From positions 4,800,001 through 4,864,000 of the forward strand of contig OZ245365.1 of NCBI GenBank assembly GCA_965226495.1: 64,000 nt of DNA. Reading direction: 5' to 3'. Positions 1 through 64,000 of the stretch are shown here, piece after piece. Every line of letters begins with the position of its first letter. Position 1 is the first letter of the stretch. The notes under the pieces were generated by a model that made no database searches, was not told the origin of the DNA, and saw only the letters and a list, made by a program, of their open reading frames with translations. The DNA is from Candidatus Marinacidobacterales bacterium (GTDB lineage Bacteria > Acidobacteriota > Vicinamibacteria > Marinacidobacterales > DATDRI01). The position numbers were made by a program, and so were the translations under genes.

Positions 1-1
1 G

Positions 2-244
2 CGAGTCATCGTCGCTGGCCTCGACCAAGACTACCTAGGCAAGCCCTTCGAACCGATCCCACAGTTACTCGCCATTGCGGAATACATCACCAAGACCTTG
101 GCCATCTGCATGCGTTGCGGAAACCCTGCGAATCACACCCAGCGACTCGTCACGTCTCACGAGAGAGTCGTGGTCGGCGGCTCGGAGGCCTACGAAGCGC
201 GCTGTAGACGGTGCTTCGAGCCCGGCCCGGCGAGCGACAACTGA
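2..244 (+). CDS. tdk: Thymidine kinase, C-terminal part (5' truncated by window edge)
   Basis: Manual translation of frame 2: [18 protein letters not shown]...AICMRCG...[15 protein letters not shown]. Contains the GLD-x-D motif and the zinc-binding CxxC pairs of type II thymidine kinases. Confidence 0.93.
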
Positions 245-1308
245 ACCTTTCGCAGCCCTTCCACCCATAGGTTGGCGCCGAGCACTGCAAGGGTAAGCGC
301 CCCACCCGGCACGGCGAGCGTCCACCAGTATCGCGTCATCGAAGTGTAGTTCGAGGCCGCGGATGCCAACATGTTTCCCCAACTCGCATTCGGCTCTTGC
401 ACTCCAAGGCCTAAGAACGAAAGCGTCGCCTCACCCAAAAGGAAATACGGTAGCGTGAGCCCCACCTGCAACAGCAACAGAGGAAGCGTATTCGGAAGGA
501 TGTGCCGGAAGAAGAGTCGACTCCGGCCGGCCCCAGCGGCGACCGCGGACGTGGCAAATTCGCGCTCTCGCAGCGACAAAACGTGCCCTCGCACAAGTCG
601 TGAAACACCGCACCAGCCCACGAGCGCCAACGACCCAACCAGAATCAAGGCTGCCCAACCCGGGGCCAGGTCGTCAGGAAAGACGTTTCGGACCGCGAGA
701 ATCAGATAAAGCGCCGGGAGAGCCATGAAGAGCTCCGTCGACCGCATCAACCATCGATCCCAGACTCCTCCGCCAATAGCCGCCGCGGCTCCCACCAGAG
801 CGCCCAAGGTCACAGTGAGCAGAACGCCTAAGATCGCGGCGGTCGCACTAACCCTGGCACCATGGAGCACCCTCGACAGTAGGTCTCTTCCCAGAGCGTC
901 GGTACCCAGGAGATGGGCTCGGCAACCCTGAAATCCGAACAAATGAGTGGACCCATTCTCGTCCGCCACCAGCCAGCGAACCGAGCAGCCTGCGCTCGGA
1001 AGCGAAGGCGGATGGTGGAAGCTCTCCCGATCCTGGGATCGCGGGCTGTAGGGTGCCAAGAAGGAAGCCCCGAGTCCGGCGACCGCGATGACCGAAAGCA
1101 GGGCGATCCCGATGCGGGAACCTCTATCAATGCCGCGGGGCCCCACCCCCACGGCTTGTCCCTTCGCCGGCAAGCGGCTGCAGAACGGCTGAGGGCTCTT
1201 ATTATCAATGCCGCGGGGCCCCACCCCCACGGCTTGTCCCTTCGCCGGCAAGCGGCTGCAGGACGGCTGAGGGCTCTTATTAGCCCACCAACTTGGTTTC
1301 CACAACAT
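190..1308 (-). CDS. Oligopeptide/dipeptide ABC transporter permease (DppC/OppC type); true start uncertain and may lie within the repeats
   Basis: [25 protein letters not shown]-like loop ([11 protein letters not shown]...RHILPN) and LSFLGLG...WGNML motifs. The first ~60 codons are repeat-derived. Confidence 0.9.
1125..1282. repeat. Two tandem 78-bp copies of a dispersed GC-rich hairpin repeat
   Basis: 1125-1202 and 1203-1280 are identical except for one base (cagaacgg vs caggacgg). Confidence 0.95.
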
Positions 1309-1407
1309 TAGTGACTCACTGCGCGCTCACTCCACGTTCGCGCGCTTGCCGCCTCGCTCCTCGCTCGGCGGTCTGTTGTCGGCCCACTCGGGCCGGGCTC
1401 GCTCCCT

Positions 1408-1494
1408 TATCAATGCGGCGGGGTCCCCACCCCCACCGCCGTCCCTTCGCCGGCAAGCGGCTCCGGGACAGCTGATGGCTCCTCGCGCAAGGTG
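1408..1494. repeat. Third copy (variant) of the dispersed hairpin repeat
   Basis: Shares tatcaatg..gggg..ccccacccccac..gtcccttcgccggcaagcggct with copies 1-2. Near-identical to the reverse complement of 49022-49106. Confidence 0.92.
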
Positions 1495-1517
1495 CAGTGC
1501 GCTCCTTGAGCACCCTG

Positions 1518-2489
1518 CTAGCCTTCTTCCATTCTGATTCGTGGGTCGGCGGCGCCGGTCAACAGGTCCGCGATCAGATTGCCGAAGAGGATCAAGACCG
1601 ATGCAAGAACCAACACACCGAGCAGCAAGAACGAATCCCGGGCGAGCAATCCGCCGAATGCGAGCCTCCCCATACCCGGCCATCCGACAATCACCTCGAT
1701 GAGAAATGCGCCGTTCAAGAACCGCGCTAGAGAAGCACCCGCGAATGCGATGAGTGGGACCATTGCCGGCCGAAGACCGTAGCGCACGAGTATCTGGCTT
1801 TCGGTAAGACCACGGGAACGCGCCGCCCTCACGAACTCCGAGGGTAGGACTTCGAGTAAAGCGCCTCTAGCCTGCAGAAAGAAAAGAGGGGACATCGAAA
1901 AACTAAGGAGGAGCGCCGGCAACAGCAGATGCCGAGCATGATCCAACACCCGGCTCGACCATGGGAGCTCGAGAGAGCCGGCCATGGAGCCACCACCGGT
2001 TGGAAGCAAACCGGTGGCGGCGGCAATTCCCAAACCACCCACCGCGAGTACCAAAGTGGGAACCGAGACGGCCCCGAGTGCTAGGCCAGCGAGGATTCGA
2101 TCTAGCGATCGTCCCGGACGAACCATCGCGAGAAGGCCGAGCCCCAAACCGACGAGGGACGAAACGACCAAGGCCGTCAGCACGAGCGCAAGCGTATAGA
2201 GGGCGGCCTCGCCCAGGAGCTCCGCTACTGGACGTTGAAACCGCAGAGAGACGCCCAGGTCGCCGCGGACCGCTCCCGTCAGCCACGACAGGTATTGTTC
2301 ATACCAAGGTTTGTCGAGACCGAAGCGGCTCACTAACGCGTCGACCGTCGAGGGAGGGATCCCTGGATCCAGACGCAAGCGATCGACAAACGCGCCGGGC
2401 GCCAGGTGGAGGAGCAGAAACGAGAAGAAGCTCACCCCGAAGAGCAAGGGAATGGCAGCCAGCAATCTCGTGAGCGCCATACGAGCCAC
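1518..2489 (-). CDS. Oligopeptide/dipeptide ABC transporter permease (DppB/OppB type)
   Basis: FGLDKPWYEQY, GDLGVS, EFVRAARSRGL, IEVIVGWPGMGRL and ADPRIR motifs. Alternative ATG at 2480. Confidence 0.93.
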   Translation of the reverse strand: MARMALTRLLAAIPLLFGVSFFSFLLLHLAPGAFVDRLRLDPGIPPSTVDALVSRFGLDKPWYEQYLSWLTGAVRGDLGVSLRFQRPVAELLGEAALYTLALVLTALVVSSLVGLGLGLLAMVRPGRSLDRILAGLALGAVSVPTLVLAVGGLGIAAATGLLPTGGGSMAGSLELPWSSRVLDHARHLLLPALLLSFSMSPLFFLQARGALLEVLPSEFVRAARSRGLTESQILVRYGLRPAMVPLIAFAGASLARFLNGAFLIEVIVGWPGMGRLAFGGLLARDSFLLLGVLVLASVLILFGNLIADLLTGAADPRIRMEEG

Positions 2490-2569
2490 GACGCGTCAAG
2501 CCTCGACAACAGGTCGCTTAGGGCGTGGGTAACAAACCCTCATGGGGGCCAGAAGATTCCGCCGCTCGT

Positions 2570-5080
2570 TTATCCCACGCGGCGATCGGTCTTGTCCTCG
2601 GCTCCGAAGAGGCTGGGCTGATGTGCGGTGCGATCGGACTCCTCCGGTCTCCGGCGACGCATCTTTCGACGACTCTTTTGATCGTACATGTTTCTATCCG
2701 CCGCCATGAGCAGCGACTCGAGATCGTCGCCGTCGGCGGAGAAAGCCGCGAGCCCGAGGGATATGCCAACGCTCAACATCTTTCCGATCCCGACGTCGAT
2801 GTCGGATGTCTCCACGACCTCCTGCAGCCGACGGGAGAACTGAACGGCCTGTTCCATCGTGGTTTTTGGCAAGACAGCAATGAACTCGTCCCCGGCATAG
2901 CGGACCAACACGTCACTGTCTCGCATCTCGGCCTTCAGGATGCGTCCCACTTCTTTGAGGAACCGATCCCCGGCATGATGACCGAAACGGTCGTTGACGC
3001 TCTTGAAGTCGTCCAGGTCCAGCTCGATGACGGTGAGCGGCTCGTCGTAGCGTTTGGCTTCCGAAAGGGTCTGCTCGAAGAAAATGTAGAGGAAGCGCGA
3101 GTTCGCCAGACCGGTCAAGCGATCGGTGAAGGCGTCCTCCTGGGTCTCCTCGAAGCGAATGGCGTTGTAGAGCGCGATCGATGAACGGTTGGCGATGATC
3201 TCCATCAACCGCACATGGTCATGCGAATACCGCTCGTTCCCCGACCAATAGAGCGCGATCGTTCCGAGCGGTCGTTCCTCGTGAACCAACGGAGCCAAGA
3301 TGGAGTTGTGGTAGTTCTTTCGGAACTGCTCAGGAAGAAGCATCACGTCCGGACCTGGGTGCACGTTGTAGAGCATACGGTTGTTGGCGGCCACCCAACC
3401 CGCCAATCGGGTCCCGAACTCGATGGACACCTCCTTGAAGGCGTCTGGGTTTTGCCCGGTGATGTGAGCAGGTGTTAGTACTCCCTGGCCATCGTCCACC
3501 AGATAGATGACGAGCGTGCTAAACGGAATGATCTTCTCGATCTTGGATGCAATGATGGTGAGCGTGTCGGGACGGGACAAGGAGTTGCCAATGGTCTGCA
3601 AGATTTCGAATAGAGCAAATACCTCCCGCTGCGGCTCGGAGATAGAGTCGCTAAAAGCGGGTGCCTGAGGCACGCCCACGATGTCCGGCATCCGTTTCCT
3701 GTCTCGATACTCCTTCGGCGCCGCCATCTCCCGCACCGCCAATGTTCCTAGCTGCTCGTCGAGCTCATCTACGATCTCCAGGAATTTGTTGAAGACCCGG
3801 GGATCGAACCGATGTGCTTCCCGTTTCATGGTCGAGATTGCCGTTTCCCGATCCAGGGAGCGGCGGTAGACTCGGCGGGCGGTGAGCGCCTCGTAACAAT
3901 CGGCAACCGACATGATCCGGGAGCCAAACGGGATCTCTTCGCCTTTGAGCCCGTCCGGGTAACCGCTCCCGTCCCAATTCTCGTGATGATGTTTCACATA
4001 GGGAATGACCGGTACCGGAAAGTCGATAGTGGAGAGGATCTGAGCACCCACCGCTGGGTGCGTACTCATCTTCTGGAACTCCCTTTCCGTCAAACGCGTG
4101 GGTTTGTGAAGGATGTACGACGGGATCGAGATCTTGCCCACATCGTGTAACACGGAGGCGAACCAAAGTCCCTCATAAGTCTTATCGTCGACACCCAACG
4201 CGCGCGCCAATGCCAGTGTCAGCAAACGGGTGCGCTGAATATGTGTACTGGTGTGATGCTTGTAGTCAGTATGGAGCTCTAGCGCGTCGATCGAGAGCGC
4301 GAAGGCCTCCGCGGTCTGATAGTAGAGCTGGGTCAGGTCCTCGTACTTCTCGTTGTAGAAATGATGGGCGTAGTAAACCACCAGAAGGATAGGGAGACCG
4401 AGCAGGAAAGCCCAGGGCCCGGCTACTTGATGGAAAAAGAAGATGACGGCTGCCCCGGAAGCGGAAGCGAGAAAGTAAAGGGGAACCAAAGGTAGATTCT
4501 GTCGCCACATGGCCCAGAAGCCACCTCGACCGGTTACCGCCATCATGGCGTGCATCGATGCCGAATTGATGAGGAAGTAGGTTCCAGCCAACAAGACGAC
4601 CGGAGGAATTATTTGATAGGCGCTTGTCAATTCCGGAGGCACGAAGGCGTAATACACATGACCATAGACGAAGGCGAAGATGCCACCTGATGCAGTATTG
4701 AAGATGGCTTGACTGCTCTTCCAGCCTAGGCTCTTGGATCGATGTACCAGCTGCTTCTTCTTGGTCGTGAACCAGTAACCGACCAAGTGAAAGAGGCCGT
4801 TCGCGACGACCCCCGGCGCCACTCCGTAGATCAGGGTGACGGAGAGAATCAAACAGTCGGCGACGGCCATCCAGGTGTTGGTGCGGGGGATTCGAACGAC
4901 CCATTTGGAGCTGAGCGAAGCGACGGCGGTCAGGGCGGCGAGGGATATCCAGTCCTGCCAAGTGTAAACTTGCCGGAGTTGGATGAGATTATGGACGGCC
5001 CAGACGAAAATAGGGACCGCCGCGGCGACGGATGCCGCAATATAAAGTTTGACTCTGGCTGGCCGATTTTGCCAGTCCAA
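2570..5080 (-). CDS. Multi-pass membrane sensor with HD-GYP, GAF and GGDEF domains (c-di-GMP metabolism)
   Basis: Hydrophobic N-terminal ~240 aa. LHDVGKI and HHENWDGSGYPDGL (HD-GYP), a GAF-like segment, then TDRLTGLAN, DLDDFKSVND and RDSD..RYAGDEF (GGDEF variant with RxxD). Confidence 0.92.
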   Translation of the reverse strand: MDWQNRPARVKLYIAASVAAAVPIFVWAVHNLIQLRQVYTWQDWISLAALTAVASLSSKWVVRIPRTNTWMAVADCLILSVTLIYGVAPGVVANGLFHLVGYWFTTKKKQLVHRSKSLGWKSSQAIFNTASGGIFAFVYGHVYYAFVPPELTSAYQIIPPVVLLAGTYFLINSASMHAMMAVTGRGGFWAMWRQNLPLVPLYFLASASGAAVIFFFHQVAGPWAFLLGLPILLVVYYAHHFYNEKYEDLTQLYYQTAEAFALSIDALELHTDYKHHTSTHIQRTRLLTLALARALGVDDKTYEGLWFASVLHDVGKISIPSYILHKPTRLTEREFQKMSTHPAVGAQILSTIDFPVPVIPYVKHHHENWDGSGYPDGLKGEEIPFGSRIMSVADCYEALTARRVYRRSLDRETAISTMKREAHRFDPRVFNKFLEIVDELDEQLGTLAVREMAAPKEYRDRKRMPDIVGVPQAPAFSDSISEPQREVFALFEILQTIGNSLSRPDTLTIIASKIEKIIPFSTLVIYLVDDGQGVLTPAHITGQNPDAFKEVSIEFGTRLAGWVAANNRMLYNVHPGPDVMLLPEQFRKNYHNSILAPLVHEERPLGTIALYWSGNERYSHDHVRLMEIIANRSSIALYNAIRFEETQEDAFTDRLTGLANSRFLYIFFEQTLSEAKRYDEPLTVIELDLDDFKSVNDRFGHHAGDRFLKEVGRILKAEMRDSDVLVRYAGDEFIAVLPKTTMEQAVQFSRRLQEVVETSDIDVGIGKMLSVGISLGLAAFSADGDDLESLLMAADRNMYDQKSRRKMRRRRPEESDRTAHQPSLFGAEDKTDRRVG

Positions 5081-5220
5081 CTGTGGCTCCCGGTTAGCAG
5101 AAAGAAAAGTCGAGTTAAGAGAGACTTCTATTTAAAAGTCCGATTCGATGACTGCTTTTCTTTTCCCCGTTACCGGGTTCATATTAATGAATGAGAACGG
5201 CGACAGAATGGAGAGAGGCG

Positions 5221-5250
5221 ATAGTAGCACAGCGGTACTGTGCCGGTCAA
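5221..5250 (-). promoter_or_regulatory. Sigma70-like promoter for the HD-GYP/GGDEF gene, with a dyad in the spacer
   Basis: Minus strand TTGACC-N18-TACTAT with an extended TG. The spacer contains GCACAG-N5-CTGTGC. Confidence 0.55.
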
Positions 5251-5273
5251 GATACTTGGGCGGGAAGCAAGCT

Positions 5274-5297
5274 GGAGGCCGCCGGGGGGCGGCCTCC
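5274..5297. terminator. Perfect 10-bp GC hairpin downstream of the micropeptide ORFs (terminator or stabilising stem)
   Basis: ggaggccgcc-gggg-ggcggcctcc. No strong U-tract follows. Confidence 0.5.
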
Positions 5298-5344
5298 CTC
5301 GCAAAGTCAATCAATTCAGGACGATCGGGTAACCAGCTTTTCTT

Positions 5345-5371
5345 CTAGACCCAAAGGATTCCGCGATTCAT
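5345..5371 (-). CDS. Micropeptide MNRGILWV (8 aa)
   Basis: atg aat cgc gga atc ctt tgg gtc tag. Paralog of 5582-5608 with synonymous differences. Weak RBS. Confidence 0.55.
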   Translation of the reverse strand: MNRGILWV

Positions 5372-5416
5372 GACATACACCGTTTCGGTTAATTGGTTAA
5401 CTTTCGGAGCCGACTA

Positions 5417-5512
5417 TTAGTTCCAAATCATCCCAGCAGCAGGAGCGGTCCGCTCTTCGAGCTCTTCCACGGTTAGTTCAACGATTTCGATGTTGTCGTT
5501 TTGAGTTTCCAT
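5417..5512 (-). CDS. 31-aa leader/core-type peptide METQNDNIEIVELTVEELEERTAPAAGMIWN
   Basis: Purine-rich RBS gaaagaaaggga upstream of ATG and a double stop TAA TAG. Acidic leader-like N-terminus and a GMIWN C-terminus matching the flanking micropeptides. Confidence 0.75.
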   Translation of the reverse strand: METQNDNIEIVELTVEELEERTAPAAGMIWN

Positions 5513-5581
5513 TGTTAGTCCCTTTCTTTCAATTAGTTGCGCCAGATTTAACTGAAAATCAAGAAATAAGCAATTTGAAAA

Positions 5582-5608
5582 CTAAACCCACAAAATTCCC
5601 TTGGTCAT
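5582..5608 (-). CDS. Micropeptide MTKGILWV (8 aa)
   Basis: GGAGGTGA-ccg-atg acc aag gga att ttg tgg gtt tag. Textbook Shine-Dalgarno. Paralog of 5345-5371. Confidence 0.7.
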   Translation of the reverse strand: MTKGILWV

Positions 5609-6035
5609 CGGTCACCTCCGTGAGATGCCCGACCTGGAAGGACACGCCGACCGGGCCGGGGATTGGGAAGGAAGCCCCCCTTGGAGGGATCTTCGCTCCC
5701 GGACTGAAAGGTTGAGTTGTTAAGAGGAGTGGTTCGGGTAAGCCAGCGGAAGGGGACTTGTTGGAACTGTCATGAATTCAAATAAAGGTCTTTGAATAAC
5801 TCAAGAACCCTTGGTGCAGCCCCTTTAGACCCACCGAAATTACCTACAAACCCTGCCTCTCGACCTCACCTCCTTGGACACTTAACCCACCGAACTTACA
5901 ACTCGAAACGTCTGCTATTTCTTGGACTTTTACTCTACGGTGGGAAAATACTCCGAGCACACCCGACAGTCAGTGACCGGGATCACCAAAGAGAAAATAT
6001 GGGATTTTCCCCCCGTTTTTCGGTTGTACCCTAAA

Positions 6036-7775
6036 TCACCTTATTAAGTAAAGTGCTTCGCTGTTCCAGAGGGTAGGGTGCCAGAAGGGCGTCGGCTCGA
6101 GGTTCCCGAGCCGGACGGTGGTACCCACCAAGGCGTGCGGCACGACCAGATCGATGACGGGGAGCTCTTCGACCACCAAGGCCTGCAGCTCGTCGATCAA
6201 TCCTTTGCGAGCTTCGTATTCGACCGCCATCATCTGCTGCTCCATCAGCTCGTCCAATCGCGCTTCCCATACAGAGGCGGGTTGCGACTGAGAGGGATGC
6301 CATACGTGCAAGGGCGAATGGCTGAGCCAAAGAGGCCTCTGCGTGGACGGATCGGGATCGGTAAAGCTAATCCCGAAGAGGCATGCCTGGTAGTCGAATG
6401 TACGCGTGATTCGGCTTATTAGGGTGGCGAAATCGAGCGAAACGAGGCTCATTTCGACCCCGATCCGCGCGAGGTCTTCTTGGATGAGCGTGGCCGTCTT
6501 CACGCGGGAGGGGTTGTTGGCGTTGGTGAGGAGCGTGAACCGCACGCGTTCTCCCCTTGGACCCACAAGCACTTCTCTCTCCTCGGTGAAGCCGGCCTGC
6601 GCCAGCAGTTCTCGAGCACGCTGCGGATCGTAGGGCGGAGGAGCGATAGACTCGTTCCACCACCGTCGGTTTGCCGAGGTGATGGGGCCGGCCGCCGGAG
6701 AAGCCAAACCCGCGTAGACGGCCTTCACGATGGATTGCCGGTCGATGGCCAGGGAAATGGCCCTTCGGAAGCGTCGATCGGTGAACCACGCTCGTTGCTC
6801 GGGCGACACCGAGCTCTCCGGGTTGAGATTGAACCAGATGCGCTCGGGAGTCGTCCCAGGGCCCAGATCGATGAGGCGCCGATCCGGAGCATCCTTCTCC
6901 CTGAAGCTGATGAAGTCCTCCGGCGGCAAGGGACTCAGAAGGTCGAGCTCCCCAGAGCCGAAGCGAAGCGCCAGAGCGTTCGCATCGGATAGGATTTCGA
7001 AAGTGATTCCGTCCAAATAAGGAAGCTGCTCTCCGTCCGGTCCGTACTTCCAGTAGTTGGGGTTGCGGCGGAGAACCACTCTCTGGCCAGGCACATACCG
7101 CTCGAGGACGAACGGGCCTAGACCTACGATCCCCTCAGAAACCCCGATTCCGTATTCGGATGCGAAGCTCCCATCCTCGAGCGAGGCTTGGAGCCTATGT
7201 CGAGGCAGGACCGGAATGCTATCGAAGATCCTCTCCACCACCGCGGTACGACGGGGTAGTCGGAACCGAACTGTTAACGGATCGACGACCTCTGGAACCA
7301 GAGGCTTCCCTTCGACCATCGCCGTTTCGACGAGCGGACTCGCCACTGCAGGATCATGCAAAGCCTGAAATGTGAACGCGACATCTGCAGCGGTCAGAGG
7401 CGTGCCATCTGAAAAACGGACATCGGGCCGGAGCTTGAAAGTCAGCTCCCGACTGTCCTCAGAGAAGGACCACGATTCGGCGAGCTCGGGCTCGAGCTCC
7501 TGCGTCAGCCGATTGACCCTTAGCAGAGCGGCGTGCAGACGCTCGGTAATTTGGTGGCTCACTTCATCGGTCGCAAGAAGTCGGTTCCAAGTCTGCGGCT
7601 CGCTGCGAATCCCCACTCGCAGCATGCCGCCGGCGACCGGGGTGCCGGGGATGGACGAATCCCCTTGGACCGCCTCCTCCTCCGTCAAACGGCACTGAGG
7701 GGCGATGAAGAGCGCCATGGTGGCGAGCGCAAGGGGCAAGGTAGATGCGCGTGACATCCACGTCATTGGGCCCAA
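6036..7775 (-). CDS. ABC transporter substrate-binding protein, family 5 (peptide/nickel type)
   Basis: N-terminal signal/lipoprotein-like segment. PELAESWSFS..TFKLRPDVRFSDGTPLTAADVAFTF, GLGPF and FRRAISLAIDR motifs. Confidence 0.93.
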   Translation of the reverse strand: MGPMTWMSRASTLPLALATMALFIAPQCRLTEEEAVQGDSSIPGTPVAGGMLRVGIRSEPQTWNRLLATDEVSHQITERLHAALLRVNRLTQELEPELAESWSFSEDSRELTFKLRPDVRFSDGTPLTAADVAFTFQALHDPAVASPLVETAMVEGKPLVPEVVDPLTVRFRLPRRTAVVERIFDSIPVLPRHRLQASLEDGSFASEYGIGVSEGIVGLGPFVLERYVPGQRVVLRRNPNYWKYGPDGEQLPYLDGITFEILSDANALALRFGSGELDLLSPLPPEDFISFREKDAPDRRLIDLGPGTTPERIWFNLNPESSVSPEQRAWFTDRRFRRAISLAIDRQSIVKAVYAGLASPAAGPITSANRRWWNESIAPPPYDPQRARELLAQAGFTEEREVLVGPRGERVRFTLLTNANNPSRVKTATLIQEDLARIGVEMSLVSLDFATLISRITRTFDYQACLFGISFTDPDPSTQRPLWLSHSPLHVWHPSQSQPASVWEARLDELMEQQMMAVEYEARKGLIDELQALVVEELPVIDLVVPHALVGTTVRLGNLEPTPFWHPTLWNSEALYLIR

Positions 7776-7918
7776 CCTTTCGTTGATGACTGTTTACGGA
7801 ACGTTACATTCTCCAATAATGAATACTGAATAGCCAGAGGTTTCCGTGGCGACGGTTACAGTCCCCAAGATCTTGCGGGGAAGCCCGATAGTGAGCTAAG
7901 GTTAACTGAATTCAAGAC

Positions 7919-8782
7919 TTGGACTTGCGGACGAAAACCCTCTCGGAATCAGAAGCGGTGGACATCCTGTTAAACACTCTAAACATCAGTCTTCCGACGC
8001 TTTACGCCTTAGCATGGGCCGATTACGCCCTGTTGTTCTTTCGCAACGACGCCTTCGCCGAGAAGACGGCCCCATGGCTGCTCAGGCTGGCCGCAATTCT
8101 GCACGGCATTTACCTCGTCCTGCTGGAGGCTCACCAACCGCACTTTCCAGTGGCAACGGTCTTCGAGGCTTTTTCACTTTTGGCGCTCTCGGTCTTGGTC
8201 GTCTATCTGTTCATCGAATCCCGCATTGGCGTCCGCACCACCGGTTTTTTCATCGTGGGCCTGGTCTTCGCGTTTCAGCTGGTGTCCTCGGCCTTTATCA
8301 CCCGTCCGACCGAAATCAATCCGCTACTCGCGGAGCCTTCGTTCGTCCTACACGCTGCGACCGCCGTGCTGGGTTACTCGGGGATGGCGATTTCAGCCAT
8401 CTATGGTCTGCTCTACTTGATGCTCTTCCATGACATCAAGAAGAACCGCTTCGGACTCATCTACAAACAACTCCCCTCTTTGGAAGTCATGGCGAACTTC
8501 ACCTACCGAGCGGCCACGTTGGGGTTCATCTTCCTGACTGTGGCCATGGCGCTGGGGTTGGCATTGATCGCCAAAATCGACCAGCCGGGATGGACATGGG
8601 ATCCGAAGTTGATCATTACCTTTGTGGCTTGGCTCATCTACGGTGCGTGCACCGTGGGCCGCAAGTTCTGGGGTTGGTCGCCGCGTCGAGTGGCCTTCGC
8701 GTCGTTGACCGGTTTCGCCGTCATTTTGTTCTCGTTCGTGGTCGTGAACCTTCTCTTCACGTCGTTTCACGGATTCGTCTGA
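7919..8782 (+). CDS. ccsA: Cytochrome c assembly-family membrane protein (CcsA/HemX-like); start may be GTG 7958
   Basis: Multi-TM protein with LPSLE and WDPKL motifs, directly upstream of hemA. Confidence 0.8.
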   Translation: MDLRTKTLSESEAVDILLNTLNISLPTLYALAWADYALLFFRNDAFAEKTAPWLLRLAAILHGIYLVLLEAHQPHFPVATVFEAFSLLALSVLVVYLFIESRIGVRTTGFFIVGLVFAFQLVSSAFITRPTEINPLLAEPSFVLHAATAVLGYSGMAISAIYGLLYLMLFHDIKKNRFGLIYKQLPSLEVMANFTYRAATLGFIFLTVAMALGLALIAKIDQPGWTWDPKLIITFVAWLIYGACTVGRKFWGWSPRRVAFASLTGFAVILFSFVVVNLLFTSFHGFV

Positions 8783-8783
8783 C

Positions 8784-10124
8784 ATGAACCTTCTCGTTGT
8801 TGGAATGAACCACCGCACCGCTCCGATCGATGTACGGGAGCAGGTAGCCTTCAGCGACATCGAAGTACGGGACATCCTCTCGCGAACCCGTTCCGAGCAA
8901 ACGCTCGGCGAAATGCTGGTTCTCTCCACATGCAATCGAACCGAGTTCTACGGGCTTTCCAGGGACAACGGAGCGGCGGAGATGTACATCCGGAACCTCA
9001 TCGTCCGGCAGAAGCAAGTAGATTTGGCGTCTCATCCCGGCTATGCCTACACGCTTTCGGATGTCGAGTCGGCACGCCATCTGATACGGGTAGCCACCGG
9101 CTTGGACTCGATGCTCCTCGGCGAGCCGCAGATCCTCGGCCAAGTGAAGCAAGCCCACCAGCTATCCGTGGAGTCCGGCGCCTGCGGGCTCGTCCTGAAT
9201 CGCCTCCTGCAAGCTGCGATCATCGCGGGGAAGAGGGTCCGCACCGAGACGCGTCTCGGGGGAGGGGCGGTTTCGGTAGCGAGCGCCGCCTCCGAGCTCG
9301 CCGGCAAGATCTTCCGGGATCTTTCGACCCGCTCGGTTCTACTCATCGGAGCCGGGGAAATGGGTGAGCTCACGGCTCGCCACATGTTGGAACGAGGAGT
9401 ATCCGATCTCACCATCGCCAACCGAACGTTCAGCAAAGCGCTCGAGCTTTCGCGCGAGCTCGAGGGAAAGGCGCTTCCCCTGAACCGTGTCGAAGAGGCA
9501 CTCGGTTCCGCCGACATCGTCATCAGCTCTACCGGAGCCAGCGAACCCATCATTAGCGAAGCGCAGATGAGGGCTATCGTATCCAAGCGGTCCGGGAGGC
9601 CGATCTACATCATCGATATCGCCGTGCCTCGCGACTTCGAGCCACGAATAGAACGGCTCGACGGAGTCTTCCTTCACAATTTGGACTCGATGAATCTTTT
9701 GGTGGAAAAGGGCCTCGAGGAACGACGCGGCGAGATTCCCAAGGCGGAAGTGATCGTAGAGGAAGAATTAGAAGGGTTCCTGAATTGGCGAGACTCCCTT
9801 GCGGCCACCCCCACGATCAAACAACTCAAGGAAAAATTTGAGGAAATCCGTCGTCAGGAGGTGGCTCGCTACCGCGGCCGCTTCTGCGACGAGGATCAAG
9901 AGCAGTTGGACCGGCTGACGGAAGGTTTGATGAAGAAGATCATTCATCCCGCAATGGGCAGGATTCGAGATTGGAGCGGAAAGGAAGAGTTGGGAGCCCT
10001 CCGCATCGACACGATCTACGAGCTATTCGAATTGCCCCGCCGGCCCGGACAGCCCGGACAGCCCGGACAGGACGACCTCGCCCAACCTGAGCAAGACGCC
10101 GGGGACGAGGAGTCTCAAGGGTGA
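8784..10124 (+). CDS. hemA: Glutamyl-tRNA reductase
   Basis: GMNHRTAPIDVRE, LSTCNRTE, GLDSMLLGEPQILGQVK, IGAGEMG and DIAVPRD motifs. Confidence 0.98.
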   Translation: MNLLVVGMNHRTAPIDVREQVAFSDIEVRDILSRTRSEQTLGEMLVLSTCNRTEFYGLSRDNGAAEMYIRNLIVRQKQVDLASHPGYAYTLSDVESARHLIRVATGLDSMLLGEPQILGQVKQAHQLSVESGACGLVLNRLLQAAIIAGKRVRTETRLGGGAVSVASAASELAGKIFRDLSTRSVLLIGAGEMGELTARHMLERGVSDLTIANRTFSKALELSRELEGKALPLNRVEEALGSADIVISSTGASEPIISEAQMRAIVSKRSGRPIYIIDIAVPRDFEPRIERLDGVFLHNLDSMNLLVEKGLEERRGEIPKAEVIVEEELEGFLNWRDSLAATPTIKQLKEKFEEIRRQEVARYRGRFCDEDQEQLDRLTEGLMKKIIHPAMGRIRDWSGKEELGALRIDTIYELFELPRRPGQPGQPGQDDLAQPEQDAGDEESQG

Positions 10125-11088
10125 GAGCCCTACGGGTCGGAACCCGTGGTAGCGAGCTGGCGCTGGCGCAAACCCGAGGGATTGTGGCGACGCTGAAGCA
10201 GCGGCTGCCCGACATCGAAATCGAAATCCAGGTCATCAAGACAATCGGCGACGTCGTTACCGACGTCCCCTTGTCTCAAGTTGGAGATCGCGGGCTCTTC
10301 ATCAAAGAGATCGAAAACGCTCTCCTGAAGGGTTCGGTAGATTTCGCCGTCCACAGCATGAAAGACCTTCCGAGCTCGTTGCCACCCGGACTTACGATAG
10401 CGGCGGTGACCGTGAGGCTCGACCCGCGAGACGCACTCATCTCGCGCGAGGCGCGTTCCATCGAAACCCTGCCTCGAAACGGCACGCTCGCCACCGGCAG
10501 CCTGCGCCGGCGCTCACAAGTGCTCGCAATGCGTCCGGATCTCCGAGTCGTCGAATTACGAGGCAACATCACGACAAGGCTGCTGAAGTTCGATGAGTCG
10601 AGTTGGGATTCGATGGTCCTAGCGAGCGCGGGTCTCACTAGACTCGGCCTCGAGGGGCGCATCGCAACCGCCATTTCTATGGACCAGATGCTACCCGCCG
10701 TGGGCCAGGGGGCGCTCGGGCTCGAAGCGCGGGCCGACGATTCCGAGGTCAGCGAGTGTCTCGCAAACCTCAACGACCAGGAATCCGCGACCGCGGTGAC
10801 AGCGGAGCGCGCGTTGCTCCGCCGTTTACAAGGAGGCTGTCAGGTACCGATCGGAGCACACGGCCGAATCCGCGAAAGGGGGTTGGTCTTGGACGCGTAC
10901 ATCGGGAGCACCGATGGACGGCGGCACCTAAGACGCCAGGCCGAGGGAGCGCCGGAACGAGCCGAAGAGATCGGTGAATCTTTGGCGGAGCAGATGCTAG
11001 GCGAGGGGGGAGACGAGATTCTCGAGGAAACTCGGGCAGAGGCGCCTGAAACGCCTGTAGGGAAAGAAACAAAAGAAACACAATCGCC

Positions 11089-11092
<4 letters not shown>
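10121..11092 (+). CDS. hemC: Hydroxymethylbilane synthase (porphobilinogen deaminase)
   Basis: GTRGSELALAQ, AVHSMKDLP, GSLRR, LRGN and GGCQVPIG motifs. Confidence 0.98.
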
Positions 11093-14216
<3,124 letters not shown>

Positions 14217-14220
<4 letters not shown>

Positions 14221-14528
14221 TGGCCGAGATTCGCGTCGCCGATACTCAAGAAGTGCCCGAGGGCACGGGGATTGTCGTCGACGTGAAGGGCAAACGGCTG
14301 GCCATCTTTCGATATCAAGGTGAATTCTTCGCACTCGACGAGACTTGCCCGCATCGAGGAGGTCCTCTTCACGAAGGTCCTGTCCAAGAAGGAGTCGTCG
14401 CTTGTCCCTGGCATCTATGGCAGTTCAATCTCAAGACCGGCCTTTCCCCCGTTAATCCCCTGTCCAAGGTCCAGGCATACAAGACACGCGTCGACGGCAG
14501 CGATGTTCTAGTAGAGATCAAAGACTAG
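14217..14528 (+). CDS. Rieske (2Fe-2S) ferredoxin
   Basis: CPHRGGPL...CPWH Rieske motifs. Confidence 0.92.
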
Positions 14529-14611
14529 ACAGGATAACAGGATGGACAGGATTAGAGAGTTGCAATCGAAAACGGAGTGCGGTCCTATCCTGTTTATCCT
14601 GTAATCCCGTC
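14528..14611. repeat. Intergenic inverted repeat built from ACAGGAT units
   Basis: gacaggataacaggatggacaggat (14528-14552) ... atcctgtttatcctgtaatcccgtc (14587-14611), between convergent genes. Confidence 0.8.
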
Positions 14612-14626
14612 TGATTTCTTTGTCTT

Positions 14627-15460
14627 TTAGGCGGTTGATGCTTCGCGGATTTTTTCTAGCGCTTCCGAAGTGAGTTCCGGACAACCCAAGCTGGTAGGAC
14701 CTGGACCCTCCGGATTATGGAAATCGGATCCGCCGGTCACCAGCAAACCCAATCGCGCCGACATCTGCACATAGTGGGAAGCGATCTCCGGTGGATGGTC
14801 GCTGTGGTACGTCTCGATGGCCTGGAGACCATCATCGACCATCTTCGGAATGAGCTCATCTCGCTTCAGCAGCACCGGGTGTGCCAAAGACGCCACACCA
14901 CCGGCTCGCTGGATGAGGTCGGTGGCATCGCGCAGGGTCACTTTTTCATAACCCGCATCCGCGGGCGCGTCATGACCGAGGTACCGGTCGAACGCCTCTT
15001 TGAAGCTGGAAACGAAACCACGGTCGACGAGCACCTCGGCGATGTGCGGACGCCCCACCGTTCCGTGTGACGATTTGGCGAAGACGTCCGCTGCCTCTAT
15101 GTGGACGTCGACCGCTTCAAGCTTCTCCAGAATCTGATGGACCCGTTCGATACGCCGCTCACTCGCCGCCGAAAAAAACTCGACCAACCACGGCTCACGA
15201 TGACGAACGAACAACCCCAGAACGTGTACCGAGGCATCTTCGAAGTTGGCACTCACCTCGACTCCGGCGATGATCTCGAGTCCGTTCCCGGAAAGCTTGG
15301 CCGCCGCATCACGAGCAGAGTCGATCCCATCCACCGTATCGTGGTCGGTCACTGCGAACGAGGAAACATTCTCCGCGACTGCTTTTTGGACCAGTTCTTC
15401 GGAGCTGAGCCGCCCGTCCGAGGCGGTAGTATGAGTGTGCAGATCGTACAGCTTTTTCAT
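14627..15460 (-). CDS. PHP-domain metal-dependent phosphoesterase (TrpH/YciV-like)
   Basis: DLHTHTTASDG, TDHDT, GRPHIA, LAHP and TGGSDFH motifs. ATG at 15460 chosen. Confidence 0.92.
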   Translation of the reverse strand: MKKLYDLHTHTTASDGRLSSEELVQKAVAENVSSFAVTDHDTVDGIDSARDAAAKLSGNGLEIIAGVEVSANFEDASVHVLGLFVRHREPWLVEFFSAASERRIERVHQILEKLEAVDVHIEAADVFAKSSHGTVGRPHIAEVLVDRGFVSSFKEAFDRYLGHDAPADAGYEKVTLRDATDLIQRAGGVASLAHPVLLKRDELIPKMVDDGLQAIETYHSDHPPEIASHYVQMSARLGLLVTGGSDFHNPEGPGPTSLGCPELTSEALEKIREASTA

Positions 15461-15528
15461 CGTCTGGTTTGGAGCCGAATTTTTTATGCTACGGCGCACC
15501 TTGACGGTTGTCAAGCTTTGGCCGTATC

Positions 15529-16041
15529 ATGAGCGCCATGATCAAGAAAGTGAAACGCCCCCCGCTCAACTATCTCGAACGCGCCTATATTCCGGAAGTG
15601 GCGCGGGCGCTCGTCATCACCTCCCGCCACTTCTTCCGTAACGTGACACGTCATCTGGCCCATTTACTCCGGCTCAAATTGGATGACCCGGCGGCGGTGA
15701 CTTTTCAGTATCCCGAGCAGCGGCGACCGATGGCCCGCAGACATCGCTCCCGACACCGACTGACCCAGCGGGACGATGGCAGTCCTCGCTGCGTGGCTTG
15801 CATGATGTGCGAGACGATCTGCCCTGCTTTCTGCATCTTCATCGTAGCCGACGAGCACCCCGACCCGAGCATTGAGAAATACCCGACAACCTTCGATATC
15901 GACTATGGCAAATGTGTTTTTTGCGGGCTCTGTGTGGAGGCCTGTCCAGAAGATGCGATACGGATGGATACCGGGATCTTGGAAATAAGCGCGCCATCGA
16001 GGGGCGAGCTGGTCTATTCGAAAGACCGTCTATTAGGTTGA
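15529..16041 (+). CDS. nuoI: NADH-quinone oxidoreductase subunit I, stand-alone
   Basis: TFQYPE, CVACMMCETICP and CVFCGLCVEACPEDAI (two 4Fe-4S motifs). Confidence 0.88.
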   Translation: MSAMIKKVKRPPLNYLERAYIPEVARALVITSRHFFRNVTRHLAHLLRLKLDDPAAVTFQYPEQRRPMARRHRSRHRLTQRDDGSPRCVACMMCETICPAFCIFIVADEHPDPSIEKYPTTFDIDYGKCVFCGLCVEACPEDAIRMDTGILEISAPSRGELVYSKDRLLG

Positions 16042-16061
16042 ATCTACTACGGTTCCGCCGC

Positions 16062-16119
16062 TTGACAGTTTCTGGAGTCGTTAGTATACTTGGGGTGTCT
16101 GACCAATTTGATGGGGTTT
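16062..16119 (+). promoter_or_regulatory. Sigma70 promoter followed by an IscR/Rrf2-like operator
   Basis: TTGACA-N17-TATACT (16062-16090). GTGTCTGACCAATTTGATGGGGTTT (16095-16119) resembles the IscR type-1 motif. Confidence 0.65.
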
Positions 16120-16201
16120 ATCACACTTGCTCTTAATGGCCTGGAAAACACTAGGAAATTAAGACCTATCTAGACCAGTAAAGCACAAAGAGGGCTTAGC
16201 G

Positions 16202-16525
16202 ATGTTGACTTTGAGTACGACTGCCGCCGGTAAGGTAAAAGAGTTCCTGGTCGATAATGGCAAACCCGATGCCGCCTTGAGAGTTCGCGTTGTCGGTGGA
16301 GGCTGCTCCGGATTCTCGTATCAACTCGCGCTTGATGAGGAAGCCGGTACCGAGGACAAGGTCTACGAACAAAATGGTGTGAAGCTATTTGTCGACGCCA
16401 AGAGCCTTCTCTACCTTGAAGGAACCGAGATCGACTATGTGGAAGACATCATGGGCTCGGGATTCCGTTTCAACAATCCGAACTCGAAGGGGACCTGCGG
16501 CTGCGGGGAATCTTTCCAAGTTTAA
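16202..16525 (+). CDS. A-type Fe-S carrier (IscA/ErpA/HesB family)
   Basis: GGGCSGFSY and NPNSKGTCGCGESF motifs. Confidence 0.96.
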   Translation: MLTLSTTAAGKVKEFLVDNGKPDAALRVRVVGGGCSGFSYQLALDEEAGTEDKVYEQNGVKLFVDAKSLLYLEGTEIDYVEDIMGSGFRFNNPNSKGTCGCGESFQV

Positions 16526-16589
16526 GAGAGCCTAGCCTAGTCATACGACGCGTTCAAATCTAACTGCGTCTTTTCGAACTCATCGCGGC

Positions 16590-16619
16590 ACCCTCGGATC
16601 ACACCGGGGGTATTTTTTT
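16590..16619 (+). terminator. Probable intrinsic terminator
   Basis: accctcgg-atcaca-ccgggggt followed by a T7 run. Confidence 0.6.
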
Positions 16620-16653
16620 GTGCTTCCTATCCCAGAATTGCAGGCGGAGCATA

Positions 16654-16962
16654 ATGAGTTCAGCAGACACCGAATACGACACCTTCGAACGGCTCGTGAA
16701 TATCGAGATCGAAGGCACCTCCTTCGCCGTTCCAGCGAACAACATTCTTCTCAACTGCGTTCAGTTCATCCTCGACGAAGGCATGGTGCTGGGACGTTTC
16801 TGTTGGAGCAACGAGTGCGGCAACTGCGAGCTCACCTGCCATACGCCCAACCAGCCGGAGGCCCAGCGAGCTCGTGGATGTCAAACGATCGTCCAGGAAG
16901 GGATGGTTCTTTCCGAGCTCACCCCTGATCTGAGATACTGGCTGCGCGAGAAACTGAAGTAA
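16654..16962 (+). CDS. 2Fe-2S ferredoxin-like protein
   Basis: C-x4-C-x2-C (CWSNECGNC) plus a distal C (RGCQ). Confidence 0.75.
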   Translation: MSSADTEYDTFERLVNIEIEGTSFAVPANNILLNCVQFILDEGMVLGRFCWSNECGNCELTCHTPNQPEAQRARGCQTIVQEGMVLSELTPDLRYWLREKLK

Positions 16963-16996
16963 CGCGTATCTGCCTCATTCCTAGAGAGTCGACGTA

Positions 16997-17755
16997 TTGA
17001 TCCCAGCGGTCATATCCCTGTTGTCTGCCCACTTGGCGGTCGGTACCTTGCTAATCTCAGCTGCGCTGGTGCTGCGCCAGCGACTGCCCGATCCTTTCCT
17101 CCGATTCTGCGCCGTCGGCTCTGCATTTGCGGCGGGGGTCAGCTGGCTGCTAAGTCCGAGGGGAAACCTCGCCTACGGTGCCGTCGCAGCCGCAGCGGTC
17201 TTTTGGTATTTCTGGTTGCGCCGTCGGGGAGGCGGCTCTCCGTTCCCTGCGGTGGCGGCCGCGGTCGTCGGCTTAGGAGCACTGGCTACCGAATGCCTCG
17301 GCAACAACACCGCGGGCTGGCCGCTTTGTTTCGCAGGTTCCGTCAGTTCGGCGCTGTTGCTCGGGGCGGTCGTGGTGAGCATGGTCCTCGGCCATTGGTA
17401 CCTCGTCGATACGAAGCTATCCATCGCTCCGCTCAAACAGGGGGCCCTCTGGTTCGCCGTTGCGGTGGTCGCACGTTGGGTAAGTGTCAGTACGACTCTT
17501 TCCCGCGAAGGATTGCAGGTCGTTCAGGTCGTGCGAACCTCCGACCTGGTCTTCTCGACTCTTGGCCTATTCTTCCTTTTCAGGTTTATTTCCGGCCTCA
17601 TTGCTCCAGCGCTGCTGGCGGGTCTCATCTGGCAAACGGTGAAGATACGCTCGACGCAGTCCGCGACGGGGCTCCTCTACGTCGCGCTCGTCCTGGTGCT
17701 CTTCGGAGAGCTGATCGCACAATTCCTGGTGGTCGCTACAGGCTTCCCACTATGA
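16997..17755 (+). CDS. Hypothetical multi-pass membrane protein
   Basis: Many hydrophobic helices; conserved-looking SMVLGHWYL and STQSATGLLY segments. Confidence 0.75.
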   Translation: MIPAVISLLSAHLAVGTLLISAALVLRQRLPDPFLRFCAVGSAFAAGVSWLLSPRGNLAYGAVAAAAVFWYFWLRRRGGGSPFPAVAAAVVGLGALATECLGNNTAGWPLCFAGSVSSALLLGAVVVSMVLGHWYLVDTKLSIAPLKQGALWFAVAVVARWVSVSTTLSREGLQVVQVVRTSDLVFSTLGLFFLFRFISGLIAPALLAGLIWQTVKIRSTQSATGLLYVALVLVLFGELIAQFLVVATGFPL

Positions 17756-17776
17756 AATCACACGAGACGCAGCGGG

Positions 17777-18247
17777 TTGACTGAAGAACAAGCGAATTTT
17801 TTGACAGCGGGCTTCTTTTGCCCAGAGTGCTCCCGCTACAGCGAGTACACGCTTTCGCCTCGGGAGACCGTCCACGCCTGTTCTCATTGCGGGCATGAGT
17901 CAGAAAGCAATGCCAGTCCCGCGCTCCTAGCAGGGGGACCGATCGATCGATGTCCGCATTGTGACAATCGGGAATTCTTCCTCGGAAAGGATTTCCCCCA
18001 GCAACTCGGCTGCGCCGCGGTGACATTGACGGTTGTCCTGTCCACCCTAGCTTATGCCTTCTGGGGGTTTCTTCCATCTTTGGCAGTACTGGTCATCGCC
18101 AGTCTCCTCGACTTCGTTCTCTACCATCGGCTGGGAGAAGTGACGATTTGTTACCGGTGCCATTCGGAGCTCCGCGGGTTTGCTCCCAATCCGACACACG
18201 GGCCCTTTGACATGCATCGGGCGGAAGAGTACGACGAGGGAACGTAG
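17777..18247 (+). CDS. Hypothetical Cys-rich (zinc-ribbon-like) membrane protein
   Basis: Four CxxC pairs around a two-helix hydrophobic segment. Confidence 0.75.
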   Translation: MTEEQANFLTAGFFCPECSRYSEYTLSPRETVHACSHCGHESESNASPALLAGGPIDRCPHCDNREFFLGKDFPQQLGCAAVTLTVVLSTLAYAFWGFLPSLAVLVIASLLDFVLYHRLGEVTICYRCHSELRGFAPNPTHGPFDMHRAEEYDEGT

Positions 18248-18495
18248 ACCTCGGGAGCTCGCGGGGGTCGCCGTCGACTAGTGGGGCTGTAACAATGAAA
18301 TCGACACCGGAGTTTATTGCCACTATCCACAACCCCCTCACCCGACGCCTGGCCACGTTGACTCAAAGCAACCCGCTCCTGTGGCGTCCTCTGGCGGCGG
18401 GCGACCTCTCCCCCGCGGGGACAGCGGGCGTCAAAACAGGTCATGCCGCTAGCAACGACGCCAGACGCCGGTACCAACCTCGTTGGTACGGCCTA

Positions 18496-18936
18496 CTAGG
18501 CGGGGTCGATGCTAACCAGGGGGTGGTTGGGGGCCTTCAGCATGTCCGCCATAGTGACGTTGCCCAGAAAATCCACAGTCTGCTTTTGGGCCATGTTCCA
18601 GACGTGTTGCATCTCACAACCATCTAGGATGGAGCAATCGTCGTGGTCTCCGTCCACGCATCGGTTGAGCTTCAACGGTCCCTCAACGGCTTCGATGACC
18701 GCGAGAAAAGTGATCTCGGAGGGAGACCTTGCGAGCGCGTAGCCCCCGCGCGCACCTTGCTGGGACTTCACAACGCCTCGATTCGCCAGGATGGGAAGAA
18801 TCTGCGCGAGGAAAGCCTGGGGGATGTCTTTGGCTTTGGCGATCTCACTCACGCGACCGTAGCGATCGGAGCTAAGGCGCGCAAGATAAATGACCGCCCG
18901 CAACGCATAGTCGCTTTTTCGCGACAGTTCTAGCAT
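18496..18936 (-). CDS. Rrf2-family transcriptional regulator with three C-terminal Cys
   Basis: SRKSDYALRA, GARGGYALA and CVDGDHDDCSILDGC. ATG at 18936 chosen. Confidence 0.93.
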   Translation of the reverse strand: MLELSRKSDYALRAVIYLARLSSDRYGRVSEIAKAKDIPQAFLAQILPILANRGVVKSQQGARGGYALARSPSEITFLAVIEAVEGPLKLNRCVDGDHDDCSILDGCEMQHVWNMAQKQTVDFLGNVTMADMLKAPNHPLVSIDPA

Positions 18937-18976
18937 CTCAGTGTTGCCTCGACCGATTCGTACGGAATCCGCGCCG

Positions 18977-19005
18977 ATTATAGTGCAGCTTGCTGGGGTG
19001 TTCAA
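18977..19005 (-). promoter_or_regulatory. Sigma70 promoter of the Rrf2 gene
   Basis: Minus strand TTGAAC-N17-TATAAT. Confidence 0.65.
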
Positions 19006-19116
19006 GCCAACATCGAAAAGGGGCCTTTCAGTGCGGAAAAGGTACCGCTCGCTGATCGGGCGCCCCAACGCTAGACCATTGACCGTCATTACCAGCGTCG
19101 ATAGGATGACTGCCGA

Positions 19117-19770
19117 GTGGACCTAATTATCTTCGATTTGGATGGCACCCTTGTCGATTCTCGTAAGGACATTGCCACGTCGGTGAACGAGCTACTGACT
19201 CGTTTGGGGCGGCCGGAGCTGCCGTCGGAGCAGGTTTTCGATTTCATAGGGAATGGCGTGCGAAGACTCCTCGAACGTGCTTTGGGCGAGTCCGCGGCCT
19301 CGGACGAGCTGGACCAGGCCGTCCGACTCTATTTGCAGATCTATGGCCGCCGTCTTCTCGAAACTACGAGCGCATACCCAGGTGTGTGCGAGGCCCTGGC
19401 CGAGCTCCAAGCGTTGCAGACTGCGCCGCGGATGGCAGTTCTCACGAACAAGCCGACCAAGGAGAGTCTGGAAGTGCTCGAGGGACTCGAGCTCATGCGG
19501 TATTTCGATCAAGTGCACGGGGGGGACAGTTTTCCACGACGCAAACCAGATCCGATGGGGGCCGACGCCCTCATCAAAAACACTGGCGCACGGCGAGAGC
19601 TGACCCTAATGGTGGGTGACTCCCGCGTGGACTACGAGACCGCTCTCAACGCTCGAATCCGGGTATCGCTAGTTACATACGGAATCGGCGCCAAAGAAGT
19701 CCAGGCTCTCTCCCCAGACTATTTCATCGACGACATGAGAGAGCTCCTCCCGATTGTGGGCCCTGAATAG
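19117..19770 (+). CDS. gph: HAD hydrolase, phosphoglycolate phosphatase-like
   Basis: FDLDGTLVDS, VLTNK, KPDP and MVGDS motifs. Confidence 0.85.
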   Translation: MDLIIFDLDGTLVDSRKDIATSVNELLTRLGRPELPSEQVFDFIGNGVRRLLERALGESAASDELDQAVRLYLQIYGRRLLETTSAYPGVCEALAELQALQTAPRMAVLTNKPTKESLEVLEGLELMRYFDQVHGGDSFPRRKPDPMGADALIKNTGARRELTLMVGDSRVDYETALNARIRVSLVTYGIGAKEVQALSPDYFIDDMRELLPIVGPE

Positions 19771-19853
19771 AGGATCGAAGCCAGCTTTGAAAGGCCCTCA
19801 CCCCGGCCCTCTCCCAGAGGGAGAGGGAGTAAAGGATCGAAACCAGCTTTGAA
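19771..19853. repeat. REP-like palindrome flanked by 21-bp direct repeats
   Basis: ccctcaccccggccctctcccagagggagaggga (19795-19828) lies between aggatcgaa(g/a)ccagctttgaa at 19771-19791 and 19833-19853. Confidence 0.8.
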
Positions 19854-19967
19854 TATGTAAACTCGGGATGCTACCCTCACCTATTCGCAGTCGCTAACGG
19901 ATCGAGCCAGGCAGCGTTTGCTATCCATCGTCAAACGCTTACAGGAGAGATCCCTTCGAATCGCCAG

Positions 19968-21386
19968 ATGAAGAAGATGAGCAAGCTACCGACGAAAACA
20001 CGGCAACGCTCTAGCGCCACCGACCCTGCAGGGGCGGCGTCCATCTTGCTCATTGATGACCAAAGCGAGGTTCGCGAGATATCTCTGGCGACGCTTCGAC
20101 GCAACGGGTACGAAACCCACGCCGTCGAGAGTGGGGAAGAAGCGCTGGAGGTTCTTGCGCAACGCCCGTTCGACTTGGTGGTCACCGAACTTCGACTCTC
20201 CGGAATGGACGGCACGGAAATTCTACACACCGTGAAGCGCACCTCGCCAGATACGGAGGTCGTGGTCACCACCGCTTCCGCCACACTGGAAGGTGCAATG
20301 GAGGCTGTCAAAGACGGAGCTTATGACTATGTCGCCAAGCCTTTCCAGCCCCAAGCGCTACTCTTGACAGTCCGACGGGCGTTGGAGCACAAGGGCCTAG
20401 CACAGAAGGTACGTGTGCTCGAGCGAGCGATGGACGGCCGCACATCTTTCGACGGGCTCATCGGTACCTCGGCGGCTATCACGGAAATTCTGAAGATGGT
20501 CGAGCAGGTAGCTCGCCTGGACTCCACCGTTTTGATCTCCGGCGAGAGAGGTACCGGTAAGGAATTAGTTGGACGCGCGCTTCATAATCTCTCTCCTCGA
20601 AAGGACAAACCTCTAGTCATCATCAACTGCGACGCCATCCCCGAGAGCTTACGGGAGAGCGAGCTCTTCGGACACGCCAAGGGCGCGTTCACCGGAGCTC
20701 ATGCCGACAAGAGAGGTCTCCTCGAGGAGGCCAATGAAGGAACCGCCTTCCTGGACGAGATCGAGAGGCTGACGCCCGCAGCCCAAATCAAGATGCTGCG
20801 GTTTCTTCAGAATGGTGACGTTCGTCGAGTCGGAACCACCGTCAGTCGAAACCTCGACGTCCGTATCATTGCCTCCACTCACCGTGACTTGGAGAAGTGC
20901 GTTGAGGAGCAAACCTTTCGAGAGGACCTCTACTACCGCCTCAACATCATTCCGTTCCATCTGCCGCCGTTACGGGAGCGAACCGAGGATATTCCTCTCC
21001 TGGCACAGCACTTCGCGAGGGCTTCCGCGGCAAGACTGGGACATGCCACACCTGCCATATCCTCTCGAGCCATGTCGGTTCTCGTTTCCCACACGTGGGA
21101 AGACAATGTTCGTGAGCTCGAGCAAGTCATCGAAAGAGCCATTGCCCTGGATCGCGACGGGGTCATTGGCCTCGATGATCTACCCTTCGCCGATTCGCCG
21201 GCGGCGTCCGACAAGATCATCGATCGGGCAAGAAGCAACACCCTCACACTGAGCGAGCTCGAGCGCGAGTATCTCTTGGAGATTCTCGCGGAAAGCGGAG
21301 GTAGCCGTAAGAAAACCGCGGAAAAACTGGGTATCACCACCGCCACCCTGTGGAGAAAGCTCAAGCGGTACGAGAAGGGCGATTGA
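19968..21386 (+). CDS. Sigma54-dependent response regulator (REC-AAA+-Fis HTH) with atypical receiver
   Basis: GERGTGKE, ESELFGHAKGAFTGA, FLDEI, FREDLYYRLN and a C-terminal HTH. Confidence 0.95.
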   Translation: MKKMSKLPTKTRQRSSATDPAGAASILLIDDQSEVREISLATLRRNGYETHAVESGEEALEVLAQRPFDLVVTELRLSGMDGTEILHTVKRTSPDTEVVVTTASATLEGAMEAVKDGAYDYVAKPFQPQALLLTVRRALEHKGLAQKVRVLERAMDGRTSFDGLIGTSAAITEILKMVEQVARLDSTVLISGERGTGKELVGRALHNLSPRKDKPLVIINCDAIPESLRESELFGHAKGAFTGAHADKRGLLEEANEGTAFLDEIERLTPAAQIKMLRFLQNGDVRRVGTTVSRNLDVRIIASTHRDLEKCVEEQTFREDLYYRLNIIPFHLPPLRERTEDIPLLAQHFARASAARLGHATPAISSRAMSVLVSHTWEDNVRELEQVIERAIALDRDGVIGLDDLPFADSPAASDKIIDRARSNTLTLSELEREYLLEILAESGGSRKKTAEKLGITTATLWRKLKRYEKGD

Positions 21387-21409
21387 GTGAGGAACAGGAC
21401 ACCGGCATC

Positions 21410-22978
21410 TTAGTCGGGGATCGGAAAGCTCGGATCGAGGGCGCGCACTTGCTCGAACAACTTCTCCGCCCGTAGGCTCATACCGGCGTCCTGATAGACC
21501 CTTCCGAGCGCCACCAAATACTCCGGCTTCCACGGATCCAACTTGATCGCGATCTTGAGGTTTCGCTCCGCGTCCTGGCGCCACTTGGGATTCTCTCTTT
21601 GGGCCATGCCCAGTAAGTGGTAGTACTCTGGTTGATCGCTGATGATCTCGATCGCCTGTTGGCAAAATTGGATCGTCATCCAGTAGTCGCACTTGAGGAA
21701 TGCGTTCTTGGCTTGTGCAAAAAACGCCTTCCCTTCTTTTGCGTCCCGCACTGGGGCGGGGGTACTCTTGTCTTCCTTGATTGATTTCTTTTCGCGAGGA
21801 GCCTCTTTGGGAGGCGCACTCCACTCTTTGTTTTGCTTTTCGTACTGCTGCTCTTTCTTGGTGAGCTCCTCGTAACCTTTAGCCTTTGCCTTTCCGGTCA
21901 GCGTTTGGTGGGCTTCGTTCAGCCGACAGAAAACGTGCGTGAGTTTCTCCTGAAACCCTCTGTCTGGGATATGGTAATAGTTATCGGGATGATAGAGCCG
22001 ACTCTTTTCACGAAACGAGGCGTCCATCTCCTCTAGGCTCGAACCTCGCTTGACGCCCAACACGGTCCAGTGATCCTGGGTCTGGTATTGCTCGTAGAGG
22101 TGCTCGATGACTTTCTTGGCGCTTTCCCGGGCGTCCACCACTTGATTGCGCGGCTCGTTAGTAGCCGCAGGAGGGGGAGGGGTCGGTTCCCCTTTTCGAC
22201 TCGATTCGGCGTAGCTGATGGGTGGGGTGTCCGATTCGACCGGCGGTTGGTCCTGGGCCTCGACGATGCCCGCCTCCATGAGCCCTAGCAGCGTCCGGGC
22301 CGTCTCCACCTCTGAAAGGGGACTTACTTTGACGATGCTCTCGGGCGTTTCGTGACCGTCGACCCGAGACGCGATGAAACCCTCCTCGGAAGTCAGGTTG
22401 ACGTCTTGGGATCGGAGCACGGGATCCTGAGCAAGCTGGAGCGGTTTATCGAGGGCGAGTAACGCCTTCAAACGAGCCGCGACCTGGGCGGAACGGCGGG
22501 TCGCTTCCAGAATGACGTCGGCGACGGAGACAGGTTGTTCTACCGTTTCTTCGACGCTCTCCATATCGGTAAACACCATCCGCGCCGGCGGTGTGAGGAG
22601 CAAACCGCAGAGAATATCCACGAGTTGATTTTTTACCATTTCGACGATATCGCTAGATTGGATGTACCCGAGCTCGACGAGAATCTCCCCCAGCTTCAAT
22701 CCACTCTTGATATGCTTTGCAGCTTCTTCGAGTTGCAGCCGGCTGATCTTGCCGTGGCGAATCATCACCTCACCTAAGCGATCTTCCATAGGCGATGAAC
22801 GGGCTCCTACCAGCGCACCGGCTCGCAGCATAATGCTCCGCTTCGCTTCCTCTCCCTCTCCGAGAAGGACTCCCGTCCGCTTATCGACGTAGAGTTCCCG
22901 TAACGCTTTCGCGACCTGGCTGTTCACTCGTTTGCCTCGGTGGATATTGCCTTTCTTAGATTGTACTAGACTGCGCAA
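21410..22978 (-). CDS. Protein with N-terminal DUF4388/PATAN-like region, J-domain and TPR repeats
   Basis: RLGEVMIRHGKI..KLGEILVELG, HWTVLGV...YHPD (J-domain HPD) and C-terminal TPR-like helices. Start uncertain. Confidence 0.8.
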   Translation of the reverse strand: MRSLVQSKKGNIHRGKRVNSQVAKALRELYVDKRTGVLLGEGEEAKRSIMLRAGALVGARSSPMEDRLGEVMIRHGKISRLQLEEAAKHIKSGLKLGEILVELGYIQSSDIVEMVKNQLVDILCGLLLTPPARMVFTDMESVEETVEQPVSVADVILEATRRSAQVAARLKALLALDKPLQLAQDPVLRSQDVNLTSEEGFIASRVDGHETPESIVKVSPLSEVETARTLLGLMEAGIVEAQDQPPVESDTPPISYAESSRKGEPTPPPPAATNEPRNQVVDARESAKKVIEHLYEQYQTQDHWTVLGVKRGSSLEEMDASFREKSRLYHPDNYYHIPDRGFQEKLTHVFCRLNEAHQTLTGKAKAKGYEELTKKEQQYEKQNKEWSAPPKEAPREKKSIKEDKSTPAPVRDAKEGKAFFAQAKNAFLKCDYWMTIQFCQQAIEIISDQPEYYHLLGMAQRENPKWRQDAERNLKIAIKLDPWKPEYLVALGRVYQDAGMSLRAEKLFEQVRALDPSFPIPD

Positions 22979-23150
22979 CGTTCGGGAGCCAACAAAGGGG
23001 CGGCCGGAGAACGTGCTGAGTCAGGCAGGCTCAGGCTGGCTCAGGCTGGCTGAGGCGTCCATCTATCTCCTTGACCCACAGCAACCTAGCAGATACTCTA
23101 AAAGTGATGCTGAGCTTCCTCATCGGCGGCAAGAGCCTCCGGAGGAAAGT

Positions 23151-23465
23151 ATGACGACCATTCCCAACTGGATCGGAAAATTCGCTGAGGTGAAGGAACC
23201 CGGCACCCCCGGGTGGGGTCCTGAAGGTGTCGTGACCTACCCGGAAGGACTCGGCGGCTTCGTGGTCCGAGGCGACGACGAAGGTAGGCCTGTCGTTCGC
23301 CTCAGTCACTTCCACGGCAAATCCAACCGCAACCTCACAGAATACGGCGAAGTAGCTTTTCAGGTTGAAGACCTTACTTTCGGAGACGGCGTGCAGTCAC
23401 GGGAAGAGCACGAGCGTCGGCGGGACGATCCGGGGGCGTCACGGTTTGAAGAGTCGGAGGCCTAA
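23151..23465 (+). CDS. Hypothetical protein (104 aa)
   Basis: GGAGG RBS before ATG 23151; lies 27 bp upstream of the diguanylate cyclase. Confidence 0.65.
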   Translation: MTTIPNWIGKFAEVKEPGTPGWGPEGVVTYPEGLGGFVVRGDDEGRPVVRLSHFHGKSNRNLTEYGEVAFQVEDLTFGDGVQSREEHERRRDDPGASRFEESEA

Positions 23466-23492
23466 GGCTAGGCAGTTCCGGCGGACGACCGA

Positions 23493-26075
23493 ATGATCCG
23501 GCGATTCAAGTCACGGCTCCAAGGTAGTAGCGAAGTCTCCGCGGACGGGGAGACGCGCACGGAAACGCTTCATCGCTTCCAAGCCACCTTCTCTCTCGTC
23601 TACTGGCTGGTGACGCTTCTCGTACTCGCGTACGCTTTTTCTCTGGCTCGAATCGGCGACCGCCCCCTACTCATCGGGCTCGCACTGATGGCGGCCACAG
23701 TCAATTTCATTTTCCTTCACTTCCGGCCTCAGCGGTTCTCGCTCTCTCACGGAGCTCTGGCGATGGTCGTCGTCACGTCGGTCTTTGCCCTGCTCCTCGT
23801 CTATTGGACCGGCCCGCTCGATTCCCCCTTCTTCGCCGCCATCCTGCTCCTGGTTCTCACCGCGTCCCTCGTCCTCAGCCGGGTTGCTGCGGTGGCAGTG
23901 GTCTCCGGAATCTCCTTGGCATTCCTCGGCATCGTCGCCCTGGCGAGCCAGCTAGGCACCCCGTCTTCCCTTCTCACCGCGGGGGTCCAACTCGCCACGC
24001 TCTGGGTGATGGCGTACGTAGGAGGTTTCTTGTCCCAAGAGCTCACACTCAGGGACGGTGAGCTCAGCCAGTGGGAGCTCGAGCAGCGCGTCCGGGACGC
24101 CAGTCAAGGGGCGAGGGACGTGTTCGCCGGAACGATCAACGACCTCAAGAACGCGTTGGATGAGGTGCTAGAGCGTGCAACCTTTGCCCTGCGCATACCC
24201 GCCGCCGGAATCTTCCTCCTCGATGAGGAAAAACGGGGCCTGATCTTGACCAGTTACACGGGCCTACCCAGCGATCTCGCCGAGCTCGTTGCCGTGCAGC
24301 GGCTCACCGAGCCGGGTGCAGGATTGGCAAGTCGAGCCGCCCTGCAACGTAAGCCCTTCGTCTTGGACGATCTCATCACCGACCCTCTCGTGGAGGAGTT
24401 CCGCGAGGCGATCCTTCTTTCCGGGTGGCGCTCGACCGCTTGTTTACCCATGGTATCGAGGGGAAGAATTGTCGGGGTCCTCCAGCTCTTCGCCGACGAG
24501 ATGGGCTTCTTCAGAGAGTCACGTCTGAACGCATTGGGAGCTCTGACGAATGAGCTCGGTCTGACCATCGAGAACGTCTCGCTCGCCGAAGAAGAGAAGA
24601 AGCGGCGAACCGAGCTCGCCGCGCTCCACGGCGCGGCCAAGACCATGACCTCCACCCACACTCTCGACGAGGCCGTACATAGTGCCATCGACGCCATCGA
24701 CCGTCTCGGGTTCCCTCATGCTAAGGTCCTGCTGCTCGACGAGCGCCGACGCCACCTCGTGCCACAACCTTCCGTGCCCGGAGCGGCAGCGGAAGCGATG
24801 GCACCAACCCCGCTCGGCAAGGGCGCGGCGGGACAGGCGGCTCAAACTGGGGAGGTCGTACTGATTCCGGACACGGCAGAATTACCGCTCGCTGACGGAG
24901 ACCACGAAGGAGCCCGCTCCCAGATCGCGGTTCCCCTCAAGGTAAAGAGGAATCTCATCGGAGTGCTGGACATCGGGCACGAACAACCCAATGCTTTCGG
25001 TGACAAAGACATCCGCATCCTGACTTCGTTTGCCAATCAAGCCGCCATCGCCATCGACAACGCACGGCTCTACCAAGCGGAGAAGACACGGACCGAACAT
25101 CTGGGTGCCTGGCGCGATTACTCGGCGCGGATACAAACGGCTCAAACAGAATCGGAAGTTCTTGCGGCGCTCCTTCATTATCTGGACCGACTCGTAGCAC
25201 CCAACCAGTCGGTCGTGTACCGACCGATTCCAGAAGACAACCTCCTCGAGGTCACCCAGCACGTGGGTTTGCCCGGCCGGTGCGGGCACGACTCCCGCTT
25301 CGATGCGGCGAGCTGCATCGCCTATCGGACCGGCAAAGCATTTCGCTACGACGGCGCGAAAGAGCTCCCCTGTCCGATAAAATCTTCGACCGAGGGCGGG
25401 GATAGTTACCTCTGTCTTCCCATGGTGGTTGGCGGGTCCACGATCGGAGTCATTCACTTGGACAGTCTCCAAGAGGCTTATTGGAGCGAGGAGCGAACCG
25501 AGCTCGCGCGTGGCTTCGTGGATTACGCCGCACCCATTCTCCAGAACGTCCGTTACTTCAAGCGACTTCAGCAAAGAGCGATTCAGGACGAGCTTACCGG
25601 TCTCTACAACCGGCGTTTCCTGGAAGGACATCTACACAAACAACTTGCGATGGCCTCTCGTTACGAGCAACCGCTCGCGGTTCTCATGCTGGACATCGAC
25701 CTCTTCAAAACGATCAACGACCGCTTTGGACATGATGCGGGCGATCGCGTCCTGCGGAGCTTCTCCGTGAACTTGTCACAGACGATTCGGGCGTCAGACG
25801 TTGTCGCCCGATGGGGCGGAGAGGAGTTTGTGGTCGTCCTACCTTCAACCATCGGCCGCGCCGCCAAAGTACTGGCGGAGAAGATCCGGAGATCAATCGA
25901 AGCGCTTTCCTTCGAAGAGCAGGTTCCGGGTCTAGATGGGATAACGGTGAGTATCGGCACCGCCGCCTACCCGGACGACGGCGCAACCGAGGAGCTCTTG
26001 CTGAAGAGCGCGGACCTCGCTCTATACCGTGCCAAGCAACGGGGCCGCAACCGCGTCGAGGCGGCAGCAGTCTAA
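23493..26075 (+). CDS. Membrane diguanylate cyclase with three GAF domains
   Basis: N-terminal TM helices and three GAF-like repeats. DELTGLYNRR, DIDLFKTIND and RASD..RWGGEEF. Confidence 0.93.
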   Translation: MIRRFKSRLQGSSEVSADGETRTETLHRFQATFSLVYWLVTLLVLAYAFSLARIGDRPLLIGLALMAATVNFIFLHFRPQRFSLSHGALAMVVVTSVFALLLVYWTGPLDSPFFAAILLLVLTASLVLSRVAAVAVVSGISLAFLGIVALASQLGTPSSLLTAGVQLATLWVMAYVGGFLSQELTLRDGELSQWELEQRVRDASQGARDVFAGTINDLKNALDEVLERATFALRIPAAGIFLLDEEKRGLILTSYTGLPSDLAELVAVQRLTEPGAGLASRAALQRKPFVLDDLITDPLVEEFREAILLSGWRSTACLPMVSRGRIVGVLQLFADEMGFFRESRLNALGALTNELGLTIENVSLAEEEKKRRTELAALHGAAKTMTSTHTLDEAVHSAIDAIDRLGFPHAKVLLLDERRRHLVPQPSVPGAAAEAMAPTPLGKGAAGQAAQTGEVVLIPDTAELPLADGDHEGARSQIAVPLKVKRNLIGVLDIGHEQPNAFGDKDIRILTSFANQAAIAIDNARLYQAEKTRTEHLGAWRDYSARIQTAQTESEVLAALLHYLDRLVAPNQSVVYRPIPEDNLLEVTQHVGLPGRCGHDSRFDAASCIAYRTGKAFRYDGAKELPCPIKSSTEGGDSYLCLPMVVGGSTIGVIHLDSLQEAYWSEERTELARGFVDYAAPILQNVRYFKRLQQRAIQDELTGLYNRRFLEGHLHKQLAMASRYEQPLAVLMLDIDLFKTINDRFGHDAGDRVLRSFSVNLSQTIRASDVVARWGGEEFVVVLPSTIGRAAKVLAEKIRRSIEALSFEEQVPGLDGITVSIGTAAYPDDGATEELLLKSADLALYRAKQRGRNRVEAAAV

Positions 26076-26383
26076 GCCCTCACCGAGCGGACCCGCCGCC
26101 CGGCTAGCTCCGGTCAAAGCAACCAGGTAACTTGGCGGCCAACACGCGACTCCGCATGGGCTCATGGCTGCTTTCGGGCGCTAGGAACCTCGCCGAATCG
26201 TCCGCCTTGGGGCTGCTTGAGGGTATCAGATGTCCCGGAATCACTTCGGAGCTACCTCACCCGGGTACTGTCGCACCTCCGCGACGGCTAACGTACCCAG
26301 CCCCTTCCGTCGGGCTTCCGCTTGAAGGGTGGAAAGATCCGATCGCGCCTGTTCAAGCTGCCACTCGAGATTGCTCCGTCCGA

Positions 26384-26545
26384 TCAAATTGTCGGGATCA
26401 GGTTGAATCCGATCCGGTCCAGGTCCACATCGATCCATAGGTCGGAAGGCTGGTGATGGGGAGGACCGGAGGCGGTTTCTTGTAGGTGAGGCAAACCGAG
26501 CCCAGGCACGGCACCGGCTGCGACAATGAATTCTCGTCGATCCAT
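26384..26545 (-). pseudogene. Truncated remnant: Tat-like signal plus alanine-racemase-like N-terminus
   Basis: MDRREFIVAAGAVPG...LWIDVDLDRIGFNL, then a stop after 53 aa. Confidence 0.5.
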
Positions 26546-26710
26546 GTGAAAGCCACTGGACGCGGGAAGCCTAGCATGAAAGGTGCCTTTCAGATCCTGC
26601 CGGGCGCCAAAAAACGGGGTTGCCGTCTAGTCAGGGCCAGGCGCCTCTCAGATACTGAAAGATCGGGAAGAAGCTGCCCCCGCCCTTAAGGACGAGGGCA
26701 GTCCTTCCGA

Positions 26711-29326
26711 TTAGGAGCTCAGTACGGCTTCGACCGGAGCGGATTCGAAAACGAGCGCCCGGTCGCGGAGGTCGATCCGAAGGGTGGTCCCGGACTGGAT
26801 CTCCCCGGCCAACAGTTTGCGGGCAATCACGCTCTCGAGCTCACGCTGCACGGCTCGGCGCAGTGGACGAGCTCCGTAAACCGGATCCCATCCGACTTCC
26901 GCCAGGTAGCGTTTGGCTTTGTCGGACAGCTCGATGTCGAGATGGCGATCTTCCAATCGCTGCCTCAGCCGATCGAGTTGGATGTCCACGATGGTGACCA
27001 ACTGTTCCTTAGTCAATCCATGGAAGACCACCATTTCGTCGACTCGATTGAGGAACTCCGGCCGGAAATGATTTCTTAGCTGCTCCAGCACTCGGTTTTT
27101 CATCTTGCGGTAGTTTTCATCATCCACCGAGCCCTGGAACTCGAGGATGTCCGAGCTGCCGACGTTGGAGGTCATGATGAGTACCGTGTTCCGAAAGTCG
27201 ACGGTGCGCCCGTGAGAGTCGGTGAGTCGTCCCTCGTCCAAAATCTGCAGAAGCAAGTTGAAGACATCGTAGTGTGCCTTCTCCACCTCGTCGAAGAGCA
27301 CCACCGAGAAGGGTTTGCGACGCACCGCTTCGGTGAGCTGTCCTCCGTCTTCGTACCCCACGTAGCCGGGAGGCGCACCGATCAAGCGGGCGACGTTGTG
27401 CTTCTCCATATACTCGCTCATATCGATACGCACCAGCGCCTTCTCGTCGTTGAAGAGATACTCCGCCAGAGCGCGTGCCAACTCCGTCTTTCCCACACCA
27501 GTAGGACCAAGGAAGATGAAGCTCCCAATCGGCCGCTGGGGATCCTTGATTCCCGCGCGAGCACGAAGGACCGCGTCCGCGACCGCGTGGACTGCCTCAT
27601 CCTGTCCGACGACGCGCTCATGAAGATGCTCCTCCAGGTGGAGCAGTTTCTGGACTTCGCCTTCCATCAGCTTCGAGATCGGAATCCCCGTCCAACGAGA
27701 CACCACTTGAGCGATGTCCTCTTCGTCTACCTCCTCCTTGAGGAGCACGGTCTTTCGCTCGGTCAGCGCCTGCTCGGCCTCTTGGAGGCTCGCTTCCAAC
27801 TCGTTCAAACGGCCGTAGCGAAGCTCTGCGACCTTGTCGAGCTCGTAGGCGCGCTCGGCCTTTTCGATCGCGACCTTGGTCTCCTCGATTTCCTTCCGAA
27901 GCTCCCGCACCTTGCCGATCGACTCTTTCTCCTGTTGCCACTGGATCGCGAGTACGTCGGCATGGGAACGGATCTCCGCAAGCTCCTTCTCCAAGAGGGA
28001 GAGCCTTTGCTTGGAGGCCTTGTCTTTTTCTTTTCGAAGCGCCTGCCGTTCGATCTCGAGCTGCAGCTGGCGACGCTTCAGCTCGTCGAGTTCGGTCGGC
28101 ATGCTGTCCATCTCGGTACGCAACCGTGCCGCTGCCTCGTCGACCAGATCGATCGCCTTGTCGGGTAGGAATCGATCCGAGATGTAGCGGCGGGAAAGAG
28201 TCGCCGCTGCCACCAGAGCCGGATCTTTGATCCGCACGCCGTGGTGAACCTCATAGCGCTCCTGCAGACCGCGAAGAATCGAAATCGTGTCTTCTACCGT
28301 GGGCTCATCGACGGTCACGGTCTGAAACCGGCGCTCGAGCGCCGCGTCCTTTTCGATGTGCTTACGATGCTCGTCGAGCGTCGTTGCACCGATACAGTGC
28401 AACTCTCCCCGCGCCAGCATTGGCTTCAGCAGGTTCCCGGCGTCCATGGGTGCGCCCTCGGCGCGGCCCGCACCGACGACATTATGCAGCTCGTCGATGA
28501 AGAGGATGATTTGCCCCTGGGAATCCTGTACCTCCTTCAGCACCGCTTTGAGGCGCTCTTCGAACTCTCCTCGGAACTTGGCACCGGCAATGAGTGCGCC
28601 CATGTCGAGGGCAATGACTTTTTTGTTCTTCAGCCCCTCGGGCACATCCCCGCGCACGACGCGCTGAGCGAGCCCTTCGACGATGGCGGTCTTTCCCACC
28701 CCGGGCTCACCAATCAAGACCGGGTTGTTCTTGGTCCGCCGGGAAAGAATCTGGATGACCCGTCGGATCTCGTCGTCACGGCCGATGACGGGATCGACCT
28801 TTCCCTGGCTCGCCAGCTTGGTCAGATCGCGCCCATACTGCTCGAGGGACTCGTAGGTCGACTCCGGGTTTTGGCTCGTTACCCGCTGACTGCCTCGAAT
28901 GGTCTGCAAGACCTCGAGAATGTGGTCTCTCGTGACGCCATAACCCTTGAGGAGTCGTCCTGCCTCACCGCCCTCTTCGAAGATCGAGAGAAGCAGGTGT
29001 TCTACGCTCGCGTACTGGTCTTTCATCTCTTCCGCCTGCCGACGCGCCTTTTCCAGGACCTTATTGAGGCGGCCCGAAATGTAGAGCTCCACGCCCGCAC
29101 CGTTAACCGATGGCACTTTGGCCAGGTGACTCTCTAGCCGATGGCTCAGCTCCGGGACAGGTACTTCTAGCCGTCCCAACACCTTGGGCACCAGCCCACC
29201 GTCCTGCTGGAGCAGGGCGAAAAGGAGGTGCTCCACATCGATCTGCTGATGGTTCCGCTCGGAAGCTAGTGACTGAGCCGCCGCCATCGCCTCCTGAGAC
29301 TTCTGGGTAAGTCGATTGAAGTCCAT
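26711..29326 (-). CDS. clpB: ATP-dependent chaperone ClpB
   Basis: Two AAA+ modules ([16 protein letters not shown]), a long coiled-coil M domain and GAPPGYVGY. Start chosen by RBS spacing. Confidence 0.98.
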
Positions 29327-29406
29327 ATACATCCTCCTCGAATCAAAGTTTCGGCCTGAAGCAACCGACGCGGAATCCCGGCGTGGGATTGCCAAGCCAC
29401 AACGTC

Positions 29407-29435
29407 ATTATAGAATATGATTTACTTATAGTCAA
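29407..29435 (-). promoter_or_regulatory. Sigma70 promoter of clpB
   Basis: Minus strand TTGACT-N17-TATAAT. Confidence 0.8.
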
Positions 29436-29465
29436 ATTATATAATCTGATTACACTAAGTTTTAC

Positions 29466-29494
29466 TTGACACATATGCCTTCAGTCGCTATAAT
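29466..29494 (+). promoter_or_regulatory. Sigma70 promoter of dnaK (perfect consensus)
   Basis: TTGACA-N17-TATAAT. Confidence 0.85.
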
Positions 29495-29629
29495 CACGTA
29501 TGGAGATTCAGAGGTGCCTGGCCTAGCTCCGTGTGAGAGTGACACGGCCTGGCTTGGGTAATCCTTATAATCTAAGACATTTAAATCACTGACCCAAATA
29601 ATTATGGGTCATTTGGAGGCAAAACCAAT

Positions 29630-31546
<1,917 letters not shown>

Positions 31547-31568
31547 TAAACGCCTAAAGGCGTAGTAG

Positions 31569-31607
31569 AAGAGGCGAGGCCGGCTAACCCCGGCCTCGCC
31601 TCTTTTT
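31569..31607 (+). terminator. Intrinsic terminator after dnaK
   Basis: aagaggcgaggccgg-ctaacc-ccggcctcgcctctt followed by a T run. Confidence 0.88.
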
Positions 31608-31609
31608 GT

Positions 31610-32773
31610 TCAAGCTCCCAGCTTCGACATCGCCGCAGCTAGCCCAGCTTGGAGGTCCGTCTTGCAGTCCTGTACAGCAAGGGCGGTCGACAGGGCAGAA
31701 AGGAAGAAGAGGATTTTCTCTGCCGACGAGGAGTAGCCCATCAGCCCCACGCGCCACACCCTGCCCTTGAGCACGCCAAGCCCGCCGCCGATCTCGAGGT
31801 TAAACGACTCCAGAAGATGCCCTCGTATTTTGCTATCGTCCACACCTTCCGGAATCCGAATGGCGTTCAACGACGGCAGGCGGTGCTCCGGAGCCACCAA
31901 CATTTGAAGTCCCATTGCCTCGACACCCGCCACCAAGGCTCTATGATTCTTCAGGTGCCTCTCGATTCGATTCGTGAGACCTTCTTCTTCGATTAGAAAA
32001 AGTGCTTCCAGAAGACCGTAGTTGAGTGTGCTGGAGCTCGTATGGTGGTATCCCTTATTGGTCCAATACTTGTCCAGAAGCTCGGCATCTAGATACCAGC
32101 TTCGCACCGCGTGCTTGCGCTTCGCGAGAGACTCCACGGCTCGAGGGCTGAGCGTGACCGGTGCGAGGCCTGGTGGACTGCCAATGCACTTCTGAGAGCA
32201 GCTATACGCCGCGTCGACGCCCCAATCGTCGACTTTGACCTCGACGCCTCCGAGCGAGGTCACTGTATCCAGGAGAATCATCGCGCCGTGTGCCTTCGCC
32301 AGGCCGGCAATCTCGTCCACCTGCTGCAGCACGCCGGTGGAGGTCTCGGCATGGACAAGAGTGATAACTTTGAAGGAGCCGGACTTCAAAGCACTCTCGA
32401 CGCGTTCGGGGTCGGTGGGCCTCCCCCATTCACTCTCGATGAGCGTGATATCTGCGTCTTGCCGTTCTGCCATCTGGCGAATGCGGTCCCCGAAGTAGCC
32501 GTGCACGCAAGCGAGCACCCTATCTCCAGGCTCGAGCAGATTAGCGACGCAGAACTCCATCCCCGACGTGCCGGTTCCCGGTGTGGCGTGGGTTAACCGG
32601 TTTTCGGTGTTGAAGACCATCTTCAGCTTGTCCCGGATCGCATCGAGAACCTTCATGTAGGCTGGATCCAAATGTCCGATGACGGGCGAGGCCAACGCTC
32701 GGTAAACACGGGGGTGAATATCCAGCGGCCCCGGCCCCATAAGAATCCGTAGGGGGGCATCAGGTCGATTCAT
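31610..32773 (-). CDS. Class V aminotransferase (alanine-glyoxylate/serine-pyruvate type)
   Basis: LMGPGP, VHAETSTG, DTVTSLGG, SQKC and WRVGLMG motifs. Confidence 0.93.
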   Translation of the reverse strand: MNRPDAPLRILMGPGPLDIHPRVYRALASPVIGHLDPAYMKVLDAIRDKLKMVFNTENRLTHATPGTGTSGMEFCVANLLEPGDRVLACVHGYFGDRIRQMAERQDADITLIESEWGRPTDPERVESALKSGSFKVITLVHAETSTGVLQQVDEIAGLAKAHGAMILLDTVTSLGGVEVKVDDWGVDAAYSCSQKCIGSPPGLAPVTLSPRAVESLAKRKHAVRSWYLDAELLDKYWTNKGYHHTSSSTLNYGLLEALFLIEEEGLTNRIERHLKNHRALVAGVEAMGLQMLVAPEHRLPSLNAIRIPEGVDDSKIRGHLLESFNLEIGGGLGVLKGRVWRVGLMGYSSSAEKILFFLSALSTALAVQDCKTDLQAGLAAAMSKLGA

Positions 32774-32825
32774 GCAGCGCTCCTTTCTGAACAATAGGGC
32801 GCCTGCAACCAGTTCCAGGCGCCAA

Positions 32826-34013
32826 TCACGATAGCAATCCGCGGCGGCGGCCAACCGCGGCAAAGGCATCGATCGCCCGGTCGAGGTGCTCTCGCTCGTG
32901 GGCGGCAGAGATCTGTACGCGGATCCGCGCTTTGCCCTTGGGAACGACCGGATAACTGAAGCCGATCACGTAGATCCCGCCTTCCAGAAGCTCACTCGCC
33001 ATGTCTTGGGCAAGCCGGGCGTCGCCTAGCATGATCGGCACGATGGGATGCGTGCCTTCCTTGATTTGGAACCCTTTCGCCGTCATCGCCTCCCGAAAAT
33101 AGCGGGTGTTCCCTTCGAGTTTTTCTCTCAGCTCGGCACTCGAGCTCAAAAGATCGATAGCCCTCAAGCCGGCCGCGACGACTGCGGGCGCGAGCGTGTT
33201 AGAGAAGAGATAGGGTCGGCTCCGTTGCCGCAAGAGCGCGATGATCTCTTTCCGACCGCTAGTGAACCCACCCGACGCACCACCCAGTGCCTTGCCCAAG
33301 GTGGAGGTGATGACGTCGACCCTCTCGGTGACACCGAAGAGCTCCGGTGTTCCTCGACCCGACTTGCCGACGAAGCCTGTCGCATGAGAGTCGTCCACTA
33401 GCACCAACGCGTCGTAGCGGTCGGCGAGCTCACAGATGGCGTCGAGGGGAGCGAAAGTTCCGTCCATGCTGAAGACGCCGTCGGTGGCGATGAGCCGCAT
33501 CCGGGCCGCCTCGGATCTCTTCAACTTGTCCTCGAGATCCCCCATGTCGGCGTTCTTGTACCGAAATCGCTCCGCCTTACAAAGGCGGACGCCGTCGATG
33601 ATGCTCGCATGATTGAGCTCGTCGCTGATCACAGCGTCTTCTTCCGACAGTAGCGTCTCGAAGAGGCCACCGTTGGCATCGTAGCAAGAACTATAGAGCG
33701 AGGTGTCTTCGGTTCCCAAAAAGCAGGCGATCCGTTCCTCTAGCTCCTTGTGCTTGTCTTGAGTTCCGCAGATGAACCGCACCGAAGAAAGGCCGAAACC
33801 TCGTTCCTCCAGCCCGGCCCGGGCAGCGGCGACGATCTCGGGATGGCTCGAGAGCCCCAGGTAGTTGTTGGCGCAGAAATTCAATACTTCGTTTGTGGCG
33901 ACACGAATGGAGGCACCCTGAGGGGAGGTGAGCACCCGCTCCTCTTTGTAAAGGCCGGCCGCTTGGATCTCCGCTAGGACTCCGTTGACGATCTCGCGCG
34001 CGTTTCCATACAT
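32826..34013 (-). CDS. kbl: 2-amino-3-ketobutyrate CoA ligase (glycine C-acetyltransferase)
   Basis: [35 protein letters not shown] and [11 protein letters not shown] motifs. Confidence 0.97.
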
Positions 34014-34152
34014 GCGGTCTCCTTCTTAGCGCCCGGCGCTTGGCCAAGTTCGGTCAAGCAACCCCCTCGTTTGGCGCCCCACGTTATGGCAACACCCCAT
34101 GGCGGCCTGAACGGGGCTCTATTCTATTCGGATGGAGAGGGAGAGGAAACGC

Positions 34153-35277
34153 CTAGAAGGGAGACGGATCCATGGGTGACTGATCCGCCGCTCGTTGGTT
34201 CAAGCTGCTGAATAGGTCTCCCAACAGAAGAAGGAAGGGGTGAACCGGATCTTCCGCCTGGGCTCCTTTTTGGCCTTTCAGCGGTCCGGTAGCCGTGTGG
34301 CGATAAGTCCGTAGGCGTTCAACGAAGCTGCTGAAAAGGATGTGATCGGATTCGCGCATGCCGGCTAAGGCGGGAAACTGCTCCGGGTGGAAGTCTCGGA
34401 GCAAGAACTGGATTCCCTCGAGCTGCTCTGGTCGGCGCTGTTCGTCGTAATCTCGGACTCGAGAAATCAGCTCACCGAACCAGCTCAGGAAGTGATCCAG
34501 GTCGAGATGGTTCTCGAGATCGCGCTTGAAGAGACTTTTCCGCGTCAAGGTTTCGTCGAAAAGGGTCAGTTGCTCGAACATCACGAAAGAAAAACTCTCC
34601 TGCACCTCGTTCAGCCGCAGCGCTAGGTCATCGACTACTGTGGTGATCCGGGCTTCCAACAATTCCCTTCCCTCTTCGCCCTCCGGGAGCTCTCTTTCAA
34701 AAGGTACGAACTTCCGTACCCATCGATCGAGCCCCATACGGAGGAACCTGAGATCGCCGGCGAGATCTCGAACCCGCTGCCCGTAGAGACCGCGGATTTG
34801 CTCCGCGCTTCCAGAAAAGGGGCAACTGGCGAAGAACGCTTCGATCTGCTGTAGCCGTCTCCCGATCGCGAAGAGATATTGCCCCAAGACCTCCACGTGA
34901 GAGTCGTAGACCCGCCGCGCTTCGGAGAGATCTTCACCGGATCGGAACATCAGCGTCTTTAACTCTCTTCGGATGCGCTCGATGCCGATGAAGGCTTCGG
35001 AGGAGAGGAGCGACCCTATCTGCAGCACTCCGTCCAACAAATAGTGGGCGACTTCTTGATCCCGAATCTCACTCAGACAATGATTGATCGTGTCGAAGGA
35101 GGTCTCGCGAAAGAGATATTCGAACGCGGCGTGCTCCCGGCCTTCGCTCAGACGATCGAGCAGAGGTGCACAGATGGGCCCCTTCCCCAAAATGTCTCGC
35201 AGCACCGGGTGGTTGATGCCCGTGCCGTTGCCATTTTGGAGAGAGGGATGTTCTCCCCGCTGCGCCTGAGGTTGCAT
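34153..35277 (-). CDS. Hypothetical alpha-helical protein
   Basis: 374-aa ORF filling the gap, with protein-like composition and no recognised motif. Confidence 0.7.
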   Translation of the reverse strand: MQPQAQRGEHPSLQNGNGTGINHPVLRDILGKGPICAPLLDRLSEGREHAAFEYLFRETSFDTINHCLSEIRDQEVAHYLLDGVLQIGSLLSSEAFIGIERIRRELKTLMFRSGEDLSEARRVYDSHVEVLGQYLFAIGRRLQQIEAFFASCPFSGSAEQIRGLYGQRVRDLAGDLRFLRMGLDRWVRKFVPFERELPEGEEGRELLEARITTVVDDLALRLNEVQESFSFVMFEQLTLFDETLTRKSLFKRDLENHLDLDHFLSWFGELISRVRDYDEQRRPEQLEGIQFLLRDFHPEQFPALAGMRESDHILFSSFVERLRTYRHTATGPLKGQKGAQAEDPVHPFLLLLGDLFSSLNQRAADQSPMDPSPF

Positions 35278-35392
35278 GAGCTCGATGATGAATTTGGAGT
35301 TACCAGTGGAACTTAGTCATCCACCGGCATGAAAATCCTGGGGCACAATATAGCAGCGGGCGGGCTCCGTTGTCAACGACGGCCGTCACAGA

Positions 35393-35791
35393 TCAGTACC
35401 GTCTTCCCAGATAATCCGCCAGGATGTCTCCATGGTCGAAGGCAAGCTCGGCGGGAAGGGCGACTCGTGGGAATACCCGCGCCTCCGCGGCGTCGTCGGC
35501 GCCCTTGGGCTCCCCTTCGGCACGGCCAATGAAAACGACCGAAACCGTATGCCCTCGCGGATCCCGGCCCGGATCCGAGTAAACGTGGAATTGGCGAACG
35601 AGCTCCACAGAGAGGCAAGTCTCCTCAAGTACCTCTCGAACCGCAGCTTGCTCCACCGTTTCCCCGGCATCGACGAATCCGCCCGGCAGGGCCCAGCCGG
35701 GCGGAGGACTTTTTCTACGAATCAAAACGAGGTCTTCGCTACCCAGTTCGATGATCACGTCGACTGTAAGGCAAGGCTGGCGATTGGTCAC
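35393..35791 (-). CDS. NUDIX hydrolase
   Basis: Nudix box [22 protein letters not shown]; RDPRGH and LAFDH. Confidence 0.95.
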
Positions 35792-35919
35792 CCATGGTCT
35801 CCTAAAGCGGTCATCTTGTACCTTTTACAGCAATGTACCAAAAAGTGAACCATGTGGGGGCTAGGAGACGCGACCGCACCGCAATTCCCTCCGCCACTGG
35901 CTGTTTGGGACTCGATTTC

Positions 35920-35935
35920 TGGCACGTGAATTGCT
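35920..35935 (+). promoter_or_regulatory. Sigma54 (-24/-12) promoter
   Basis: TGGCAC-GTGAA-TTGCT, an exact consensus, 28 bp before ATG 35964. Confidence 0.8.
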
Positions 35936-35963
35936 TTAACAACGGGTTGAGGCGAGGTGGAAC

Positions 35964-36188
35964 ATGTTTCGACAAATCGTCACACGAATCGACGAGCTCA
36001 AGCAGCGGCTATCCTACCTCCGTTGCCAACATAACGATGCCATGACCTTAATCGCCATAGAGGCAGTCGAGCAGGAGCTTGCTCGCACCGCGGCACGATT
36101 GCCTCGAGAATGGGATCTGGTCGCGAACGAGTCGCAAGACGCCGACGTCAACGAAGATGCCCAAGGCGGCTCACGATGGTGGCTTTGA
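35964..36188 (+). CDS. Small hypothetical protein (74 aa) behind a sigma54 promoter
   Basis: GAGGTGG RBS plus a sigma54 consensus upstream; helical N-terminal half. Confidence 0.65.
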   Translation: MFRQIVTRIDELKQRLSYLRCQHNDAMTLIAIEAVEQELARTAARLPREWDLVANESQDADVNEDAQGGSRWWL

Positions 36189-36393
36189 GTCGCCGAAAGT
36201 CTTGAAGATCTCCGCGCCCCAGCGCGGATAAACTCTCATCGAGCTTGCCCACGAGCTCGGCCAACTCCCTTTGCTCCAACTCCTTACGGGTCTCGAGAAG
36301 CCGGGCCCGAATCTTGCCGACGTCCCCGAGCTCAATGGTATTGAGTGTCGCGATCAAAGAATCCAAGCTCTGCAAACAAGACTCCCCTTTCAT
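36148..36393 (-). CDS. Small hypothetical helical protein (81 aa)
   Basis: ATG start with an amphipathic helical pattern; fills the gap upstream of queG. Confidence 0.6.
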   Translation of the reverse strand: MKGESCLQSLDSLIATLNTIELGDVGKIRARLLETRKELEQRELAELVGKLDESLSALGRGDLQDFRRLKATIVSRLGHLR

Positions 36394-36480
36394 GGTCTCG
36401 ATGCGCTTGCAACCGATCCTTGCGTCAAGCGAGCGAATCTCGCTATTCTACCTTTGCCGTGCCCTAAACAAGCCCTGGTC

Positions 36481-37659
36481 ATGACCACAACACCTTTGGC
36501 TCATCCGTTGTCGGAAGCCGACAGCCTGGAATTGAGAGAATCCATTCGTGCCAAGGGTCGAGGCATAGGATTCGACAAGGTCGGATTCGCTCCTGCCAAA
36601 CTACCAGAGCAAGAACCGCGGCTCGCGGAATGGCTCGAGCGCGGCTACCACGGTGAGATGCGCTGGATGATGCGCGACCCGGCTCGACGCACTGACGCCA
36701 GCCGAAGTCTCCCGGGAGCGGCGACTCTGGTTTGCTGTGCCCTGAATTACTACCAAGGAGAGCGCCCGCCTACGTCTTCGTTAGAAGGCGTCATCTCGAG
36801 CTATGCGCACGGAGAAGACTACCACCGTGTGCTCGAGGCGAAGCTTCGGACTTTGGCCGATTTCATTTTCGAGAAGTTCGATTTACCGAGCAAAACCTAC
36901 GTCGATACCGGTCCCTTATTGGAAAAAAGCTATGCGGTAGCGGCCGGGCTGGGATGGCTGGGTAAGCACTCCAACTTGATCTCACGCCAGGGCAGCTCTT
37001 GGTTCTTCCTGGGCGAGATACTCCTTCCTATTGCATTGCCAAGCGACCTTTCGGAAAGAGATCATTGTGGCACCTGCAGTCAGTGCATCTCCGCTTGTCC
37101 CACCGGAGCGATCGTCGAGCCCTATGTTGTGGACAGCGAACTCTGCATCTCTTACTTGACGATCGAGCTTCGCGGATTCGTTCCTCGCGAGCTTCGACCT
37201 CTCGTCGGCAACCGCATTTACGGTTGCGACGACTGCCAGGATGTTTGCCCTTGGAATCGCTTCGCCGTTAAAAGTGACGAAGCCGCTTTCTTCCCGAGGG
37301 AACCTCTCGCCTCTATGGATCTCATCGCCATGTTGCGGATGACCCACGAACAGTATCTGGCTGCCACCAAGGGCAGTGCCATACGCCGCGCCCGCTACCC
37401 GGGTCTTCTCCGCAACGTGGCGATCGCTCTCGGCAACTCCGGGGATCCTCGGGCGGTACCCGCCCTAGTGGAAGCGCTCGAACACACCGAAGCGCTGGTG
37501 CGTGGTCATGCCGCGTGGGCGTTAGGAGAACTCGAGCGACCCGAAGCGCTGACGCCGCTTCGCCGCCGTTTGGAACGAGAGGAAGAAAAACAAGTGTGGG
37601 AAGAGATCCGCTGGGCGATTTCCGAGCTGGAAGAATCTAGCGGGGCCGCGCCTCGATGA
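36481..37659 (+). CDS. queG: Epoxyqueuosine reductase
   Basis: YAHGEDYH, YVDTGP, GSSWFFLGE, CGTCSQCISACPT, CISYLTIE, GCDDCQDVCPWN and a HEAT-repeat tail. Confidence 0.97.
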   Translation: MTTTPLAHPLSEADSLELRESIRAKGRGIGFDKVGFAPAKLPEQEPRLAEWLERGYHGEMRWMMRDPARRTDASRSLPGAATLVCCALNYYQGERPPTSSLEGVISSYAHGEDYHRVLEAKLRTLADFIFEKFDLPSKTYVDTGPLLEKSYAVAAGLGWLGKHSNLISRQGSSWFFLGEILLPIALPSDLSERDHCGTCSQCISACPTGAIVEPYVVDSELCISYLTIELRGFVPRELRPLVGNRIYGCDDCQDVCPWNRFAVKSDEAAFFPREPLASMDLIAMLRMTHEQYLAATKGSAIRRARYPGLLRNVAIALGNSGDPRAVPALVEALEHTEALVRGHAAWALGELERPEALTPLRRRLEREEEKQVWEEIRWAISELEESSGAAPR

Positions 37660-39154
37660 CGATCGGATGATAGGGACTTCCTATTTCCCCCCCTTTACCA
37701 CCGTTACTCCTGTTGCTACCGTTCTCCCCCCACCCACCTGTCTCCGCGAAGACGCGATTATCGTAGGTGCGAATCGCCAAGGGCTCGGGGCGGGCGTCGC
37801 GAGAGCCGTATGTTATAGGGGTGATCTCCATGCGGTCGCCCTCGACGCGGACGAGTAGGAAGTGAAGCTTATCCTCGGCATTGGTCGCCTCTATTTTCTC
37901 GCGGCGAAGTAATTGCAGCGAGCCTCTCTTGCGTCCCCCCTCACTCTTTCCACCCGCGCCGGTCACGACGTAGCGAGTCGTCCTCAAGTAGCCTTCGGAC
38001 TCTTGCCGCGTCAGTTGGAAGTTGTGCACGTGTCCGCTGAAGGCGACTCGCACCTCTCCAGATGCGAGCAGGGGCACAAGCTCTCGCTCGAGCTCCATCA
38101 AGTTACGGTCCTTCACCCGAGGGCCGTAGTGGCCCGGCCCGGCGTTGAAGGGAGGGTGATGGAAGTAGGCGATCTTCCAAAGGGTGTCTTTCGCCCGTGC
38201 CAGCTCCGACTCGAGCCAAAGGCGCTGCTCGGAGACCCCTTCCCCACCGTATAGGGGCTGCCACGTAAGGTCGGCTCGGGTCTCTCGGTTTCTCGTCGTA
38301 TCTAGGCTCAGCAACTCGACATCTTTGCCAAAGCGCACGGCATAGAAACGGTCCGCGAAACGCGACGGTGTGCCGTCTGGAAGGATCGCCTCCGGAAGAA
38401 AAAAGTTGTCCCGATAGTGAAAAAGATCTTGCGTCGATTCGCTCTCACTGCCGTCGTGATTCCCTGGGGAGGGGAAGAAAGGAATCCGGCTCACCAGGGA
38501 TTGGTAGGGAACGAAGAATTTTTTGTAGAACTGCTCGTCGTCACTACCGGTAGAAACGAACAAGAAGAAATCGTAAAAGTTGTCACCCGTCGTCAGCACG
38601 AAGCGGACGGGGCTCCCGGCACGCTCACGTTCGTCTACCACCCGGCGCATGGTCTCCGCCAACCGAAACTGCTTCTTGCTCCCGGTACCGAAATCCCCGA
38701 GAACCAGAAACGAAAGAGCCCCCGAGTCCATGTCTGGCCCAGGGAAGCTTCGGAAACGGAGAAGCCCCTCTCGGCGGTAGACGGCATCCCCCCACGGCCT
38801 CCCGTTAACCCTCAGCTCATATCGGTAGTCCGTCGAGGGCTCGGGCAGCGGCACTTCGATCCAATTCCGTTCGCTAGCCGCAAAAGGGGAGCCAAGGATC
38901 GGCTCGCCGCTCTGACGATAGAAAACGTCGAGCTCCGCTGGCCCCAAAGGAAGCGACGACTGGCCGATCGTATTGCTTACGCCGCTGCGGGGACTCCCCC
39001 AAGCAACCACGACGCTTTGGTGGGTCAACCTCTGGAGGTAGATGAACTCGCGGGCGTTTTCCTCACGCGACGCGGTGCCTAAGGACACGACCACAATCGA
39101 CGCGATCGATAAGAACGGGGCGAGCCGGAAGGGATTCTTCACCAAGGCCAGCAC
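37637..39154 (-). CDS. Secreted metallophosphoesterase (purple acid phosphatase-like)
   Basis: GDFG, GDNFY, GNHD, HHPP and GHVH motifs; N-terminal signal. Confidence 0.9.
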   Translation of the reverse strand: MLALVKNPFRLAPFLSIASIVVVSLGTASREENAREFIYLQRLTHQSVVVAWGSPRSGVSNTIGQSSLPLGPAELDVFYRQSGEPILGSPFAASERNWIEVPLPEPSTDYRYELRVNGRPWGDAVYRREGLLRFRSFPGPDMDSGALSFLVLGDFGTGSKKQFRLAETMRRVVDERERAGSPVRFVLTTGDNFYDFFLFVSTGSDDEQFYKKFFVPYQSLVSRIPFFPSPGNHDGSESESTQDLFHYRDNFFLPEAILPDGTPSRFADRFYAVRFGKDVELLSLDTTRNRETRADLTWQPLYGGEGVSEQRLWLESELARAKDTLWKIAYFHHPPFNAGPGHYGPRVKDRNLMELERELVPLLASGEVRVAFSGHVHNFQLTRQESEGYLRTTRYVVTGAGGKSEGGRKRGSLQLLRREKIEATNAEDKLHFLLVRVEGDRMEITPITYGSRDARPEPLAIRTYDNRVFAETGGWGENGSNRSNGGKGGEIGSPYHPIVIEARPR

Positions 39155-39184
39155 GCCAGACCCAAAGAACTGCTACTTGGGGAG

Positions 39185-39610
39185 TTATTCGTTGAGAGGT
39201 TGCACCCCGACCTCGCCGAGCCAATCTAGAATCCTGCGCTCGACGACCTGCTCTTTAAATAGGGACCACTTCTCACGTGTTTCCGGCAGGTTGTCCAGGG
39301 TGTCGTTGAAGCGGGCTCGAGCCTCCTGCTCTTGGAGCGACGTACTGAGGAGCTTCCGGTCCCGACCTTCCAAAGTACCAACAAACTGATGGATTTCGCG
39401 AAACGGTACGAGCCGACGGGATAGAGGGATGGTTACGTACCGTTCCTCGGCAGTGAGCCTTTGCTCGTCTTCTTCCTCTTCCTCGTTCTCGAGATAGGTA
39501 GAGAAGAAGTGGACCTCTCCCGTATCTCGATCGAGATAGTAGCGGTGCTCCCGGGAATCATCCTCGAAAGCGTCCGCCAACTCCGACCAGTCCACTCTCA
39601 GTTGCTTCAT
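39185..39610 (-). CDS. UPF0158-like protein
   Basis: DWSELADAFE...YYLDRDTGEV...ERYVTIP pattern. Confidence 0.75.
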   Translation of the reverse strand: MKQLRVDWSELADAFEDDSREHRYYLDRDTGEVHFFSTYLENEEEEEDEQRLTAEERYVTIPLSRRLVPFREIHQFVGTLEGRDRKLLSTSLQEQEARARFNDTLDNLPETREKWSLFKEQVVERRILDWLGEVGVQPLNE

Positions 39611-39694
39611 ATTTCGACTCTCCCCCGATTTTCGCCCAAAGTGCGCCTTCGATCAAGACCGGCTTCTCGAAATGACGAGAAACAAAGGGCAGTC

Positions 39695-40792
39695 TCACTG
39701 CAGGTAGTCCATCGTACTGATATCCCAGTAGTTACGGAACGCCCCCGAATCGTATAGAGATAGAAACCTAGGGATGCGCTGCAAAACCATCGTGCTTCGG
39801 TGACCGGGCATGGCGGCGGGGTGGTTCAAACCGTAATCGAAGTAGGCTCGAATGAACAAACTGTTTTCGGTCAGCGGAAGAGAGCGCACGTTTTCGACGT
39901 ATTGTCGGAACCCTCCTTCACGAAGGATGTAAAACTCGACGTTCGAGACGTAGAACGCGGAAACTGTCTCTCCTCGTTGCCTCAGAAAGTCTCCGACCGC
40001 GCGGAGAGCGTGACCTCCCGCGAAGTCACCGACCACCGGAACCAGGCGCCCGTCCACAGCCAGCTCCCTCACATAACGGTAGTCTTCGAGCGATCCCAGA
40101 AAACCGCCTTGCAGCCCGGTCGGACCTTCCGCCATCAGCAAGGCTCGGTAGTCGGGATGGTAGGGCATCGGCGGGCGCCCGAAGCTACGGAACCGGATAC
40201 CGAGTTGGTCATCGAAAAACGACCGGTAGACGAAGCGAATGTGTTCTCGATCTTTCTTGGAGAGCGGAACGTTGAGTCGCCCGATATGATCGAAGATGTT
40301 CAGCAAGTTTTCTTCGAATAGCTCCGCGCTGGGTTGGCTCGACTCGAACGCGGCGACGACGTGCTCGAGCCTGGCCGTCGGGGCGGGCTCGTTTTCGCCC
40401 GCCACGGGACGACGCGAAAATAGCCAACACAAGTATTGGTAGGGGGTTTCTGCCCGTGACAGGACCGCGTTCAACAAAAGATGCTGGAGCATATTCTGCC
40501 TCCGAACATCCACGATGAAGGCCCACCGCGGGCGGACGCGCCCGATATAGGTGAAGTTCTGTTCCGGTCCCACACCAACGTAGCCCCCCCCAACCGGCCG
40601 CAGCTGCTCCACCACCTGCATGTAAGACGTCTCGTTGGAGATGATGTTATCGGTATCGAAGAACCCGCCCGGCTCGGACAGCGCTTGGATCAGCGTTGAA
40701 AGTTCGGGAACAGGTTCCTTTTCGGCCGGTCGGCTGCACGCCGTGACCAGTGTTAGAAGAAGAGCAAGGAGTTTCGGGGACAGGTGGTTCAT
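39695..40792 (-). CDS. Conserved hypothetical lipoprotein
   Basis: LVTAC lipobox; SEPGGFFDTDNIISNE, GVGPEQNFTY and FYVSNVEFY segments. Confidence 0.8.
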   Translation of the reverse strand: MNHLSPKLLALLLTLVTACSRPAEKEPVPELSTLIQALSEPGGFFDTDNIISNETSYMQVVEQLRPVGGGYVGVGPEQNFTYIGRVRPRWAFIVDVRRQNMLQHLLLNAVLSRAETPYQYLCWLFSRRPVAGENEPAPTARLEHVVAAFESSQPSAELFEENLLNIFDHIGRLNVPLSKKDREHIRFVYRSFFDDQLGIRFRSFGRPPMPYHPDYRALLMAEGPTGLQGGFLGSLEDYRYVRELAVDGRLVPVVGDFAGGHALRAVGDFLRQRGETVSAFYVSNVEFYILREGGFRQYVENVRSLPLTENSLFIRAYFDYGLNHPAAMPGHRSTMVLQRIPRFLSLYDSGAFRNYWDISTMDYLQ

Positions 40793-40935
40793 CTTTCCAG
40801 ATCTTGACACAACTGGGCGGGTAAATCGGGAACTGGTGTCCTTTTTCCGCTTAGGTAAATGGCCTGCGTCAGGCGGCTTCCAGTTCATGCTGGCCGTCAA
40901 ACGGTCGAGTTGCTGCTATCAACGAAGCCAGGCGG

Positions 40936-43900
40936 CTACCGGCCACGCTCGAATACCGAGTAGACGACCGGAATGAGGAGGAGTGTCAGCGCGGTAGAAG
41001 TCACGAGTCCGCCGATGACGGTGAGAGCCATGGGCGAGCGAAGCTCACTGCCCTCTCCGAGGCCGAGCGCCATCGGGAAGAGCCCGAGGACTGTAGTAGA
41101 AGTCGTCATCAAGATTGGCCGCAGTCGCGCTTGTCCGGCGTTTCGGAGTGCTTCCAACTTCGACTGCCCCTTCCGCCTCAGACGGTTGGTGTAGTCCACC
41201 AAGATGATGGCGTTGTTCACGACGATGCCCGCCAGCAGGATGACGCCGATGAGCACGACGATGCTGACGGTAACCTGAAAAAGATAGAGCGTTATCAGCA
41301 CTCCTATGAGGGAGAAAGGCACGCTGAACAAAATGACGAATGGATGAAGGAGCGATTCGAACTGCGATGCCATAACCAGGTAAACCATGAAGACCGCCAA
41401 CAAAATGGCAAAACGCATGCTCTGAAAAGACGTCTCCATCTCTTGCTGTTGCCCGCCCATGCGCCAATCGAACCCCGCGGGGAATGTCATCTGGTTGAGC
41501 GCTTGAAGAATTTCTTCCGAAGCCGAGCCCAGGTCGCGCTCCACGAGATTGGCCGTGATCAGCGCTACCCGATCGCCGTCGCCTCGGCGAATCTCCGCCG
41601 GCCCTTCAGCCTCGACGACTTCCGCGACCGCGGACAAAGGGATCGCCGTAGAGCCCGCGTGGGCAATGTTCAAGTTGGACAGATCGACCGTGCTGTCGCG
41701 GAATCGCTCCTCGGAGCGAAGACGAATGTCGATGGTTCGGTCTTCCCGGTTGATGTCCGTGGCAACGACCCCTAGCACCTTGGCGCGCACGATAGCCGCG
41801 ACGTCGCTCACGTTGTAACCGAACGAAGCGAGCCGGTCTCGATTGAACCGGATTTGCAGCTCCGGGTTACCCCCTTCGGTTGACGACTTGACGTCCACCA
41901 GGCCCGGCATGGTTCGCAAGCGCCCCATCAACTGGTCGGCCAAGCGCCCTAGCAACTTCAGGTTGTAGCCACGGATCTCTACCTCGATGGGAGTCTTGAA
42001 GCTAAAGTACGTGGGACGACCAAACCGATAGAGCATCTCCCCGTCCTGATCCAATGCGGAACGGAGTGACTCCATCAGACCGTCTTCCCTTTCTAGAGTC
42101 GCCGCGCCATCGATGGTGAGGGTAAGCTGCCCGATGTTCTCCCTCCTCTCCCCCGCAACGCCGCCCTGCTCGTTCGAGGCGCCGACGATCGCATAGACCG
42201 TACGCACACCTTCCAATTCCTCCGCAACACTCTCCAGATTAGCGAGGCGCCGGGATGTGACATCGAGGTGAGTGCCCGGAGGAAGCTCGGTGTTGACGAA
42301 GAACTCCCCTTGTATCAGCTCCGGAACGAGCTCTCGCCCCAGCTGCCCCAACAAGAACAAGCTGCCTGTGAAGAGCATCAATGTGATCAGGATCGTCGCA
42401 ACGCGGCGCCTCAAAACCACATCGAGAGCCCGAGGGTAGTTGAGAGTCACGAGCCCAAACGCCTTATCGAACCCTTTGGATGGGAGAAAAAGGATTCCGT
42501 AGATCACCGCACTTACGCTACGACCCACGACCTTAACGACCTGCACCAGGACCACTCCGAGGCGAAACGACTTCTCGCTGAGCCAGCGCCGCAATGAAGA
42601 TAGTTCGTGCTGAGACGCATCCTCCGGGACGCTCTGGTTCCATTCCCGCGAGGCCAGCATGGGAATGAGTGTCAAAGCCACGAAAAGCGAGACCCCTAGT
42701 GAGAACGCCACCGTGAGCGCCTGGTCGCCAAAGAGCTGTCCTGCCACACCCTCTACGAAGACGATGGGCACGAACACGCAAATCGTGGTGAGGGTACTGG
42801 CCACCACCGCCTGCCCCACCTCGCCGGCCCCGACCCGAGCCGCCTCCACGGCGTCGAGGCCTTCTTCCCGTTTCCGTTGAATCGATTCCAGAACAACGAT
42901 GGAGTTGTCCACCAGGAGACCAATACCCAGGGTAAGTCCTCCGAGGGACATGATGTTCAGCGATATGCCTGTGACGTACATCAAGAAAAACGTCGCCACC
43001 ACCGAAATGGGTATCGAGACTCCGATGATGGCCGTAGATTGGATGTTCCGAAGGAAAAGGAGGAGGATCAGAATGGCAAGGCTCCCCCCGATGACGGCAG
43101 TCTGCATCACCTCCTGGATCGACTGACGGATGTATCGAGCCTGATCGGTAATGACGGTGAATTGGAGATTTGGATCGAGCTGTGCCAGTTTCTGTCGGAC
43201 TTCCTCGAATCGCTCGGTGACGTCGCTCACCACGGTAACGGAATTCGTCCCACCTTCCTTGTAGACGCCGATCTCGACGCTCTCCCGGCCATTGATTCGA
43301 GTAATGACTTCTCGTTCTTTGTGTCCTTGGTATATACGGGCGATGTCTTCCAGACGTACCATCGCGCCGCCGGAGCTGTCCACGATGATCTGTCTCATGT
43401 CCGATGGGCGCTCGAACTCATTGATGGTGCGAACGAGATACTCGGTTTGGCCATCCTCCAAACGGCCGCCGGTAAGGTTGACGTTCTCTTGTGCCAACCG
43501 CGTGACTACTTCATTGATGCCCAACCCGAGGCCGGCAACGCGACGCTCGTCGATCTCGACATGGATCTCTTCTTCGAGACCGCCATTGACCAAGACCGCG
43601 GCCACGCCCTCCACACGCTCGAGTAAACGCTTCACCTCCTGCTCGGCGACGAGGCGAACCCGGATCAAGTCATCGTCACCGTAGAGACCAATGCGCATCA
43701 CCGGATCCAGAGAAGGATCGTAGCGAAGCAATATCGGCCGATCGGCATCGTCCGGCAGTTCCACCACATCCAACCGCTCGCGGACGTCGAGGGCGGCGAG
43801 ATCCATGTTGGTGTCCCAGCCAAACTCCAGAATGATCTCGCTGACGTTCATCCGCGAACTAGAGGAGACCTTCACCACGTTGTTCACCACGCCCACGGCA

Positions 43901-44106
43901 TTTTCGAGAGGCTTGGTGATCAAAGCCTCCACCTCAGTGGGCGCAACCCCTTCGTACTCGGTCCGCACCGTCAGAGAGGGGTAAGTGATCTCCGGGAGGA
44001 GATCGACCGCCAGATCGTCGAAGGCCACCAGTCCGAAAACCACCGCGGCAGCCGAAAAGACGAACACCGTGACGGGCCGGCGGATGGAGAAGTCGACGAT
44101 TCTCAT
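40936..44106 (-). CDS. RND efflux permease (AcrB/MdtB family)
   Basis: GLLVDNSIVVLE, GIVVNNAIILVD and RLRPILMTT; 1056 aa. Confidence 0.96.
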   Translation of the reverse strand: MRIVDFSIRRPVTVFVFSAAAVVFGLVAFDDLAVDLLPEITYPSLTVRTEYEGVAPTEVEALITKPLENAVGVVNNVVKVSSSSRMNVSEIILEFGWDTNMDLAALDVRERLDVVELPDDADRPILLRYDPSLDPVMRIGLYGDDDLIRVRLVAEQEVKRLLERVEGVAAVLVNGGLEEEIHVEIDERRVAGLGLGINEVVTRLAQENVNLTGGRLEDGQTEYLVRTINEFERPSDMRQIIVDSSGGAMVRLEDIARIYQGHKEREVITRINGRESVEIGVYKEGGTNSVTVVSDVTERFEEVRQKLAQLDPNLQFTVITDQARYIRQSIQEVMQTAVIGGSLAILILLLFLRNIQSTAIIGVSIPISVVATFFLMYVTGISLNIMSLGGLTLGIGLLVDNSIVVLESIQRKREEGLDAVEAARVGAGEVGQAVVASTLTTICVFVPIVFVEGVAGQLFGDQALTVAFSLGVSLFVALTLIPMLASREWNQSVPEDASQHELSSLRRWLSEKSFRLGVVLVQVVKVVGRSVSAVIYGILFLPSKGFDKAFGLVTLNYPRALDVVLRRRVATILITLMLFTGSLFLLGQLGRELVPELIQGEFFVNTELPPGTHLDVTSRRLANLESVAEELEGVRTVYAIVGASNEQGGVAGERRENIGQLTLTIDGAATLEREDGLMESLRSALDQDGEMLYRFGRPTYFSFKTPIEVEIRGYNLKLLGRLADQLMGRLRTMPGLVDVKSSTEGGNPELQIRFNRDRLASFGYNVSDVAAIVRAKVLGVVATDINREDRTIDIRLRSEERFRDSTVDLSNLNIAHAGSTAIPLSAVAEVVEAEGPAEIRRGDGDRVALITANLVERDLGSASEEILQALNQMTFPAGFDWRMGGQQQEMETSFQSMRFAILLAVFMVYLVMASQFESLLHPFVILFSVPFSLIGVLITLYLFQVTVSIVVLIGVILLAGIVVNNAIILVDYTNRLRRKGQSKLEALRNAGQARLRPILMTTSTTVLGLFPMALGLGEGSELRSPMALTVIGGLVTSTALTLLLIPVVYSVFERGR

Positions 44107-44127
44107 AGAGGCGTAAAGGGAGGGGAG

Positions 44128-45483
44128 CTAGGGTTGTGTTTTACCGAGACGCTCGCTCAGCGCCTTTTCGATCTGTTCGGCGCTCATACCGCGTTGGCGC
44201 ATGCGCTCTTTCATTTGCTCCAACTGCTCCGGGGTCATCTTGGAGGGGTCCATTCTCCCCGTGCGCTGGCCGGAGCCCCGCAATTCCGAGTCTCCCCCGG
44301 CACCGGAACTCCCGCCTAGGGCGACAGCTTGTCCCGCGCCGGGCGCCCGGGGAGGGACTGCCGCAAGGGGTTCCGCACCGGGGCCCTTGAGAACGAAGAC
44401 CGGAGTACCGTCGCTCAAACCGTCTTGGCCAACGACCACCACGCGGTCCTCTTCCCCGAGCCCGGAAAGGACTTCAACGAAGTCCGACTCTTCGAACCCG
44501 AGCCCGATGTCCCGCCGTTCCGCCAGCCCCTCGTTGACCACGTAGACGGTGTCGCCGAGGCTTTCAAGGGACAAAGCCGACTTGGGAATGACGAGGGCGT
44601 CGGCATGAAAATCGCGCACCAAATAGACGCTCGCGAACATTCCCGGCGAGAGTTTTCCCCTCGCCTTCACTTGTAGCGTCACCTCGATCGTACCGGTATC
44701 GGCATTCACTACCGGGCGAATCCGTAGCACGCGTGCCGAGAACCGCTCCCCAGGCCAAGCCTCAACAGTGATGTAGGCAGTTTGGGACACCTTCAGGTTC
44801 GACAGCTCCTTCTCCGGAACCTGGATCGGGCAAAGAAGAGGATCGAAGTCCGAGAGACGGAAGAGCTTTTGATGAGTGGTGACGTTCTCCGCGAACTTGA
44901 TGTACCTCTCGATGATGATTCCGGCGAACGGCGCTTCGATTTTCGAGTAGCCGAGTAGAATCTGACTCCCCTCGAGCTGAGCCTCCGCCGACTCCAACCT
45001 GGTCAGTGTCTGGTCGTAGACCTCCTGGCTGATCACGCTCTCCTCGAAGGAGGCCTTGGCGCGTTCGTGGGTGCGCTTTGCCTCCACGACGGCGACTCGG
45101 GCAATGCCGACCTGCGCCTGCAACTCTTCGTCATCGATCCGTGCCAGAAGCTGTCCCTTCTCGACGACCATCCCTTCCTCGACTAGAAGCTCCACCACCG
45201 GCCCCGCGGTCCGGGCAACGATGTCGACCTCGTTTTCGGCTTCCAACGTTCCGTTCGTCTCGATGAAGGAGGATATCGATCGTCGTTCGGGTTGGGCGAC
45301 CTCGATCGGAACGCCCGCGTCGGTCTCCGGGGAACCCTCGCGGTTACCTTCCCTTCCTCCCCCCGGTCCGGAAGCCCCGTGCCCACCCCCTCCGTGCGGG
45401 CTGTCAGATGGCTTGTCGCCGCCGCAGGCGAGTAGGCTCCACACGATTGCGATCGCAGAAATGTACTGGCCGTGTTTCGTCAT
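44128..45483 (-). CDS. RND periplasmic adaptor (membrane fusion protein), lipoprotein
   Basis: LLAC lipobox; IEAPFAG, LSPGMF and VEVLSGL motifs. Confidence 0.93.
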   Translation of the reverse strand: MTKHGQYISAIAIVWSLLACGGDKPSDSPHGGGGHGASGPGGGREGNREGSPETDAGVPIEVAQPERRSISSFIETNGTLEAENEVDIVARTAGPVVELLVEEGMVVEKGQLLARIDDEELQAQVGIARVAVVEAKRTHERAKASFEESVISQEVYDQTLTRLESAEAQLEGSQILLGYSKIEAPFAGIIIERYIKFAENVTTHQKLFRLSDFDPLLCPIQVPEKELSNLKVSQTAYITVEAWPGERFSARVLRIRPVVNADTGTIEVTLQVKARGKLSPGMFASVYLVRDFHADALVIPKSALSLESLGDTVYVVNEGLAERRDIGLGFEESDFVEVLSGLGEEDRVVVVGQDGLSDGTPVFVLKGPGAEPLAAVPPRAPGAGQAVALGGSSGAGGDSELRGSGQRTGRMDPSKMTPEQLEQMKERMRQRGMSAEQIEKALSERLGKTQP

Positions 45484-45503
45484 TCTTTCTTCTGGGTCCT
45501 CTC

Positions 45504-48500
45504 TCAGGCAGCGCGGATGACGCGTTGCCAATATACGGCGAAATCATCGACCAGCGAATAGATCGTGGGGATAATCACTAGCGTCAGGAAAGTGGAAGTG
45601 GTCAGGCCTCCCAAGATCACGAGACCCACCGGCGCCCAGTTGCCCGCCCAACCTTCCGGGCTCCCTAACCAACTTGGAAAGATCACCGGCGCGACCATCG
45701 GGGTCAGACCGAGAATCGTGGTCAATGCGGTCATTAGAATGGGGCGCAGTCGGTGCCTGCCCCCGGTAACGATGGCCTCGTTGCGGCTCATCCCCTGCCA
45801 ACGAAGATGATTGATGTGGTCGATGAGCACGATTGCGTTGTTCACGACCACCCCGACGAGAATGATCAAACCGAGATTGGTCATGTTATCGAGCGGCTGG
45901 TTCGTCAACTTCAGAATCACACCCACTCCGATGAAGGCGAATGGGATCGAGAACATGATGGTCAGTGGCTGCACGAAACTCTCGAAGAGCGCAGCCATGA
46001 TCAAATAGATCAAAAGCAGCGCGAAGATGATCCCAAACCGAGCACTGCCCATATCCGATTGAGCCCACCGCTCCCACCTCCCGAAGGTCCAGCTATACCC
46101 GGGCGGCAAATTTATCGAATCGGTAATCCCGCGCACCTCTTCCATCATTCGGAAGGAAGTTCCCTGCGAAGTCGTATTAGCGGTAACAGTTATCTTGGGC
46201 CGTCGGTCGACCCGCTCGATCGTTCGTGCGCTTTCTTCGATCCGGAACTCGGCCAACGCATCGATGGGCAGCACCGCTTCCCCTGAGAAGATGGGGGTTT
46301 TCTTGAGCTGGTCCAGCGTCTCCCGATCCTCTTCGCGAAACTGCATCACCACATCGATTTCCCGATCATCGCTTTTCAATCGGGTTACTGGCCGGGACGA
46401 CAGCGCGTTGTTGATAGTGAAAGCGACGGCGCGGGTCGAAAGCCCAGCCTGAAGCGCCCTCTCTCGATCCACCTCGACGCGAATTTCGTCGTCGCCGCTT
46501 TCGAGCGAGGAATCGACATCTCGCACCCAGGGTAGAGCCTCCAACGCCGCGACGACCTTCTCGGAAAGAAGCTCGAGGACCGCCATGTCATCACCCATGA
46601 TCTCCATCGAGATGCCGAACCTGCCGCCGCCGTGGCCGGAGCTACTGGCGATCTTGAAGTTCACTCCGGCCTTGACCGGCATGACGGCCCGGATGCGCTC
46701 CCGGGCTTCGCGGGTCGTGAGCCTGGCCTCTTCCTCCCCAACCAGAAAGATGTCGAATTTCTTGGAACCTCCCCAACCACCCCTCGAACGTCCACCACGG
46801 CGCGAGTACTCATACACGATGTCCGAGATGTCCAGATCTTCTCTTCGCTGGTCGAGGATGTCGGCCACCTCCGCATAGAGAGCCTGCGTTTGCTCGAAGG
46901 CGTAGTGGCGTGGGGTATCGAGATAGATCGTAACCTGCCTTTCCATGCTGCGAGGAGAAAAGGTTCGCTCGATGGTCCCAAACAAAGCCCAGGAGCCATA
47001 GAGCATTGCAACGATGCCAACGATAAAGAAGGTCCGGTGCCGTAGCGAAAAACCAATAATGTAACCGTACCCCCGCGTCATCGACTCCACCATTTGCGAC
47101 CCGCGCGGTGCTTCACCCCGGAGAAGAACCGCGGCCACCATCGGCACCACAGTAAGAGCGACCAAGAGCGAGGACACCATCACAACCACGATGGTGGTCC
47201 CGATGTCGGTCATGAATCGCATGAAGCCGCCACCCAGAGAGCCCAAAAAAATCAACGGAACGAAGACGCAGATGGTGGTCAAGGTGGAGGCCATGATGGG
47301 CATGGCCACCTCGCTGGTGCCCTGCAATGCCGCAGTGCGAGCGTCTTCCCCAAGTTCTTCGTGGTGACGGAAGATTGATTCGATGACTACGATGGAGTTA
47401 TCGACCAGCATCCCGAGAGCCAACATCAACCCCATCAAGCTGATGATGTTGATAGTGATCTCGCTGAACTCGAGCTGGCGCATGAAATACAAGATGACGA
47501 AAGTGAGCACGACGGAGAGAGGAATGGATATAGCTACCAGGAGCGTCGTCCTGAGGCGTCGGAGAAAGACGAAAATAAAAGCGATCGCCAACGCGCCACC
47601 CAGAATCCCGGCATTGCGAAGCTGCCCCAATCCTTTTCGTACATCCACCGACGAATCGCGGTAATAACGGACCGACAGTCCCGCCGCCCGTGGCATCGAC
47701 TTGATCTCTTCCATCTCGACCTTGACCCTATCCACCACCTCCAGCAAATTAGCAGTCGACGCCTTGTAAACACGAGCGGTGAGGGCCTCCCCATCGTTCA
47801 GGAAGTTGAACTCGTCCTGTCGCGGGTAGGTGTATTCCACGTCGGCCACATCACCCAGCCGAACTCCATTGACGGGAAGGTTCCGGACCTCTTTCGCCGT
47901 CTCGAACTCTCCCAGCGAGCGCACCAGGAGCTTGCGCGAGCCTTCCTTGATGAAGCCCCCCGATAGGTTGTAGTTGTTGTTTCGGAGGACGTCCGCCAGG
48001 CCCCGGACGTCCAGGCCGTGCGCGCGCATCCGCGCCGGGTTGATCCGGACTTGGAGCTCTCTCTTCTTCAGGCCCCCAATCTCGATCTGGGCTACCCCTT
48101 CGAGCCGCTCCAAGCGTCGCTGCAGCACGTTCTCGACGAAGTCATGGAGCTGGTCCTTGTCCCAGTCGGCGCTCACGTGAAAACGAAGGACGGGAATATC
48201 CGAACTCTGGAAGCGTCGGATCTCGATCCGCCTCAAGTCGTCGGGGAGCAAGTTTCGGACGCGGTCGATCCGATCGCGAACTTCGACCGCCGCCAAATCC
48301 ATGTCGGTGCCATCCACGAAACTGATGCTCACACTACCTTGATTGGCCGAGGCGGTGGCAGTTAACGTATCGATCCCGTTGACGGTGCCGAGAATGTCCT
48401 CGAGCGGCCTCACGATCAACCGCTCCACTTCATCGGGCGACGAAGACTCATACGGTGCCCGCACCCATATGCTGGAGGAAGCGAAAGCGGGGAGGAACTC

Positions 48501-48611
48501 CAGCGGGAGACGAGTGAGAGAGAGCCAGCCCATCACGATGATACCCATGATCGCCATGCTCATCGTGACGCGCCGCTCTACTGCGAAACGCGCGATTGGA
48601 TTGATCCTCAT
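45504..48611 (-). CDS. RND efflux permease (second paralog)
   Basis: GMLVDNSIVVIE, GVVVNNAIVLID and RLRPILMT; 1035 aa. Confidence 0.96.
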   Translation of the reverse strand: MRINPIARFAVERRVTMSMAIMGIIVMGWLSLTRLPLEFLPAFASSSIWVRAPYESSSPDEVERLIVRPLEDILGTVNGIDTLTATASANQGSVSISFVDGTDMDLAAVEVRDRIDRVRNLLPDDLRRIEIRRFQSSDIPVLRFHVSADWDKDQLHDFVENVLQRRLERLEGVAQIEIGGLKKRELQVRINPARMRAHGLDVRGLADVLRNNNYNLSGGFIKEGSRKLLVRSLGEFETAKEVRNLPVNGVRLGDVADVEYTYPRQDEFNFLNDGEALTARVYKASTANLLEVVDRVKVEMEEIKSMPRAAGLSVRYYRDSSVDVRKGLGQLRNAGILGGALAIAFIFVFLRRLRTTLLVAISIPLSVVLTFVILYFMRQLEFSEITINIISLMGLMLALGMLVDNSIVVIESIFRHHEELGEDARTAALQGTSEVAMPIMASTLTTICVFVPLIFLGSLGGGFMRFMTDIGTTIVVVMVSSLLVALTVVPMVAAVLLRGEAPRGSQMVESMTRGYGYIIGFSLRHRTFFIVGIVAMLYGSWALFGTIERTFSPRSMERQVTIYLDTPRHYAFEQTQALYAEVADILDQRREDLDISDIVYEYSRRGGRSRGGWGGSKKFDIFLVGEEEARLTTREARERIRAVMPVKAGVNFKIASSSGHGGGRFGISMEIMGDDMAVLELLSEKVVAALEALPWVRDVDSSLESGDDEIRVEVDRERALQAGLSTRAVAFTINNALSSRPVTRLKSDDREIDVVMQFREEDRETLDQLKKTPIFSGEAVLPIDALAEFRIEESARTIERVDRRPKITVTANTTSQGTSFRMMEEVRGITDSINLPPGYSWTFGRWERWAQSDMGSARFGIIFALLLIYLIMAALFESFVQPLTIMFSIPFAFIGVGVILKLTNQPLDNMTNLGLIILVGVVVNNAIVLIDHINHLRWQGMSRNEAIVTGGRHRLRPILMTALTTILGLTPMVAPVIFPSWLGSPEGWAGNWAPVGLVILGGLTTSTFLTLVIIPTIYSLVDDFAVYWQRVIRAA

Positions 48612-48991
48612 CGTTCCTGATGCCTCTGCTTACGTTTCTCGTCTTCGCGCGCCACCATCTCGTCGAACTTCTCTTTCTGCTCCGGATTCAGTAGCACACG
48701 AATGTCTTGCCTAAACTCCTGTCGCAATGTGTCGAAAGCGGCTCGGGACTCGCTCCAAAACGCGTGGGCACGCTCGCGATTGGACGCGATCGTTTTCTCG
48801 AGTGCGGCCTTCTGCTCCGCATCGAGGTCGAGCTCATGGGTGAGCTTCGCTAAAAGCTTGGCACCCCGCTCCCCATGTCGGTGAGAGCTCTCGCTCTCGA
48901 GCAACAGCCGATCGAGGGCCACTCCCAAACCCATTCCAACGATGAGCGTCAACCCGAGCGCCACCCACATCCATTTACGAGACGATGTCAT
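48608..48991 (-). CDS. Periplasmic Spy/CpxP/heavy-metal-sensor-like small protein
   Basis: N-terminal TM; ELDLDAEQ and LLNPEQ (LTxxQ-like) motifs. Confidence 0.75.
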   Translation of the reverse strand: MTSSRKWMWVALGLTLIVGMGLGVALDRLLLESESSHRHGERGAKLLAKLTHELDLDAEQKAALEKTIASNRERAHAFWSESRAAFDTLRQEFRQDIRVLLNPEQKEKFDEMVAREDEKRKQRHQER

Positions 48992-49021
48992 TTAGATTGC
49001 CTCACTCCGGGCTCGCTCCTT

Positions 49022-49106
49022 CACCCTGCGCGAGGAGCCATCAGCTGTCCCGAAGCCGCTTGCCGGCGAAGGGACGGCGGTGGGGGTGGGGCCCCGCCGC
49101 ACTGAT
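49022..49106. repeat. Fourth copy of the dispersed hairpin repeat (opposite orientation)
   Basis: Reverse complement matches 1409-1494 with about four differences. Confidence 0.93.
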
Positions 49107-49136
49107 GAAAGGCGCGGTGCATTCTCTCCCCACCTG

Positions 49137-49598
49137 CTAGGGCTCCATTCCCGGGAACGGCTCGAGGGCAATGCTCAGAACCAGATTCTGTAGCGCCGCC
49201 TCCTCGGACACGACGGAAAACCCATTCCCTAGCTCCTGCGCCTCCAGCTCGGTCAAGGCTCCTTCTGTTTCCGAGAGCCATACCGCCGCGATGGCAACCA
49301 GAATGGCGGCCACCGCCAGAGGTACCAGCCGAACCGCCAGCCACTTCCAAAAAAACCTGGGACCCGCAGATCCGAACTCTTCCTCGCGTTTCGCGCCGAA
49401 GCGGGCAATGAATCCTGGATCGGCCTCCGCGGAATCAGCGCCAACCGACAACATCCGGGAGAGGCTTTGCAGCGACTCGAGCTCCTCCTGGCAGGCCGGG
49501 CACGTCTTGATGTGCTCGCGCAACGCCTCACGGTCGTTCGCCGGCAGCTCTCCGTCCAAGAAGGCGGAGTAGAGCGGCTCCCATCGCTCACAGCTCAT
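49137..49598 (-). CDS. Zinc-finger (HxxxCxxC) anti-sigma factor
   Basis: SAFLDGEL...EHIKTCPACQ, followed by a TM helix. Confidence 0.9.
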   Translation of the reverse strand: MSCERWEPLYSAFLDGELPANDREALREHIKTCPACQEELESLQSLSRMLSVGADSAEADPGFIARFGAKREEEFGSAGPRFFWKWLAVRLVPLAVAAILVAIAAVWLSETEGALTELEAQELGNGFSVVSEEAALQNLVLSIALEPFPGMEP

Positions 49599-50181
49599 CG
49601 CTTCCCTCCCTCGCACGCCCAGTCGGTGATCTCAACTCTCGGAGCCGAGACCTGAGCTCCAAGCGGCCCCGGTGCACGCGGATTTGGACCGTTCCCAAGG
49701 GCCACCCGAGAAGCTCCGCAATTTCCCGGTAGGTCATGCCTTCCATTTCTCGCAGTATCAAGGCCGTTCGATACTCCTCACGCATCTCCGAAAGCGCCAT
49801 CGCGACATGCCGTTCCAACTCGTGGGCCGCCGTGAGAGCCTCGGCGGACGTGGTCCGACTCTCATCTAGCTCCAGGCCTCTAATCTCCGCGCTTTCCAGG
49901 GAAATCTCTCCCTTGCGACGAATCCGCCGCAGCTCGTCGTGTGCCCGGTTGATTGCAATCCGGTAGAGCCAAGCCTTGACCGAGGCTCCACCTCGAAACG
50001 TGGCGGCCTTCCGATAGGCTCGCAAGAAAGCATCCTGCGCAACATCCTCGGCTAGCCCCCAATCTCGAACCAAGCCATACGCCAGCTTGCGGAGCGGGGC
50101 TTCGTAGCGCCCGACCAGCGTCTCGAACGCTCGTTCATCACCTGTAAGGAACCGAGAGAGTAATTGCTCGTCCGAATCCAC
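49588..50181 (-). CDS. ECF RNA polymerase sigma factor
   Basis: AEDVAQDAFLRAY, WLYRIAIN and YREIAELLGWPLGTV motifs. Confidence 0.95.
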   Translation of the reverse strand: MDSDEQLLSRFLTGDERAFETLVGRYEAPLRKLAYGLVRDWGLAEDVAQDAFLRAYRKAATFRGGASVKAWLYRIAINRAHDELRRIRRKGEISLESAEIRGLELDESRTTSAEALTAAHELERHVAMALSEMREEYRTALILREMEGMTYREIAELLGWPLGTVQIRVHRGRLELRSRLRELRSPTGRAREGSDEL

Positions 50182-50428
50182 GGCCCGCCTCGAGTGTCAA
50201 AACATTGGCGGACTCTGGACATGGCTATCAAAGACAAAGACGTCCGCCGTGGCTATTCTATTTCAGGGCAAGTGTGCAGTTGCCTGGACGGCCTGGACGG
50301 CCTGCACAGCCTGCACAGCTTGACAGCCCGTAACCCGTCACTATACCGTAACTTCCGGGCCGCCGCCCGGGCGTGGCTTTTTTGCGCTCCGGCGTCCAGC
50401 GACCGCCTCTTGATACGAAGGAGTACCC

Positions 50429-50841
50429 TTGGATCTCCGCGTGGTCCAGACCGCCACCCGCAGCATCACCCCCTGACCGAGGAGCACGTGAAGAAGTTCG
50501 CGGAAATCTCGGGCGACTACAATCCCCTCCACTTCAATGAAACCTTCGCCGCTGAGACGAAGTTCGGACGGCTCGTCGTGCAAGGCGGGCTCACAACCGG
50601 GCTGTTGCACGCCCTGGTGGCGATGGACATGCCGGGTCCGGGCACCGTGTTTCTCAGTCAAAACTGGAAGTTCACCGCTCCCGTCTTCATCGGCGACACG
50701 ATTACCGCCGAGGCCGAAGTCACGAGCGTTCACGCATCGAAGCCCGTGACCGGGCTCGCGGTTAAGGTGAGCCGCGCTAATGGGGAGACGGTGCTCGACG
50801 GCGAGGCGTGGTGCTACACCTTTGAGCCGCAGGCCAGGTGA
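50429..50841 (+). pseudogene. MaoC-family dehydratase with a frameshift in a C5 run near the 5' end
   Basis: AAGGAG-TTG start reads MDLRVVQTATRSIT, then a stop. The MaoC body (FAEISGDYNPLH...PVFIGDTI) is in another frame from ~50473. Confidence 0.7.
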
Positions 50842-50900
50842 GTGCTCGGCCGTTACGAGCGCGACATTCCCTTCGTCCGGCTGAAAAGGAAAGCCACCGC

Positions 50901-51662
50901 CTAGGGGTGATTCGAATGAGCACGCTCCGTGCGCGCGTAGAGATCGCGTAACGTCGCGAGCTCCTTCGCCGTCGGTGCCTGCGTTTGTTCGAGCTCGCGC
51001 GACATGCTCAGGCTCCAGCCGGTCCCCTGTTCGACTTGCTCGAAAGTGGTTCCAGGGTGAAGCGAAGTCAAGATCAACTCCTCCCGATCCGCGACACGCT
51101 CCAGAATCCCAAGATCGGTGATGACCCGGGTGACACCCTTCACCTGTCCCTCCGCCAGCGCACTCGAACCTACCGACGTCACGAAATCGAGACGTTCCAC
51201 GAACGTCCTTTTGCTTTGGCGAACAATGACGAAGACTTCGCCGGAGGACGTGGCGATCTCTGAAGCACCACCTGCTCCCGGAAGTCGTACCGTCGGCTTT
51301 CGATAATCACCAATCACCGTCGTGTTGATGTTGCCGAAACGGTCGATCTGAGCCGCACCGAGAAAACCGACGTCGATGCGCCCACCCTGTAGCCAATAGC
51401 GGAAGACTTCGGGAGTCGAGACGACGCTGAATGCGGTCTCCGCCAATTCACCGTCGCCGATCGATAGTGGCAGGACTTCTGGTTGGGCACCAATCGTCCC
51501 CGATTCGTATATCAAGACGACGTCGGGGGCGTGAGTCAACCGCGCCAAGTTTGCTGCAGCGCTGGGCAAACCGATACCGACGAAACAGACGGTGCCATTA
51601 CGAAGAGCGCGCGCCGCCGCCACGGTCATCATCTCTTCGGCGGTGTAAGAGCCGTCAGACAT
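50901..51662 (-). CDS. CoA-transferase beta subunit (glutaconate/3-oxoadipate type)
   Basis: FVGIGLP, IYESG, GAAQIDRFGNIN and RLPGAGGA motifs. Confidence 0.93.
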   Translation of the reverse strand: MSDGSYTAEEMMTVAAARALRNGTVCFVGIGLPSAAANLARLTHAPDVVLIYESGTIGAQPEVLPLSIGDGELAETAFSVVSTPEVFRYWLQGGRIDVGFLGAAQIDRFGNINTTVIGDYRKPTVRLPGAGGASEIATSSGEVFVIVRQSKRTFVERLDFVTSVGSSALAEGQVKGVTRVITDLGILERVADREELILTSLHPGTTFEQVEQGTGWSLSMSRELEQTQAPTAKELATLRDLYARTERAHSNHP

Positions 51663-52509
51663 CCCTCGGTCTCGCGAGGCTCGTGAGGTAGCCGTCGAAA
51701 TCACCGGTCTCCAAAACGTGCCGTCTCATCCACACTTCGAAAGTCTCTCGATCGCGTGCGATCAAATCCCATTCCTGATAGAAAGTATTGTCCCTCCGAG
51801 TGTAGCCAAGCGCATACGATGGGTGAGCACCACCCGGAGCTTCGCAGACCGCCGTGACCACCCAATGCGGGAGCATGACCGCGTTGGGCCTTGTCTCGAA
51901 GCCGTCGACGATCTCCTCCACGGTAACAATGGATTTCTTCGAAGCCAGCACGGCTTCCCTTTGTACACCCACGATGCCCCAGATCATCACGTTGCCGAGG
52001 CGGTCGGCCTGCTGCGCATGGATGATCGTCACGTCGGGCCGCGTCGCAGGTACGGCGGCGAGCTCCTCCTCGGTGAAAGGACATTGGATGCGCTTGATTC
52101 TCGGGTTGACCTTCGGCAAGTCCGAACCCAAGTAGCCGCGGATCACCGCGAATGGTAGTCCGGCGGCGCCCGCCTCGTAGGCGCTCGCCATGGCTGCATG
52201 GCTGTGCTCCTCGAGCTCGAGCCGACGTGGCCATCCATTCTCGACGGCATCCCGGAATCGATGAAGAGAACCAACGCCTGGATTACCGCCCCAGGAAAAA
52301 ACCAGCCTGCGTGCATATCCCATCCCGATGAGCTGATCATAAATCAGGTCGGGAGTCATCCGGACCAAAGTAAGGTCTCGTTTGCCTTGGCGGATCACCT
52401 CGTGGCCCGCGGCGTGGGGGATCAGATGCGTGAAGCCCTCCATCGCGACCGTTTGCCCGTCGCGAACAAGCTCGGCAATCGCTTCACGGAAACTCGTGAT
52501 CTCGGCCAC
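51655..52509 (-). CDS. CoA-transferase alpha subunit (glutaconate/3-oxoadipate type)
   Basis: EGFTHLIP, SWGGNPGVG, AGAAGLPF and IHAQQAD motifs. Confidence 0.93.
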   Translation of the reverse strand: MAEITSFREAIAELVRDGQTVAMEGFTHLIPHAAGHEVIRQGKRDLTLVRMTPDLIYDQLIGMGYARRLVFSWGGNPGVGSLHRFRDAVENGWPRRLELEEHSHAAMASAYEAGAAGLPFAVIRGYLGSDLPKVNPRIKRIQCPFTEEELAAVPATRPDVTIIHAQQADRLGNVMIWGIVGVQREAVLASKKSIVTVEEIVDGFETRPNAVMLPHWVVTAVCEAPGGAHPSYALGYTRRDNTFYQEWDLIARDRETFEVWMRRHVLETGDFDGYLTSLARPRDV

Positions 52510-53568
52510 GACACAATATGACGGCAGCGCTTTCGCGTTTGCAAGCCGAGCGACGGCGAAACCGCGCGATCCTATGTTAGCCTTGTCGTGCTACCCGAAT
52601 GATGAGACCCGCTGCCCTTCTCGTTCTTCTTCTCGCGGCGCCTGCCACAGGGCAAGAGAGCTGGCCGCAATGGAGAGGCCCGCATCGCGATGGGGCGTTG
52701 CTCGGCTTTTCCGCTCCAACCAGTTGGCCGGATCGCCTAGAGATGAAATGGAAACAAGAAATTGGCTCGGGCTATGCATCCCCGGTGGTCAGCAATGGGA
52801 GGGTCTATGTGTTCTCCCGCCAGGAAGAACGGGAGCTCATTTCCTGCCTGGAACTCACGAGCGGTAAGATTCTTTGGCAACAAAGCTATCCCGCCCCCTA
52901 TCGTGTAAACCCCGCGGCCGCCTCGCACGGCCCCGGCCCGAAGTCGACGCCCGTGCTAGACGACGGCAAGCTGTGCGTCTTCGGTCTCAGCGGGATTCTT
53001 TCCTGCTATGAAGCGAAGAGTGGGATTCCACTTTGGCGAAAAGGGTTCTCGGATCAGTTTTCCGCCAACGCCCCGGTGTACGGCGCGGCGATGTCGCCTC
53101 TAGTGAGAGACGGCGTGTTGTATCTACACGTCGGAGGAAACGACGACGGTGCGTTCACCGCGTTTTCGATAGGCACTGGAGAAGTCGAGTGGCGATGGGA
53201 CGGAGACGGGCCCGCCTATGCTTCTCCCGTTCTTACCAAGCTCGGAGGCGTCCGACAGATCGTCACGTTCACCGAGGGGGCTCTACTTGGCCTCGACCTA
53301 TCTGGGGGGAAGCTTCTGTGGCGCATCCCCTTCACCACCGCGTGGAATCAAAACTCGGTCACACCCCTAGTTCTCGGAGACACGATCATCTACTCCGGGC
53401 TGGAAAAAGGCATCACCGCGGTCAAAGTCACTCGGAGCGGCGGAAAATGGAACACCGAGACCCTCTGGGAGAATGACGACCTTTCGATGTACATGAGCTC
53501 ACCGGTCGTAGACGGAGATCTCCTATTTGGTCTTTCCCAGTACAAGAAGGGCCAGGTCTTCTGTCTCG

Positions 53569-53779
53569 ACGTACGGACCGGCAAGACGCTTTGGGTTAGT
53601 GAAGATTGACCGAAGCGCCGCATTCGCTTCCAGCGTCGTCGCGTCCACACCCAGTGTCTTGGACGCTAGAATTTCTAGCACCCATCCAAATACAGATTCG
53701 TGAACTTCCAGCGGAAGCTTTGGAATGGTCCGGCGTTCGTCCAACGTACGGACCGGCAAGACGCTTTGGGTTAGTGAAG
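53569..53779. repeat. 36-bp perfect direct repeat (53569-53604, 53744-53779)
   Basis: acgtacggaccggcaagacgctttgggttagtgaag occurs twice, with a period of 175 bp. Confidence 0.95.
53605..53743 (-). mobile_element. Internal fragment of a DDE transposase (IS1182/IS5-like)
   Basis: Translates as LEVHESVFGWVLEILASKTLGVDATTLEANAALRSI, recognised from memory as the first-Asp region of such transposases. Confidence 0.7.
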
Positions 53780-54007
53780 GCCGTCAAGGAGACAACGCTG
53801 CGATCCTGCGGGGCGGCGGCCTCCTATTCCTCCTGACCGACCAAGCCAAGCTGGTCGTCGCATCCGCGAGTGCGGACGGCTTCGCCCCGATCAGGACCTA
53901 TGAAGTGGCGGAGAGCCCGACGTGGGCTCATCCGGCCATTCTGGGCAACCAGATACTGATCAAAGACAATTCCAGTATCGCTCTATGGACGCTGGAATGA
54001 ATGCGCC

Positions 54008-54835
54008 TTAGAGGTCCTTCGAACCATCTTCTTTGTTACGCTCCTCTTGCTCCAGCTCCTTTTCTAGAGCCTTGAGGCGAGATTCGAGCTCCTCCATTCT
54101 CTTCTGCACGCCATTCCAATCCATGGATTTGATGCGATCCAAACGCTCCTGCCACTCCTCGCTGTCGAAATGCTCCTCGAGACCCTCCATGGCGTGTCCC
54201 AAAGCTTCCGTGATTTCTTCGTCGATCCTGAAATCCTCGTCGTCCCAAGTGAACGAAAACTTCTCGTGAGGCCCATCCAGAACCTTGACGCCGTGGAGCG
54301 GCGATCCGGGACCACCTAGACGCAGAACGCTTCGCTCGCGCTCGGTGATCGTAACGAAGACGGTCTGGGCACTGCCGTCCCTCCAAACGCCCAAGCTCAC
54401 GGTGTCTCCCTCTTCTTTCTCGCGGACATGGCGGGCGAGCGTCCGGGCAGAGTCCACCGTTTCACCATCGACTTCGGTTAGAACGTCTCCCACCCGTACC
54501 CCTGCCTGTTCGGCAGGGCTATTCGCCTCAACCTTGGCCACCATCACGCCGACGTCCTCGGAAAGGCCGAAGTGTATTCGAAGCTCCGGCGTCAAACTCA
54601 TCAGCTGGACGCCGAGAAACCCGCGGCCATGTATGCCTCCGAAGAAGGTATAGTCGTGGCCACCATCGTCGTCGTCTCCGACCCAAACGTACCTCTCCAC
54701 TCTCTTCTCGACGTTTTTCCCGTCTGGCTCCTTCTGCTGGGGCTCACTCTGCGCCAGCATGAAAGGGGTCGAGGCAAGCAACGTCGCGAAAAAAATGGAC
54801 GTCATACTCAGAAGCTTTACTCTAGCGTCGATCAT
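54008..54835 (-). CDS. Secreted PDZ-domain protein
   Basis: GFLGVQL...SPAEQAGVRVGDVLTEVDG; signal peptide and coiled-coil tail. Confidence 0.88.
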   Translation of the reverse strand: MIDARVKLLSMTSIFFATLLASTPFMLAQSEPQQKEPDGKNVEKRVERYVWVGDDDDGGHDYTFFGGIHGRGFLGVQLMSLTPELRIHFGLSEDVGVMVAKVEANSPAEQAGVRVGDVLTEVDGETVDSARTLARHVREKEEGDTVSLGVWRDGSAQTVFVTITERERSVLRLGGPGSPLHGVKVLDGPHEKFSFTWDDEDFRIDEEITEALGHAMEGLEEHFDSEEWQERLDRIKSMDWNGVQKRMEELESRLKALEKELEQEERNKEDGSKDL

Positions 54836-54854
54836 GTTGTCTCCTCTTCGGTAA

Positions 54855-55271
54855 TCACTTACGGTAGTTCACGGGGCGTGCCCGGGACTCCTTCGCTTCT
54901 CGCGACAACGCCCTTAGATCCATGAGAACGTCTATCCCATCGGTACCACCGAGACTCAAAACCGGCTGCGACTCGGCGGCGAGTGCCCTGAGCTCTTCCA
55001 ACTCTCTCTGCAGGGACTCGTACTCGTTCCGCAAGGTCTCGACCCGTTGGGCTGCCTCCGCCCGTTCGCTTGCCCCCTGCCAATAGTTCCATGCCGACGA
55101 AGCAGCCAGGATGAACACCGCTGTCGCCGCAACCGCAAACGCCGGCCGCCTCCGGCGGGGGGCGGAGGAAGCGTTTTCCGGCAGCTTCTCCATCAAGTGT
55201 CTCGTAAAATCCGAAGATGCCTTCTGCTTCGGCAGTTTACGTAGCAAGCTCCCGATGTCTTCGTCTTTCAT
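54855..55271 (-). CDS. Putative anti-sigma factor (single TM)
   Basis: Overlaps the sigma stop codon; ASSDF..LM, RRR, TM helix and coiled coil. Confidence 0.7.
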   Translation of the reverse strand: MKDEDIGSLLRKLPKQKASSDFTRHLMEKLPENASSAPRRRRPAFAVAATAVFILAASSAWNYWQGASERAEAAQRVETLRNEYESLQRELEELRALAAESQPVLSLGGTDGIDVLMDLRALSREAKESRARPVNYRK

Positions 55272-55831
55272 CCCTGCACTCCATTCCAATACGGGCTCAG
55301 GAGATGGCGGAGTCGCTCACGCCCGCGGTTGATCCTCGACTTGACGGTCCCTTCTTGACAGCCAAGAGCGGATGCGATCTCCCGGTACGACCATCCCTCG
55401 ATCTCCCGAAGCGTGATCGGAGACCGGTATTTCAGAGGCAGCTCCGCGAGAGCCCAGGCAACGCGCTCGCACGCCTCCGCCTGAAGCAACTCGGCTTGCG
55501 GAGTAGGTCGCGGATCGTGCCCATTCGAAGAAAACTTCATGGAGAGGATTCGAAAGCGGCGTGCTCGCCTTTCTTCCGACCGCAGCAAGTTGGTAGCGAT
55601 GCGAAAGAGAAACGGTACGAACTGACCCTGTTCTCGGTATCGAGCCAAGGATTGGTAAAGACGTAGGAAAGATTCCTGGGCTAACTCCTCCGCCCGATCC
55701 CGGGAGCGGGTCAGCCCGGTGAGGTAGTTGACCAAGGCATCCTTGTGGCGATCCACGAGTTGTCCAAATGCGTCGCGATCCCCTGACCTCACTCGACTCA
55801 TGAGGGTGGCGTCGTCCATTCCCAGGTTCAT
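55268..55831 (-). CDS. ECF RNA polymerase sigma factor
   Basis: AEELAQESFLRLY, LFRIATN and SYREIASALGCQEGTVKSRINRGR motifs. Confidence 0.95.
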   Translation of the reverse strand: MNLGMDDATLMSRVRSGDRDAFGQLVDRHKDALVNYLTGLTRSRDRAEELAQESFLRLYQSLARYREQGQFVPFLFRIATNLLRSEERRARRFRILSMKFSSNGHDPRPTPQAELLQAEACERVAWALAELPLKYRSPITLREIEGWSYREIASALGCQEGTVKSRINRGRERLRHLLSPYWNGVQG

Positions 55832-55903
55832 GCCATCTCCATTGGGTATAACGCCCCAAGATAGCAAAAGTTCCCAATACGGCCCGCAGGGCCGCCCGGC
55901 CGG

Positions 55904-55976
55904 AGAGCCCTCAGCCCGCGCGCAGTCGCTTGCCGACCAAGCGCGGGGTCTGGGGGTGGGGCCCCAGACCAATGAT
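55904..55976. repeat. Fifth, diverged copy of the dispersed hairpin repeat
   Basis: agagccctcagcc..gcag.cgcttgccg....tgggggtggggcccc matches the reverse complement of copies 1-2. Confidence 0.85.
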
Positions 55977-55999
55977 GGATGCGCCCCTTGACCCTTTCT

Positions 56000-56028
56000 T
56001 TGACTAACCGCCCGACTGGCGGTACCAT
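56000..56028 (+). promoter_or_regulatory. Possible sigma70 promoter for the pilin/HD-GYP operon
   Basis: TTGACT-N17-TACCAT. Confidence 0.45.
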
Positions 56029-56213
56029 TATTGACAGTCATTTTCCGGACATAAATAGAGCGTTTCGACCGTCGGACCAACGGGTCTACCCGCTACATGC
56101 CCTTTAATTACTTGGGCTTAGGGGTGGGACCCGGACCGGCCTGAACCACCGCCAAGACTGCCTCCCAACCCAGTCGCGCGGCTCGAGCGGCAGAGCACCG
56201 CGAGATTGGAGCT

Positions 56214-56582
56214 ATGCGACTTTTTGTTTACCTCGTCCTGGCAGTCGGTCTGTCTGCGTGCGGCGCCGAGCAAAGCTCCATGCCCGACAGTTTGCTCGGT
56301 GTCTGGAAAACCAGAACCCGCAAGTACCGAGACCGCTCCTTCGAGCTTCAGCCGGACAAGGTCACCTTTGAAACCGGGGAGGAATCTCCGGATACCAACA
56401 TCGTGCTCGGTGTCGAAGCGCTTGAGGAAAATGGACGTCTCCTCTACGACATCGGTTACTTGAGCCCTGACGGTTTGGAGCACACCTTCTCCTTCTACTA
56501 CGAACCCATGGCTGGCGGCGTTATTGCACTCAAGAACCAAGGTGGGATCGTCTGGAGAAAAGAAAGGCGCAAAAAGGAATGA
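56214..56582 (+). CDS. Hypothetical lipoprotein
   Basis: LSAC lipobox, GGAG RBS and an LLGVW lipocalin-like start. Confidence 0.78.
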   Translation: MRLFVYLVLAVGLSACGAEQSSMPDSLLGVWKTRTRKYRDRSFELQPDKVTFETGEESPDTNIVLGVEALEENGRLLYDIGYLSPDGLEHTFSFYYEPMAGGVIALKNQGGIVWRKERRKKE

Positions 56583-57232
56583 GGATACTCCGGCGAACGC
56601 GATTCTTGCTCGACGAGTTCCAGTATCGGATCTTGTTCTTGCACGTTCTCTACTTCGTGGCGCTCATCTTGGTCTTTACCTCGGCGATTTTCGTGCCCCT
56701 CATCATGGACCTCCAAAATGGAGTGCTGTCGTTCGCGGAGAGGCACCTGGTGGCGAACCAATTCTTGTCTCTCCACTCGCGTATCTGGCCCGCGGTCTTG
56801 ATCCTGTTCGTGCTGCTGAGCGCCCACTCGGTGTTCGTGTCTCACCGCATCGCCGGCCCTCTCTACCGATTCCGCAAGGTGATGAAGGCGGTGGCGTCCG
56901 GTGATCTCTCCATTCGGTTCACCCTGCGTAAGAAAGATTACTTGGTAAAGGAAGCCGACCTCTTCGCGGAAATGATCGCGGCGCTGCGCCACAAGGTGGG
57001 AAACCTCAAGGATCACTGTTCCGAGCTGGAGGCGCTCGTCGAAGAGCTAAGGATGGCGGCCGACGGCGACTCGGCAGATGAAATCGAGCCAAGGATAGAG
57101 AGGTTACGGGCCGAAATGGCCAAGCTCAAGGCCGCGGCGGACGAGTTTACAACTGATCACGCCTCTCCGCGCGCTGCTACCCAAGAAACGGAAGCGCCCA
57201 TCGGGTCGGCAAGGGTCCCCAACGAGGCGTAG
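56579..57232 (+). CDS. Two-TM HAMP/coiled-coil membrane protein
   Basis: Two TM helices and SHRIAGPLYRF...GDLS..LRKKD (HAMP-like); no enzymatic output domain. Confidence 0.82.
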   Translation: MRILRRTRFLLDEFQYRILFLHVLYFVALILVFTSAIFVPLIMDLQNGVLSFAERHLVANQFLSLHSRIWPAVLILFVLLSAHSVFVSHRIAGPLYRFRKVMKAVASGDLSIRFTLRKKDYLVKEADLFAEMIAALRHKVGNLKDHCSELEALVEELRMAADGDSADEIEPRIERLRAEMAKLKAAADEFTTDHASPRAATQETEAPIGSARVPNEA

Positions 57233-57237
57233 AAACA

Positions 57238-57717
57238 ATGTCTCTCGAACGCTCGGCTCACCCCATGACTCGCGAGGAGAATGGCTTCTCGCTCGTGGAG
57301 CTCCTGATTATCGCGGCCATGCTGGCCACGCTAGTCAGCATCGCGGTGCCCATATACGCTCGCGCTTTGGATAGCGCGAGAATGGCGCATGCCGTCGCCG
57401 AGATTCAAACACTGCAAAAGGAAATCTTCGTCTACGACGTGCAGACCGGAAACCTTCCTCTCACCCTCGAAGACATCGATCGCGAAAGGCTCACCGATCC
57501 ATGGGGAACACCTTACGAGTACCTAAACTTTTCCGGCATCAAAGGGAAAGGCAAGATGCGCAAGGATCGTTTCTTGGTGCCTTTGAATTCCCGTTATGAC
57601 CTTTATAGCAAGGGGCCCGATGGCAAGAGCACCCCACCGTTGACCGCCAAGGCGAGCCGAGACGACATCATCCGCGCCAACGATGGGAGCTTCGTGGGAC
57701 CGGCCTCCGAGTTCTGA
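57238..57717 (+). CDS. Prepilin-type (GspG-like pseudopilin) protein
   Basis: G|FSLVELL N-methylation site; DPWGTPY and YDLYSKGPDG motifs. Confidence 0.9.
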   Translation: MSLERSAHPMTREENGFSLVELLIIAAMLATLVSIAVPIYARALDSARMAHAVAEIQTLQKEIFVYDVQTGNLPLTLEDIDRERLTDPWGTPYEYLNFSGIKGKGKMRKDRFLVPLNSRYDLYSKGPDGKSTPPLTAKASRDDIIRANDGSFVGPASEF

Positions 57718-57731
57718 TCGGGAACAAGAGA

Positions 57732-59861
57732 ATGAGATTAGACACAACGCTTCTTCGCAGCAAGGTCGGCAAGAGACTCTTTACTCTGTTCATACTCTGC
57801 TCGCTCGCCCCAATCACGGTGCTCGCCATCATCTCCTTTACTCACGTCACCAAGCAGCTGGACGCGCAGAGCCGGAGCCGATTGCACCAAGCGAGTAAAG
57901 CGCTCGGAATGGCTATTTTCGAGCGATTGGCCTTCCTCGAGGCCGGGATGAAGTCGGCCGCCGCGAACCTCAGGCTCGGCGTGGACATCGGAAAGGGTGA
58001 ACATCCGATCGTCGCGGATCTCGGAGAACGATTCGACGCGCTGGGTCTCTTGTCCGTAGGCGGAGATTATACGCATCTAGTGGGAGACCCCCAACGACTG
58101 CCCGAGCTGGAACCGGAACACGAAGAGCATATGGCTGACGGGCGGACGCTGCTGATCCAACGGCGCGCGGTCGGTGTCCTTCCGCGGTTCATGATGATCC
58201 GTATGGTGGACGATGGAGATCCCTCGCGGGGCCTCTTACTAGGAGAGCTGAACACCAGATACCTGTGGGGCGGCGAGTCGACCCTTCCACCGCTCACGGA
58301 TCTTTGCATTCTCAGTGATGTCGACACCATTCTCTTCTGCTCGGGTGAGGTACCGATCTCCGAGAACGTAGGCTGGAAGCTTCGCGAGTCGGCCTCTGGA
58401 CATTTCGAGTGGAGCGGAGAAGGAGAGACTTTCTTGGCGGGGTATTGGTCGATACCTCTTTTCGGCTTCTCGGCGGCACAGTGGACGGTGATCTTGAGCG
58501 AGTCCATTGAAAGTGTCCACGCGCCAATGGCCGATTTCAGAAAGACGTTCCCCCTCGTCATTCTCATGTCCTTGTGGGTCGTCCTCCTCTTGAGCATCAA
58601 TCAAATACGTCGGAGTCTCGTCCCGCTCGAGAACCTTCAGGAGGGAACGCGACGAATCGCAGAAAAAGATTTCGATAGTCGAGTAAGCGTCGACAGTGGG
58701 GACGAGTTCCAGGAGCTCGCCGAATCCTTTAACGGCATGGCGGGTGAATTGGGCAGACAGTTTCACACTCTTGCCACCATGTCCGAGATCGATCGGGCCA
58801 TTCTTTCTGTTTTCGACACCCAGCAAATCGTAAACACACTACTCACAAGAATGCCCGACGTGCTCCCCTGTCGATCAGTCAGTTTGACGATCATTGACAC
58901 CAAGGGTAGCAACCGAGCCGAGACCTATTCGAAAAGCTGCGACCCGGAGGGTGAAACGGTAGTCGAGACCGTCGAGCTCGACCGCAGAGAGCTGGGAGAT
59001 CTTCGAGACAACCCGGAAAGCCTTTGGATCCGAGGAACTCCCCCACCACACTACATCCCTCCTTCGATGCGGCTGCGCGCCGAGTCCTGGCAGGTCTTTC
59101 CGATCTTCTTCAAGGAGCGACTGGCGGGGATCATAACCCTAGGCGATGCGGATGCTACCGCGCATGGTCAAGAGGATTTGCGCCGGGCGCGACAGTTGGT
59201 GGACCAGGTTGCGGTAGCCCTCTCGAACGCTCACCTAGTCGAGCAGCTGGACGAGCTCAACTGGGGAGCGCTCATCGCCCTCGCCCGTACCATCGACGCG
59301 AAATCTCCTTGGACCCTGGGGCACTCCGAGCGGGCGGCTGAAATAGCCATGAAGATTGGCCGGGTTCTGGGCCTAGGTCAGAAAGACCTGGACGACCTAC
59401 ATCGCGGAGCGTTGCTCCACGACATCGGCAAAATCGGAATTCCTCCCACCATCCTGGACAAGCCCGGGAAACTAACTCCCGATGAAATCGAGGTCATGCG
59501 GGAACATCCCCTGATCGGCGAGCGCATCCTCGAACCTATCGCCGCCTATGCCGACGTGATCCCGGTCGTCTCGCAACACCACGAATGGTTCGACGGATCG
59601 GGTTATCCGCGCGGCCTGTCGGGCAACGGGATTCGCTTCATCGCCCGCATCTATGCGGTGGCGGACGTCTTCGACGCCTTGATTGCGGATCGCCCCTACC
59701 GAGCCGGCTTGAGCCTCGAGACGGTGACCGATTACATCAAGGAGAGATCGGGGCGCCAGTTCGACCCCGAGGTCGTCGCCGCCTTCTTAGAGGTTGTGGC
59801 GAACGGCTACCCGAGTGCCAAGGAAGAGGAAGCCGAGCCCAGCTCCGTCACCCAGGCCTAG
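57732..59861 (+). CDS. Membrane sensor HD-GYP phosphodiesterase (periplasmic domain-HAMP-GAF-HD-GYP)
   Basis: Two TM helices, HAMP (DEFQELAESFN), GHSER, LHDIGK, HHEWFDGSGYP and DVFDAL..RPYR. Confidence 0.93.
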   Translation: MRLDTTLLRSKVGKRLFTLFILCSLAPITVLAIISFTHVTKQLDAQSRSRLHQASKALGMAIFERLAFLEAGMKSAAANLRLGVDIGKGEHPIVADLGERFDALGLLSVGGDYTHLVGDPQRLPELEPEHEEHMADGRTLLIQRRAVGVLPRFMMIRMVDDGDPSRGLLLGELNTRYLWGGESTLPPLTDLCILSDVDTILFCSGEVPISENVGWKLRESASGHFEWSGEGETFLAGYWSIPLFGFSAAQWTVILSESIESVHAPMADFRKTFPLVILMSLWVVLLLSINQIRRSLVPLENLQEGTRRIAEKDFDSRVSVDSGDEFQELAESFNGMAGELGRQFHTLATMSEIDRAILSVFDTQQIVNTLLTRMPDVLPCRSVSLTIIDTKGSNRAETYSKSCDPEGETVVETVELDRRELGDLRDNPESLWIRGTPPPHYIPPSMRLRAESWQVFPIFFKERLAGIITLGDADATAHGQEDLRRARQLVDQVAVALSNAHLVEQLDELNWGALIALARTIDAKSPWTLGHSERAAEIAMKIGRVLGLGQKDLDDLHRGALLHDIGKIGIPPTILDKPGKLTPDEIEVMREHPLIGERILEPIAAYADVIPVVSQHHEWFDGSGYPRGLSGNGIRFIARIYAVADVFDALIADRPYRAGLSLETVTDYIKERSGRQFDPEVVAAFLEVVANGYPSAKEEEAEPSSVTQA

Positions 59862-59980
59862 CCCTCGCCGTCTCGGCGTATCAGAAACCAAACGATAGCG
59901 GCCACGACGAGGACTGCTAGCCGCTGGCGCCAGTCGAAACATTCGCCACCCCATACTCGACATCGTCAAGAGACTGTGTC

Positions 59981-61201
59981 GTGCTTCGTTGCAACTCAAC
60001 TAACGCGAAGCCTATCATAGCCATGCCTTTAGAGGGATATGAGGGACGAGCGGTGAGGGAACGCGCACAAGGATTCGGATTCCTTACGCTCATGTTGGTA
60101 GCGTTCGCGCCGCCACTCATCGGCGCCTTTGACTCGAAACACCCTCTGGAGTTCGCAGAACCCCACAGAGCTCCCGAAACTGCAGAGTCGCCCGTCTACG
60201 AAGACAAATTCGTGTACCCGCGGCCGTTGACGCGTTTCGCTCACAGTCCCGCTCTCGCGGAGGCGGCCAACGGTCACCTGATGCTTGCGTGGTTCGGCGG
60301 CACCGGAGAAGGTAGTCCGAGCGTGCAGCTCTTCATGTCCACCTATTCACCGGAGCATGAAACCTGGACCAAGCCCCGAGTGGTCATCGATCGAGATCGG
60401 GCTCGCGAGGAAGTAGGGCGTTTCGTCTATACGATCGGCAACCCCGCGCTCTGGACTCAGCCCGACGGCAAACTGTGGCTCTTCTACGTAACTTCGTGGA
60501 TTTCCGGTTGGTCGGGAAGCAGTATCAATCTCAAGATGTCGGTGGACCATGGCGAGACCTGGACACCCACAAAGAGATTGGTGACTAGCCCTTACTTGAA
60601 CAGCGGGACGTTAGTGAGGGCAAGCCCATTTGAATACAGTGACGGAACGATAGGACTCCCCGTCTATCACGAACTCTTGGGAATTTTCCCCGAGATCGTC
60701 CGCTTGGACCCGGACGGCGTCGTCATGGACAAATCACGCATCTACTACGGAAAGAACTCTCTTCAACCTTCTGTTGTTCCTCTGGGCGACACACAGGCCC
60801 TCGCTTTGTTGAGACCGAGACCCCGCGGAAAGGCCGAGGCGAGAGTGCTCCTCTCTCGATCGGAGGATGCCGGACGGCGCTGGTCCACGCCGGTCGCCCT
60901 CGATCTCGCGAACCCCGGCTCATCGGTGGTCGGGCTTCGAGCCTCCGATGATTCGATCCTTTTGGCGTACAACGATTCACCGACCAGCCGGAACGACCTC
61001 TCCCTGGCCCGTTCGGTGGATGGCGGGAAAAGCTGGCAAGTACTCACCACCGTCGAACACAGCAAGCAAGGCAAGCAATTCGCCTACCCGTCGTTCATTC
61101 AAACCAAAGATGGCCAATTCCATTTGATCTATGCTTGGAACTACACGCACATGAAGCATGTGCAATTCAACGCGGCCTGGATCGCGCAAACCGAACGATG
61201 A
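59981..61201 (+). CDS. BNR/Asp-box sialidase-like protein (start uncertain)
   Basis: Asp-boxes SVDHGETW, SEDAGRRW and SVDGGKSW; AYPS. Confidence 0.88.
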   Translation: MLRCNSTNAKPIIAMPLEGYEGRAVRERAQGFGFLTLMLVAFAPPLIGAFDSKHPLEFAEPHRAPETAESPVYEDKFVYPRPLTRFAHSPALAEAANGHLMLAWFGGTGEGSPSVQLFMSTYSPEHETWTKPRVVIDRDRAREEVGRFVYTIGNPALWTQPDGKLWLFYVTSWISGWSGSSINLKMSVDHGETWTPTKRLVTSPYLNSGTLVRASPFEYSDGTIGLPVYHELLGIFPEIVRLDPDGVVMDKSRIYYGKNSLQPSVVPLGDTQALALLRPRPRGKAEARVLLSRSEDAGRRWSTPVALDLANPGSSVVGLRASDDSILLAYNDSPTSRNDLSLARSVDGGKSWQVLTTVEHSKQGKQFAYPSFIQTKDGQFHLIYAWNYTHMKHVQFNAAWIAQTER

Positions 61202-61803
61202 GCATTCTCGGAACGCTCGGACAGGTACTGCTCACATCCGCTGTCATTCTTTCGCTGTTTCGGGTTGGAAAGTATCCTCCTACCGTCCGTTGGACGGCGC
61301 TGGTGATATCCGCTCTCATCGGCTTCTTCAAGATCGGCGACCTCCGACTCATCGCTTATCCCGGTGGCGTGCTCGGAGACCTCAGCATCACCACCCAGAT
61401 CCTGCTGGCGTCCATCGCCGCAAAACAGGTTCTGCGGATCGATGTGCTCTCGGATCGCGATCGCGCGACGATCTTGTTCGCGGCCGCGGGCGCAGGACTC
61501 TTCCTGTACCCCCTCTCCTCTGGCCTGATGATGCTAGATGTCTATTCGTTGGGGTTCCATTCGACGACCCTCATGCTCGGGCTCGCCGTCCTGGCGGTCA
61601 TCGGCTGGTACGTTCGAACAAGCGCGGCCTTCATCATTCCTCTGGGCGTCATTGCGTTCAACTTCGAACTCCTGGCTTCTAACAACGTCTGGGACTACCT
61701 GCTAGATCCACTGCTGGCACTCTTCGCGTGGGGCTGGGCACTGCTCGTCGTTGTGGGCCGTACATTTGCCACACCGCGTCCGACCGCGGACTCGAACCCA
61801 TGA
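61198..61803 (+). CDS. Hypothetical membrane protein
   Basis: Multi-TM protein with an SNNVWDYLLDP motif; ATGA overlaps on both sides. Confidence 0.78.
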   Translation: MSILGTLGQVLLTSAVILSLFRVGKYPPTVRWTALVISALIGFFKIGDLRLIAYPGGVLGDLSITTQILLASIAAKQVLRIDVLSDRDRATILFAAAGAGLFLYPLSSGLMMLDVYSLGFHSTTLMLGLAVLAVIGWYVRTSAAFIIPLGVIAFNFELLASNNVWDYLLDPLLALFAWGWALLVVVGRTFATPRPTADSNP

Positions 61804-62769
61804 GTCGGTATTGGTGGCCCAGCGTCGGCGTCCTCGCCGTCTTCACCTACATCTATTCGCTCGATGGCTTGCACATCCCCCACATCGGAGACGAAGCACC
61901 TTACATCCAAATCGTGAGGCTCACGTCCGAGAGCGGCCAGTGGCTGCCTCTGGAGTCCGCGAGTGGCCTCGAGAACACGAAACCCCCGCTATTGTTTTGG
62001 CTGGGCATCGTCTCCACCGACTGGGCTCGGCACTGGAGCCTTTTTCGCTTACGGTTTCCTATCGTTCTCAGTCTACAGCGTCCCGAGCCAGCGCCAAGAA
62101 AATTACCTCCTGCCGACTGTTCCGGCTCTAGCGGTGCTCCTCGGAGTGGGTTGGAAGGAAATAAAACCTCGCTGGTTCTATTTGTTCAACGTTGCGATCG
62201 TACTCACGCTCGTTCCCCTCGCGGTAGTGATTCACGCCGTCTCCAACGCGCTACCCGCGGGAAGCTACCGCTGGTGGCAGCTTGGCTTACCACTCGTCGC
62301 GATCTTGGTGACGGGCGTGAGTTTGCTCTGGAACCACTCCAGCCCCTACGTCTTTCATTTGCAGGTCTTCCTTGTCGCGGCCACACTCGCCGCCGGCCTA
62401 GCGCCCTTCGAGGGGCCCCTCGGAAGGTATGATCATCAGTCGGTCGAAGCACTAGAGGCAAAAACGGTCTTCGTTCCGTCCAACTTCATTTCCAAGTACG
62501 AGCGCCATCGCTTCATACTCCCCGGGAGTCGGATCGAGGGGTACCATCCGTCCAATACCGAGCGATTGAACCAGCTTCTCCGAAGCGGAGAGATTGTTGC
62601 CCTGGAGCGGGGACTCGGGCAAACTGTGGCCGGCCCCTTCGAGGTCTTTGGCAAGCGACTAACGCTGCGATCGCGGCAACGAGGGGACGAGATCGCGAGA
62701 ATCCTCTTTGAGGGAGAGCTCGATCTCTTGGTTCAACAGGAGATCATCGTTCGGCGTCGCAAGCAATGA
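61800..62769 (+). pseudogene. ArnT/GT83-like membrane glycosyltransferase with an internal deletion and frameshift
   Basis: N-part (GDEAPY, TKPPLLFW, RLRFP) is in one frame. C-part (SQRQENYLLPTVPALAVLL) is in another from ~62070. The central helices appear to be missing. Confidence 0.75.
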
Positions 62770-63974
62770 ATGTCGAGTTCCAACGCAAGGTAGACCGAGT
62801 CGCGGGAACGATCATCTGCAGAACCCTGTCTCTGCTCCCCAGCGCCCGCCGCCAGCCGCCAGCCGACTTGAAGCCGCAGAAGATCCTGGTGATCCTCTTG
62901 TCGGAGATGGGAAGCCTGGTTCTCGCCCAACCGATGTTCGAGCGCATCAAAACCAAGTACCCGACGGCCTCTATTTATGTCCTGTGCTTCCGCCAAAACA
63001 AGGAAGTCCTGGACGTTTTGCGAGTCGTCCCCGAAGCGCACATCCTAACCGTCCGCAATGACTCCATGACCCATTTATCGAAAGACAGTCTTCGTGCCGT
63101 AAAGGAAATGCGCCGGATCGGGATCGACACCGTACTCGATTGCGAGCTCTTCTCCAGAGTGGGAAGCATTTTTTCGTTTCTGAGCGGCGCCAAGATTCGC
63201 GCCGGGTTTCACCCTCACACCCAGGAGGGCCTGTACCGCGGCAACTTTATCAATCGGCCTGTGCTCTACAATCCCTACCAGCACATTGCGCAGCAGTTCC
63301 TTACGCTGGTCGAAGCTCTCGAATCGCAACAAGTCCCCACCGTCAAACGAACGGTCGGCCCCATAGGCCAGGACAATCTAACGATCCCCCCGATGTCGGC
63401 CGAGCCTGACGAGGTGAGCTCGATGGCGAAGCGCTTCCAGGCAGATTTCCCGCAGGTGGCCGGGAAAAAGGTTGTCTTCCTCTCACCTGGCGGCGGTCTG
63501 TTGCCTATTCGGGCTTGGCCGGTTGCTAACTTCTCGCGGGTCGCCGAGGAGCTCATACGACTCGACTACGCAGTGGGGATCATTGGGCTGGAGCGAGACC
63601 GGGACATCGCCCAGGAGATCACATCTCATTGCAAGAGCGCGAATTGCATCGATCTGACTGGATACACCGAAACGGTCCGTGAGCTCATGCTCCTCTTCCA
63701 CACCGCATCACTTCTGATCGCGAACGACGGCGGTCCAGGGCACTTCGCAAGTATGACGCCCATCCCGGCTATTGTCCTCTTTGGACCCGAGAGTCCGGCC
63801 CTGTATGGAAGCCTGGACGACAAATCGGTCAGCCTGTATACGCACCTCTCGTGCTCTCCCTGCCTCACCGCATACAACCACCGCAACTCGCCCTGCGACG
63901 GTGATAACGTTTGCCTGAAGTCCATCGATCCAAAAGACGTTCTGCAAAAGTCGTTCGAGCTCCTCGACCAATAG
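62766..63974 (+). CDS. Glycosyltransferase family 9 (heptosyltransferase-like)
   Basis: LSEMGS, RAWP, IANDGGPGHFA, LFGP and CSPC...C motifs. Confidence 0.92.
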   Translation: MNVEFQRKVDRVAGTIICRTLSLLPSARRQPPADLKPQKILVILLSEMGSLVLAQPMFERIKTKYPTASIYVLCFRQNKEVLDVLRVVPEAHILTVRNDSMTHLSKDSLRAVKEMRRIGIDTVLDCELFSRVGSIFSFLSGAKIRAGFHPHTQEGLYRGNFINRPVLYNPYQHIAQQFLTLVEALESQQVPTVKRTVGPIGQDNLTIPPMSAEPDEVSSMAKRFQADFPQVAGKKVVFLSPGGGLLPIRAWPVANFSRVAEELIRLDYAVGIIGLERDRDIAQEITSHCKSANCIDLTGYTETVRELMLLFHTASLLIANDGGPGHFASMTPIPAIVLFGPESPALYGSLDDKSVSLYTHLSCSPCLTAYNHRNSPCDGDNVCLKSIDPKDVLQKSFELLDQ

Positions 63975-64000
63975 GCTGTACCAACGAAGTTGGTACCACC

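Follow-up and report, generated by a model that had tools for sequence, protein, structure and literature searches.

Peptide pheromones imported by Opp transporters are typical of the RRNPP-type circuits of Firmicutes (Phr/Rap, PapR/PlcR, and SHP/Rgg). Among the c-di-GMP enzymes involved in signal perception, MbaA has GGDEF-EAL outputs, and RpfR is a soluble receptor with the PAS-GGDEF-EAL architecture. According to the available sections of the source papers, the former belongs to the polyamine sensor NspS-MbaA of Vibrio cholerae, where a periplasmic ABC-type binding protein serves as the signal input (PMC8079147, PMC8967002), and the latter is the quorum-sensing receptor for BDSF and itself a c-di-GMP enzyme (PMC6361424). 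A preprint surveying HD-GYP proteins suggests ligand binding inside the membrane for the MASE9 domain, and its available part describes no ligand or partner of this family and no link to peptides or ABC genes (10.1101/2021.11.05.467447). In daptides, the leader of the MpaA precursor, the substrate of the intramembrane leader peptidase MpaP, has Glu and Leu at positions -8 and -7 and Pro at -1, as given in the available text (10.1101/2023.03.08.531785). No published description of a module combining peptides, a binding protein, and a c-di-GMP enzyme was found in the literature. The locus described here, carried by uncultured Acidobacteria of soil and sediment, comprises two kinds of tiny hydrophobic peptides, a binding lipoprotein, and a membrane c-di-GMP enzyme; judging from the sequences, this conserved module looks like a previously undescribed peptide-signalling circuit.

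Organization and distribution of the module

The window (the whole 64,000-nucleotide stretch analysed) contains on its minus strand, in this order, the gene of a family-5 binding lipoprotein, three ORFs of Trp-containing micropeptides, a hairpin, a promoter, the enzyme gene, and the genes of two Opp-type permeases (Table 1). Every element named in the original prediction was recovered as a Pfam match, ORF, hairpin, or promoter-like site, and the spacing of about 80 bp that it gave between the sensor and the dppB-like permease measured exactly 80 bp. After permease C, the operon borders on a thymidine kinase gene of convergent orientation. No ATPase gene was present among the genes examined at the locus.

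Table 1. Features of the peptide/c-di-GMP locus (window coordinates)
Feature	Position	Strand	Basis or remark
Opp/Dpp-type permease C	190..1308	-	BPD_transp_1 E 4e-22
Opp/Dpp-type permease B, 80 bp after enzyme	1518..2489	-	BPD_transp_1 E 2e-27 + BPD_transp_1_N
836-aa membrane c-di-GMP enzyme: about 8 TM (MASE9-like), HD-GYP, GAF, GGDEF	2570..5080	-	Pfam, hydropathy profile
Enzyme 5'-UTR; upstream ACCCGGTA (5171-5178) can pair with SD region AACCGGGA (5088-5095)	5081..5214	-	duplex search
Promoter-like site of enzyme operon: TTGACC, 18 nt, TG-n-TACTAT (TG extension)	5221..5250	-	sigma-70-like scan
10-bp GC-rich hairpin GGAGGCCGCC-CCCC-GGCGGCCTCC closing peptide unit	5274..5297	-	related hairpin in 13/16 gaps
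Type A micropeptide ORF 2, MNRGILWV + stop	5345..5371	-	no clear SD in this genome
Putative type B precursor, 31 aa METQNDNIEIVELTVEELEERTAPAAGMIWN: acidic leader ...VELTVEELEERTAP, then AAG-MIWN	5417..5512	-	type-B profile match
Type A micropeptide ORF 1, MTKGILWV + stop	5582..5608	-	GGAGG 7 nt upstream
Conserved AAGGAGGTG element, then covarying small hairpin	5867..5875	-	13/16 gaps (regular expression) + alignments
Conserved AGTA(G/T)nTT box, possible -10	5945..5950	-	alignment
Conserved palindrome GTGA-N6-TCAC, CRP/FNR-type by form	5973..5986	-	same place in 15/16 gaps
Family-5 (Opp/App-type) substrate-binding lipoprotein	6036..7775	-	Pfam SBP_bac_5 E 4e-86

The succession of binding protein, peptides, and enzyme is shared by 22 evaluable loci, distributed over two families of a single order of Vicinamibacteria, and both peptide types were present in all loci with an intact gap (22/22). 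The original prediction named as refuting observations that sensor orthologues usually lack upstream peptides or that ABC genes are contiguous in relatives; neither was seen, as the peptides accompany every enzyme orthologue with an intact upstream gap, and contiguous ABC genes occurred in no relative. Binding protein, gap, and enzyme follow each other in the window and 15 of 20 fetched loci, as well as in L053-L056 and three metagenome contigs (L061-L063), with identities across such loci of 64–89% for the enzyme and about 50–83% for the binding protein. All genomes compared were MAGs, with frameshifts in several loci.

The module is absent as a block from three genomes: in G001 and G022 only a permease-C stub is left beside thymidine kinase, and in G040 thymidine kinase directly adjoins ccsA/hemA. 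In G016 a deletion spans from residue 448 of the binding protein to residue 290 of the enzyme. Since the arrangement recurs in two families and is lost whole, the peptides, enzyme, and binding protein are inherited together as a unit and do not represent an unrelated cassette inserted by chance into a transporter operon. Vertical inheritance within one order of Vicinamibacteria (Acidobacteriota) is the best explanation of this distribution.

Four loci lack the permeases and retain the binding protein, peptides, and enzyme; therefore, these three components represent the conserved core, and import via the permeases cannot be essential.

The enzyme and the binding protein

Behind the multi-TM N-terminus, the enzyme matched the Pfam families HD_5 (E 5e-41), GAF, and GGDEF (E 8e-41). 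The MASE9 match was below the cut-off (17.8–19.8 bits versus 24.3), and weak matches were obtained for 9 of 11 orthologues. The catalytic motifs of both HD-GYP and GGDEF are intact: all 16 aligned orthologues have HD and HHExxDGxGYP without variation, and the 15 not shortened by frameshift likewise have RxxD and AGDEF. The hydropathy profile predicts very short periplasmic loops, at most about 10 residues, so docking of the 60-kDa binding protein on the enzyme is not obvious; the conserved, positively charged loops are on the cytoplasmic side.

Every evaluable locus has the binding-protein gene upstream of the peptides, and the closest solved relative of the gene product by sequence is AppA of B. 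subtilis (E 4e-34). The orthologues have N-terminal lipoprotein-type signal peptides with terminal Cys, and the protein is therefore extracytoplasmic. The best NCBIfam matches of permease B, Opp2B and Opp4B, were below their cut-offs. Co-folding of binding-protein residues 45-579 with type B scored 0.49 (runs 0.49, 0.45, and 0.53; best of three controls 0.02), with at least 39% of contacts common to the runs and a partner pLDDT of at least 36; of 157 solved complexes, 116 reach the mark, as do 2 of the 215 mismatched pairs, but at 0.60 or under it is reached by only 18 of these complexes and by both passing mismatches. Solved Opp-type protein-peptide complexes exist, so this pass may reflect likeness to known structures, and the model gives weak support for a contact.

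The micropeptides and their relatives

Type A is a leaderless ORF of 7–8 codons, M-x(1-2)-G-I-L-W-V. A six-frame search of the whole 6.3-Mb genome for M-x(1-3)-G-[IVLM][IVLM]-W-[IVL]-stop returned two matches, both in the 955-bp gap between the binding-protein and enzyme genes, which is more than chance. The 29 type A ORFs, most of them preceded by GGAGG, draw on all four codons for Gly and on six for Leu, Trp never varies, and the encoded pattern stays G-[IV]-[LV]-W-[VIA]; protein-level selection on type A is clear. Six loci of family f1 have the full peptide unit (the window, L013, L025, L027, L056, and L062), and each of them carries a second copy 3' of type B; in L014, which is without type B, this copy is the sole one kept. 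The Trp micropeptides of the original prediction thus turned out to be conserved, translated-looking genes, both types accompanying every intact locus. Type A peptides are very hydrophobic and have no leader or signal peptide. No export route is known for them.

In type B (about 30 aa), the conserved acidic leader VEELEER-x-AP is followed by an invariant Gly and then by a hydrophobic tail of 4–9 residues that is variable and genus-specific. Its motif has one true match in the genome, also in the 955-bp gap. Of 55 genomes of the order, 19 gave a match to the profile, exclusively in families having the enzyme (f1, 4/7 plus the window's genome, G000; f2, 14/19; f3, 0/28, the enzyme being absent from all 16 f3 genomes searched for it). 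One of 400 other genomes sampled from the phylum matched, weakly (24 bits), and 62 relatives were detected among 1.84 billion representative proteins. The type B of the window matched none of the NCBIfam and Pfam models. G004 has an orphan type B copy, away from any enzyme.

Distant peptides with the type B leader directly adjoin genes of HlyD fusions, and relatives of type B occur in RiPP-like arrays having their own regulators. In two such fusions, the N-terminal half matched NF041824, the model for the intramembrane metalloprotease of daptides (E 2e-64 and 8e-61; below cut-off), as well as the YydH/LiaK RiPP protease model. G000 encodes exactly one homologue (35% identical, E 5e-136), located away from the peptide locus and, as in L059, followed by a class-V aminotransferase gene. 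Homologues are present in 7/7 f1, 16/19 f2, and 0/28 f3 genomes. Only fragments were found in G001, G003, and G016, all without type B, and only a truncated homologue in G008; G026 has type B and an intact enzyme, yet no homologue at E <= 1e-20. The link to type B consists of the neighbourhood in two or three unrelated metagenome contigs and the phyletic distribution in closely related genomes. Type B has the appearance of a precursor that is exported, its leader being of RiPP type, and the gene of a candidate protease/exporter is at another site of the genome.

The RiPP-like relatives also fit a reading in which the transporter and enzyme form a sensor of nutrient peptides, the enzyme reading transporter activity, while the micropeptides are a separate neighbouring product of RiPP type, for example, an antimicrobial. 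The enzyme and permease genes are under one promoter, 80 bp apart with no intervening hairpin, YcaO and TfuA genes are inserted right after type B in one genome, and the orphan copy in G004 points the same way. However, peptides, enzyme, and binding protein occur together in 22/22 intact loci and are lost jointly, modification enzymes are absent from the locus in 21 of 22 cases, and the near-invariance of type A across two families would be unusual for an antimicrobial, making this reading quite improbable.

Alternatively, type A, and perhaps type B, cleaved or not, could act in the producing cell, entering the inner membrane from its cytoplasmic side and directly tuning the MASE9-like domain, much as small proteins tune sensor kinases; in that case nothing would be signalled between cells, and the binding protein and permeases would sense something else. 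The hydrophobic, leaderless nature of type A, the short outward and conserved positive cytoplasmic loops of the enzyme, the four loci without permeases, and the intramembrane ligand binding suggested for MASE9 in the available part of the survey (10.1101/2021.11.05.467447) agree with such a role. On the contrary, seven residues cannot span a membrane, relatives of the type B leader adjoin protease/exporter genes, and every intact locus, even without permeases, has the extracytoplasmic lipoprotein, so we regard an intracellular role as unlikely.

Regulatory elements

The GTGA-N6-TCAC palindrome is conserved irrespective of the binding-protein ORF running into it and may represent a regulator site. 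If the AGTA(G/T)nTT box is a -10 element, the palindrome would be at about -41.5; this assignment is uncertain because one RNA-library contig extends as far as 5950, at odds with transcription starting immediately downstream of the box. No conserved ORF follows the AAGGAGGTG element, and Rfam gave no match for this element or its hairpin. RNA-library contigs (5244-5440, 5495-5796, and 5604-5950) cover nearly the whole peptide unit with no differing letters; coming from two metatranscriptome runs of one study and giving neither strand nor transcript ends, they are a weak hint of transcription. The hairpin at the end of the unit has no T-tract, was not called terminator-like, and is crossed by one of the contigs; hence, the peptides and the enzyme need not be transcribed separately.

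The promoter-like site is the only sigma-70-like match in the 1.3 kb from 4900 to 6200 (shuffles give 0.7), and its TTGA and TGTGnTAnnnT blocks are conserved in 11 aligned loci. In the enzyme 5'-UTR, the best duplex of 18 out of 19 loci was a matching SD pairing 54–133 nt upstream of the start (30 nt in L020), and the helix is kept by two-sided changes (GACTCCGG/CCGGAGTC, GACTTCGG/CCGAAGTC, and CCCGGT/ACCGGG). Pairing Z-scores were modest (-0.1 to -4.2), and RNAalifold detected nothing in this UTR.

Such a helix sequestering the SD and the contig-crossed hairpin 3' of the unit could suggest that the small ORFs are cis-acting regulatory uORFs for type B or the enzyme operon, working by ribosome arrest or attenuation and releasing functionless peptides; an ORF of 7 codons whose SD is strong and whose Trp is invariant does resemble arrest or leader peptides. 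However, the enzyme has a conserved promoter of its own, located downstream of both the peptides and the hairpin, which argues against simple leader-peptide control of the enzyme. Moreover, the small ORFs overlap no conserved alternative structure, the type B leader family is found beside proteases and exporters, and the second type A copy in the six complete f1 loci precedes nothing except the hairpin. Regulatory uORFs are therefore a very unlikely explanation.

Proposed mechanism

We propose, with a probability of about 40%, that an exported peptide signal, read back via the binding protein and/or the membrane domain, sets the level of c-di-GMP. The two kinds of hydrophobic peptide would be products of the small unit that separates the binding-protein gene from the enzyme operon. 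Type B would be cut just before Gly and exported, the candidate for both steps being the fusion of a daptide-type (MpaP-like) intramembrane HExxH protease with an HlyD adaptor (G000:C1:563063-565591). The resulting G-hydrophobic peptides, resembling the type A core, could be captured by the periplasmic family-5 lipoprotein and passed to the two permeases and/or partition into the membrane. They would be read by the MASE9-like domain, or by the GAF domain after import, and the enzyme would shift between c-di-GMP hydrolysis (HD-GYP) and synthesis (GGDEF, with its AGDEF active-site motif and RxxD site).

Comparison with known systems

As in RRNPP circuits, a small precursor gene adjoins the gene of the candidate receptor, the mature peptide would be the short hydrophobic C-terminus of the precursor, and an Opp-family binding protein and permeases would take part. 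However, the host is a diderm Acidobacterium, a membrane c-di-GMP enzyme stands as the candidate receptor in place of a TPR protein or transcription factor, the acidic, RiPP-like leader differs from a Sec signal, an extra leaderless 7-mer ORF is present, and permeases are absent from four loci.

Type B shares the Glu/Leu/Pro spacing of the daptide leader reported in the available text, and this genome encodes a homologous intramembrane HExxH protease (NF041824, E 1e-60), although the match is below the family cut-off and the protein is fused to an HlyD adaptor. Unlike daptides, type B has no invariant C-terminal Thr and cores of only 4–9 residues, and Pfam domain content revealed no homologues of the tailoring enzymes MpaB, MpaC, MpaD, and MpaM at the peptide locus.

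Proteins with MASE9-HD-GYP-GAF-GGDEF architecture described in the available part of the survey (10.1101/2021.11.05.467447) have the same domain order and a membrane domain with short outward loops, while the membrane domain found here is below the Pfam MASE9 cut-off. In NspS-MbaA, as far as the available text describes it, the binding-protein gene likewise adjoins the gene of a bifunctional membrane c-di-GMP enzyme, but the ligand is a polyamine rather than a gene-encoded peptide, and MbaA is a periplasmic sensor, whereas our enzyme is almost devoid of periplasmic loops. Its outputs are also different (HD-GYP-GAF-GGDEF), and the signal genes are inside the locus. Direct reading of an autoinducer by a c-di-GMP-metabolising enzyme is known from RpfR, whose signal, according to the available text, is a fatty acid; in the present module, a peptide would take the place of the fatty acid, and its receptor would be an HD-GYP-GAF-GGDEF enzyme of the membrane, accompanied by a binding protein of the Opp type. 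A precedent for a c-di-GMP enzyme in the role of quorum-sensing receptor thus exists for a fatty-acid signal, and the peptide version alone would be new.

Genomic organization of the locus

All elements of the original prediction were found on the minus strand in the listed arrangement (see the table). Two of the small ORFs are of type A (micropeptides of 7–8 codons), and one is of type B (a precursor of about 30 amino acids with an acidic leader, a Gly residue, and a hydrophobic tail). The peptide and enzyme genes form a 3.5-kb insert separating the permeases from the binding protein. At two paralogous loci of the source genome, G000 (1.28 and 2.60 Mb), the genes of the binding protein and two permeases directly adjoin each other, which bears out the earlier proposal of peptides and an enzyme embedded within a transporter locus. 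In the six reading frames of the 6.3-Mb genome, the type A pattern occurred twice, both times inside the 955-bp gap between the binding protein and the enzyme, and the single true match to the type B motif lay in the same gap. One flank of the locus comprises divergent heme synthesis genes (ccsA-like, hemA, hemC, hemD, and hemB), and the other comprises convergent genes for thymidine kinase, DUF84, and EF-P. The reading that we prefer, with a probability of about 40%, is that an exported type B peptide is a signal that is read back to set the level of c-di-GMP.

Elsewhere in the window, open frames of 867 and 750 aa on the plus strand contained a GGDEF-like match (25416-26054) and an HD-GYP-like match (59310-59798), respectively. 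Just below the window, genes for Ku and ATP-dependent DNA ligase were adjacent (L033:6751-8689 of G000), representing a bacterial end-joining pair.

Features of the peptide locus (window positions) and of a distant protease gene of the same genome
Feature	Position	Strand	Properties
Family-5 substrate-binding protein (SBP_bac_5)	6036-7775	minus	Pfam E 4e-86
Gap between binding protein and enzyme		minus	955 bp, three small ORFs
AAGGAGGTG element	5867-5875	minus	perfectly conserved
Type A ORF 1	5582-5608	minus	MTKGILWV
Type B ORF	5417-5512	minus	31 aa, ending in ...VEELEERTAPAAGMIWN
Type A ORF 2	5345-5371	minus	MNRGILWV
GC hairpin	5274-5297	minus	10 bp, 3' of the small ORFs
Sigma-70-like promoter	5250-5221	minus	TTGACC-18-TACTAT with TG extension, the sole one in the region
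Enzyme 5'-UTR	5081-5214	minus	
Enzyme	2570-5080	minus	836 aa; multi-TM N-terminus, HD_5/HD-GYP (E 5e-41), GAF, GGDEF (E 8e-41)
BPD_transp_1 permeases	1518-2489 and 190-1308	minus	80 bp after the enzyme
Protease/HlyD homologue	G000, contig C1, 563063-565591		843 aa

Distribution and loss of the module

Related loci come from metagenome-assembled genomes of Acidobacteriota, class Vicinamibacteria, 'Candidatus Marinacidobacterales'. A search of 41 related genomes for the enzyme gave matches in all 7 genomes of family f1 and all 17 of family f2, and in none of the 16 genomes of family f3. The enzymes of 14 other genomes were 64%–89% identical to that of the window, with the E-value reported as 0. 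Binding protein, gap, and enzyme had the same order and orientation in 15 of the 20 fetched loci, while in L028 a deletion joins residue 448 of the binding protein to residue 290 of the enzyme, and the rest were contig ends or fragments. The arrangement recurred at another four loci from genomes (L053-L056) and on three contigs from metagenomes (L061-L063). Both types of peptide were present in all 22 loci with an intact gap. Permeases followed the enzyme at its 3' side in 13 loci and were absent in four (L019, L022, L023, and L024), of which L019 and L022 carry thymidine kinase directly 3' of the enzyme. Therefore, the conserved core consists of the binding protein, the peptides, and the enzyme.

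A profile of type B matched 19 of the 55 genomes of the order (4/7 of f1 plus G000, 14/19 of f2, and 0/28 of f3), always at the enzyme locus except for one extra copy in G004. Among the genomes without type B, three also lacked the enzyme (G001, G022, and G040), three had a decayed locus (G003, G016, and G018), and in two the contig broke off at the locus (G006 and G012). The module was lost as a block: G001 and G022 retain a permease-C stub next to thymidine kinase, and G040 has thymidine kinase adjoining ccsA/hemA. Across 400 other genomes sampled from the phylum, the type B profile gave only one weak match (G078, 24 bits), and the membrane domain of the enzyme found only distant relatives (up to 80 bits vs 441 for self). 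This evidence establishes the existence of a conserved module.

In locus L022 of G026, a homolog of the Druantia defense protein DruA (2804-3691) is encoded just upstream of the binding protein gene. In G034, the stop codon of type A is lost, which joins type A to type B in a single ORF of 63 aa (L024:6730-6922; also representative protein P0006), the enzyme gene contains an internal TAG, and the permeases are gone; this module appears to be decaying.

Small peptides encoded in the gap

The 29 type A ORFs have 7–8 codons and encode M, 1–2 variable residues, and then G-[IV]-[LV]-W-[VIA]; the core varies between GILWV and GIVWI, and independent lineages are few. These ORFs use the complete set of four Gly codons and six Leu codons, Trp is invariant, and GGAGG is located 6–10 nt upstream in most copies. 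Varied codons with constant residues argue for selection on the peptide rather than on RNA, and, judged by this codon pattern, type A is under protein-level selection. Type A clearly exemplifies such selection on an ORF of only 7 codons, and ORFs this small are never reported by gene callers.

In an alignment of 15 sequences, type B has the invariant pattern L-x-x-E-E-L-E-x-R-x-x-P ... G and then a hydrophobic tail, which varies from genus to genus (GIIIGL, GLVWT, GMIVVL, GVIVAF, GTIINI, GIVWGGP, and, in the window, AAGMIWN) and resembles the type A core. Because the window sequence has two extra Ala ahead of the Gly, the tail is taken to start consistently at the Gly. Two sequences outside this alignment deviate, with Ala for Pro in G007 and Ile for Arg in L054. 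The unpublished genome G007 is the source of that Ala variant, of two type A variants (L056), and of one genome in each count for the order. A second type A copy lies 3' of type B in all six f1 loci with a complete peptide unit, and L025 and L027 contain a second type B as well.

Several loci carry additional genes near the peptides. In G002, about 1.7 kb of inserted DNA with an IS1595-type zinc-ribbon transposase ORF (L013:11159-11611) directly follows type B and separates it from the second type A. In G038, the stretch from the hairpin behind type B to the enzyme promoter contains inserted genes for YcaO (E 3e-68) and TfuA (E 2e-44) (L020:4642-7649), which suggests that type B of this genome may be thioamidated. 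The extra copy in G004 is an orphan type B-like ORF (…VELTVEELEERTAPGIVIVIY; L052:6867-6968, contig C7), located away from any enzyme or binding protein gene and convergent with a MacB/FtsX-type permease gene; its neighbors, including kinases and DUF885, were uninformative, and it was abandoned as a clue.

Regulatory elements and transcription

A GTGA-N6-TCAC palindrome was present in 15 of the 16 gaps and is kept whether or not the binding protein ORF extends into it. A conserved AGTA(G/T)nTT box follows, and their spacing would be compatible with a class II promoter of the CRP/FNR type. Next comes the AAGGAGGTG element, and within about 60 nt downstream of it there is a small hairpin with covarying stems (GGGAC/GTCCC and GGGGT/GCCCC). 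No conserved ORF was found after this element, and an Rfam scan of window positions 1-9000 at E ≤ 1 gave no match. In the 5'-UTR of the enzyme, an anti-SD element about 90 nt upstream can pair with the SD region, and when sequences of other genera were examined one by one, the pairing was kept through compensatory changes. This pairing may act as a translational switch.

Two runs of a single study yielded RNA-library contigs that span 5244-5440, 5495-5796, and 5604-5950 with zero differing letters; coverage was judged over 8.2 kb, with short imperfect pieces at 1126-1156 and 1421-1486 set aside. Eighteen DNA runs held half or more of the sampled words of the stretch, and all records with any part of it came from 7 studies. 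One RNA contig crosses the hairpin, and another reaches the putative -10 box. The enzyme has its own promoter downstream of the hairpin, and this promoter is conserved. RNAalifold gave essentially no consensus structure for the region upstream of type A and the enzyme 5'-UTR, the alignments being poor. We consider it very unlikely that the small ORFs are regulatory uORFs.

The c-di-GMP enzyme

The HD and HHExxDGxGYP motifs characteristic of HD-GYP phosphodiesterases were invariant in 16 of 16 aligned orthologs, so that the enzyme is a putative HD-GYP c-di-GMP phosphodiesterase. At the GGDEF domain, the motif is AGDEF, not GG[DE]EF, with RD[SA]D five residues upstream; AGDEF and the RxxD site are invariant in the 15 aligned orthologs that no frameshift truncates. 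Activity is known for some enzymes with AGDEF.

A crude hydropathy script indicated about eight hydrophobic segments in the membrane part, with positively charged loops at residues 63-66, 102-124, and 177-195 and very short loops on the opposite side. The gathering score of Pfam MASE9 (PF20972) was not reached (17.8 bits for the whole protein and 19.8 bits for the N-terminal 260 aa, cut-off 24.3); at E ≤ 0.1, MASE9 was detected in 9 of 11 orthologs, the best at 3e-4. We know of no ligand for MASE9-type membrane domains. The micropeptides might control the enzyme from inside the cell or from within the membrane, an explanation that we regard as unlikely.

The binding protein and the transporter

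The binding protein scored 289.8 bits against SBP_bac_5 (cut-off 32.4), placing it in the cluster-C, family-5 proteins; its best PDB relative was AppA (E 4e-34), and it reached none of the NCBIfam equivalog cut-offs. Together with two BPD_transp_1 permeases it resembles an Opp/Dpp importer, though the 3.5-kb insert lies between them. The two OppD/F-type ATPases of such importers were not found in the locus. G000 contains seven family-5 binding proteins, five Opp-type permease pairs, and two OppD/F-type (oligo_HPY) ATPase pairs. With two ATPase pairs, both encoded elsewhere, for five permease pairs, it is plausible that ATPases are shared in trans. Permease loci without ATPase genes are the rule in G000, and their absence was dropped as a clue.

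Binding proteins of the module have lipoprotein-type signal peptides, and their ligand is therefore outside the cytoplasm. Co-folding of the binding protein with type B gave 0.49 vs 0.02 for the best control, weakly supporting an interaction at a partner pLDDT of 36–38; this predicted pairing could be explained by the solved complexes of Opp-type proteins with peptides. The locus could instead combine a nutrient-peptide sensor with an unrelated RiPP adjoining it, which seems to us distinctly unlikely. The remaining probability falls to other explanations or to none.

Relatives of type B and candidate maturation machinery

Export and processing, which the preferred reading of type B as an exported signal involves, are plausible in view of its distant relatives. 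A search of 1.84 billion representative proteins with the type B profile gave 62 matches at E ≤ 0.001, of which 42 sequences were retrieved. About 30 of these are single-unit peptides of the same design, and others contain 2–4 repeats of ...VEELEE-x-IAPG-xxx-NHNETLV. The multi-core precursors (P0023, P0030-P0033, P0037, P0039, P0042, and P0043) had only sub-threshold matches to daptide and ammosamide leader models, with E 3e-4, under the cut-off, for distant multi-repeat relatives against NF041808.

A metagenome scan revealed more distant peptides with the type B leader (L059, L066, and L067). In L059, four tandem peptides are preceded by genes for a kinase and a LuxR regulator and directly followed by a 774-aa HlyD fusion protein and a class-V aminotransferase. 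L067 (1-8525) encodes, in order, two HlyD proteins, a Peptidase_M50/HlyD fusion, a CRP-type regulator, the peptide, and an adenylate cyclase-AAA-TPR protein, while L066 (327-6146) encodes the peptide and then a GAF-GAF-HlyD protein. The cyclic-nucleotide genes beside the peptides in L067 and L066 echo the link to the enzyme in the window. In their N-terminal halves, the fusions of L059 and L067 matched NF041824, the NCBIfam model of the daptide (MpaP-type) intramembrane metalloprotease (E 2e-64 and 8e-61, under the cut-off), and also the YydH/LiaK RiPP protease.

G000 has exactly one such protease/HlyD homologue (E 5e-136 to the L059 protein), with the same kind of aminotransferase downstream, 4.2 Mb from the peptides. 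It matched NF041824 with E 1e-60 and 205.6 bits vs the cut-off of 300, and is thus a relative but no equivalog. Homologues were found in 7/7 genomes of f1, 16/19 of f2, and 0/28 of f3; G001, G003, and G016 had fragments only, G002 a truncated copy only, and none was detected in G034, with its decaying locus, or in G026, where the peptides and the enzyme are intact. A C39 peptidase was also considered as the exporter and rejected: it occurs in 42 of the 55 genomes, including 18 of the 28 of f3 and genomes lacking the locus, and does not discriminate.

In the daptide pathway, an intramembrane peptidase removes a leader that carries E(-8), L(-7), and P(-1) (10.1101/2023.03.08.531785), and the type B leader has the same E/L/P spacing. 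Type B is nevertheless not a daptide: no NCBIfam model matched, the invariant C-terminal Thr is absent (the C-terminal residues vary), and tailoring genes are not nearby.

Proposed circuit and comparison with known systems

The most complete form of the hypothesis is a gene-encoded peptide autoinducer circuit of peptides, an Opp-family lipoprotein, and a membrane enzyme receptor in a diderm phylum; we regard it as doubtful in its entirety. In such a circuit, G-hydrophobic-Trp peptides would come from a 7-residue ORF that has no leader and from a precursor that has one, and the precursor tails, differing by genus, would act like pherotypes. The Opp-family lipoprotein would capture the peptides, and the membrane domain of a bifunctional HD-GYP/GGDEF enzyme would be the receptor, so that the enzyme would turn peptide concentration directly into c-di-GMP without an intervening kinase or transcription factor.

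Vicinamibacteria are abundant in soils and sediments and mostly uncultured. To our knowledge, nothing has been reported on their cell-to-cell signaling, and no peptide quorum sensing is known in the phylum. Peptide signals are textbook knowledge in Firmicutes and rare in diderm bacteria. Our literature search found no description of the module, and the strings NHNETL, GILWV, EELEERTAP, and NHNETLV appeared in no paper searched. Queries on Vicinamibacteria and c-di-GMP returned only an unrelated paper, and those combining signaling peptide, diguanylate cyclase, and oligopeptide-binding protein returned nothing comparable among the matches listed.

The locus offers a compact testable hypothesis of four to six genes and purchasable peptides of 5–8 residues. 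If it is true, MASE9-type membrane domains could gain their first candidate ligand, c-di-GMP enzymes coupled to binding proteins would extend from metabolites to gene-encoded peptides, and the type A gene would rank with the shortest known protein-coding genes that have a function. The results also point to daptide-type protease/HlyD fusions as a family that travels with acidic-leader peptides beside cyclic-nucleotide signaling genes.

RRNPP systems have a cytoplasmic TPR receptor, and the TPR family was found in none of the proteins of the locus. RRNPP-like secretion and re-import by Opp would be indirectly consistent with the leader homology, the protease/HlyD homologue in trans, and the weak co-fold. 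In its working, the module can be likened to Opp-dependent pheromone circuits, to NspS-MbaA, and to RpfR, without belonging to any of these systems.

What the first reader, a model, noticed from the sequence alone, without database searches (positions are those of the whole stretch)
5345..5608. Paralogous 8-aa micropeptide genes MTKGILWV and MNRGILWV, conserved at the protein level
Seen: two 27-nt minus-strand ORFs, atg acc aag gga att ttg tgg gtt tag (5608-5582) and atg aat cgc gga atc ctt tgg gtc tag (5371-5345). In the shared GILWV core every nucleotide difference is synonymous (att/atc, ttg/ctt, gtt/gtc). Position 3 is a conservative K/R swap, and length and stop are identical. The first has a perfect GGAGGTGA Shine-Dalgarno. 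Both fall below the ORF-track threshold. Inference: selection acts on the peptide rather than the DNA. They could be leaderless signal peptides, membrane-acting ligands of the downstream sensor, or Trp-sensing ribosomal leader peptides.
Basis: partly seen in the sequence, partly recalled or inferred. Interest (0 to 1): 0.9.

Follow-up and report, generated by a model that had tools for sequence, protein, structure and literature searches.

The report
Conserved 8-codon peptide genes in Acidobacteria
Two tiny genes of eight codons are real, conserved at the peptide level in two families of uncultured soil and sediment Acidobacteria, and sit in what looks like a peptide-signalling cassette tied to c-di-GMP control.

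Summary
MTKGILWV (5608-5582, SD GGAGGTGA) and MNRGILWV (5371-5345) are at the stated places. SD + ATG + 1-2 codons + G-I/V-L/V-W-V/I/A + stop recurs upstream of the orthologous sensor gene in 16 of 17 regions. In 18 copies, first and second codon positions are nearly invariant, third positions vary freely and the flanks are unconserved.

- A 25-43 aa ORF lies 60-89 nt downstream (window 5512-5417). It has a daptide-like leader (..VEELEERxAP) and a short core, G + 3 hydrophobic residues, often G-x-x-W like the micro-ORF.
- A free-standing copy (M-x-T-N-GILWV) has its own promoter-like site and terminator-like hairpins in at least 13 genomes.
- A daptide-type intramembrane protease fused to a HlyD adaptor lies elsewhere in the genome. 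It shows the same family distribution, and in a distant metagenome contig it sits next to precursors with this leader.

The cassette lies inside an Opp-like operon (SBP | peptides | membrane HD-GYP-GAF-GGDEF | 2 permeases).

Best reading (about 45%): leaderless, core-like signal peptides. Main rival (about 25%): MsrDL-like ribosome-arrest leader peptides. Function is untested.

The parts
5582..5608 (-). Micro-ORF 1, MTKGILWV plus stop. It is the orthologue of the copy conserved in both families.
   Evidence: Sequence. Orthologues with SD and synonymous changes are (18 copies).
5612..5619 (-). Shine-Dalgarno GGAGGTGA of micro-ORF 1.
   Evidence: GGAGG-type SD lies 5-8 nt before the ATG in nearly all orthologues.
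5417..5512 (-). 31-aa precursor-like ORF METQNDNIEIVELTVEELEERTAPAAGMIWN: acidic leader ending in AP, then a short hydrophobic core.
   Evidence: Homologues lie 60-89 nt after micro-ORF 1 in 14 regions and are aligned as A2. A profile search found 67 relatives in the protein library. The leader resembles the daptide leader ELExMEAP.
5345..5371 (-). Micro-ORF 2, MNRGILWV plus stop. This copy is seen only in family f1.
   Evidence: Six copies are listed (WIN, L028, L029, L037, L041, L044), four of them with a GGAG-type SD.
5274..5297 (-). Perfect 10-bp GC-rich inverted repeat with a 4-nt loop after the peptide cassette. It may be a transcript end.
   Evidence: I5. The RNA-library contig 5244-5440 runs across it. 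Its role is inferred.
5221..5250 (-). Sigma-70-like site TTGACC-18-TACTAT ahead of the sensor gene.
   Evidence: This is a consensus match only.
5609..5990 (-). Upstream region conserved among family f1 genera. It includes two 15-nt direct repeats (5829-5843 and 5885-5899).
   Evidence: Alignment of WIN, L028 and L044. Repeats (D2). RNA-library contigs reach 5950.
2570..5080 (-). 836-aa membrane protein with HD-GYP, GAF and GGDEF domains. Its N-terminal 255 aa look MASE9-like.
   Evidence: Pfam. Atlas lead at 0.94. Orthologues at 64-89% identity.
6036..7775 (-). Family-5 (Opp/Dpp/Nik-type) substrate-binding protein.
   Evidence: PF00496, E 4e-86. NCBIfam Opp4A-like match below cut-off. Synteny.
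190..2489 (-). Two ABC permease genes (1518-2489 and 190-1308) that end the operon. No ATPase gene follows.
   Evidence: for the permeases. One search shows the next gene is on the other strand.

Best explanation
The two micro-ORFs are real, translated mini-genes. Their product is a 7-9 residue hydrophobic peptide, x(1-3)-G-I-L-W-V, and that peptide is the functional entity.

They are leaderless look-alikes of the core of the neighbouring precursor. The precursor has an acidic leader (..VEELEERxAP) followed by G and three hydrophobic residues, often G-x-x-W.

Proposed working, all of it inferred:
1. The precursor is cut after AP and exported by the daptide-type intramembrane metalloprotease fused to a HlyD adaptor that is encoded elsewhere in the genome.
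2. The short hydrophobic peptides are bound by the family-5 binding protein and taken up, or sensed in transit, by the two permeases.
3. The membrane HD-GYP-GAF-GGDEF enzyme encoded between the transporter genes then changes c-di-GMP.
4. The mini-genes supply the same kind of peptide without any need for leader removal. One copy is free-standing with its own promoter, and one or two sit beside the receptor and transporter.

Shown: existence, peptide-level selection, SD sites, synteny, the leader likeness, and the linkage of this leader family to the protease-HlyD gene in another organism.

Inferred: translation, cleavage, export, binding and the c-di-GMP output.
For: 1. Peptide-level selection. 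Eighteen orthologous copies have invariant codon positions 1 and 2, free third positions, unconserved flanks, a conserved SD and all three stop codons.

2. The same peptide sits in three contexts with unrelated downstream sequence: type-1 first copy, type-1 second copy, and a free-standing type-2 gene. Type 2 has a TTGAC promoter-like site, GGAGG, M-x-T-N-GILWV and two hairpins, most followed by a T run. Ten of 12 loci were intact, and further copies appeared. The next gene there has its own TATAAT 9-16 nt before its ATG and no SD.

3. The micro-ORF matches the precursor core pattern. Cores include GMIWN, GLVWT, GIVWGGP, GLIWAC, GIIWNG, GIVWAE and GIIIGL.

4. The precursor leader fits the daptide motif ELExMEAP in register, with the cut after AP and before G (passages read).

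5. G000 encodes an 843-aa fusion protein. Its N-terminal part matches the daptide intramembrane metalloprotease model NF041824 (E 1e-60, 206 bits, motif HELAH). Its C-terminal part is a HlyD adaptor.

6. The window's precursor is the only small ORF in the genome with this leader motif.

7. The fusion gene is found in f1 7/7, f2 15/19 and f3 0/28, the same family-level pattern as the cassette.

8. In metagenome contig L183, two tandem precursors with the ..VEELEERxAP leader lie about 400 nt upstream of a homologous protease-HlyD gene (32% identity over 797 aa; 218 bits to NF041824).

9. Synteny SBP | cassette | sensor | permease | permease holds in about 14 genomes of two families and in L185.

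10. Five contigs from four RNA-library runs of one study tile 5244-5440 and 5448-5950 with 0 mismatches.
Against: - There is no direct evidence of translation, of a free peptide, of cleavage, or of binding to the SBP or the sensor.
- No export route for a leaderless cytoplasmic peptide is evident.
- The free-standing copy persists where no sensor orthologue was found (G022) and where the protease-HlyD gene was not found (G016, G026). The peptide therefore cannot depend only on these partners.
- Most family f2 cores lack Trp (for example GIIIGL), while the micro-ORF keeps it.
- The operon has no ATPase genes.
- Very short hydrophobic ORFs whose last residues before the stop are conserved are also what an arrest peptide looks like (MsrDL).
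- The co-distribution across families rests on related genomes and is not independent evidence.
- The RNA contigs come from one study. The tool warns that DNA can be present in RNA libraries.
Confidence: 0.45

Rival explanations
1. Cis-acting ribosome-arrest leader peptides of the MsrDL, ErmL or TnaC type. The nascent ..GILWV stalls the ribosome at or near the stop codon when a small molecule, an antibiotic or a metabolite, sits in the exit tunnel. The stalled ribosome then remodels the downstream RNA. In type 2 this would prevent terminator formation. In type 1 it would open translation of the precursor.
For: - The ORFs are 7-9 codons long, hydrophobic, and conserved mainly in the last five residues before the stop, with variable N-terminal residues.
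- Every copy lies upstream of another ORF.
- In type 2 a conserved hairpin starts 2-6 nt after the stop and is followed by a GC-rich hairpin, with a T run in most.
- There is a precedent. MsrDL (MYLIFM) stalls at its stop codon with erythromycin and blocks a Rho-independent terminator (passages read).
- A TTTCRA word follows the stop in most type-1 copies.
Against: - Type 1 shows no conserved RNA structure between the micro-ORF and the precursor: 0 predicted pairs over 17 sequences. The precursor's SD is not sequestered in single-sequence folds.
- In type 2 the downstream aconitase-family gene has its own conserved TATAAT close to its ATG and no SD, so read-through would not obviously serve it.
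- No clear alternative antiterminator pairing was found.
- The three contexts share only the SD and the peptide.
- This reading does not explain why the peptide copies the core pattern of the adjacent precursor.
Confidence: 0.25
2. Minimal leaderless RiPP precursors in the manner of the 5-aa biarylitide genes. The 7-9 aa peptide is modified by enzymes encoded elsewhere, for example at Trp or at a terminus by the PLP enzyme next to the protease-HlyD gene. It is released as a natural product rather than as a signal.
For: - Tiny precursor genes exist. The biarylitide precursor is five residues encoded by an 18-bp gene (abstract in the listing, PMC13417212).
- The micro-ORF is core-like and has an invariant Trp.
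- A class-V PLP enzyme is conserved next to the protease-HlyD gene in six loci (L173, L176, L177, L179, L180, L181). Another aminotransferase follows the homologue in L183.
Against: - No modifying enzyme is adjacent to any of the three micro-ORF contexts.
- There is no leader or follower for enzyme recognition.
- Placement inside a transporter and c-di-GMP operon argues for signalling rather than antibiosis.
Confidence: 0.1
3. Ribosome-directed peptides acting in cis on the translating ribosome. Frequent translation of the mini-gene would clear a tunnel-bound drug, as described for engineered short peptides that confer erythromycin resistance.
For: - The free-standing, strongly SD-driven mini-gene would suit high-frequency translation.
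- The MsrDL preprint states that pentapeptides conferring erythromycin resistance need Leu or Ile at position 3 (passage read). Leu is third in GILWV.
- The wider consensus of those peptides, hydrophobic with a C-terminal Val, is my recollection and was not seen in any call.
Against: - The described peptides are pentapeptides, whereas these are 7-9 residues.
- Nothing links the loci to resistance genes.
- This reading does not explain the precursor, the transporter or the c-di-GMP enzyme.
- The likeness rests largely on memory.
Confidence: 0.07

Closest known systems
Daptide precursors (MpaA/DapA) and their RRE-fused intramembrane protease MpaP
   Same: The acidic leader matches the motif E-L-E-x-x-x-A-P, placed directly before a core that begins with Gly and is rich in branched aliphatic residues. 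Compare TfDapA1 ..LEMQELEAMEAP|GFW.. with ..LTVEELEERTAP|GIVW... The genome also has a homologue of the daptide intramembrane metalloprotease (206 bits to NF041824).
   Different: - The core is 5-10 residues rather than about 20.
- There is no invariant C-terminal Thr: 1 of 14 sequences ends in Thr.
- None of the neighbours scanned with Pfam matched a decarboxylase, aminotransferase or methyltransferase family.
- The protease is fused to a HlyD adaptor and scores below the family cut-off of 300.
- The window peptide gives no NCBIfam match at E<=1.
SHP/Rgg and other RRNPP peptide pheromone systems of Firmicutes
   Same: Both involve a short hydrophobic peptide made from a small precursor, maturation, export and re-import, and an oligopeptide-type binding protein and permeases (listing and abstracts: PMC7564271, PMC3150281). 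That a membrane metalloprotease performs the maturation there is my recollection.
   Different: This is a different phylum with an outer membrane. The receptor candidate is a membrane HD-GYP-GAF-GGDEF enzyme, not a TPR-HTH regulator. The output would be c-di-GMP. The leader is acidic and daptide-like. There are also leaderless mini-genes, which those systems are not known to have.
MsrDL-type arrest leader peptides
   Same: Both are hydrophobic ORFs of 6-9 codons. In the type-2 locus a hairpin and a terminator-like structure follow the stop codon directly.
   Different: No regulated resistance gene lies downstream. Type 1 has no conserved RNA structure. Any of the three stop codons is used. The peptide is shared by three unrelated RNA contexts.
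Biarylitide mini-genes (5 aa, 18 bp)
   Same: Both are extremely small peptide-coding genes that automatic annotation misses (abstract).
   Different: No P450 or other tailoring gene lies next to the mini-gene, and the residue pattern is different.

Membership tests
Daptide-type RiPP precursor | Leader motif ELExMEAP ending directly before the core | tested here: met
   In A2 the consensus is ELTVEELEERTAP|G, with E16, E17, L18 and E19 invariant and A23 and P24 at 90% or more. The motif and an example leader were read. This is a by-eye register match. The HMM test is listed separately.
Daptide-type RiPP precursor | Match to the curated daptide precursor models (NF041808, NF041805) | tested here: not met
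   The window peptide had 0 families at E<=1. P0001 and P0003 had none. Among six relatives scanned, P0029 reached E 3e-4 at 20.4 bits against a cut-off of 25, and P0020 a marginal E 0.82.
Daptide-type RiPP precursor | Invariant C-terminal Thr | tested here: not met
   One of 14 aligned precursors ends in Thr (GLVWT). The window's ends in Asn.
Daptide-type RiPP precursor | Co-located modification genes (oxidative decarboxylase pair, aminotransferase, methyltransferase) and protease | tested here: not met
   The neighbours are an SBP, an HD-GYP-GAF-GGDEF protein and permeases. The protease homologue lies 4.2 Mb away. A PLP enzyme sits beside it, but it is PvdN-like and below cut-off.
Arrest-peptide attenuator (MsrDL type) | Short SD-driven ORF upstream of the controlled gene | tested here: met
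Arrest-peptide attenuator (MsrDL type) | Terminator or SD-sequestering structure within reach of a ribosome stalled on the ORF | tested here: inconclusive
   Type 1 gave 0 consensus pairs over 17 sequences. In type 2 a hairpin starts 2-6 nt after the stop and a terminator-like hairpin follows, but the downstream gene has its own TATAAT.
Arrest-peptide attenuator (MsrDL type) | Ligand-dependent stalling | not testable with these tools
   This needs toeprinting or Ribo-seq.
RRNPP/SHP-type import-sensed peptide pheromone | Oligopeptide-type binding protein and permeases for uptake | tested here: met
   PF00496 SBP and two BPD_transp_1 permeases flank the cassette, and the arrangement is conserved. 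No ATPase gene is in the operon. Uptake itself was not tested.
RRNPP/SHP-type import-sensed peptide pheromone | Cytoplasmic TPR-type RRNPP receptor | tested here: not met
   No TPR or HTH regulator is in the operon. The embedded gene encodes HD-GYP-GAF-GGDEF.
Biarylitide-type minimal RiPP | Mini-gene directly followed by its P450 | tested here: not met
   The downstream genes are the precursor and sensor, a VIT-VWA protein and an aconitase-family protein.

The most novel reading that the evidence does not exclude
A peptide cell-to-cell, or self-sensing, signalling system in Acidobacteriota. The signal is encoded twice: as a free-standing 9-codon gene needing no processing, and as a leader-bearing precursor matured by a protease-HlyD exporter. 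Perception is by an Opp-like transporter physically and genetically coupled to a bifunctional c-di-GMP enzyme. That would be an import-type peptide pheromone circuit outside the Firmicutes, with one of the smallest known pheromone genes.
Probability: 0.25. Interest if true: 0.9.

Novelty: new variant of a known kind. Interest (0 to 1): 0.8.

Why it matters
Genes of 7-9 codons are invisible to annotation, and very few are known to matter. Here comparative data give unusually clean proof of peptide-level selection on such genes. The data also place them in a coherent set of parts: a precursor with a daptide-like leader, a candidate protease-exporter, an Opp-like uptake system and a c-di-GMP enzyme.

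If the peptides are signals, this would be a peptide communication route in a major, mostly uncultured soil phylum, and a direct link from peptide sensing to c-di-GMP. If they are arrest peptides, they would be a new sensor module for the ribosome. Either outcome can be tested with synthetic peptides and in vitro translation.

Tried and rejected
- **Rfam.** The region 4800-6300 gave only one chance-level match (asX1, E 0.75). The type-2 loci gave nothing relevant.
- **RNA switch in type 1.** Single-sequence folds were inconsistent, and RNAalifold predicted 0 pairs.
- **Replication origin idea for type 2.** The DnaA-box-like words upstream suggested oriC. However, dnaA (5.69 Mb) and the GC-skew minimum (5.68 Mb) are far from the G000 copy (1.92 Mb). 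dnaA is also megabases away from type 2 in G026, G018 and G008.
- **Third GILWV-stop in G000.** It sits next to a VIT-VWA gene and transposases. I first took it for chance. I kept it as a rearranged type-2 copy because its upstream region resembles that of the family f2 loci by eye. BLAST with the G010 region did not recover it.
- **G066 hit.** The MMSGIFWM-stop hit is a chance match antisense in a permease gene.
- **Complex prediction.** SBP alignment plus precursor alignment gave no verdict (scores 0.18 and 0.25, below the mark of 0.32; controls not run). This is neither for nor against binding.
- **RNA contigs.** In the 5.6 kb laid (2400-8000), no contig of runs X1-X4 lay on the SBP or sensor genes. 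The runs were chosen for holding the intergenic stretch, so this gap says nothing.
- **Other searches.** PqqD/RRE Pfam hits in G000 are not next to any M50 gene. No precursor-like or micro-ORF motif lies within 1.5 kb of the protease-HlyD genes of 12 loci.
- **Literature.** 'GILWV' as a substring gave 0 papers. A search for Acidobacteria, precursor peptide, oligopeptide, c-di-GMP and quorum sensing gave nothing on such a system. My statement that the family is undescribed rests on these two searches and on the NCBIfam and Pfam scans. Paper supplements were closed. Those of the daptide papers may list related leaders.

Full report
**The observation.** One search shows, on the minus strand, GGAGGTGA (5619-5612), three bases, then ATG ACC AAG GGA ATT TTG TGG GTT TAG (5608-5582). 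Further on it shows ATG AAT CGC GGA ATC CTT TGG GTC TAG (5371-5345). The four base differences in the five shared codons are all synonymous. This ORF also ends in G-hydrophobic-hydrophobic-W-x.

**Setting.** The window is G000:C1:4800001-4864000 of a 6.34 Mb single-contig genome. Titles of near relatives name Vicinamibacteria / 'Candidatus Marinacidobacterales' MAGs of Acidobacteriota. The genes run as follows:
- hemA and ccsA, divergent from the rest;
- a family-5 substrate-binding protein (7775-6036);
- a 955-nt spacer holding the small ORFs;
- an 836-aa protein with HD-GYP, GAF and GGDEF domains (5080-2570);
- two ABC permeases.

No ATPase gene follows. The sensor's first 255 residues look MASE9-like, which is an Atlas lead only. 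This order is kept in about 14 genomes of two families, with sensor identity of 64-89%.

**Is it more than chance?**
- In the whole genome, GILWV-stop occurs three times in six frames. The full motif with a start codon occurs twice, both here.
- Upstream of orthologous sensors, 16 of 17 regions carry SD + ATG + 1-2 codons + G-I/V-L/V-W-V/I/A + stop. L034 does not.
- None of 7 paralogue loci in G000 carries it. None of 70 non-orthologous loci carries it, counting frames of 60 aa or less.
- Over 18 orthologous copies, codon positions 1 and 2 are almost invariant. Third positions of Gly, Leu and Val carry 1.6-1.9 bits. The flanks carry 1.7-1.9 bits, and TAG, TGA and TAA all occur. This is the signature of selection on the peptide.
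- A scan of 401 genomes of the class found the motif in f1 (3/7 plus G000) and f2 (15/19), not in f3 (0/28), and in 3 of 346 others. Those three are not genes.

**What else is there.**
- *The precursor-like ORF.* An SD-driven ORF of 25-43 aa starts 60-89 nt after the first micro-ORF in 14 regions. It has an acidic N-terminal part ending ..EL.VEELEER.AP and then a short hydrophobic tail: GIIIGL, GVIVAF, GLVWT, GIVWGGP and others (alignment A2).
- *Its wider family.* A profile search of 1.84 billion representatives found 67 relatives at E<=1e-3, 13 of them at E<=1e-10. Many are about 30 aa with cores such as GLIWAC, GIIWNG and GIVWAE. One protein has the micro-ORF fused in frame to the precursor. 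Distant multi-core proteins repeat EELEE.IAPG-core-NHNETLV. No Pfam or NCBIfam family claims them. One distant relative touches the daptide leader model below cut-off.
- *Likeness to daptides.* The daptide papers describe a leader motif ELExMEAP, an aliphatic core and removal of the leader by an RRE-fused intramembrane protease (passages). They also give the example ..LELEMQELEAMEAP | GFW.. (Table 1 passage). The register matches ..LTVEELEERTAP | G... The invariant C-terminal Thr and the long core of daptides are lacking, so this is not a daptide.

**A candidate processing and export machine.**
- G000 has one 843-aa protein (C1: about 563,060-565,591). Its N-terminal part matches the daptide intramembrane metalloprotease model (E 1e-60, 206 bits, cut-off 300, HELAH motif). 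Its C-terminal part is a HlyD-type adaptor.
- A PvdN-like class-V PLP enzyme follows it, and this pairing is conserved in six loci.
- The window's precursor is the only small ORF in G000 with the leader motif.
- The fusion gene occurs in f1 7/7, f2 15/19 and f3 0/28. Related genomes are not independent, so this counts only as consistency.
- In metagenome contig L183, two tandem precursors with the same leader lie about 400 nt upstream of a homologous protease-HlyD gene. That gene is followed by an aminotransferase and preceded by a two-component system. This is direct genomic linkage of the leader family to the protease.

**A second home of the micro-ORF.**
- A free-standing mini-gene, M-(K/N/T)-T-N-G-I-L-W-V, occurs in at least 13 family f2 genomes.
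- It has a TTGAC promoter-like site with conserved spacing, a GGAGG, a hairpin 2-6 nt after the stop and a GC-rich hairpin, mostly followed by a T run.
- The next gene is of the aconitase family. It has its own TATAAT 9-16 nt before its ATG and no SD.
- One genome has lost the stop codon (G026), and one has the variant MSCHGLLWI (G014).
- G000's third GILWV-stop (TTG start, GGAGG, C1:1918867-1918896) looks like a rearranged copy beside transposases.
- This copy persists in G022, where no sensor orthologue was found at E<=1e-50, and in G016, where the protease-HlyD gene was not found.

**Expression.** Four RNA-library runs of one study hold part of the spacer. Five of their contigs tile 5244-5440 and 5448-5950 with no mismatch. 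They span both micro-ORFs and the precursor. These are contigs, so neither strand, ends nor level is shown, and DNA carry-over cannot be excluded.

**Reading.** The peptide is the unit under selection. It appears in three contexts that share only the SD and the coding sequence, and it copies the core pattern of the adjacent precursor.
- The most economical explanation is a free, trans-acting peptide belonging to a peptide-signalling cassette. In this scheme the precursor is cut after AP and exported by the protease-HlyD protein. The peptides are captured by the Opp-like system, and the embedded HD-GYP-GAF-GGDEF enzyme sets c-di-GMP. The mini-genes are leaderless sources of the same kind of peptide. 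I put this at about 45%. Every functional step is inferred.
- The main rival, at about 25%, is an arrest leader peptide like MsrDL. It fits the shape of the ORF and the type-2 hairpins. It does not fit the absence of conserved RNA structure in type 1, and it does not explain the likeness to the precursor core.
- A minimal RiPP precursor (about 10%) and a ribosome-clearing peptide (about 7%, resting largely on recollection) remain possible.

**Limits.** All genomes are MAGs. The complex prediction gave no verdict. Supplements of papers could not be read.

Noticed in passing
L143:1480-1560 and the matching parts of L142-L153: A cluster of DnaA-box-like words (TTATCCACA, TGGATAACA, TGTGGAGAA, TGTGAATTC) lies just upstream of the promoter-like site of the free-standing mini-gene. 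It is megabases away from dnaA.
   Followed up: partly
window 5829-5843 and 5885-5899: Two 15-nt direct repeats (ACCCACCGAAnTTAC on the + strand) lie 56 nt apart in the conserved region upstream of micro-ORF 1. On the minus strand they read ..TTCGGTGGGT.., which faintly resembles the micro-ORF's 3' end but has no start codon.
   Followed up: partly
window 2570-5080 (-): The GGDEF signature reads RYAGDEF in all 8 aligned orthologues, while the HD and GYP motifs are intact (HDVGK, HHENWDGSGYP). Whether the cyclase half is active is open.
   Followed up: no
window 190-7775 and G000:C1:4790000-4800200: The Opp-like operon has a binding protein and two permeases but no ATPase genes. The next gene is a thymidine-kinase-like ORF on the other strand.
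   Followed up: partly
L183:5744-6180: Two tandem precursors have the same ..VEELEERxAP leader but long Pro/Asn/Gly-rich cores. They lie between a two-component system and a protease-HlyD gene followed by an aminotransferase gene. L184 holds the same pair.
   Followed up: partly
P0018, P0020, P0023, P0027, P0029: Multi-core relatives repeat EELEE.IAPG, a 4-10 aa core and NHNETLV. P0018 carries an N-terminal M6-metalloprotease-like domain (TIGR03296, E 1e-14, below cut-off). Their genomic context could not be read.
   Followed up: no
L028 (G002), L029 (G003), L038 (G018), L040 (G016), L034 (G034): The cassette shows decay in some lineages: split SBP hits, a frameshifted precursor, a 1.7-kb insertion, a deleted spacer, and a sensor with an in-frame TAG. 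Some of this may be long-read sequencing error.
   Followed up: no
G034 (and control columns): The reversed control pattern hits 10 times in this one genome, which suggests a repeated element that contains it.
   Followed up: no
L042:9487-10923 and L042:4836-5630: The G000 copy of the free-standing mini-gene is flanked by two transposase genes (DUF772/DDE_Tnp_1 and Y2_Tnp) and is followed by a VIT-VWA protein instead of the aconitase-family gene.
   Followed up: partly

Follow-up and report, generated by a model that had tools for sequence, protein, structure and literature searches.

The window analysed here is a 64,000-nt stretch of the genome of Candidatus Marinacidobacterales bacterium (contig OZ245365.1, positions 4,800,001 to 4,864,000), and the genes of the locus described here lie on its minus strand. 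The first encodes a 579-aa solute-binding protein of the SBP_bac_5 family with a signal peptide (6036..7775), in which Cys28 is invariant and belongs to a lipobox that reads AGC in the consensus; its nearest solved relative is the oligopeptide-binding protein AppA of B. subtilis (1xoc). A spacer of 955 nt separates it from the gene of an 836-aa sensor (2570..5080), in which a domain scan placed HD-GYP (HD_5), GAF and GGDEF domains behind about 240 aa of hydrophobic segments, and whose translation carries the motifs HD..HHENWDGSGYP, RDSD and AGDEF. The same scan assigned the next two genes to an OppB-like (1518..2489) and an OppC-like (190..1308) ABC permease; no ATPase gene follows the latter, and the operon has no ABC ATPase gene. 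Within the spacer, the minus-strand frame from 5512 to 5417 encodes the 31-aa peptide METQNDNIEIVELTVEELEERTAPAAGMIWN (gene 5417..5512). It ends with TAA at 5419..5417, directly followed by TAG, and the purine run GAAAGAAAGGGA at 5530..5519, its putative ribosome-binding region, stops 6 nt 5' of the ATG; the genes of relatives have AAGGAG 6–8 nt before the start codon. The 31-codon frame is flanked by two ORFs of eight codons each, MTKGILWV (5582..5608) on one side and MNRGILWV (5345..5371) on the other. The frame, its purine-rich site, the tandem stops and the two octapeptide ORFs, which a preliminary description of the sequence had listed, could be read again in the DNA.

Length is a poor guide to whether such a frame is a gene: 17 ORFs of at least 20 aa overlap the spacer, so that 31 codons alone are not beyond chance, and neither Pfam nor NCBIfam holds a family model for the peptide. 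Against a chance origin, a hidden Markov model of the peptide found homologues in 20 of the 55 genomes of the order, a count that takes in the source genome (G000), G007, which is unpublished, and G003, whose copy is a frameshifted remnant. The start codon, the ribosome-binding site and the stop are kept, and variation concentrates at third codon positions: over 17 leader codons in 19 copies, mean column entropy was 0.54, 0.35 and 1.21 for positions 1, 2 and 3, with Arg written as CGC, CGG, CGA, CGT or AGG and Pro in all four of its codons. When related loci were sought with the alignment of the peptide, no more than 4 of 223 pattern matches could be confirmed, since tblastn is weak on 30 residues. 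The chance reading, to which we would give almost no credence, was rejected on the conservation in 20 of 55 genomes and the third-position variation. Conservation in relatives, which had been proposed as the check on the ORF, was found. At the level of sequence comparison, the 31-codon ORF is confirmed as a real, conserved gene of a small precursor, and its codon pattern shows it to be translated and under purifying selection. No known RNA family was recognized in the spacer by an Rfam scan, the only hit being asX1 on the other strand, at 23.3 bits versus a gathering score of 70. Motif strings had no match in the literature text searched, a search that would miss sequences given in figures or supplements alone.

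Conservation is divided sharply along the peptide. Residues 9–24 (EIVELTVEELEERTAP; 5441..5488) form a leader, predicted to contact the recognition domain and protease considered below, which is the sole part of the 955-nt spacer that can be aligned across families in DNA (query 536–599) and whose motif occurs only once in the whole 6.34-Mb source genome. The common form is ..VELTVEELEERxAP, with L13, E16, E17, L18, E19, R21 and P24 invariant in 17 sequences, followed by a genus-specific core of Gly and 4–9 hydrophobic residues. At the boundary, position −1 is Pro in 19 of 19 copies and position −2 is Ala in 17 and Ser in two. The cores differ between genera; within genera they are identical with synonymous changes only, as for GIIIGL in four genomes and GVIVAF in two. 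The leader gene is frameshifted in G002 and G003. The earlier proposal of a leader–core precursor with a boundary after ..RTAP is borne out by the alignment, in which invariance stops exactly there, and the proposed mature peptide is the hypervariable stretch of residues 25–31 (AAGMIWN; 5420..5440). Conserved leader and variable core together are the pattern expected of RRE-dependent, RiPP-type precursors.

The leader had been likened to those of double-glycine type, and the core to a ComX-like pheromone modified at a near-terminal Trp. Double-glycine leaders have an L-x-x-x-E-L consensus and Gly-Gly (or Gly-Ala/Ser) at −2/−1. The peptide shares with them a short acidic leader, in which L-T-V-E-E-L-E-E resembles that consensus and contains an L-x-x-E-E-L stretch, and a C-terminal core; the nearest named clusters of the ESM Atlas were lantibiotic (0.77) and ComC (0.75) precursors, values of a kind that often arise by chance. 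A single C39 domain is also encoded in the source genome, within an open frame of 929 aa at G000:C1:3151990, 1.65 Mb from the locus. However, Gly-Gly never occurs at −2/−1, which are Ala or Ser followed by the invariant Pro, and Trp is present in the leadered core in just 5 of 20 genomes, with G-x-x-W in three, so that the C-terminal Trp motif is not a trait of the family. Nor does the neighbourhood offer the enzymes: C39, M50, radical-SAM, S8 and prenyltransferase families, including any ComQ-like isoprenyl transferase, were absent from the window ORFs scanned (42 of at least 110 aa beyond 14 kb, plus the four flanking genes of the cluster), and no modifying enzyme, prenyltransferase or C39 protein is conserved across 18 loci; no observation suggests prenylation of the ComX kind. 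This agrees with the preliminary description, which had seen no modifying enzyme or peptidase-exporter in the window. Cleavage by a C39 exporter combined with prenylation is thus largely refuted by the family alignment, and we consider it very improbable. The plus-strand ORFs between 7.9 and 14.2 kb, outside the family scan, were taken, by eye only, for haem-synthesis genes.

The precursor is tied to its flanking genes. The order binding protein, peptide, sensor was found in 17 of 18 retrieved loci, and a sensor orthologue in 24 of the 55 genomes, including all 20 with the peptide, in keeping with the expectation that homologues be linked to similar sensors. Of the other four sensor genomes, G006 is cut by a contig end and G012, G016 and G018 have fragments only; in family f3 the sensor was found in 0 of 28 genomes and the peptide is also absent. 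The sensor gene of G034 carries a TAG. The permeases are less constant, OppB following the sensor in 12 of 17 relatives' loci and OppB/C being missing after it in four loci with enough sequence (L036, L037, L040 and L050). A binding-protein gene adjacent to a membrane c-di-GMP enzyme with the motifs of both activities (HD..GYP, RxxD, AGDEF) is the arrangement of NspS–MbaA, a case in which a c-di-GMP enzyme is known to be coupled to a solute-binding protein (PMC8967002; PMC5646818), and of PruR–DcpA, where a solute-binding protein likewise accompanies a membrane protein with cyclase and phosphodiesterase domains (PMC11194511). As far as the available text of these reports describes them, those systems differ in responding to a polyamine or a pterin, where a genome-encoded peptide is proposed here, and in having GGDEF-EAL and a periplasmic domain, where HD-GYP, GAF and GGDEF stand behind a compact multi-TM domain. 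Read by eye, the membrane part of the sensor seems to have only short loops, which would make docking of the binding protein awkward.

A search of the source genome for candidate partners returned, besides the C39 domain, a single M50/HlyD fusion of 843 aa (G000:C1:563063-565591); both are unlinked to the locus. The fusion gene lies 4.2 Mb away, with no precursor beside it. The protein consists of an N-terminal zinc ribbon, an RRE-like domain, an M50 membrane domain with HExxH, and HlyD. It scored 205.6 bits (cut-off 300) on NF041824, the NCBIfam model of the daptide intramembrane metalloprotease, and 50.1 bits (cut-off 225) on NF058609. Residues 76–171 are predicted to fold into four strands and three helices (pLDDT 84.5), a domain whose best PDB matches are RRE domains: TbiB1 with its leader (5v1v; TM 0.65/0.70, E 4.2e-3), then PqqD, lasso B1, LynD, TruD and CteB, with weak Foldseek E-values. 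A Pfam search returned no PqqD domain for this segment.

Prediction of a complex between residues 72–480 of the fusion and the peptide gave a score of 0.63, the best of three controls reaching 0.01; of 157 solved complexes 116 attained the mark for this score, as did 2 of 215 mismatched pairs, a calibration that is only rough because own alignments were used. Runs agreed in at least 76% of contacts, with partner pLDDT of at least 58. In the model, peptide residues 7–24 contact RRE residues 98–157 and residues 265–266 and 269 of the HExxH site, the leader running along the third strand and third helix of the RRE and Ala-Pro being placed at the HExxH site; the predicted contact thus stops at the leader–core boundary. 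The course of the leader along strand and helix is as in solved complexes of the lasso B1/PqqD type such as TbiB1–TbiA (5v1v), from which the present case differs in the missing sequence-level PqqD match and in having no lasso cyclase or other modifying enzyme. As RRE–leader complexes have already been solved, the score may reflect likeness to them; the model supports binding of the leader by the protease, rather than showing it, and both the RRE fold and the docking of the leader between RRE and active site stand as predictions.

A precedent for leader removal is found in the daptides, from which the leader is removed by the RRE-dependent intramembrane M50 peptidase MpaP, according to the part of the report that was available (10.1101/2023.03.08.531785). 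The fusion resembles MpaP and the YydH/LiaK epipeptide proteases in its matches to NF041824 and NF058609 and in the RRE-like domain that precedes HExxH; it is unlike them in the added HlyD moiety and zinc ribbon and in scoring below the cut-offs of both models. The core here ends in Asn, not in Thr as in daptides, and genes for an oxidative decarboxylase, a class-III aminotransferase or a methyltransferase were seen neither at the peptide locus nor at that of the fusion. Orthologues of the fusion (at least 48% identity) occur in 24 of 27 genomes of families f1 and f2, six of which lack the peptide, and none was found in G034 and G026, which have it; presence of the protease hardly discriminates peptide genomes within these families, in a profile confounded by many split genes in error-prone assemblies. 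In the source genome and 6 of 8 other genomes, the fusion gene is followed by a Tat-signalled, PvdN-like Aminotran_5 gene. This PLP enzyme was rejected as a specific modifier of the peptide, its orthologue being present in 51 of 55 genomes including all 28 peptide-less genomes of f3.

Support for processing came from the occurrence of the leader motif in other precursors. When 1.84 billion representative sequences were searched with a profile, 61 matched at E ≤0.001. Among the 52 examined, 31 were single-unit peptides of the precursor type and 17 were multi-unit precursors with 2–4 repeats of ELxVEELEExIAPG-x(3-6)-NHNETLV. An M50/HlyD fusion adjoins the precursor in 21 of 43 loci of the multi-unit family and scores 172 bits on NF041824, below the cut-off of 300; the version from Gemmatimonadota adjoins GAF-HlyD, HlyD and an M50 protein with 186.9 bits on the same model. 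These loci show that the leader motif is common to precursors adjoining RRE-M50-HlyD genes in relatives. They bear on the idea that the 31-mer is a small acidic protein which is neither cut nor exported, with a helical leader bound to the cytoplasmic part of the sensor or to another partner and with its tail at the membrane. Such an idea would fit the lack of a signal peptide and of an exporter gene in the locus, the strict linkage to the sensor, and a leader conserved far beyond what maturation would seem to need. Yet repeated leader–core–follower units are sensible only if cut, a tail of 5–10 residues is too short to cross a membrane, the predicted complex has the leader on the RRE and Ala-Pro at the HExxH site, and a periplasmic binding protein is encoded next door in 17 of 18 loci. 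An uncut intracellular protein is accordingly judged unlikely.

If the peptide is cut and exported, it could instead be a leader-dependent, bacteriocin-like antimicrobial, with the binding protein and permease serving self-protection or uptake and the c-di-GMP enzyme a bystander. Typical traits of bacteriocins and RiPPs include short hydrophobic cores, a hypervariable core behind a conserved leader and an exporter of the RRE-protease-HlyD kind, and daptides and TMcins are described, in the sections available, as membrane-active peptides matured by intramembrane proteases (10.1101/2023.03.08.531785; PMC13252029). Nevertheless, a toxin acting on membranes would hardly be expected to have a core of only 5–10 residues, the locus has no conserved gene of immunity type, nothing but a binding protein and a signalling enzyme accompanies the peptide invariantly, and peptide and sensor are lost jointly; an antimicrobial role appears improbable on these grounds.

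The two 8-codon ORFs that flank the precursor gene were also found to be conserved. The first (5582..5608) has GGAGGTG at 5619..5613, 4 nt upstream, and the second (5345..5371) a weak ribosome-binding site. Their general form is M-x(1-2)-GILWV-stop, of 7–8 codons with a strong Shine–Dalgarno site, and at least one copy is present in all 18 spacers between binding-protein and sensor genes, with codon-position entropy of 0.49, 0.05 and 1.21 in 22 copies. A second copy downstream of the precursor is found also in G002, G004 and G005; in G003 the sole copy lies there, and in G034 the mini-ORF lacks its stop. The claim that one locus encodes leadered and leaderless peptides of similar sequence holds in this genome, where the AAGMIWN core stands alongside the GILWV mini-ORFs; the latter are read as a second, leaderless product, which may act as a ligand or as a translational regulator. 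A third, putative GILWV mini-ORF lies at G000:C1:1918867-1918893, far from any sensor gene, with a transposase on one side and a VIT-VWA gene on the other; its stop is lost in G002.

Downstream of the second mini-ORF, a perfect 10-bp GC-rich hairpin (5274..5297; pair I5) is possibly the terminator of the peptide transcript. G002 has a hairpin in the corresponding position, built from different stem bases. The hairpin of the source genome has a weak T-run and was not listed by the scan that gave a promoter-like site, TTGACC-18-TACTAT (5221..5250), upstream of the sensor gene; both hexamers of this site are identical in G002. These features allow a reading in which the 31-codon ORF and the mini-ORFs are cis-acting arrest or attenuation frames that tune the downstream sensor, the peptides themselves being without function. 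A hallmark of control by nascent peptides is that very short upstream ORFs conserve their amino acids; the AGGAGG sites of the mini-ORFs are optimal, the hairpin comes 47 nt after the second of them, and in genera g1 and g14 the ribosome-binding site of the first can pair with upstream CATCTC or CTTCC. However, a hairpin sequestering that site was rejected as a general feature, being confined to these two genera, and no conserved structure follows the mini-ORF. Besides, a separate promoter beyond the hairpin seems to serve the sensor gene, a solitary precursor copy lies away from any sensor (L039), the leader motif recurs in multi-core precursors, and the variable core stays hydrophobic and conserved within genera, neither of which a pure arrest peptide needs. 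Control in cis alone therefore seems quite doubtful.

A conserved precursor with a fixed leader and a variable tail, set between a binding protein and a c-di-GMP enzyme within a single group of soil Acidobacteria, looks like an undescribed peptide signalling system. The favoured reading, to which we assign a probability of about one half, is that the gene encodes the precursor of a short hydrophobic peptide signal, matured by the RRE-M50-HlyD fusion and feeding a switch made of the binding protein and the c-di-GMP enzyme; from the data above we infer its cleavage site, its export, its binding to the solute-binding protein or the sensor and its c-di-GMP output. Leader residues 9–24 would be read by the RRE of the intramembrane M50-type metalloprotease. 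With its fused periplasmic adaptor of HlyD type, this protein would cleave behind the invariant Ala-Pro and move the core, here AAGMIWN, out of the cytoplasm. Outside, the SBP_bac_5 lipoprotein would capture the peptide and either present it to the multi-TM HD-GYP/GAF/GGDEF protein or pass it to the OppBC-like permease; by either route, the balance between making and breaking of c-di-GMP would be shifted.

The proposed signal has its closest counterparts among Gram-positive pheromones. In streptococci, SHP pheromones correspond to the C-terminal end of a small precursor, which is its active part, and they need the Eep membrane metalloprotease and the Opp permease, as stated in the portion of the source at hand (PMC3150281). 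SHP/Rgg systems and enterococcal sex pheromones compare with the present locus in the small, apparently unmodified precursor, in the hydrophobic C-terminal 5–10 residues as would-be active part, in a membrane zinc metalloprotease of the M50 kind, here the candidate maturase, and in an OppA-type binding protein and OppBC-type permeases alongside (PMC3150281). Unlike these systems, the locus belongs to a diderm acidobacterium; its precursor begins with an acidic, invariant RRE-type leader, where theirs have a basic or hydrophobic N-terminus; an RRE and a HlyD adaptor form part of the protease; a membrane HD-GYP/GAF/GGDEF protein takes the place of a cytoplasmic receptor of the RRNPP (TPR) type; and leaderless mini-ORFs are added.

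A broader and more tentative proposal, which we regard as possible but rather unlikely, is a two-peptide module in diderm Acidobacteriota, in which a genus-specific peptide exported by the RRE-M50-HlyD protein and an invariant, leaderless heptapeptide (M-x-GILWV) would act on one receptor, the binding protein with the HD-GYP-GGDEF enzyme, to set c-di-GMP. The two might be private and common signals, or agonist and antagonist. In this proposal the EELEE-x-x-AP|G grammar would mark a larger class of peptides, so far undescribed, with one or several cores; it would extend over Acidobacteriota and Gemmatimonadota and be associated with ECF sigma factors and Ser/Thr kinases.

Ribosomally made peptide signals are textbook matter in Gram-positive bacteria, and rare and disputed in diderm bacteria. 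Acidobacteriota are a dominant, hard-to-culture phylum of soils, and to our knowledge almost nothing is known of their cell–cell signalling. The locus offers a compact testable system in which a single precursor is joined by one binding protein, a c-di-GMP enzyme and one candidate protease-exporter, with a variable core that behaves like pherotypes and a leader motif in common with an uncharacterised family of multi-core peptides. It also contains a gene of 7 codons that is clearly under selection for its amino acids and too small ever to be annotated by gene callers; were the two-peptide proposal true, few conserved protein-coding genes known would be as short as M-x-GILWV.

The precursor ORF (METQNDNIEIVELTVEELEERTAPAAGMIWN; 5512..5417, minus strand) runs from ATG to TAA over 31 codons and is immediately followed by TAG; a purine run (GAAAGAAAGGGA) on the same strand ends 6 nt ahead of its ATG. 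It lies in a 955-nt spacer bounded by two minus-strand genes, in which no recognised Rfam, Pfam or NCBIfam family was found. Since 17 ORFs of at least 20 aa overlap this spacer, a 31-codon frame means little by itself. In a DNA search of the spacer across 41 related genomes, only query positions 536–599, equivalent to precursor codons 9–24, were kept between families, and translation of the matching places revealed small ORFs with a common leader and differing ends. A peptide profile matched 20 of the 55 genomes of the order, so the ORF is kept in close relatives; the count takes in G007, an unpublished genome, and G003, where the match is a frameshifted remnant. With the source genome left out, matches were found in 5/7 genomes of family f1, 14/19 of f2 and 0/28 of f3. 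In a class-level sample 21 of 301 genomes matched, all but two weak matches being in f1 and f2, and the public relatives with a matching locus are assigned to Acidobacteriota, Vicinamibacteria or 'Candidatus Marinacidobacterales'. In relatives the precursor starts with ATG, or in two cases with GTG or TTG, with AAGGAG-like sites ahead. The leader motif occurs only once in the whole 6.34-Mb source genome.

Residues 1–8 of the precursor are variable (ME, MD or MN, then polar), and residues 9–24 form the leader, E-[IV]-[VE]-E-L-x-[VI]-E-E-L-E-E-R-x-[AS]-P, in which L13, E16, E17, L18, E19, R21 and P24 were invariant among 17 sequences. Over 17 leader codons in 19 copies, mean entropies at codon positions 1, 2 and 3 were 0.54, 0.35 and 1.21, with five Arg and four Pro codons in use, a mark of selection on the protein. 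The less likely alternative that these frames act as cis-regulatory elements explains less. After the Pro, the core starts with Gly, or in genus g1 with Ala-Ala-Gly or Ala, and continues for 4–9 residues, mostly beta-branched or aromatic (GIIIGL, GMIVVL, GVIVAF, GIVIVIY, GIIICW, GLVWT, GIVWGG(P), GTIINI, GIIIAV, GLVVVL, GLVVVWIPYP, GVIINFGHSP, ALIFNG and, in the window, AAGMIWN). Cores are identical within genera and their nucleotide changes are synonymous only, as in GIIIGL of four g14 genomes (written with GGT/GGC and CTA/CTT/CTG) and GVIVAF of two g13 genomes (GCT/GCC), which indicates that the core is selected as well. Judged from these sequences, it is re-set between genera in a pherotype-like manner. 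Trp is present in the leadered core of 5/20 genomes and G-x-x-W in 3/20, so this motif, which the preliminary description singled out, is local and lacks family-wide spread; a ComX-like or double-glycine version of the signal is very unlikely and explains less than the leader-core reading favoured here. The core of G003, where the leader gene is frameshifted and the SBP gene truncated, is similar to that of G007.

The precursor is flanked by two leaderless mini-ORFs of 8 codons on the minus strand, MTKGILWV (5608..5582, GGAGGTG 4 nt upstream) and, on its other side, MNRGILWV (5371..5345). At least one copy of the frame M-x(1-2)-G-[IV]-[LV]-W-[VIA]-stop was present in 18/18 spacers between the SBP_bac_5 gene (SBP) and the sensor gene, 340–870 nt past the SBP stop, the upstream mini-ORF ending about 50–110 nt before the precursor start codon. 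A second mini-ORF lies 3' of the precursor in four f1 genomes (G000, the source genome, G002, G004 and G005); G003 has its sole copy in that position and none upstream. The five GILWV codons showed entropies of 0.49/0.05/1.21 over 22 copies, Leu being written TTA, TTG, CTT, CTC or CTA, and AGGAGG-like sites stood at optimal spacing ahead of 17/17 upstream mini-ORFs; as for variants, the stop has been lost in G034, and G026 reads GILWA. When a Shine–Dalgarno plus mini-ORF pattern was run on one genome per species (185,579 species), 21 stretches matched, of which a stricter script re-found 16. Nine of these, all acidobacterial, had a leader peptide within 330 nt downstream, another was from Vicinamibacteria and had no leader peptide, and the rest were scattered in unrelated phyla at about our own estimate of chance expectation. 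The mini-ORF product resembles the core (Gly plus hydrophobic residues) yet is nearly unchanging, the closest pair being GIVWI and GIVWGG in G004. With this likeness and the 18/18 spacers, the notion that one locus encodes a single kind of peptide both with and without a leader is a fair description.

Several features were observed around these frames. A T-rich word, ~TTTC[GA]A[TA], directly follows the upstream mini-ORF stop in the window (5560..5581) and in 16 relatives. At 5826..5900, ACCCACCGAA(A/C)TTAC occurs twice, 56 nt apart; on the minus strand the copies read ..TTCGGTGGGT.., faintly like mini-ORF ends and without an open frame, and only the first of the two is conserved in G002. In the sister genome G002 the precursor gene carries a 1-nt deletion and is separated from the second mini-ORF by a foreign-looking insert of ~1.7 kb (L046:7793-10405). 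Outside the window, a third mini-ORF, MGQKGILWV (G000:C1:1918867-1918893; L106:7867-7893, minus), begins with TTG, has GGAGG 6 nt before its start and is flanked by genes for a DDE transposase and a VIT-VWA protein; it is kept in G002 but its stop is lost there (..GILWVLKPF), and the ~150 nt ahead of it are 81–84% identical in G002 and G003.

The order SBP_bac_5, peptide, sensor orthologue was found in 17 of 18 fetched loci, so that the peptide homologues are, as anticipated, linked to the same sensor as in the window; the odd locus (L039) holds a second, solitary peptide copy in G004. The sensor (2570..5080, minus strand; 836 aa) comprises ~240 residues of hydrophobic segments followed by HD_5 (HD-GYP), GAF and GGDEF domains, with the HD..HHENWDGSGYP, RxxD and AGDEF sites all intact, and its orthologues at these loci are 56–89% identical. 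The SBP carries a signal peptide whose Cys is invariant and whose consensus shows an AGC lipobox, and its closest solved relative is the oligopeptide-binding AppA. OppB- and OppC-like permease genes lie downstream of the sensor in 12/17 loci and are absent from four with enough sequence (L036, L037, L040 and L050), L052 not being judgeable, and no ATPase gene was found in any fetched locus; the invariant core of the system is therefore the binding protein, the small ORFs and the c-di-GMP enzyme. A sensor orthologue was detected in 24/55 genomes, including 20/20 with the peptide; those without the peptide are G006, where the contig ends at residue 185, and G012, G016 and G018, which hold fragments only. 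None was found in f3 (0/28) or in G001, G022 and G040. These counts argue that peptide and sensor travel and decay together, though they come from kindred genomes and do not amount to a statistical test. The window encodes two other c-di-GMP proteins, GAF-GAF-GGDEF (860 aa, 23493..26075, plus strand) and HAMP-GAF-HD-GYP (709 aa, 57732..59861, plus strand). At ~1100..1500, the OppC-like ORF has two copies of a unit in its 5' end, and this unit recurs in ORF 1316..1513, which points to tandem DNA repeats of ~80 nt between both permease genes.

A candidate maturase lies elsewhere in the source genome, whose sole M50/HlyD fusion homologue (G000:C1:563063-565591; 843 aa) scores 205.6 bits on NF041824, the NCBIfam daptide biosynthesis intramembrane metalloprotease model. 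No leader-like ORF was found beside this gene in the source genome or in eight others. The N-terminus contains a CxxC..CxxC zinc ribbon and a conserved domain of ~95 residues in which Pfam detects no PqqD. Folded with eight orthologues, this domain was predicted to form four strands and three helices (pLDDT 84.5), and its top Foldseek matches, none of which reaches E 0.001, are leader-binding RRE domains: TbiB1 with leader (5v1v) as best PDB match (E 4.2e-3, TM 0.65/0.70), then PqqD, lasso B1 (6jx3), LynD, TruD, CteB, SuiB and TigE. Complex prediction with residues 72–480 and the 31-mer scored 0.63, against 0.01 for the best of three controls, with at least 76% contact agreement between runs and partner pLDDT of at least 58; the mark passed is reached by 116/157 solved complexes and 2/215 mismatched pairs, a calibration only rough since our own alignments were used. 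Predicted contacts join peptide residues 7–24 to RRE residues 98–157, strand 106–111 lying against V15–L18, and to 265–266 and 269 of the invariant H-E-x-x-H; they stop at Pro24, where family conservation also stops. The model lends support to, rather than proof of, leader binding by this protein, and the pass may partly reflect likeness to solved RRE-leader complexes. An orthologue (at least 48% identity) is present in 24/27 f1 and f2 genomes, six of them without the peptide, and in 0/28 of f3, where five genomes give HlyD-region matches only (25–31%). G034 and G026, both with the peptide, yielded no orthologue; G034 has an internal TAG in its sensor and has lost its mini-ORF stop, so the system there may be decaying, although the many split genes in these assemblies blur co-decay arguments. 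Directly 3' of the fusion gene, in the source genome and 6/8 others, lies a gene (L105:6026-7330; G000:C1:~561028-562329) for a class-V PLP enzyme that resembles PvdN and bears the twin-arginine signal MERRSFLG; as its orthologue is nearly universal (51/55 genomes of the order), the two genes may be paired through synteny alone.

When 1.84 billion representative proteins were searched with a profile, 61 matched at E ≤0.001. Of the 52 that were read, 31 were single-unit peptides of the precursor type, 17 multi-unit and 4 other forms. The 17 carry 2–4 repeats of ELxVEELEE[VRK]IAPG, 3–6 variable residues and NHNETLV, so that across a wider family the leader motif is the sign of a short variable core directly C-terminal to it. 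The multi-unit family was found at 43 loci, mostly from Blastocatellia, Bryobacteraceae, Solibacteraceae and Terriglobia and some from Gemmatimonadales, whose neighbourhoods include an ECF sigma factor (15 loci), a Ser/Thr kinase with TPR (20), a TPR protein (21) and an M50-like membrane domain/HlyD fusion of ~870 aa (21). This fusion scores 172 bits on the daptide protease model (cut-off 300) and also matches the YydH/LiaK epipeptide protease. A Gemmatimonadota peptide of 55 aa with the leader motif precedes GAF-HlyD, HlyD and an M50 protein that stands apart from them and scores 186.9 bits on NF041824. Loci L059–L101, from public Acidobacteriota and Gemmatimonadota contigs, hold uncharacterised multi-core precursors with 2–9 repeats of ELxVEELEExIAPG, 3–6 variable residues and NHNETLV, again beside an ECF sigma factor, a Ser/Thr kinase-TPR, a TPR protein and an M50/HlyD fusion. 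The peptides of L056 and L057 (Gemmatimonadota, 47–55 aa) are basic in their N-terminal part, share the AIELSVEELEERVAP motif and end in a few polar residues; neighbours are a BTAD/AAA regulator, GAF-GAF-HlyD, HlyD and an M50 protease in L056, and a Crp-type regulator and an adenylate cyclase in L057.

Leader-core peptide signals are already known as a kind. The peptide family, its leader grammar, its 7-codon companion gene and the RRE-M50-HlyD machine, and likewise the coupling, in a diderm phylum, to an HD-GYP/GGDEF enzyme and an SBP, were absent from Pfam, NCBIfam and the searched literature, and are therefore rated new within that kind. A bacteriocin-like product and an intracellular small protein are less likely alternatives, each explaining less of the above than a signal. 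In the proposed mechanism, the RRE of the 843-aa protein would bind the leader, the precursor would be cut after Ala-Pro in the membrane, and the peptide would pass outward via the HlyD part. The SBP lipoprotein would then bind a peptide of 5–10 residues. What follows would be either docking on the sensor, at its compact multi-TM domain, or import of the peptide through OppBC and action on the sensor's cytoplasmic GAF domain, with a change in c-di-GMP as the outcome. Among the closest working analogues is the streptococcal SHP system, in which, according to PMC3150281, the C-terminal end is the active part, Eep is the membrane metalloprotease and import is through Opp, a C-terminal mini-gene expressed inside the cell bypassing the permease. 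The others are the binding-protein/c-di-GMP-enzyme pairs NspS-MbaA and PruR-DcpA.
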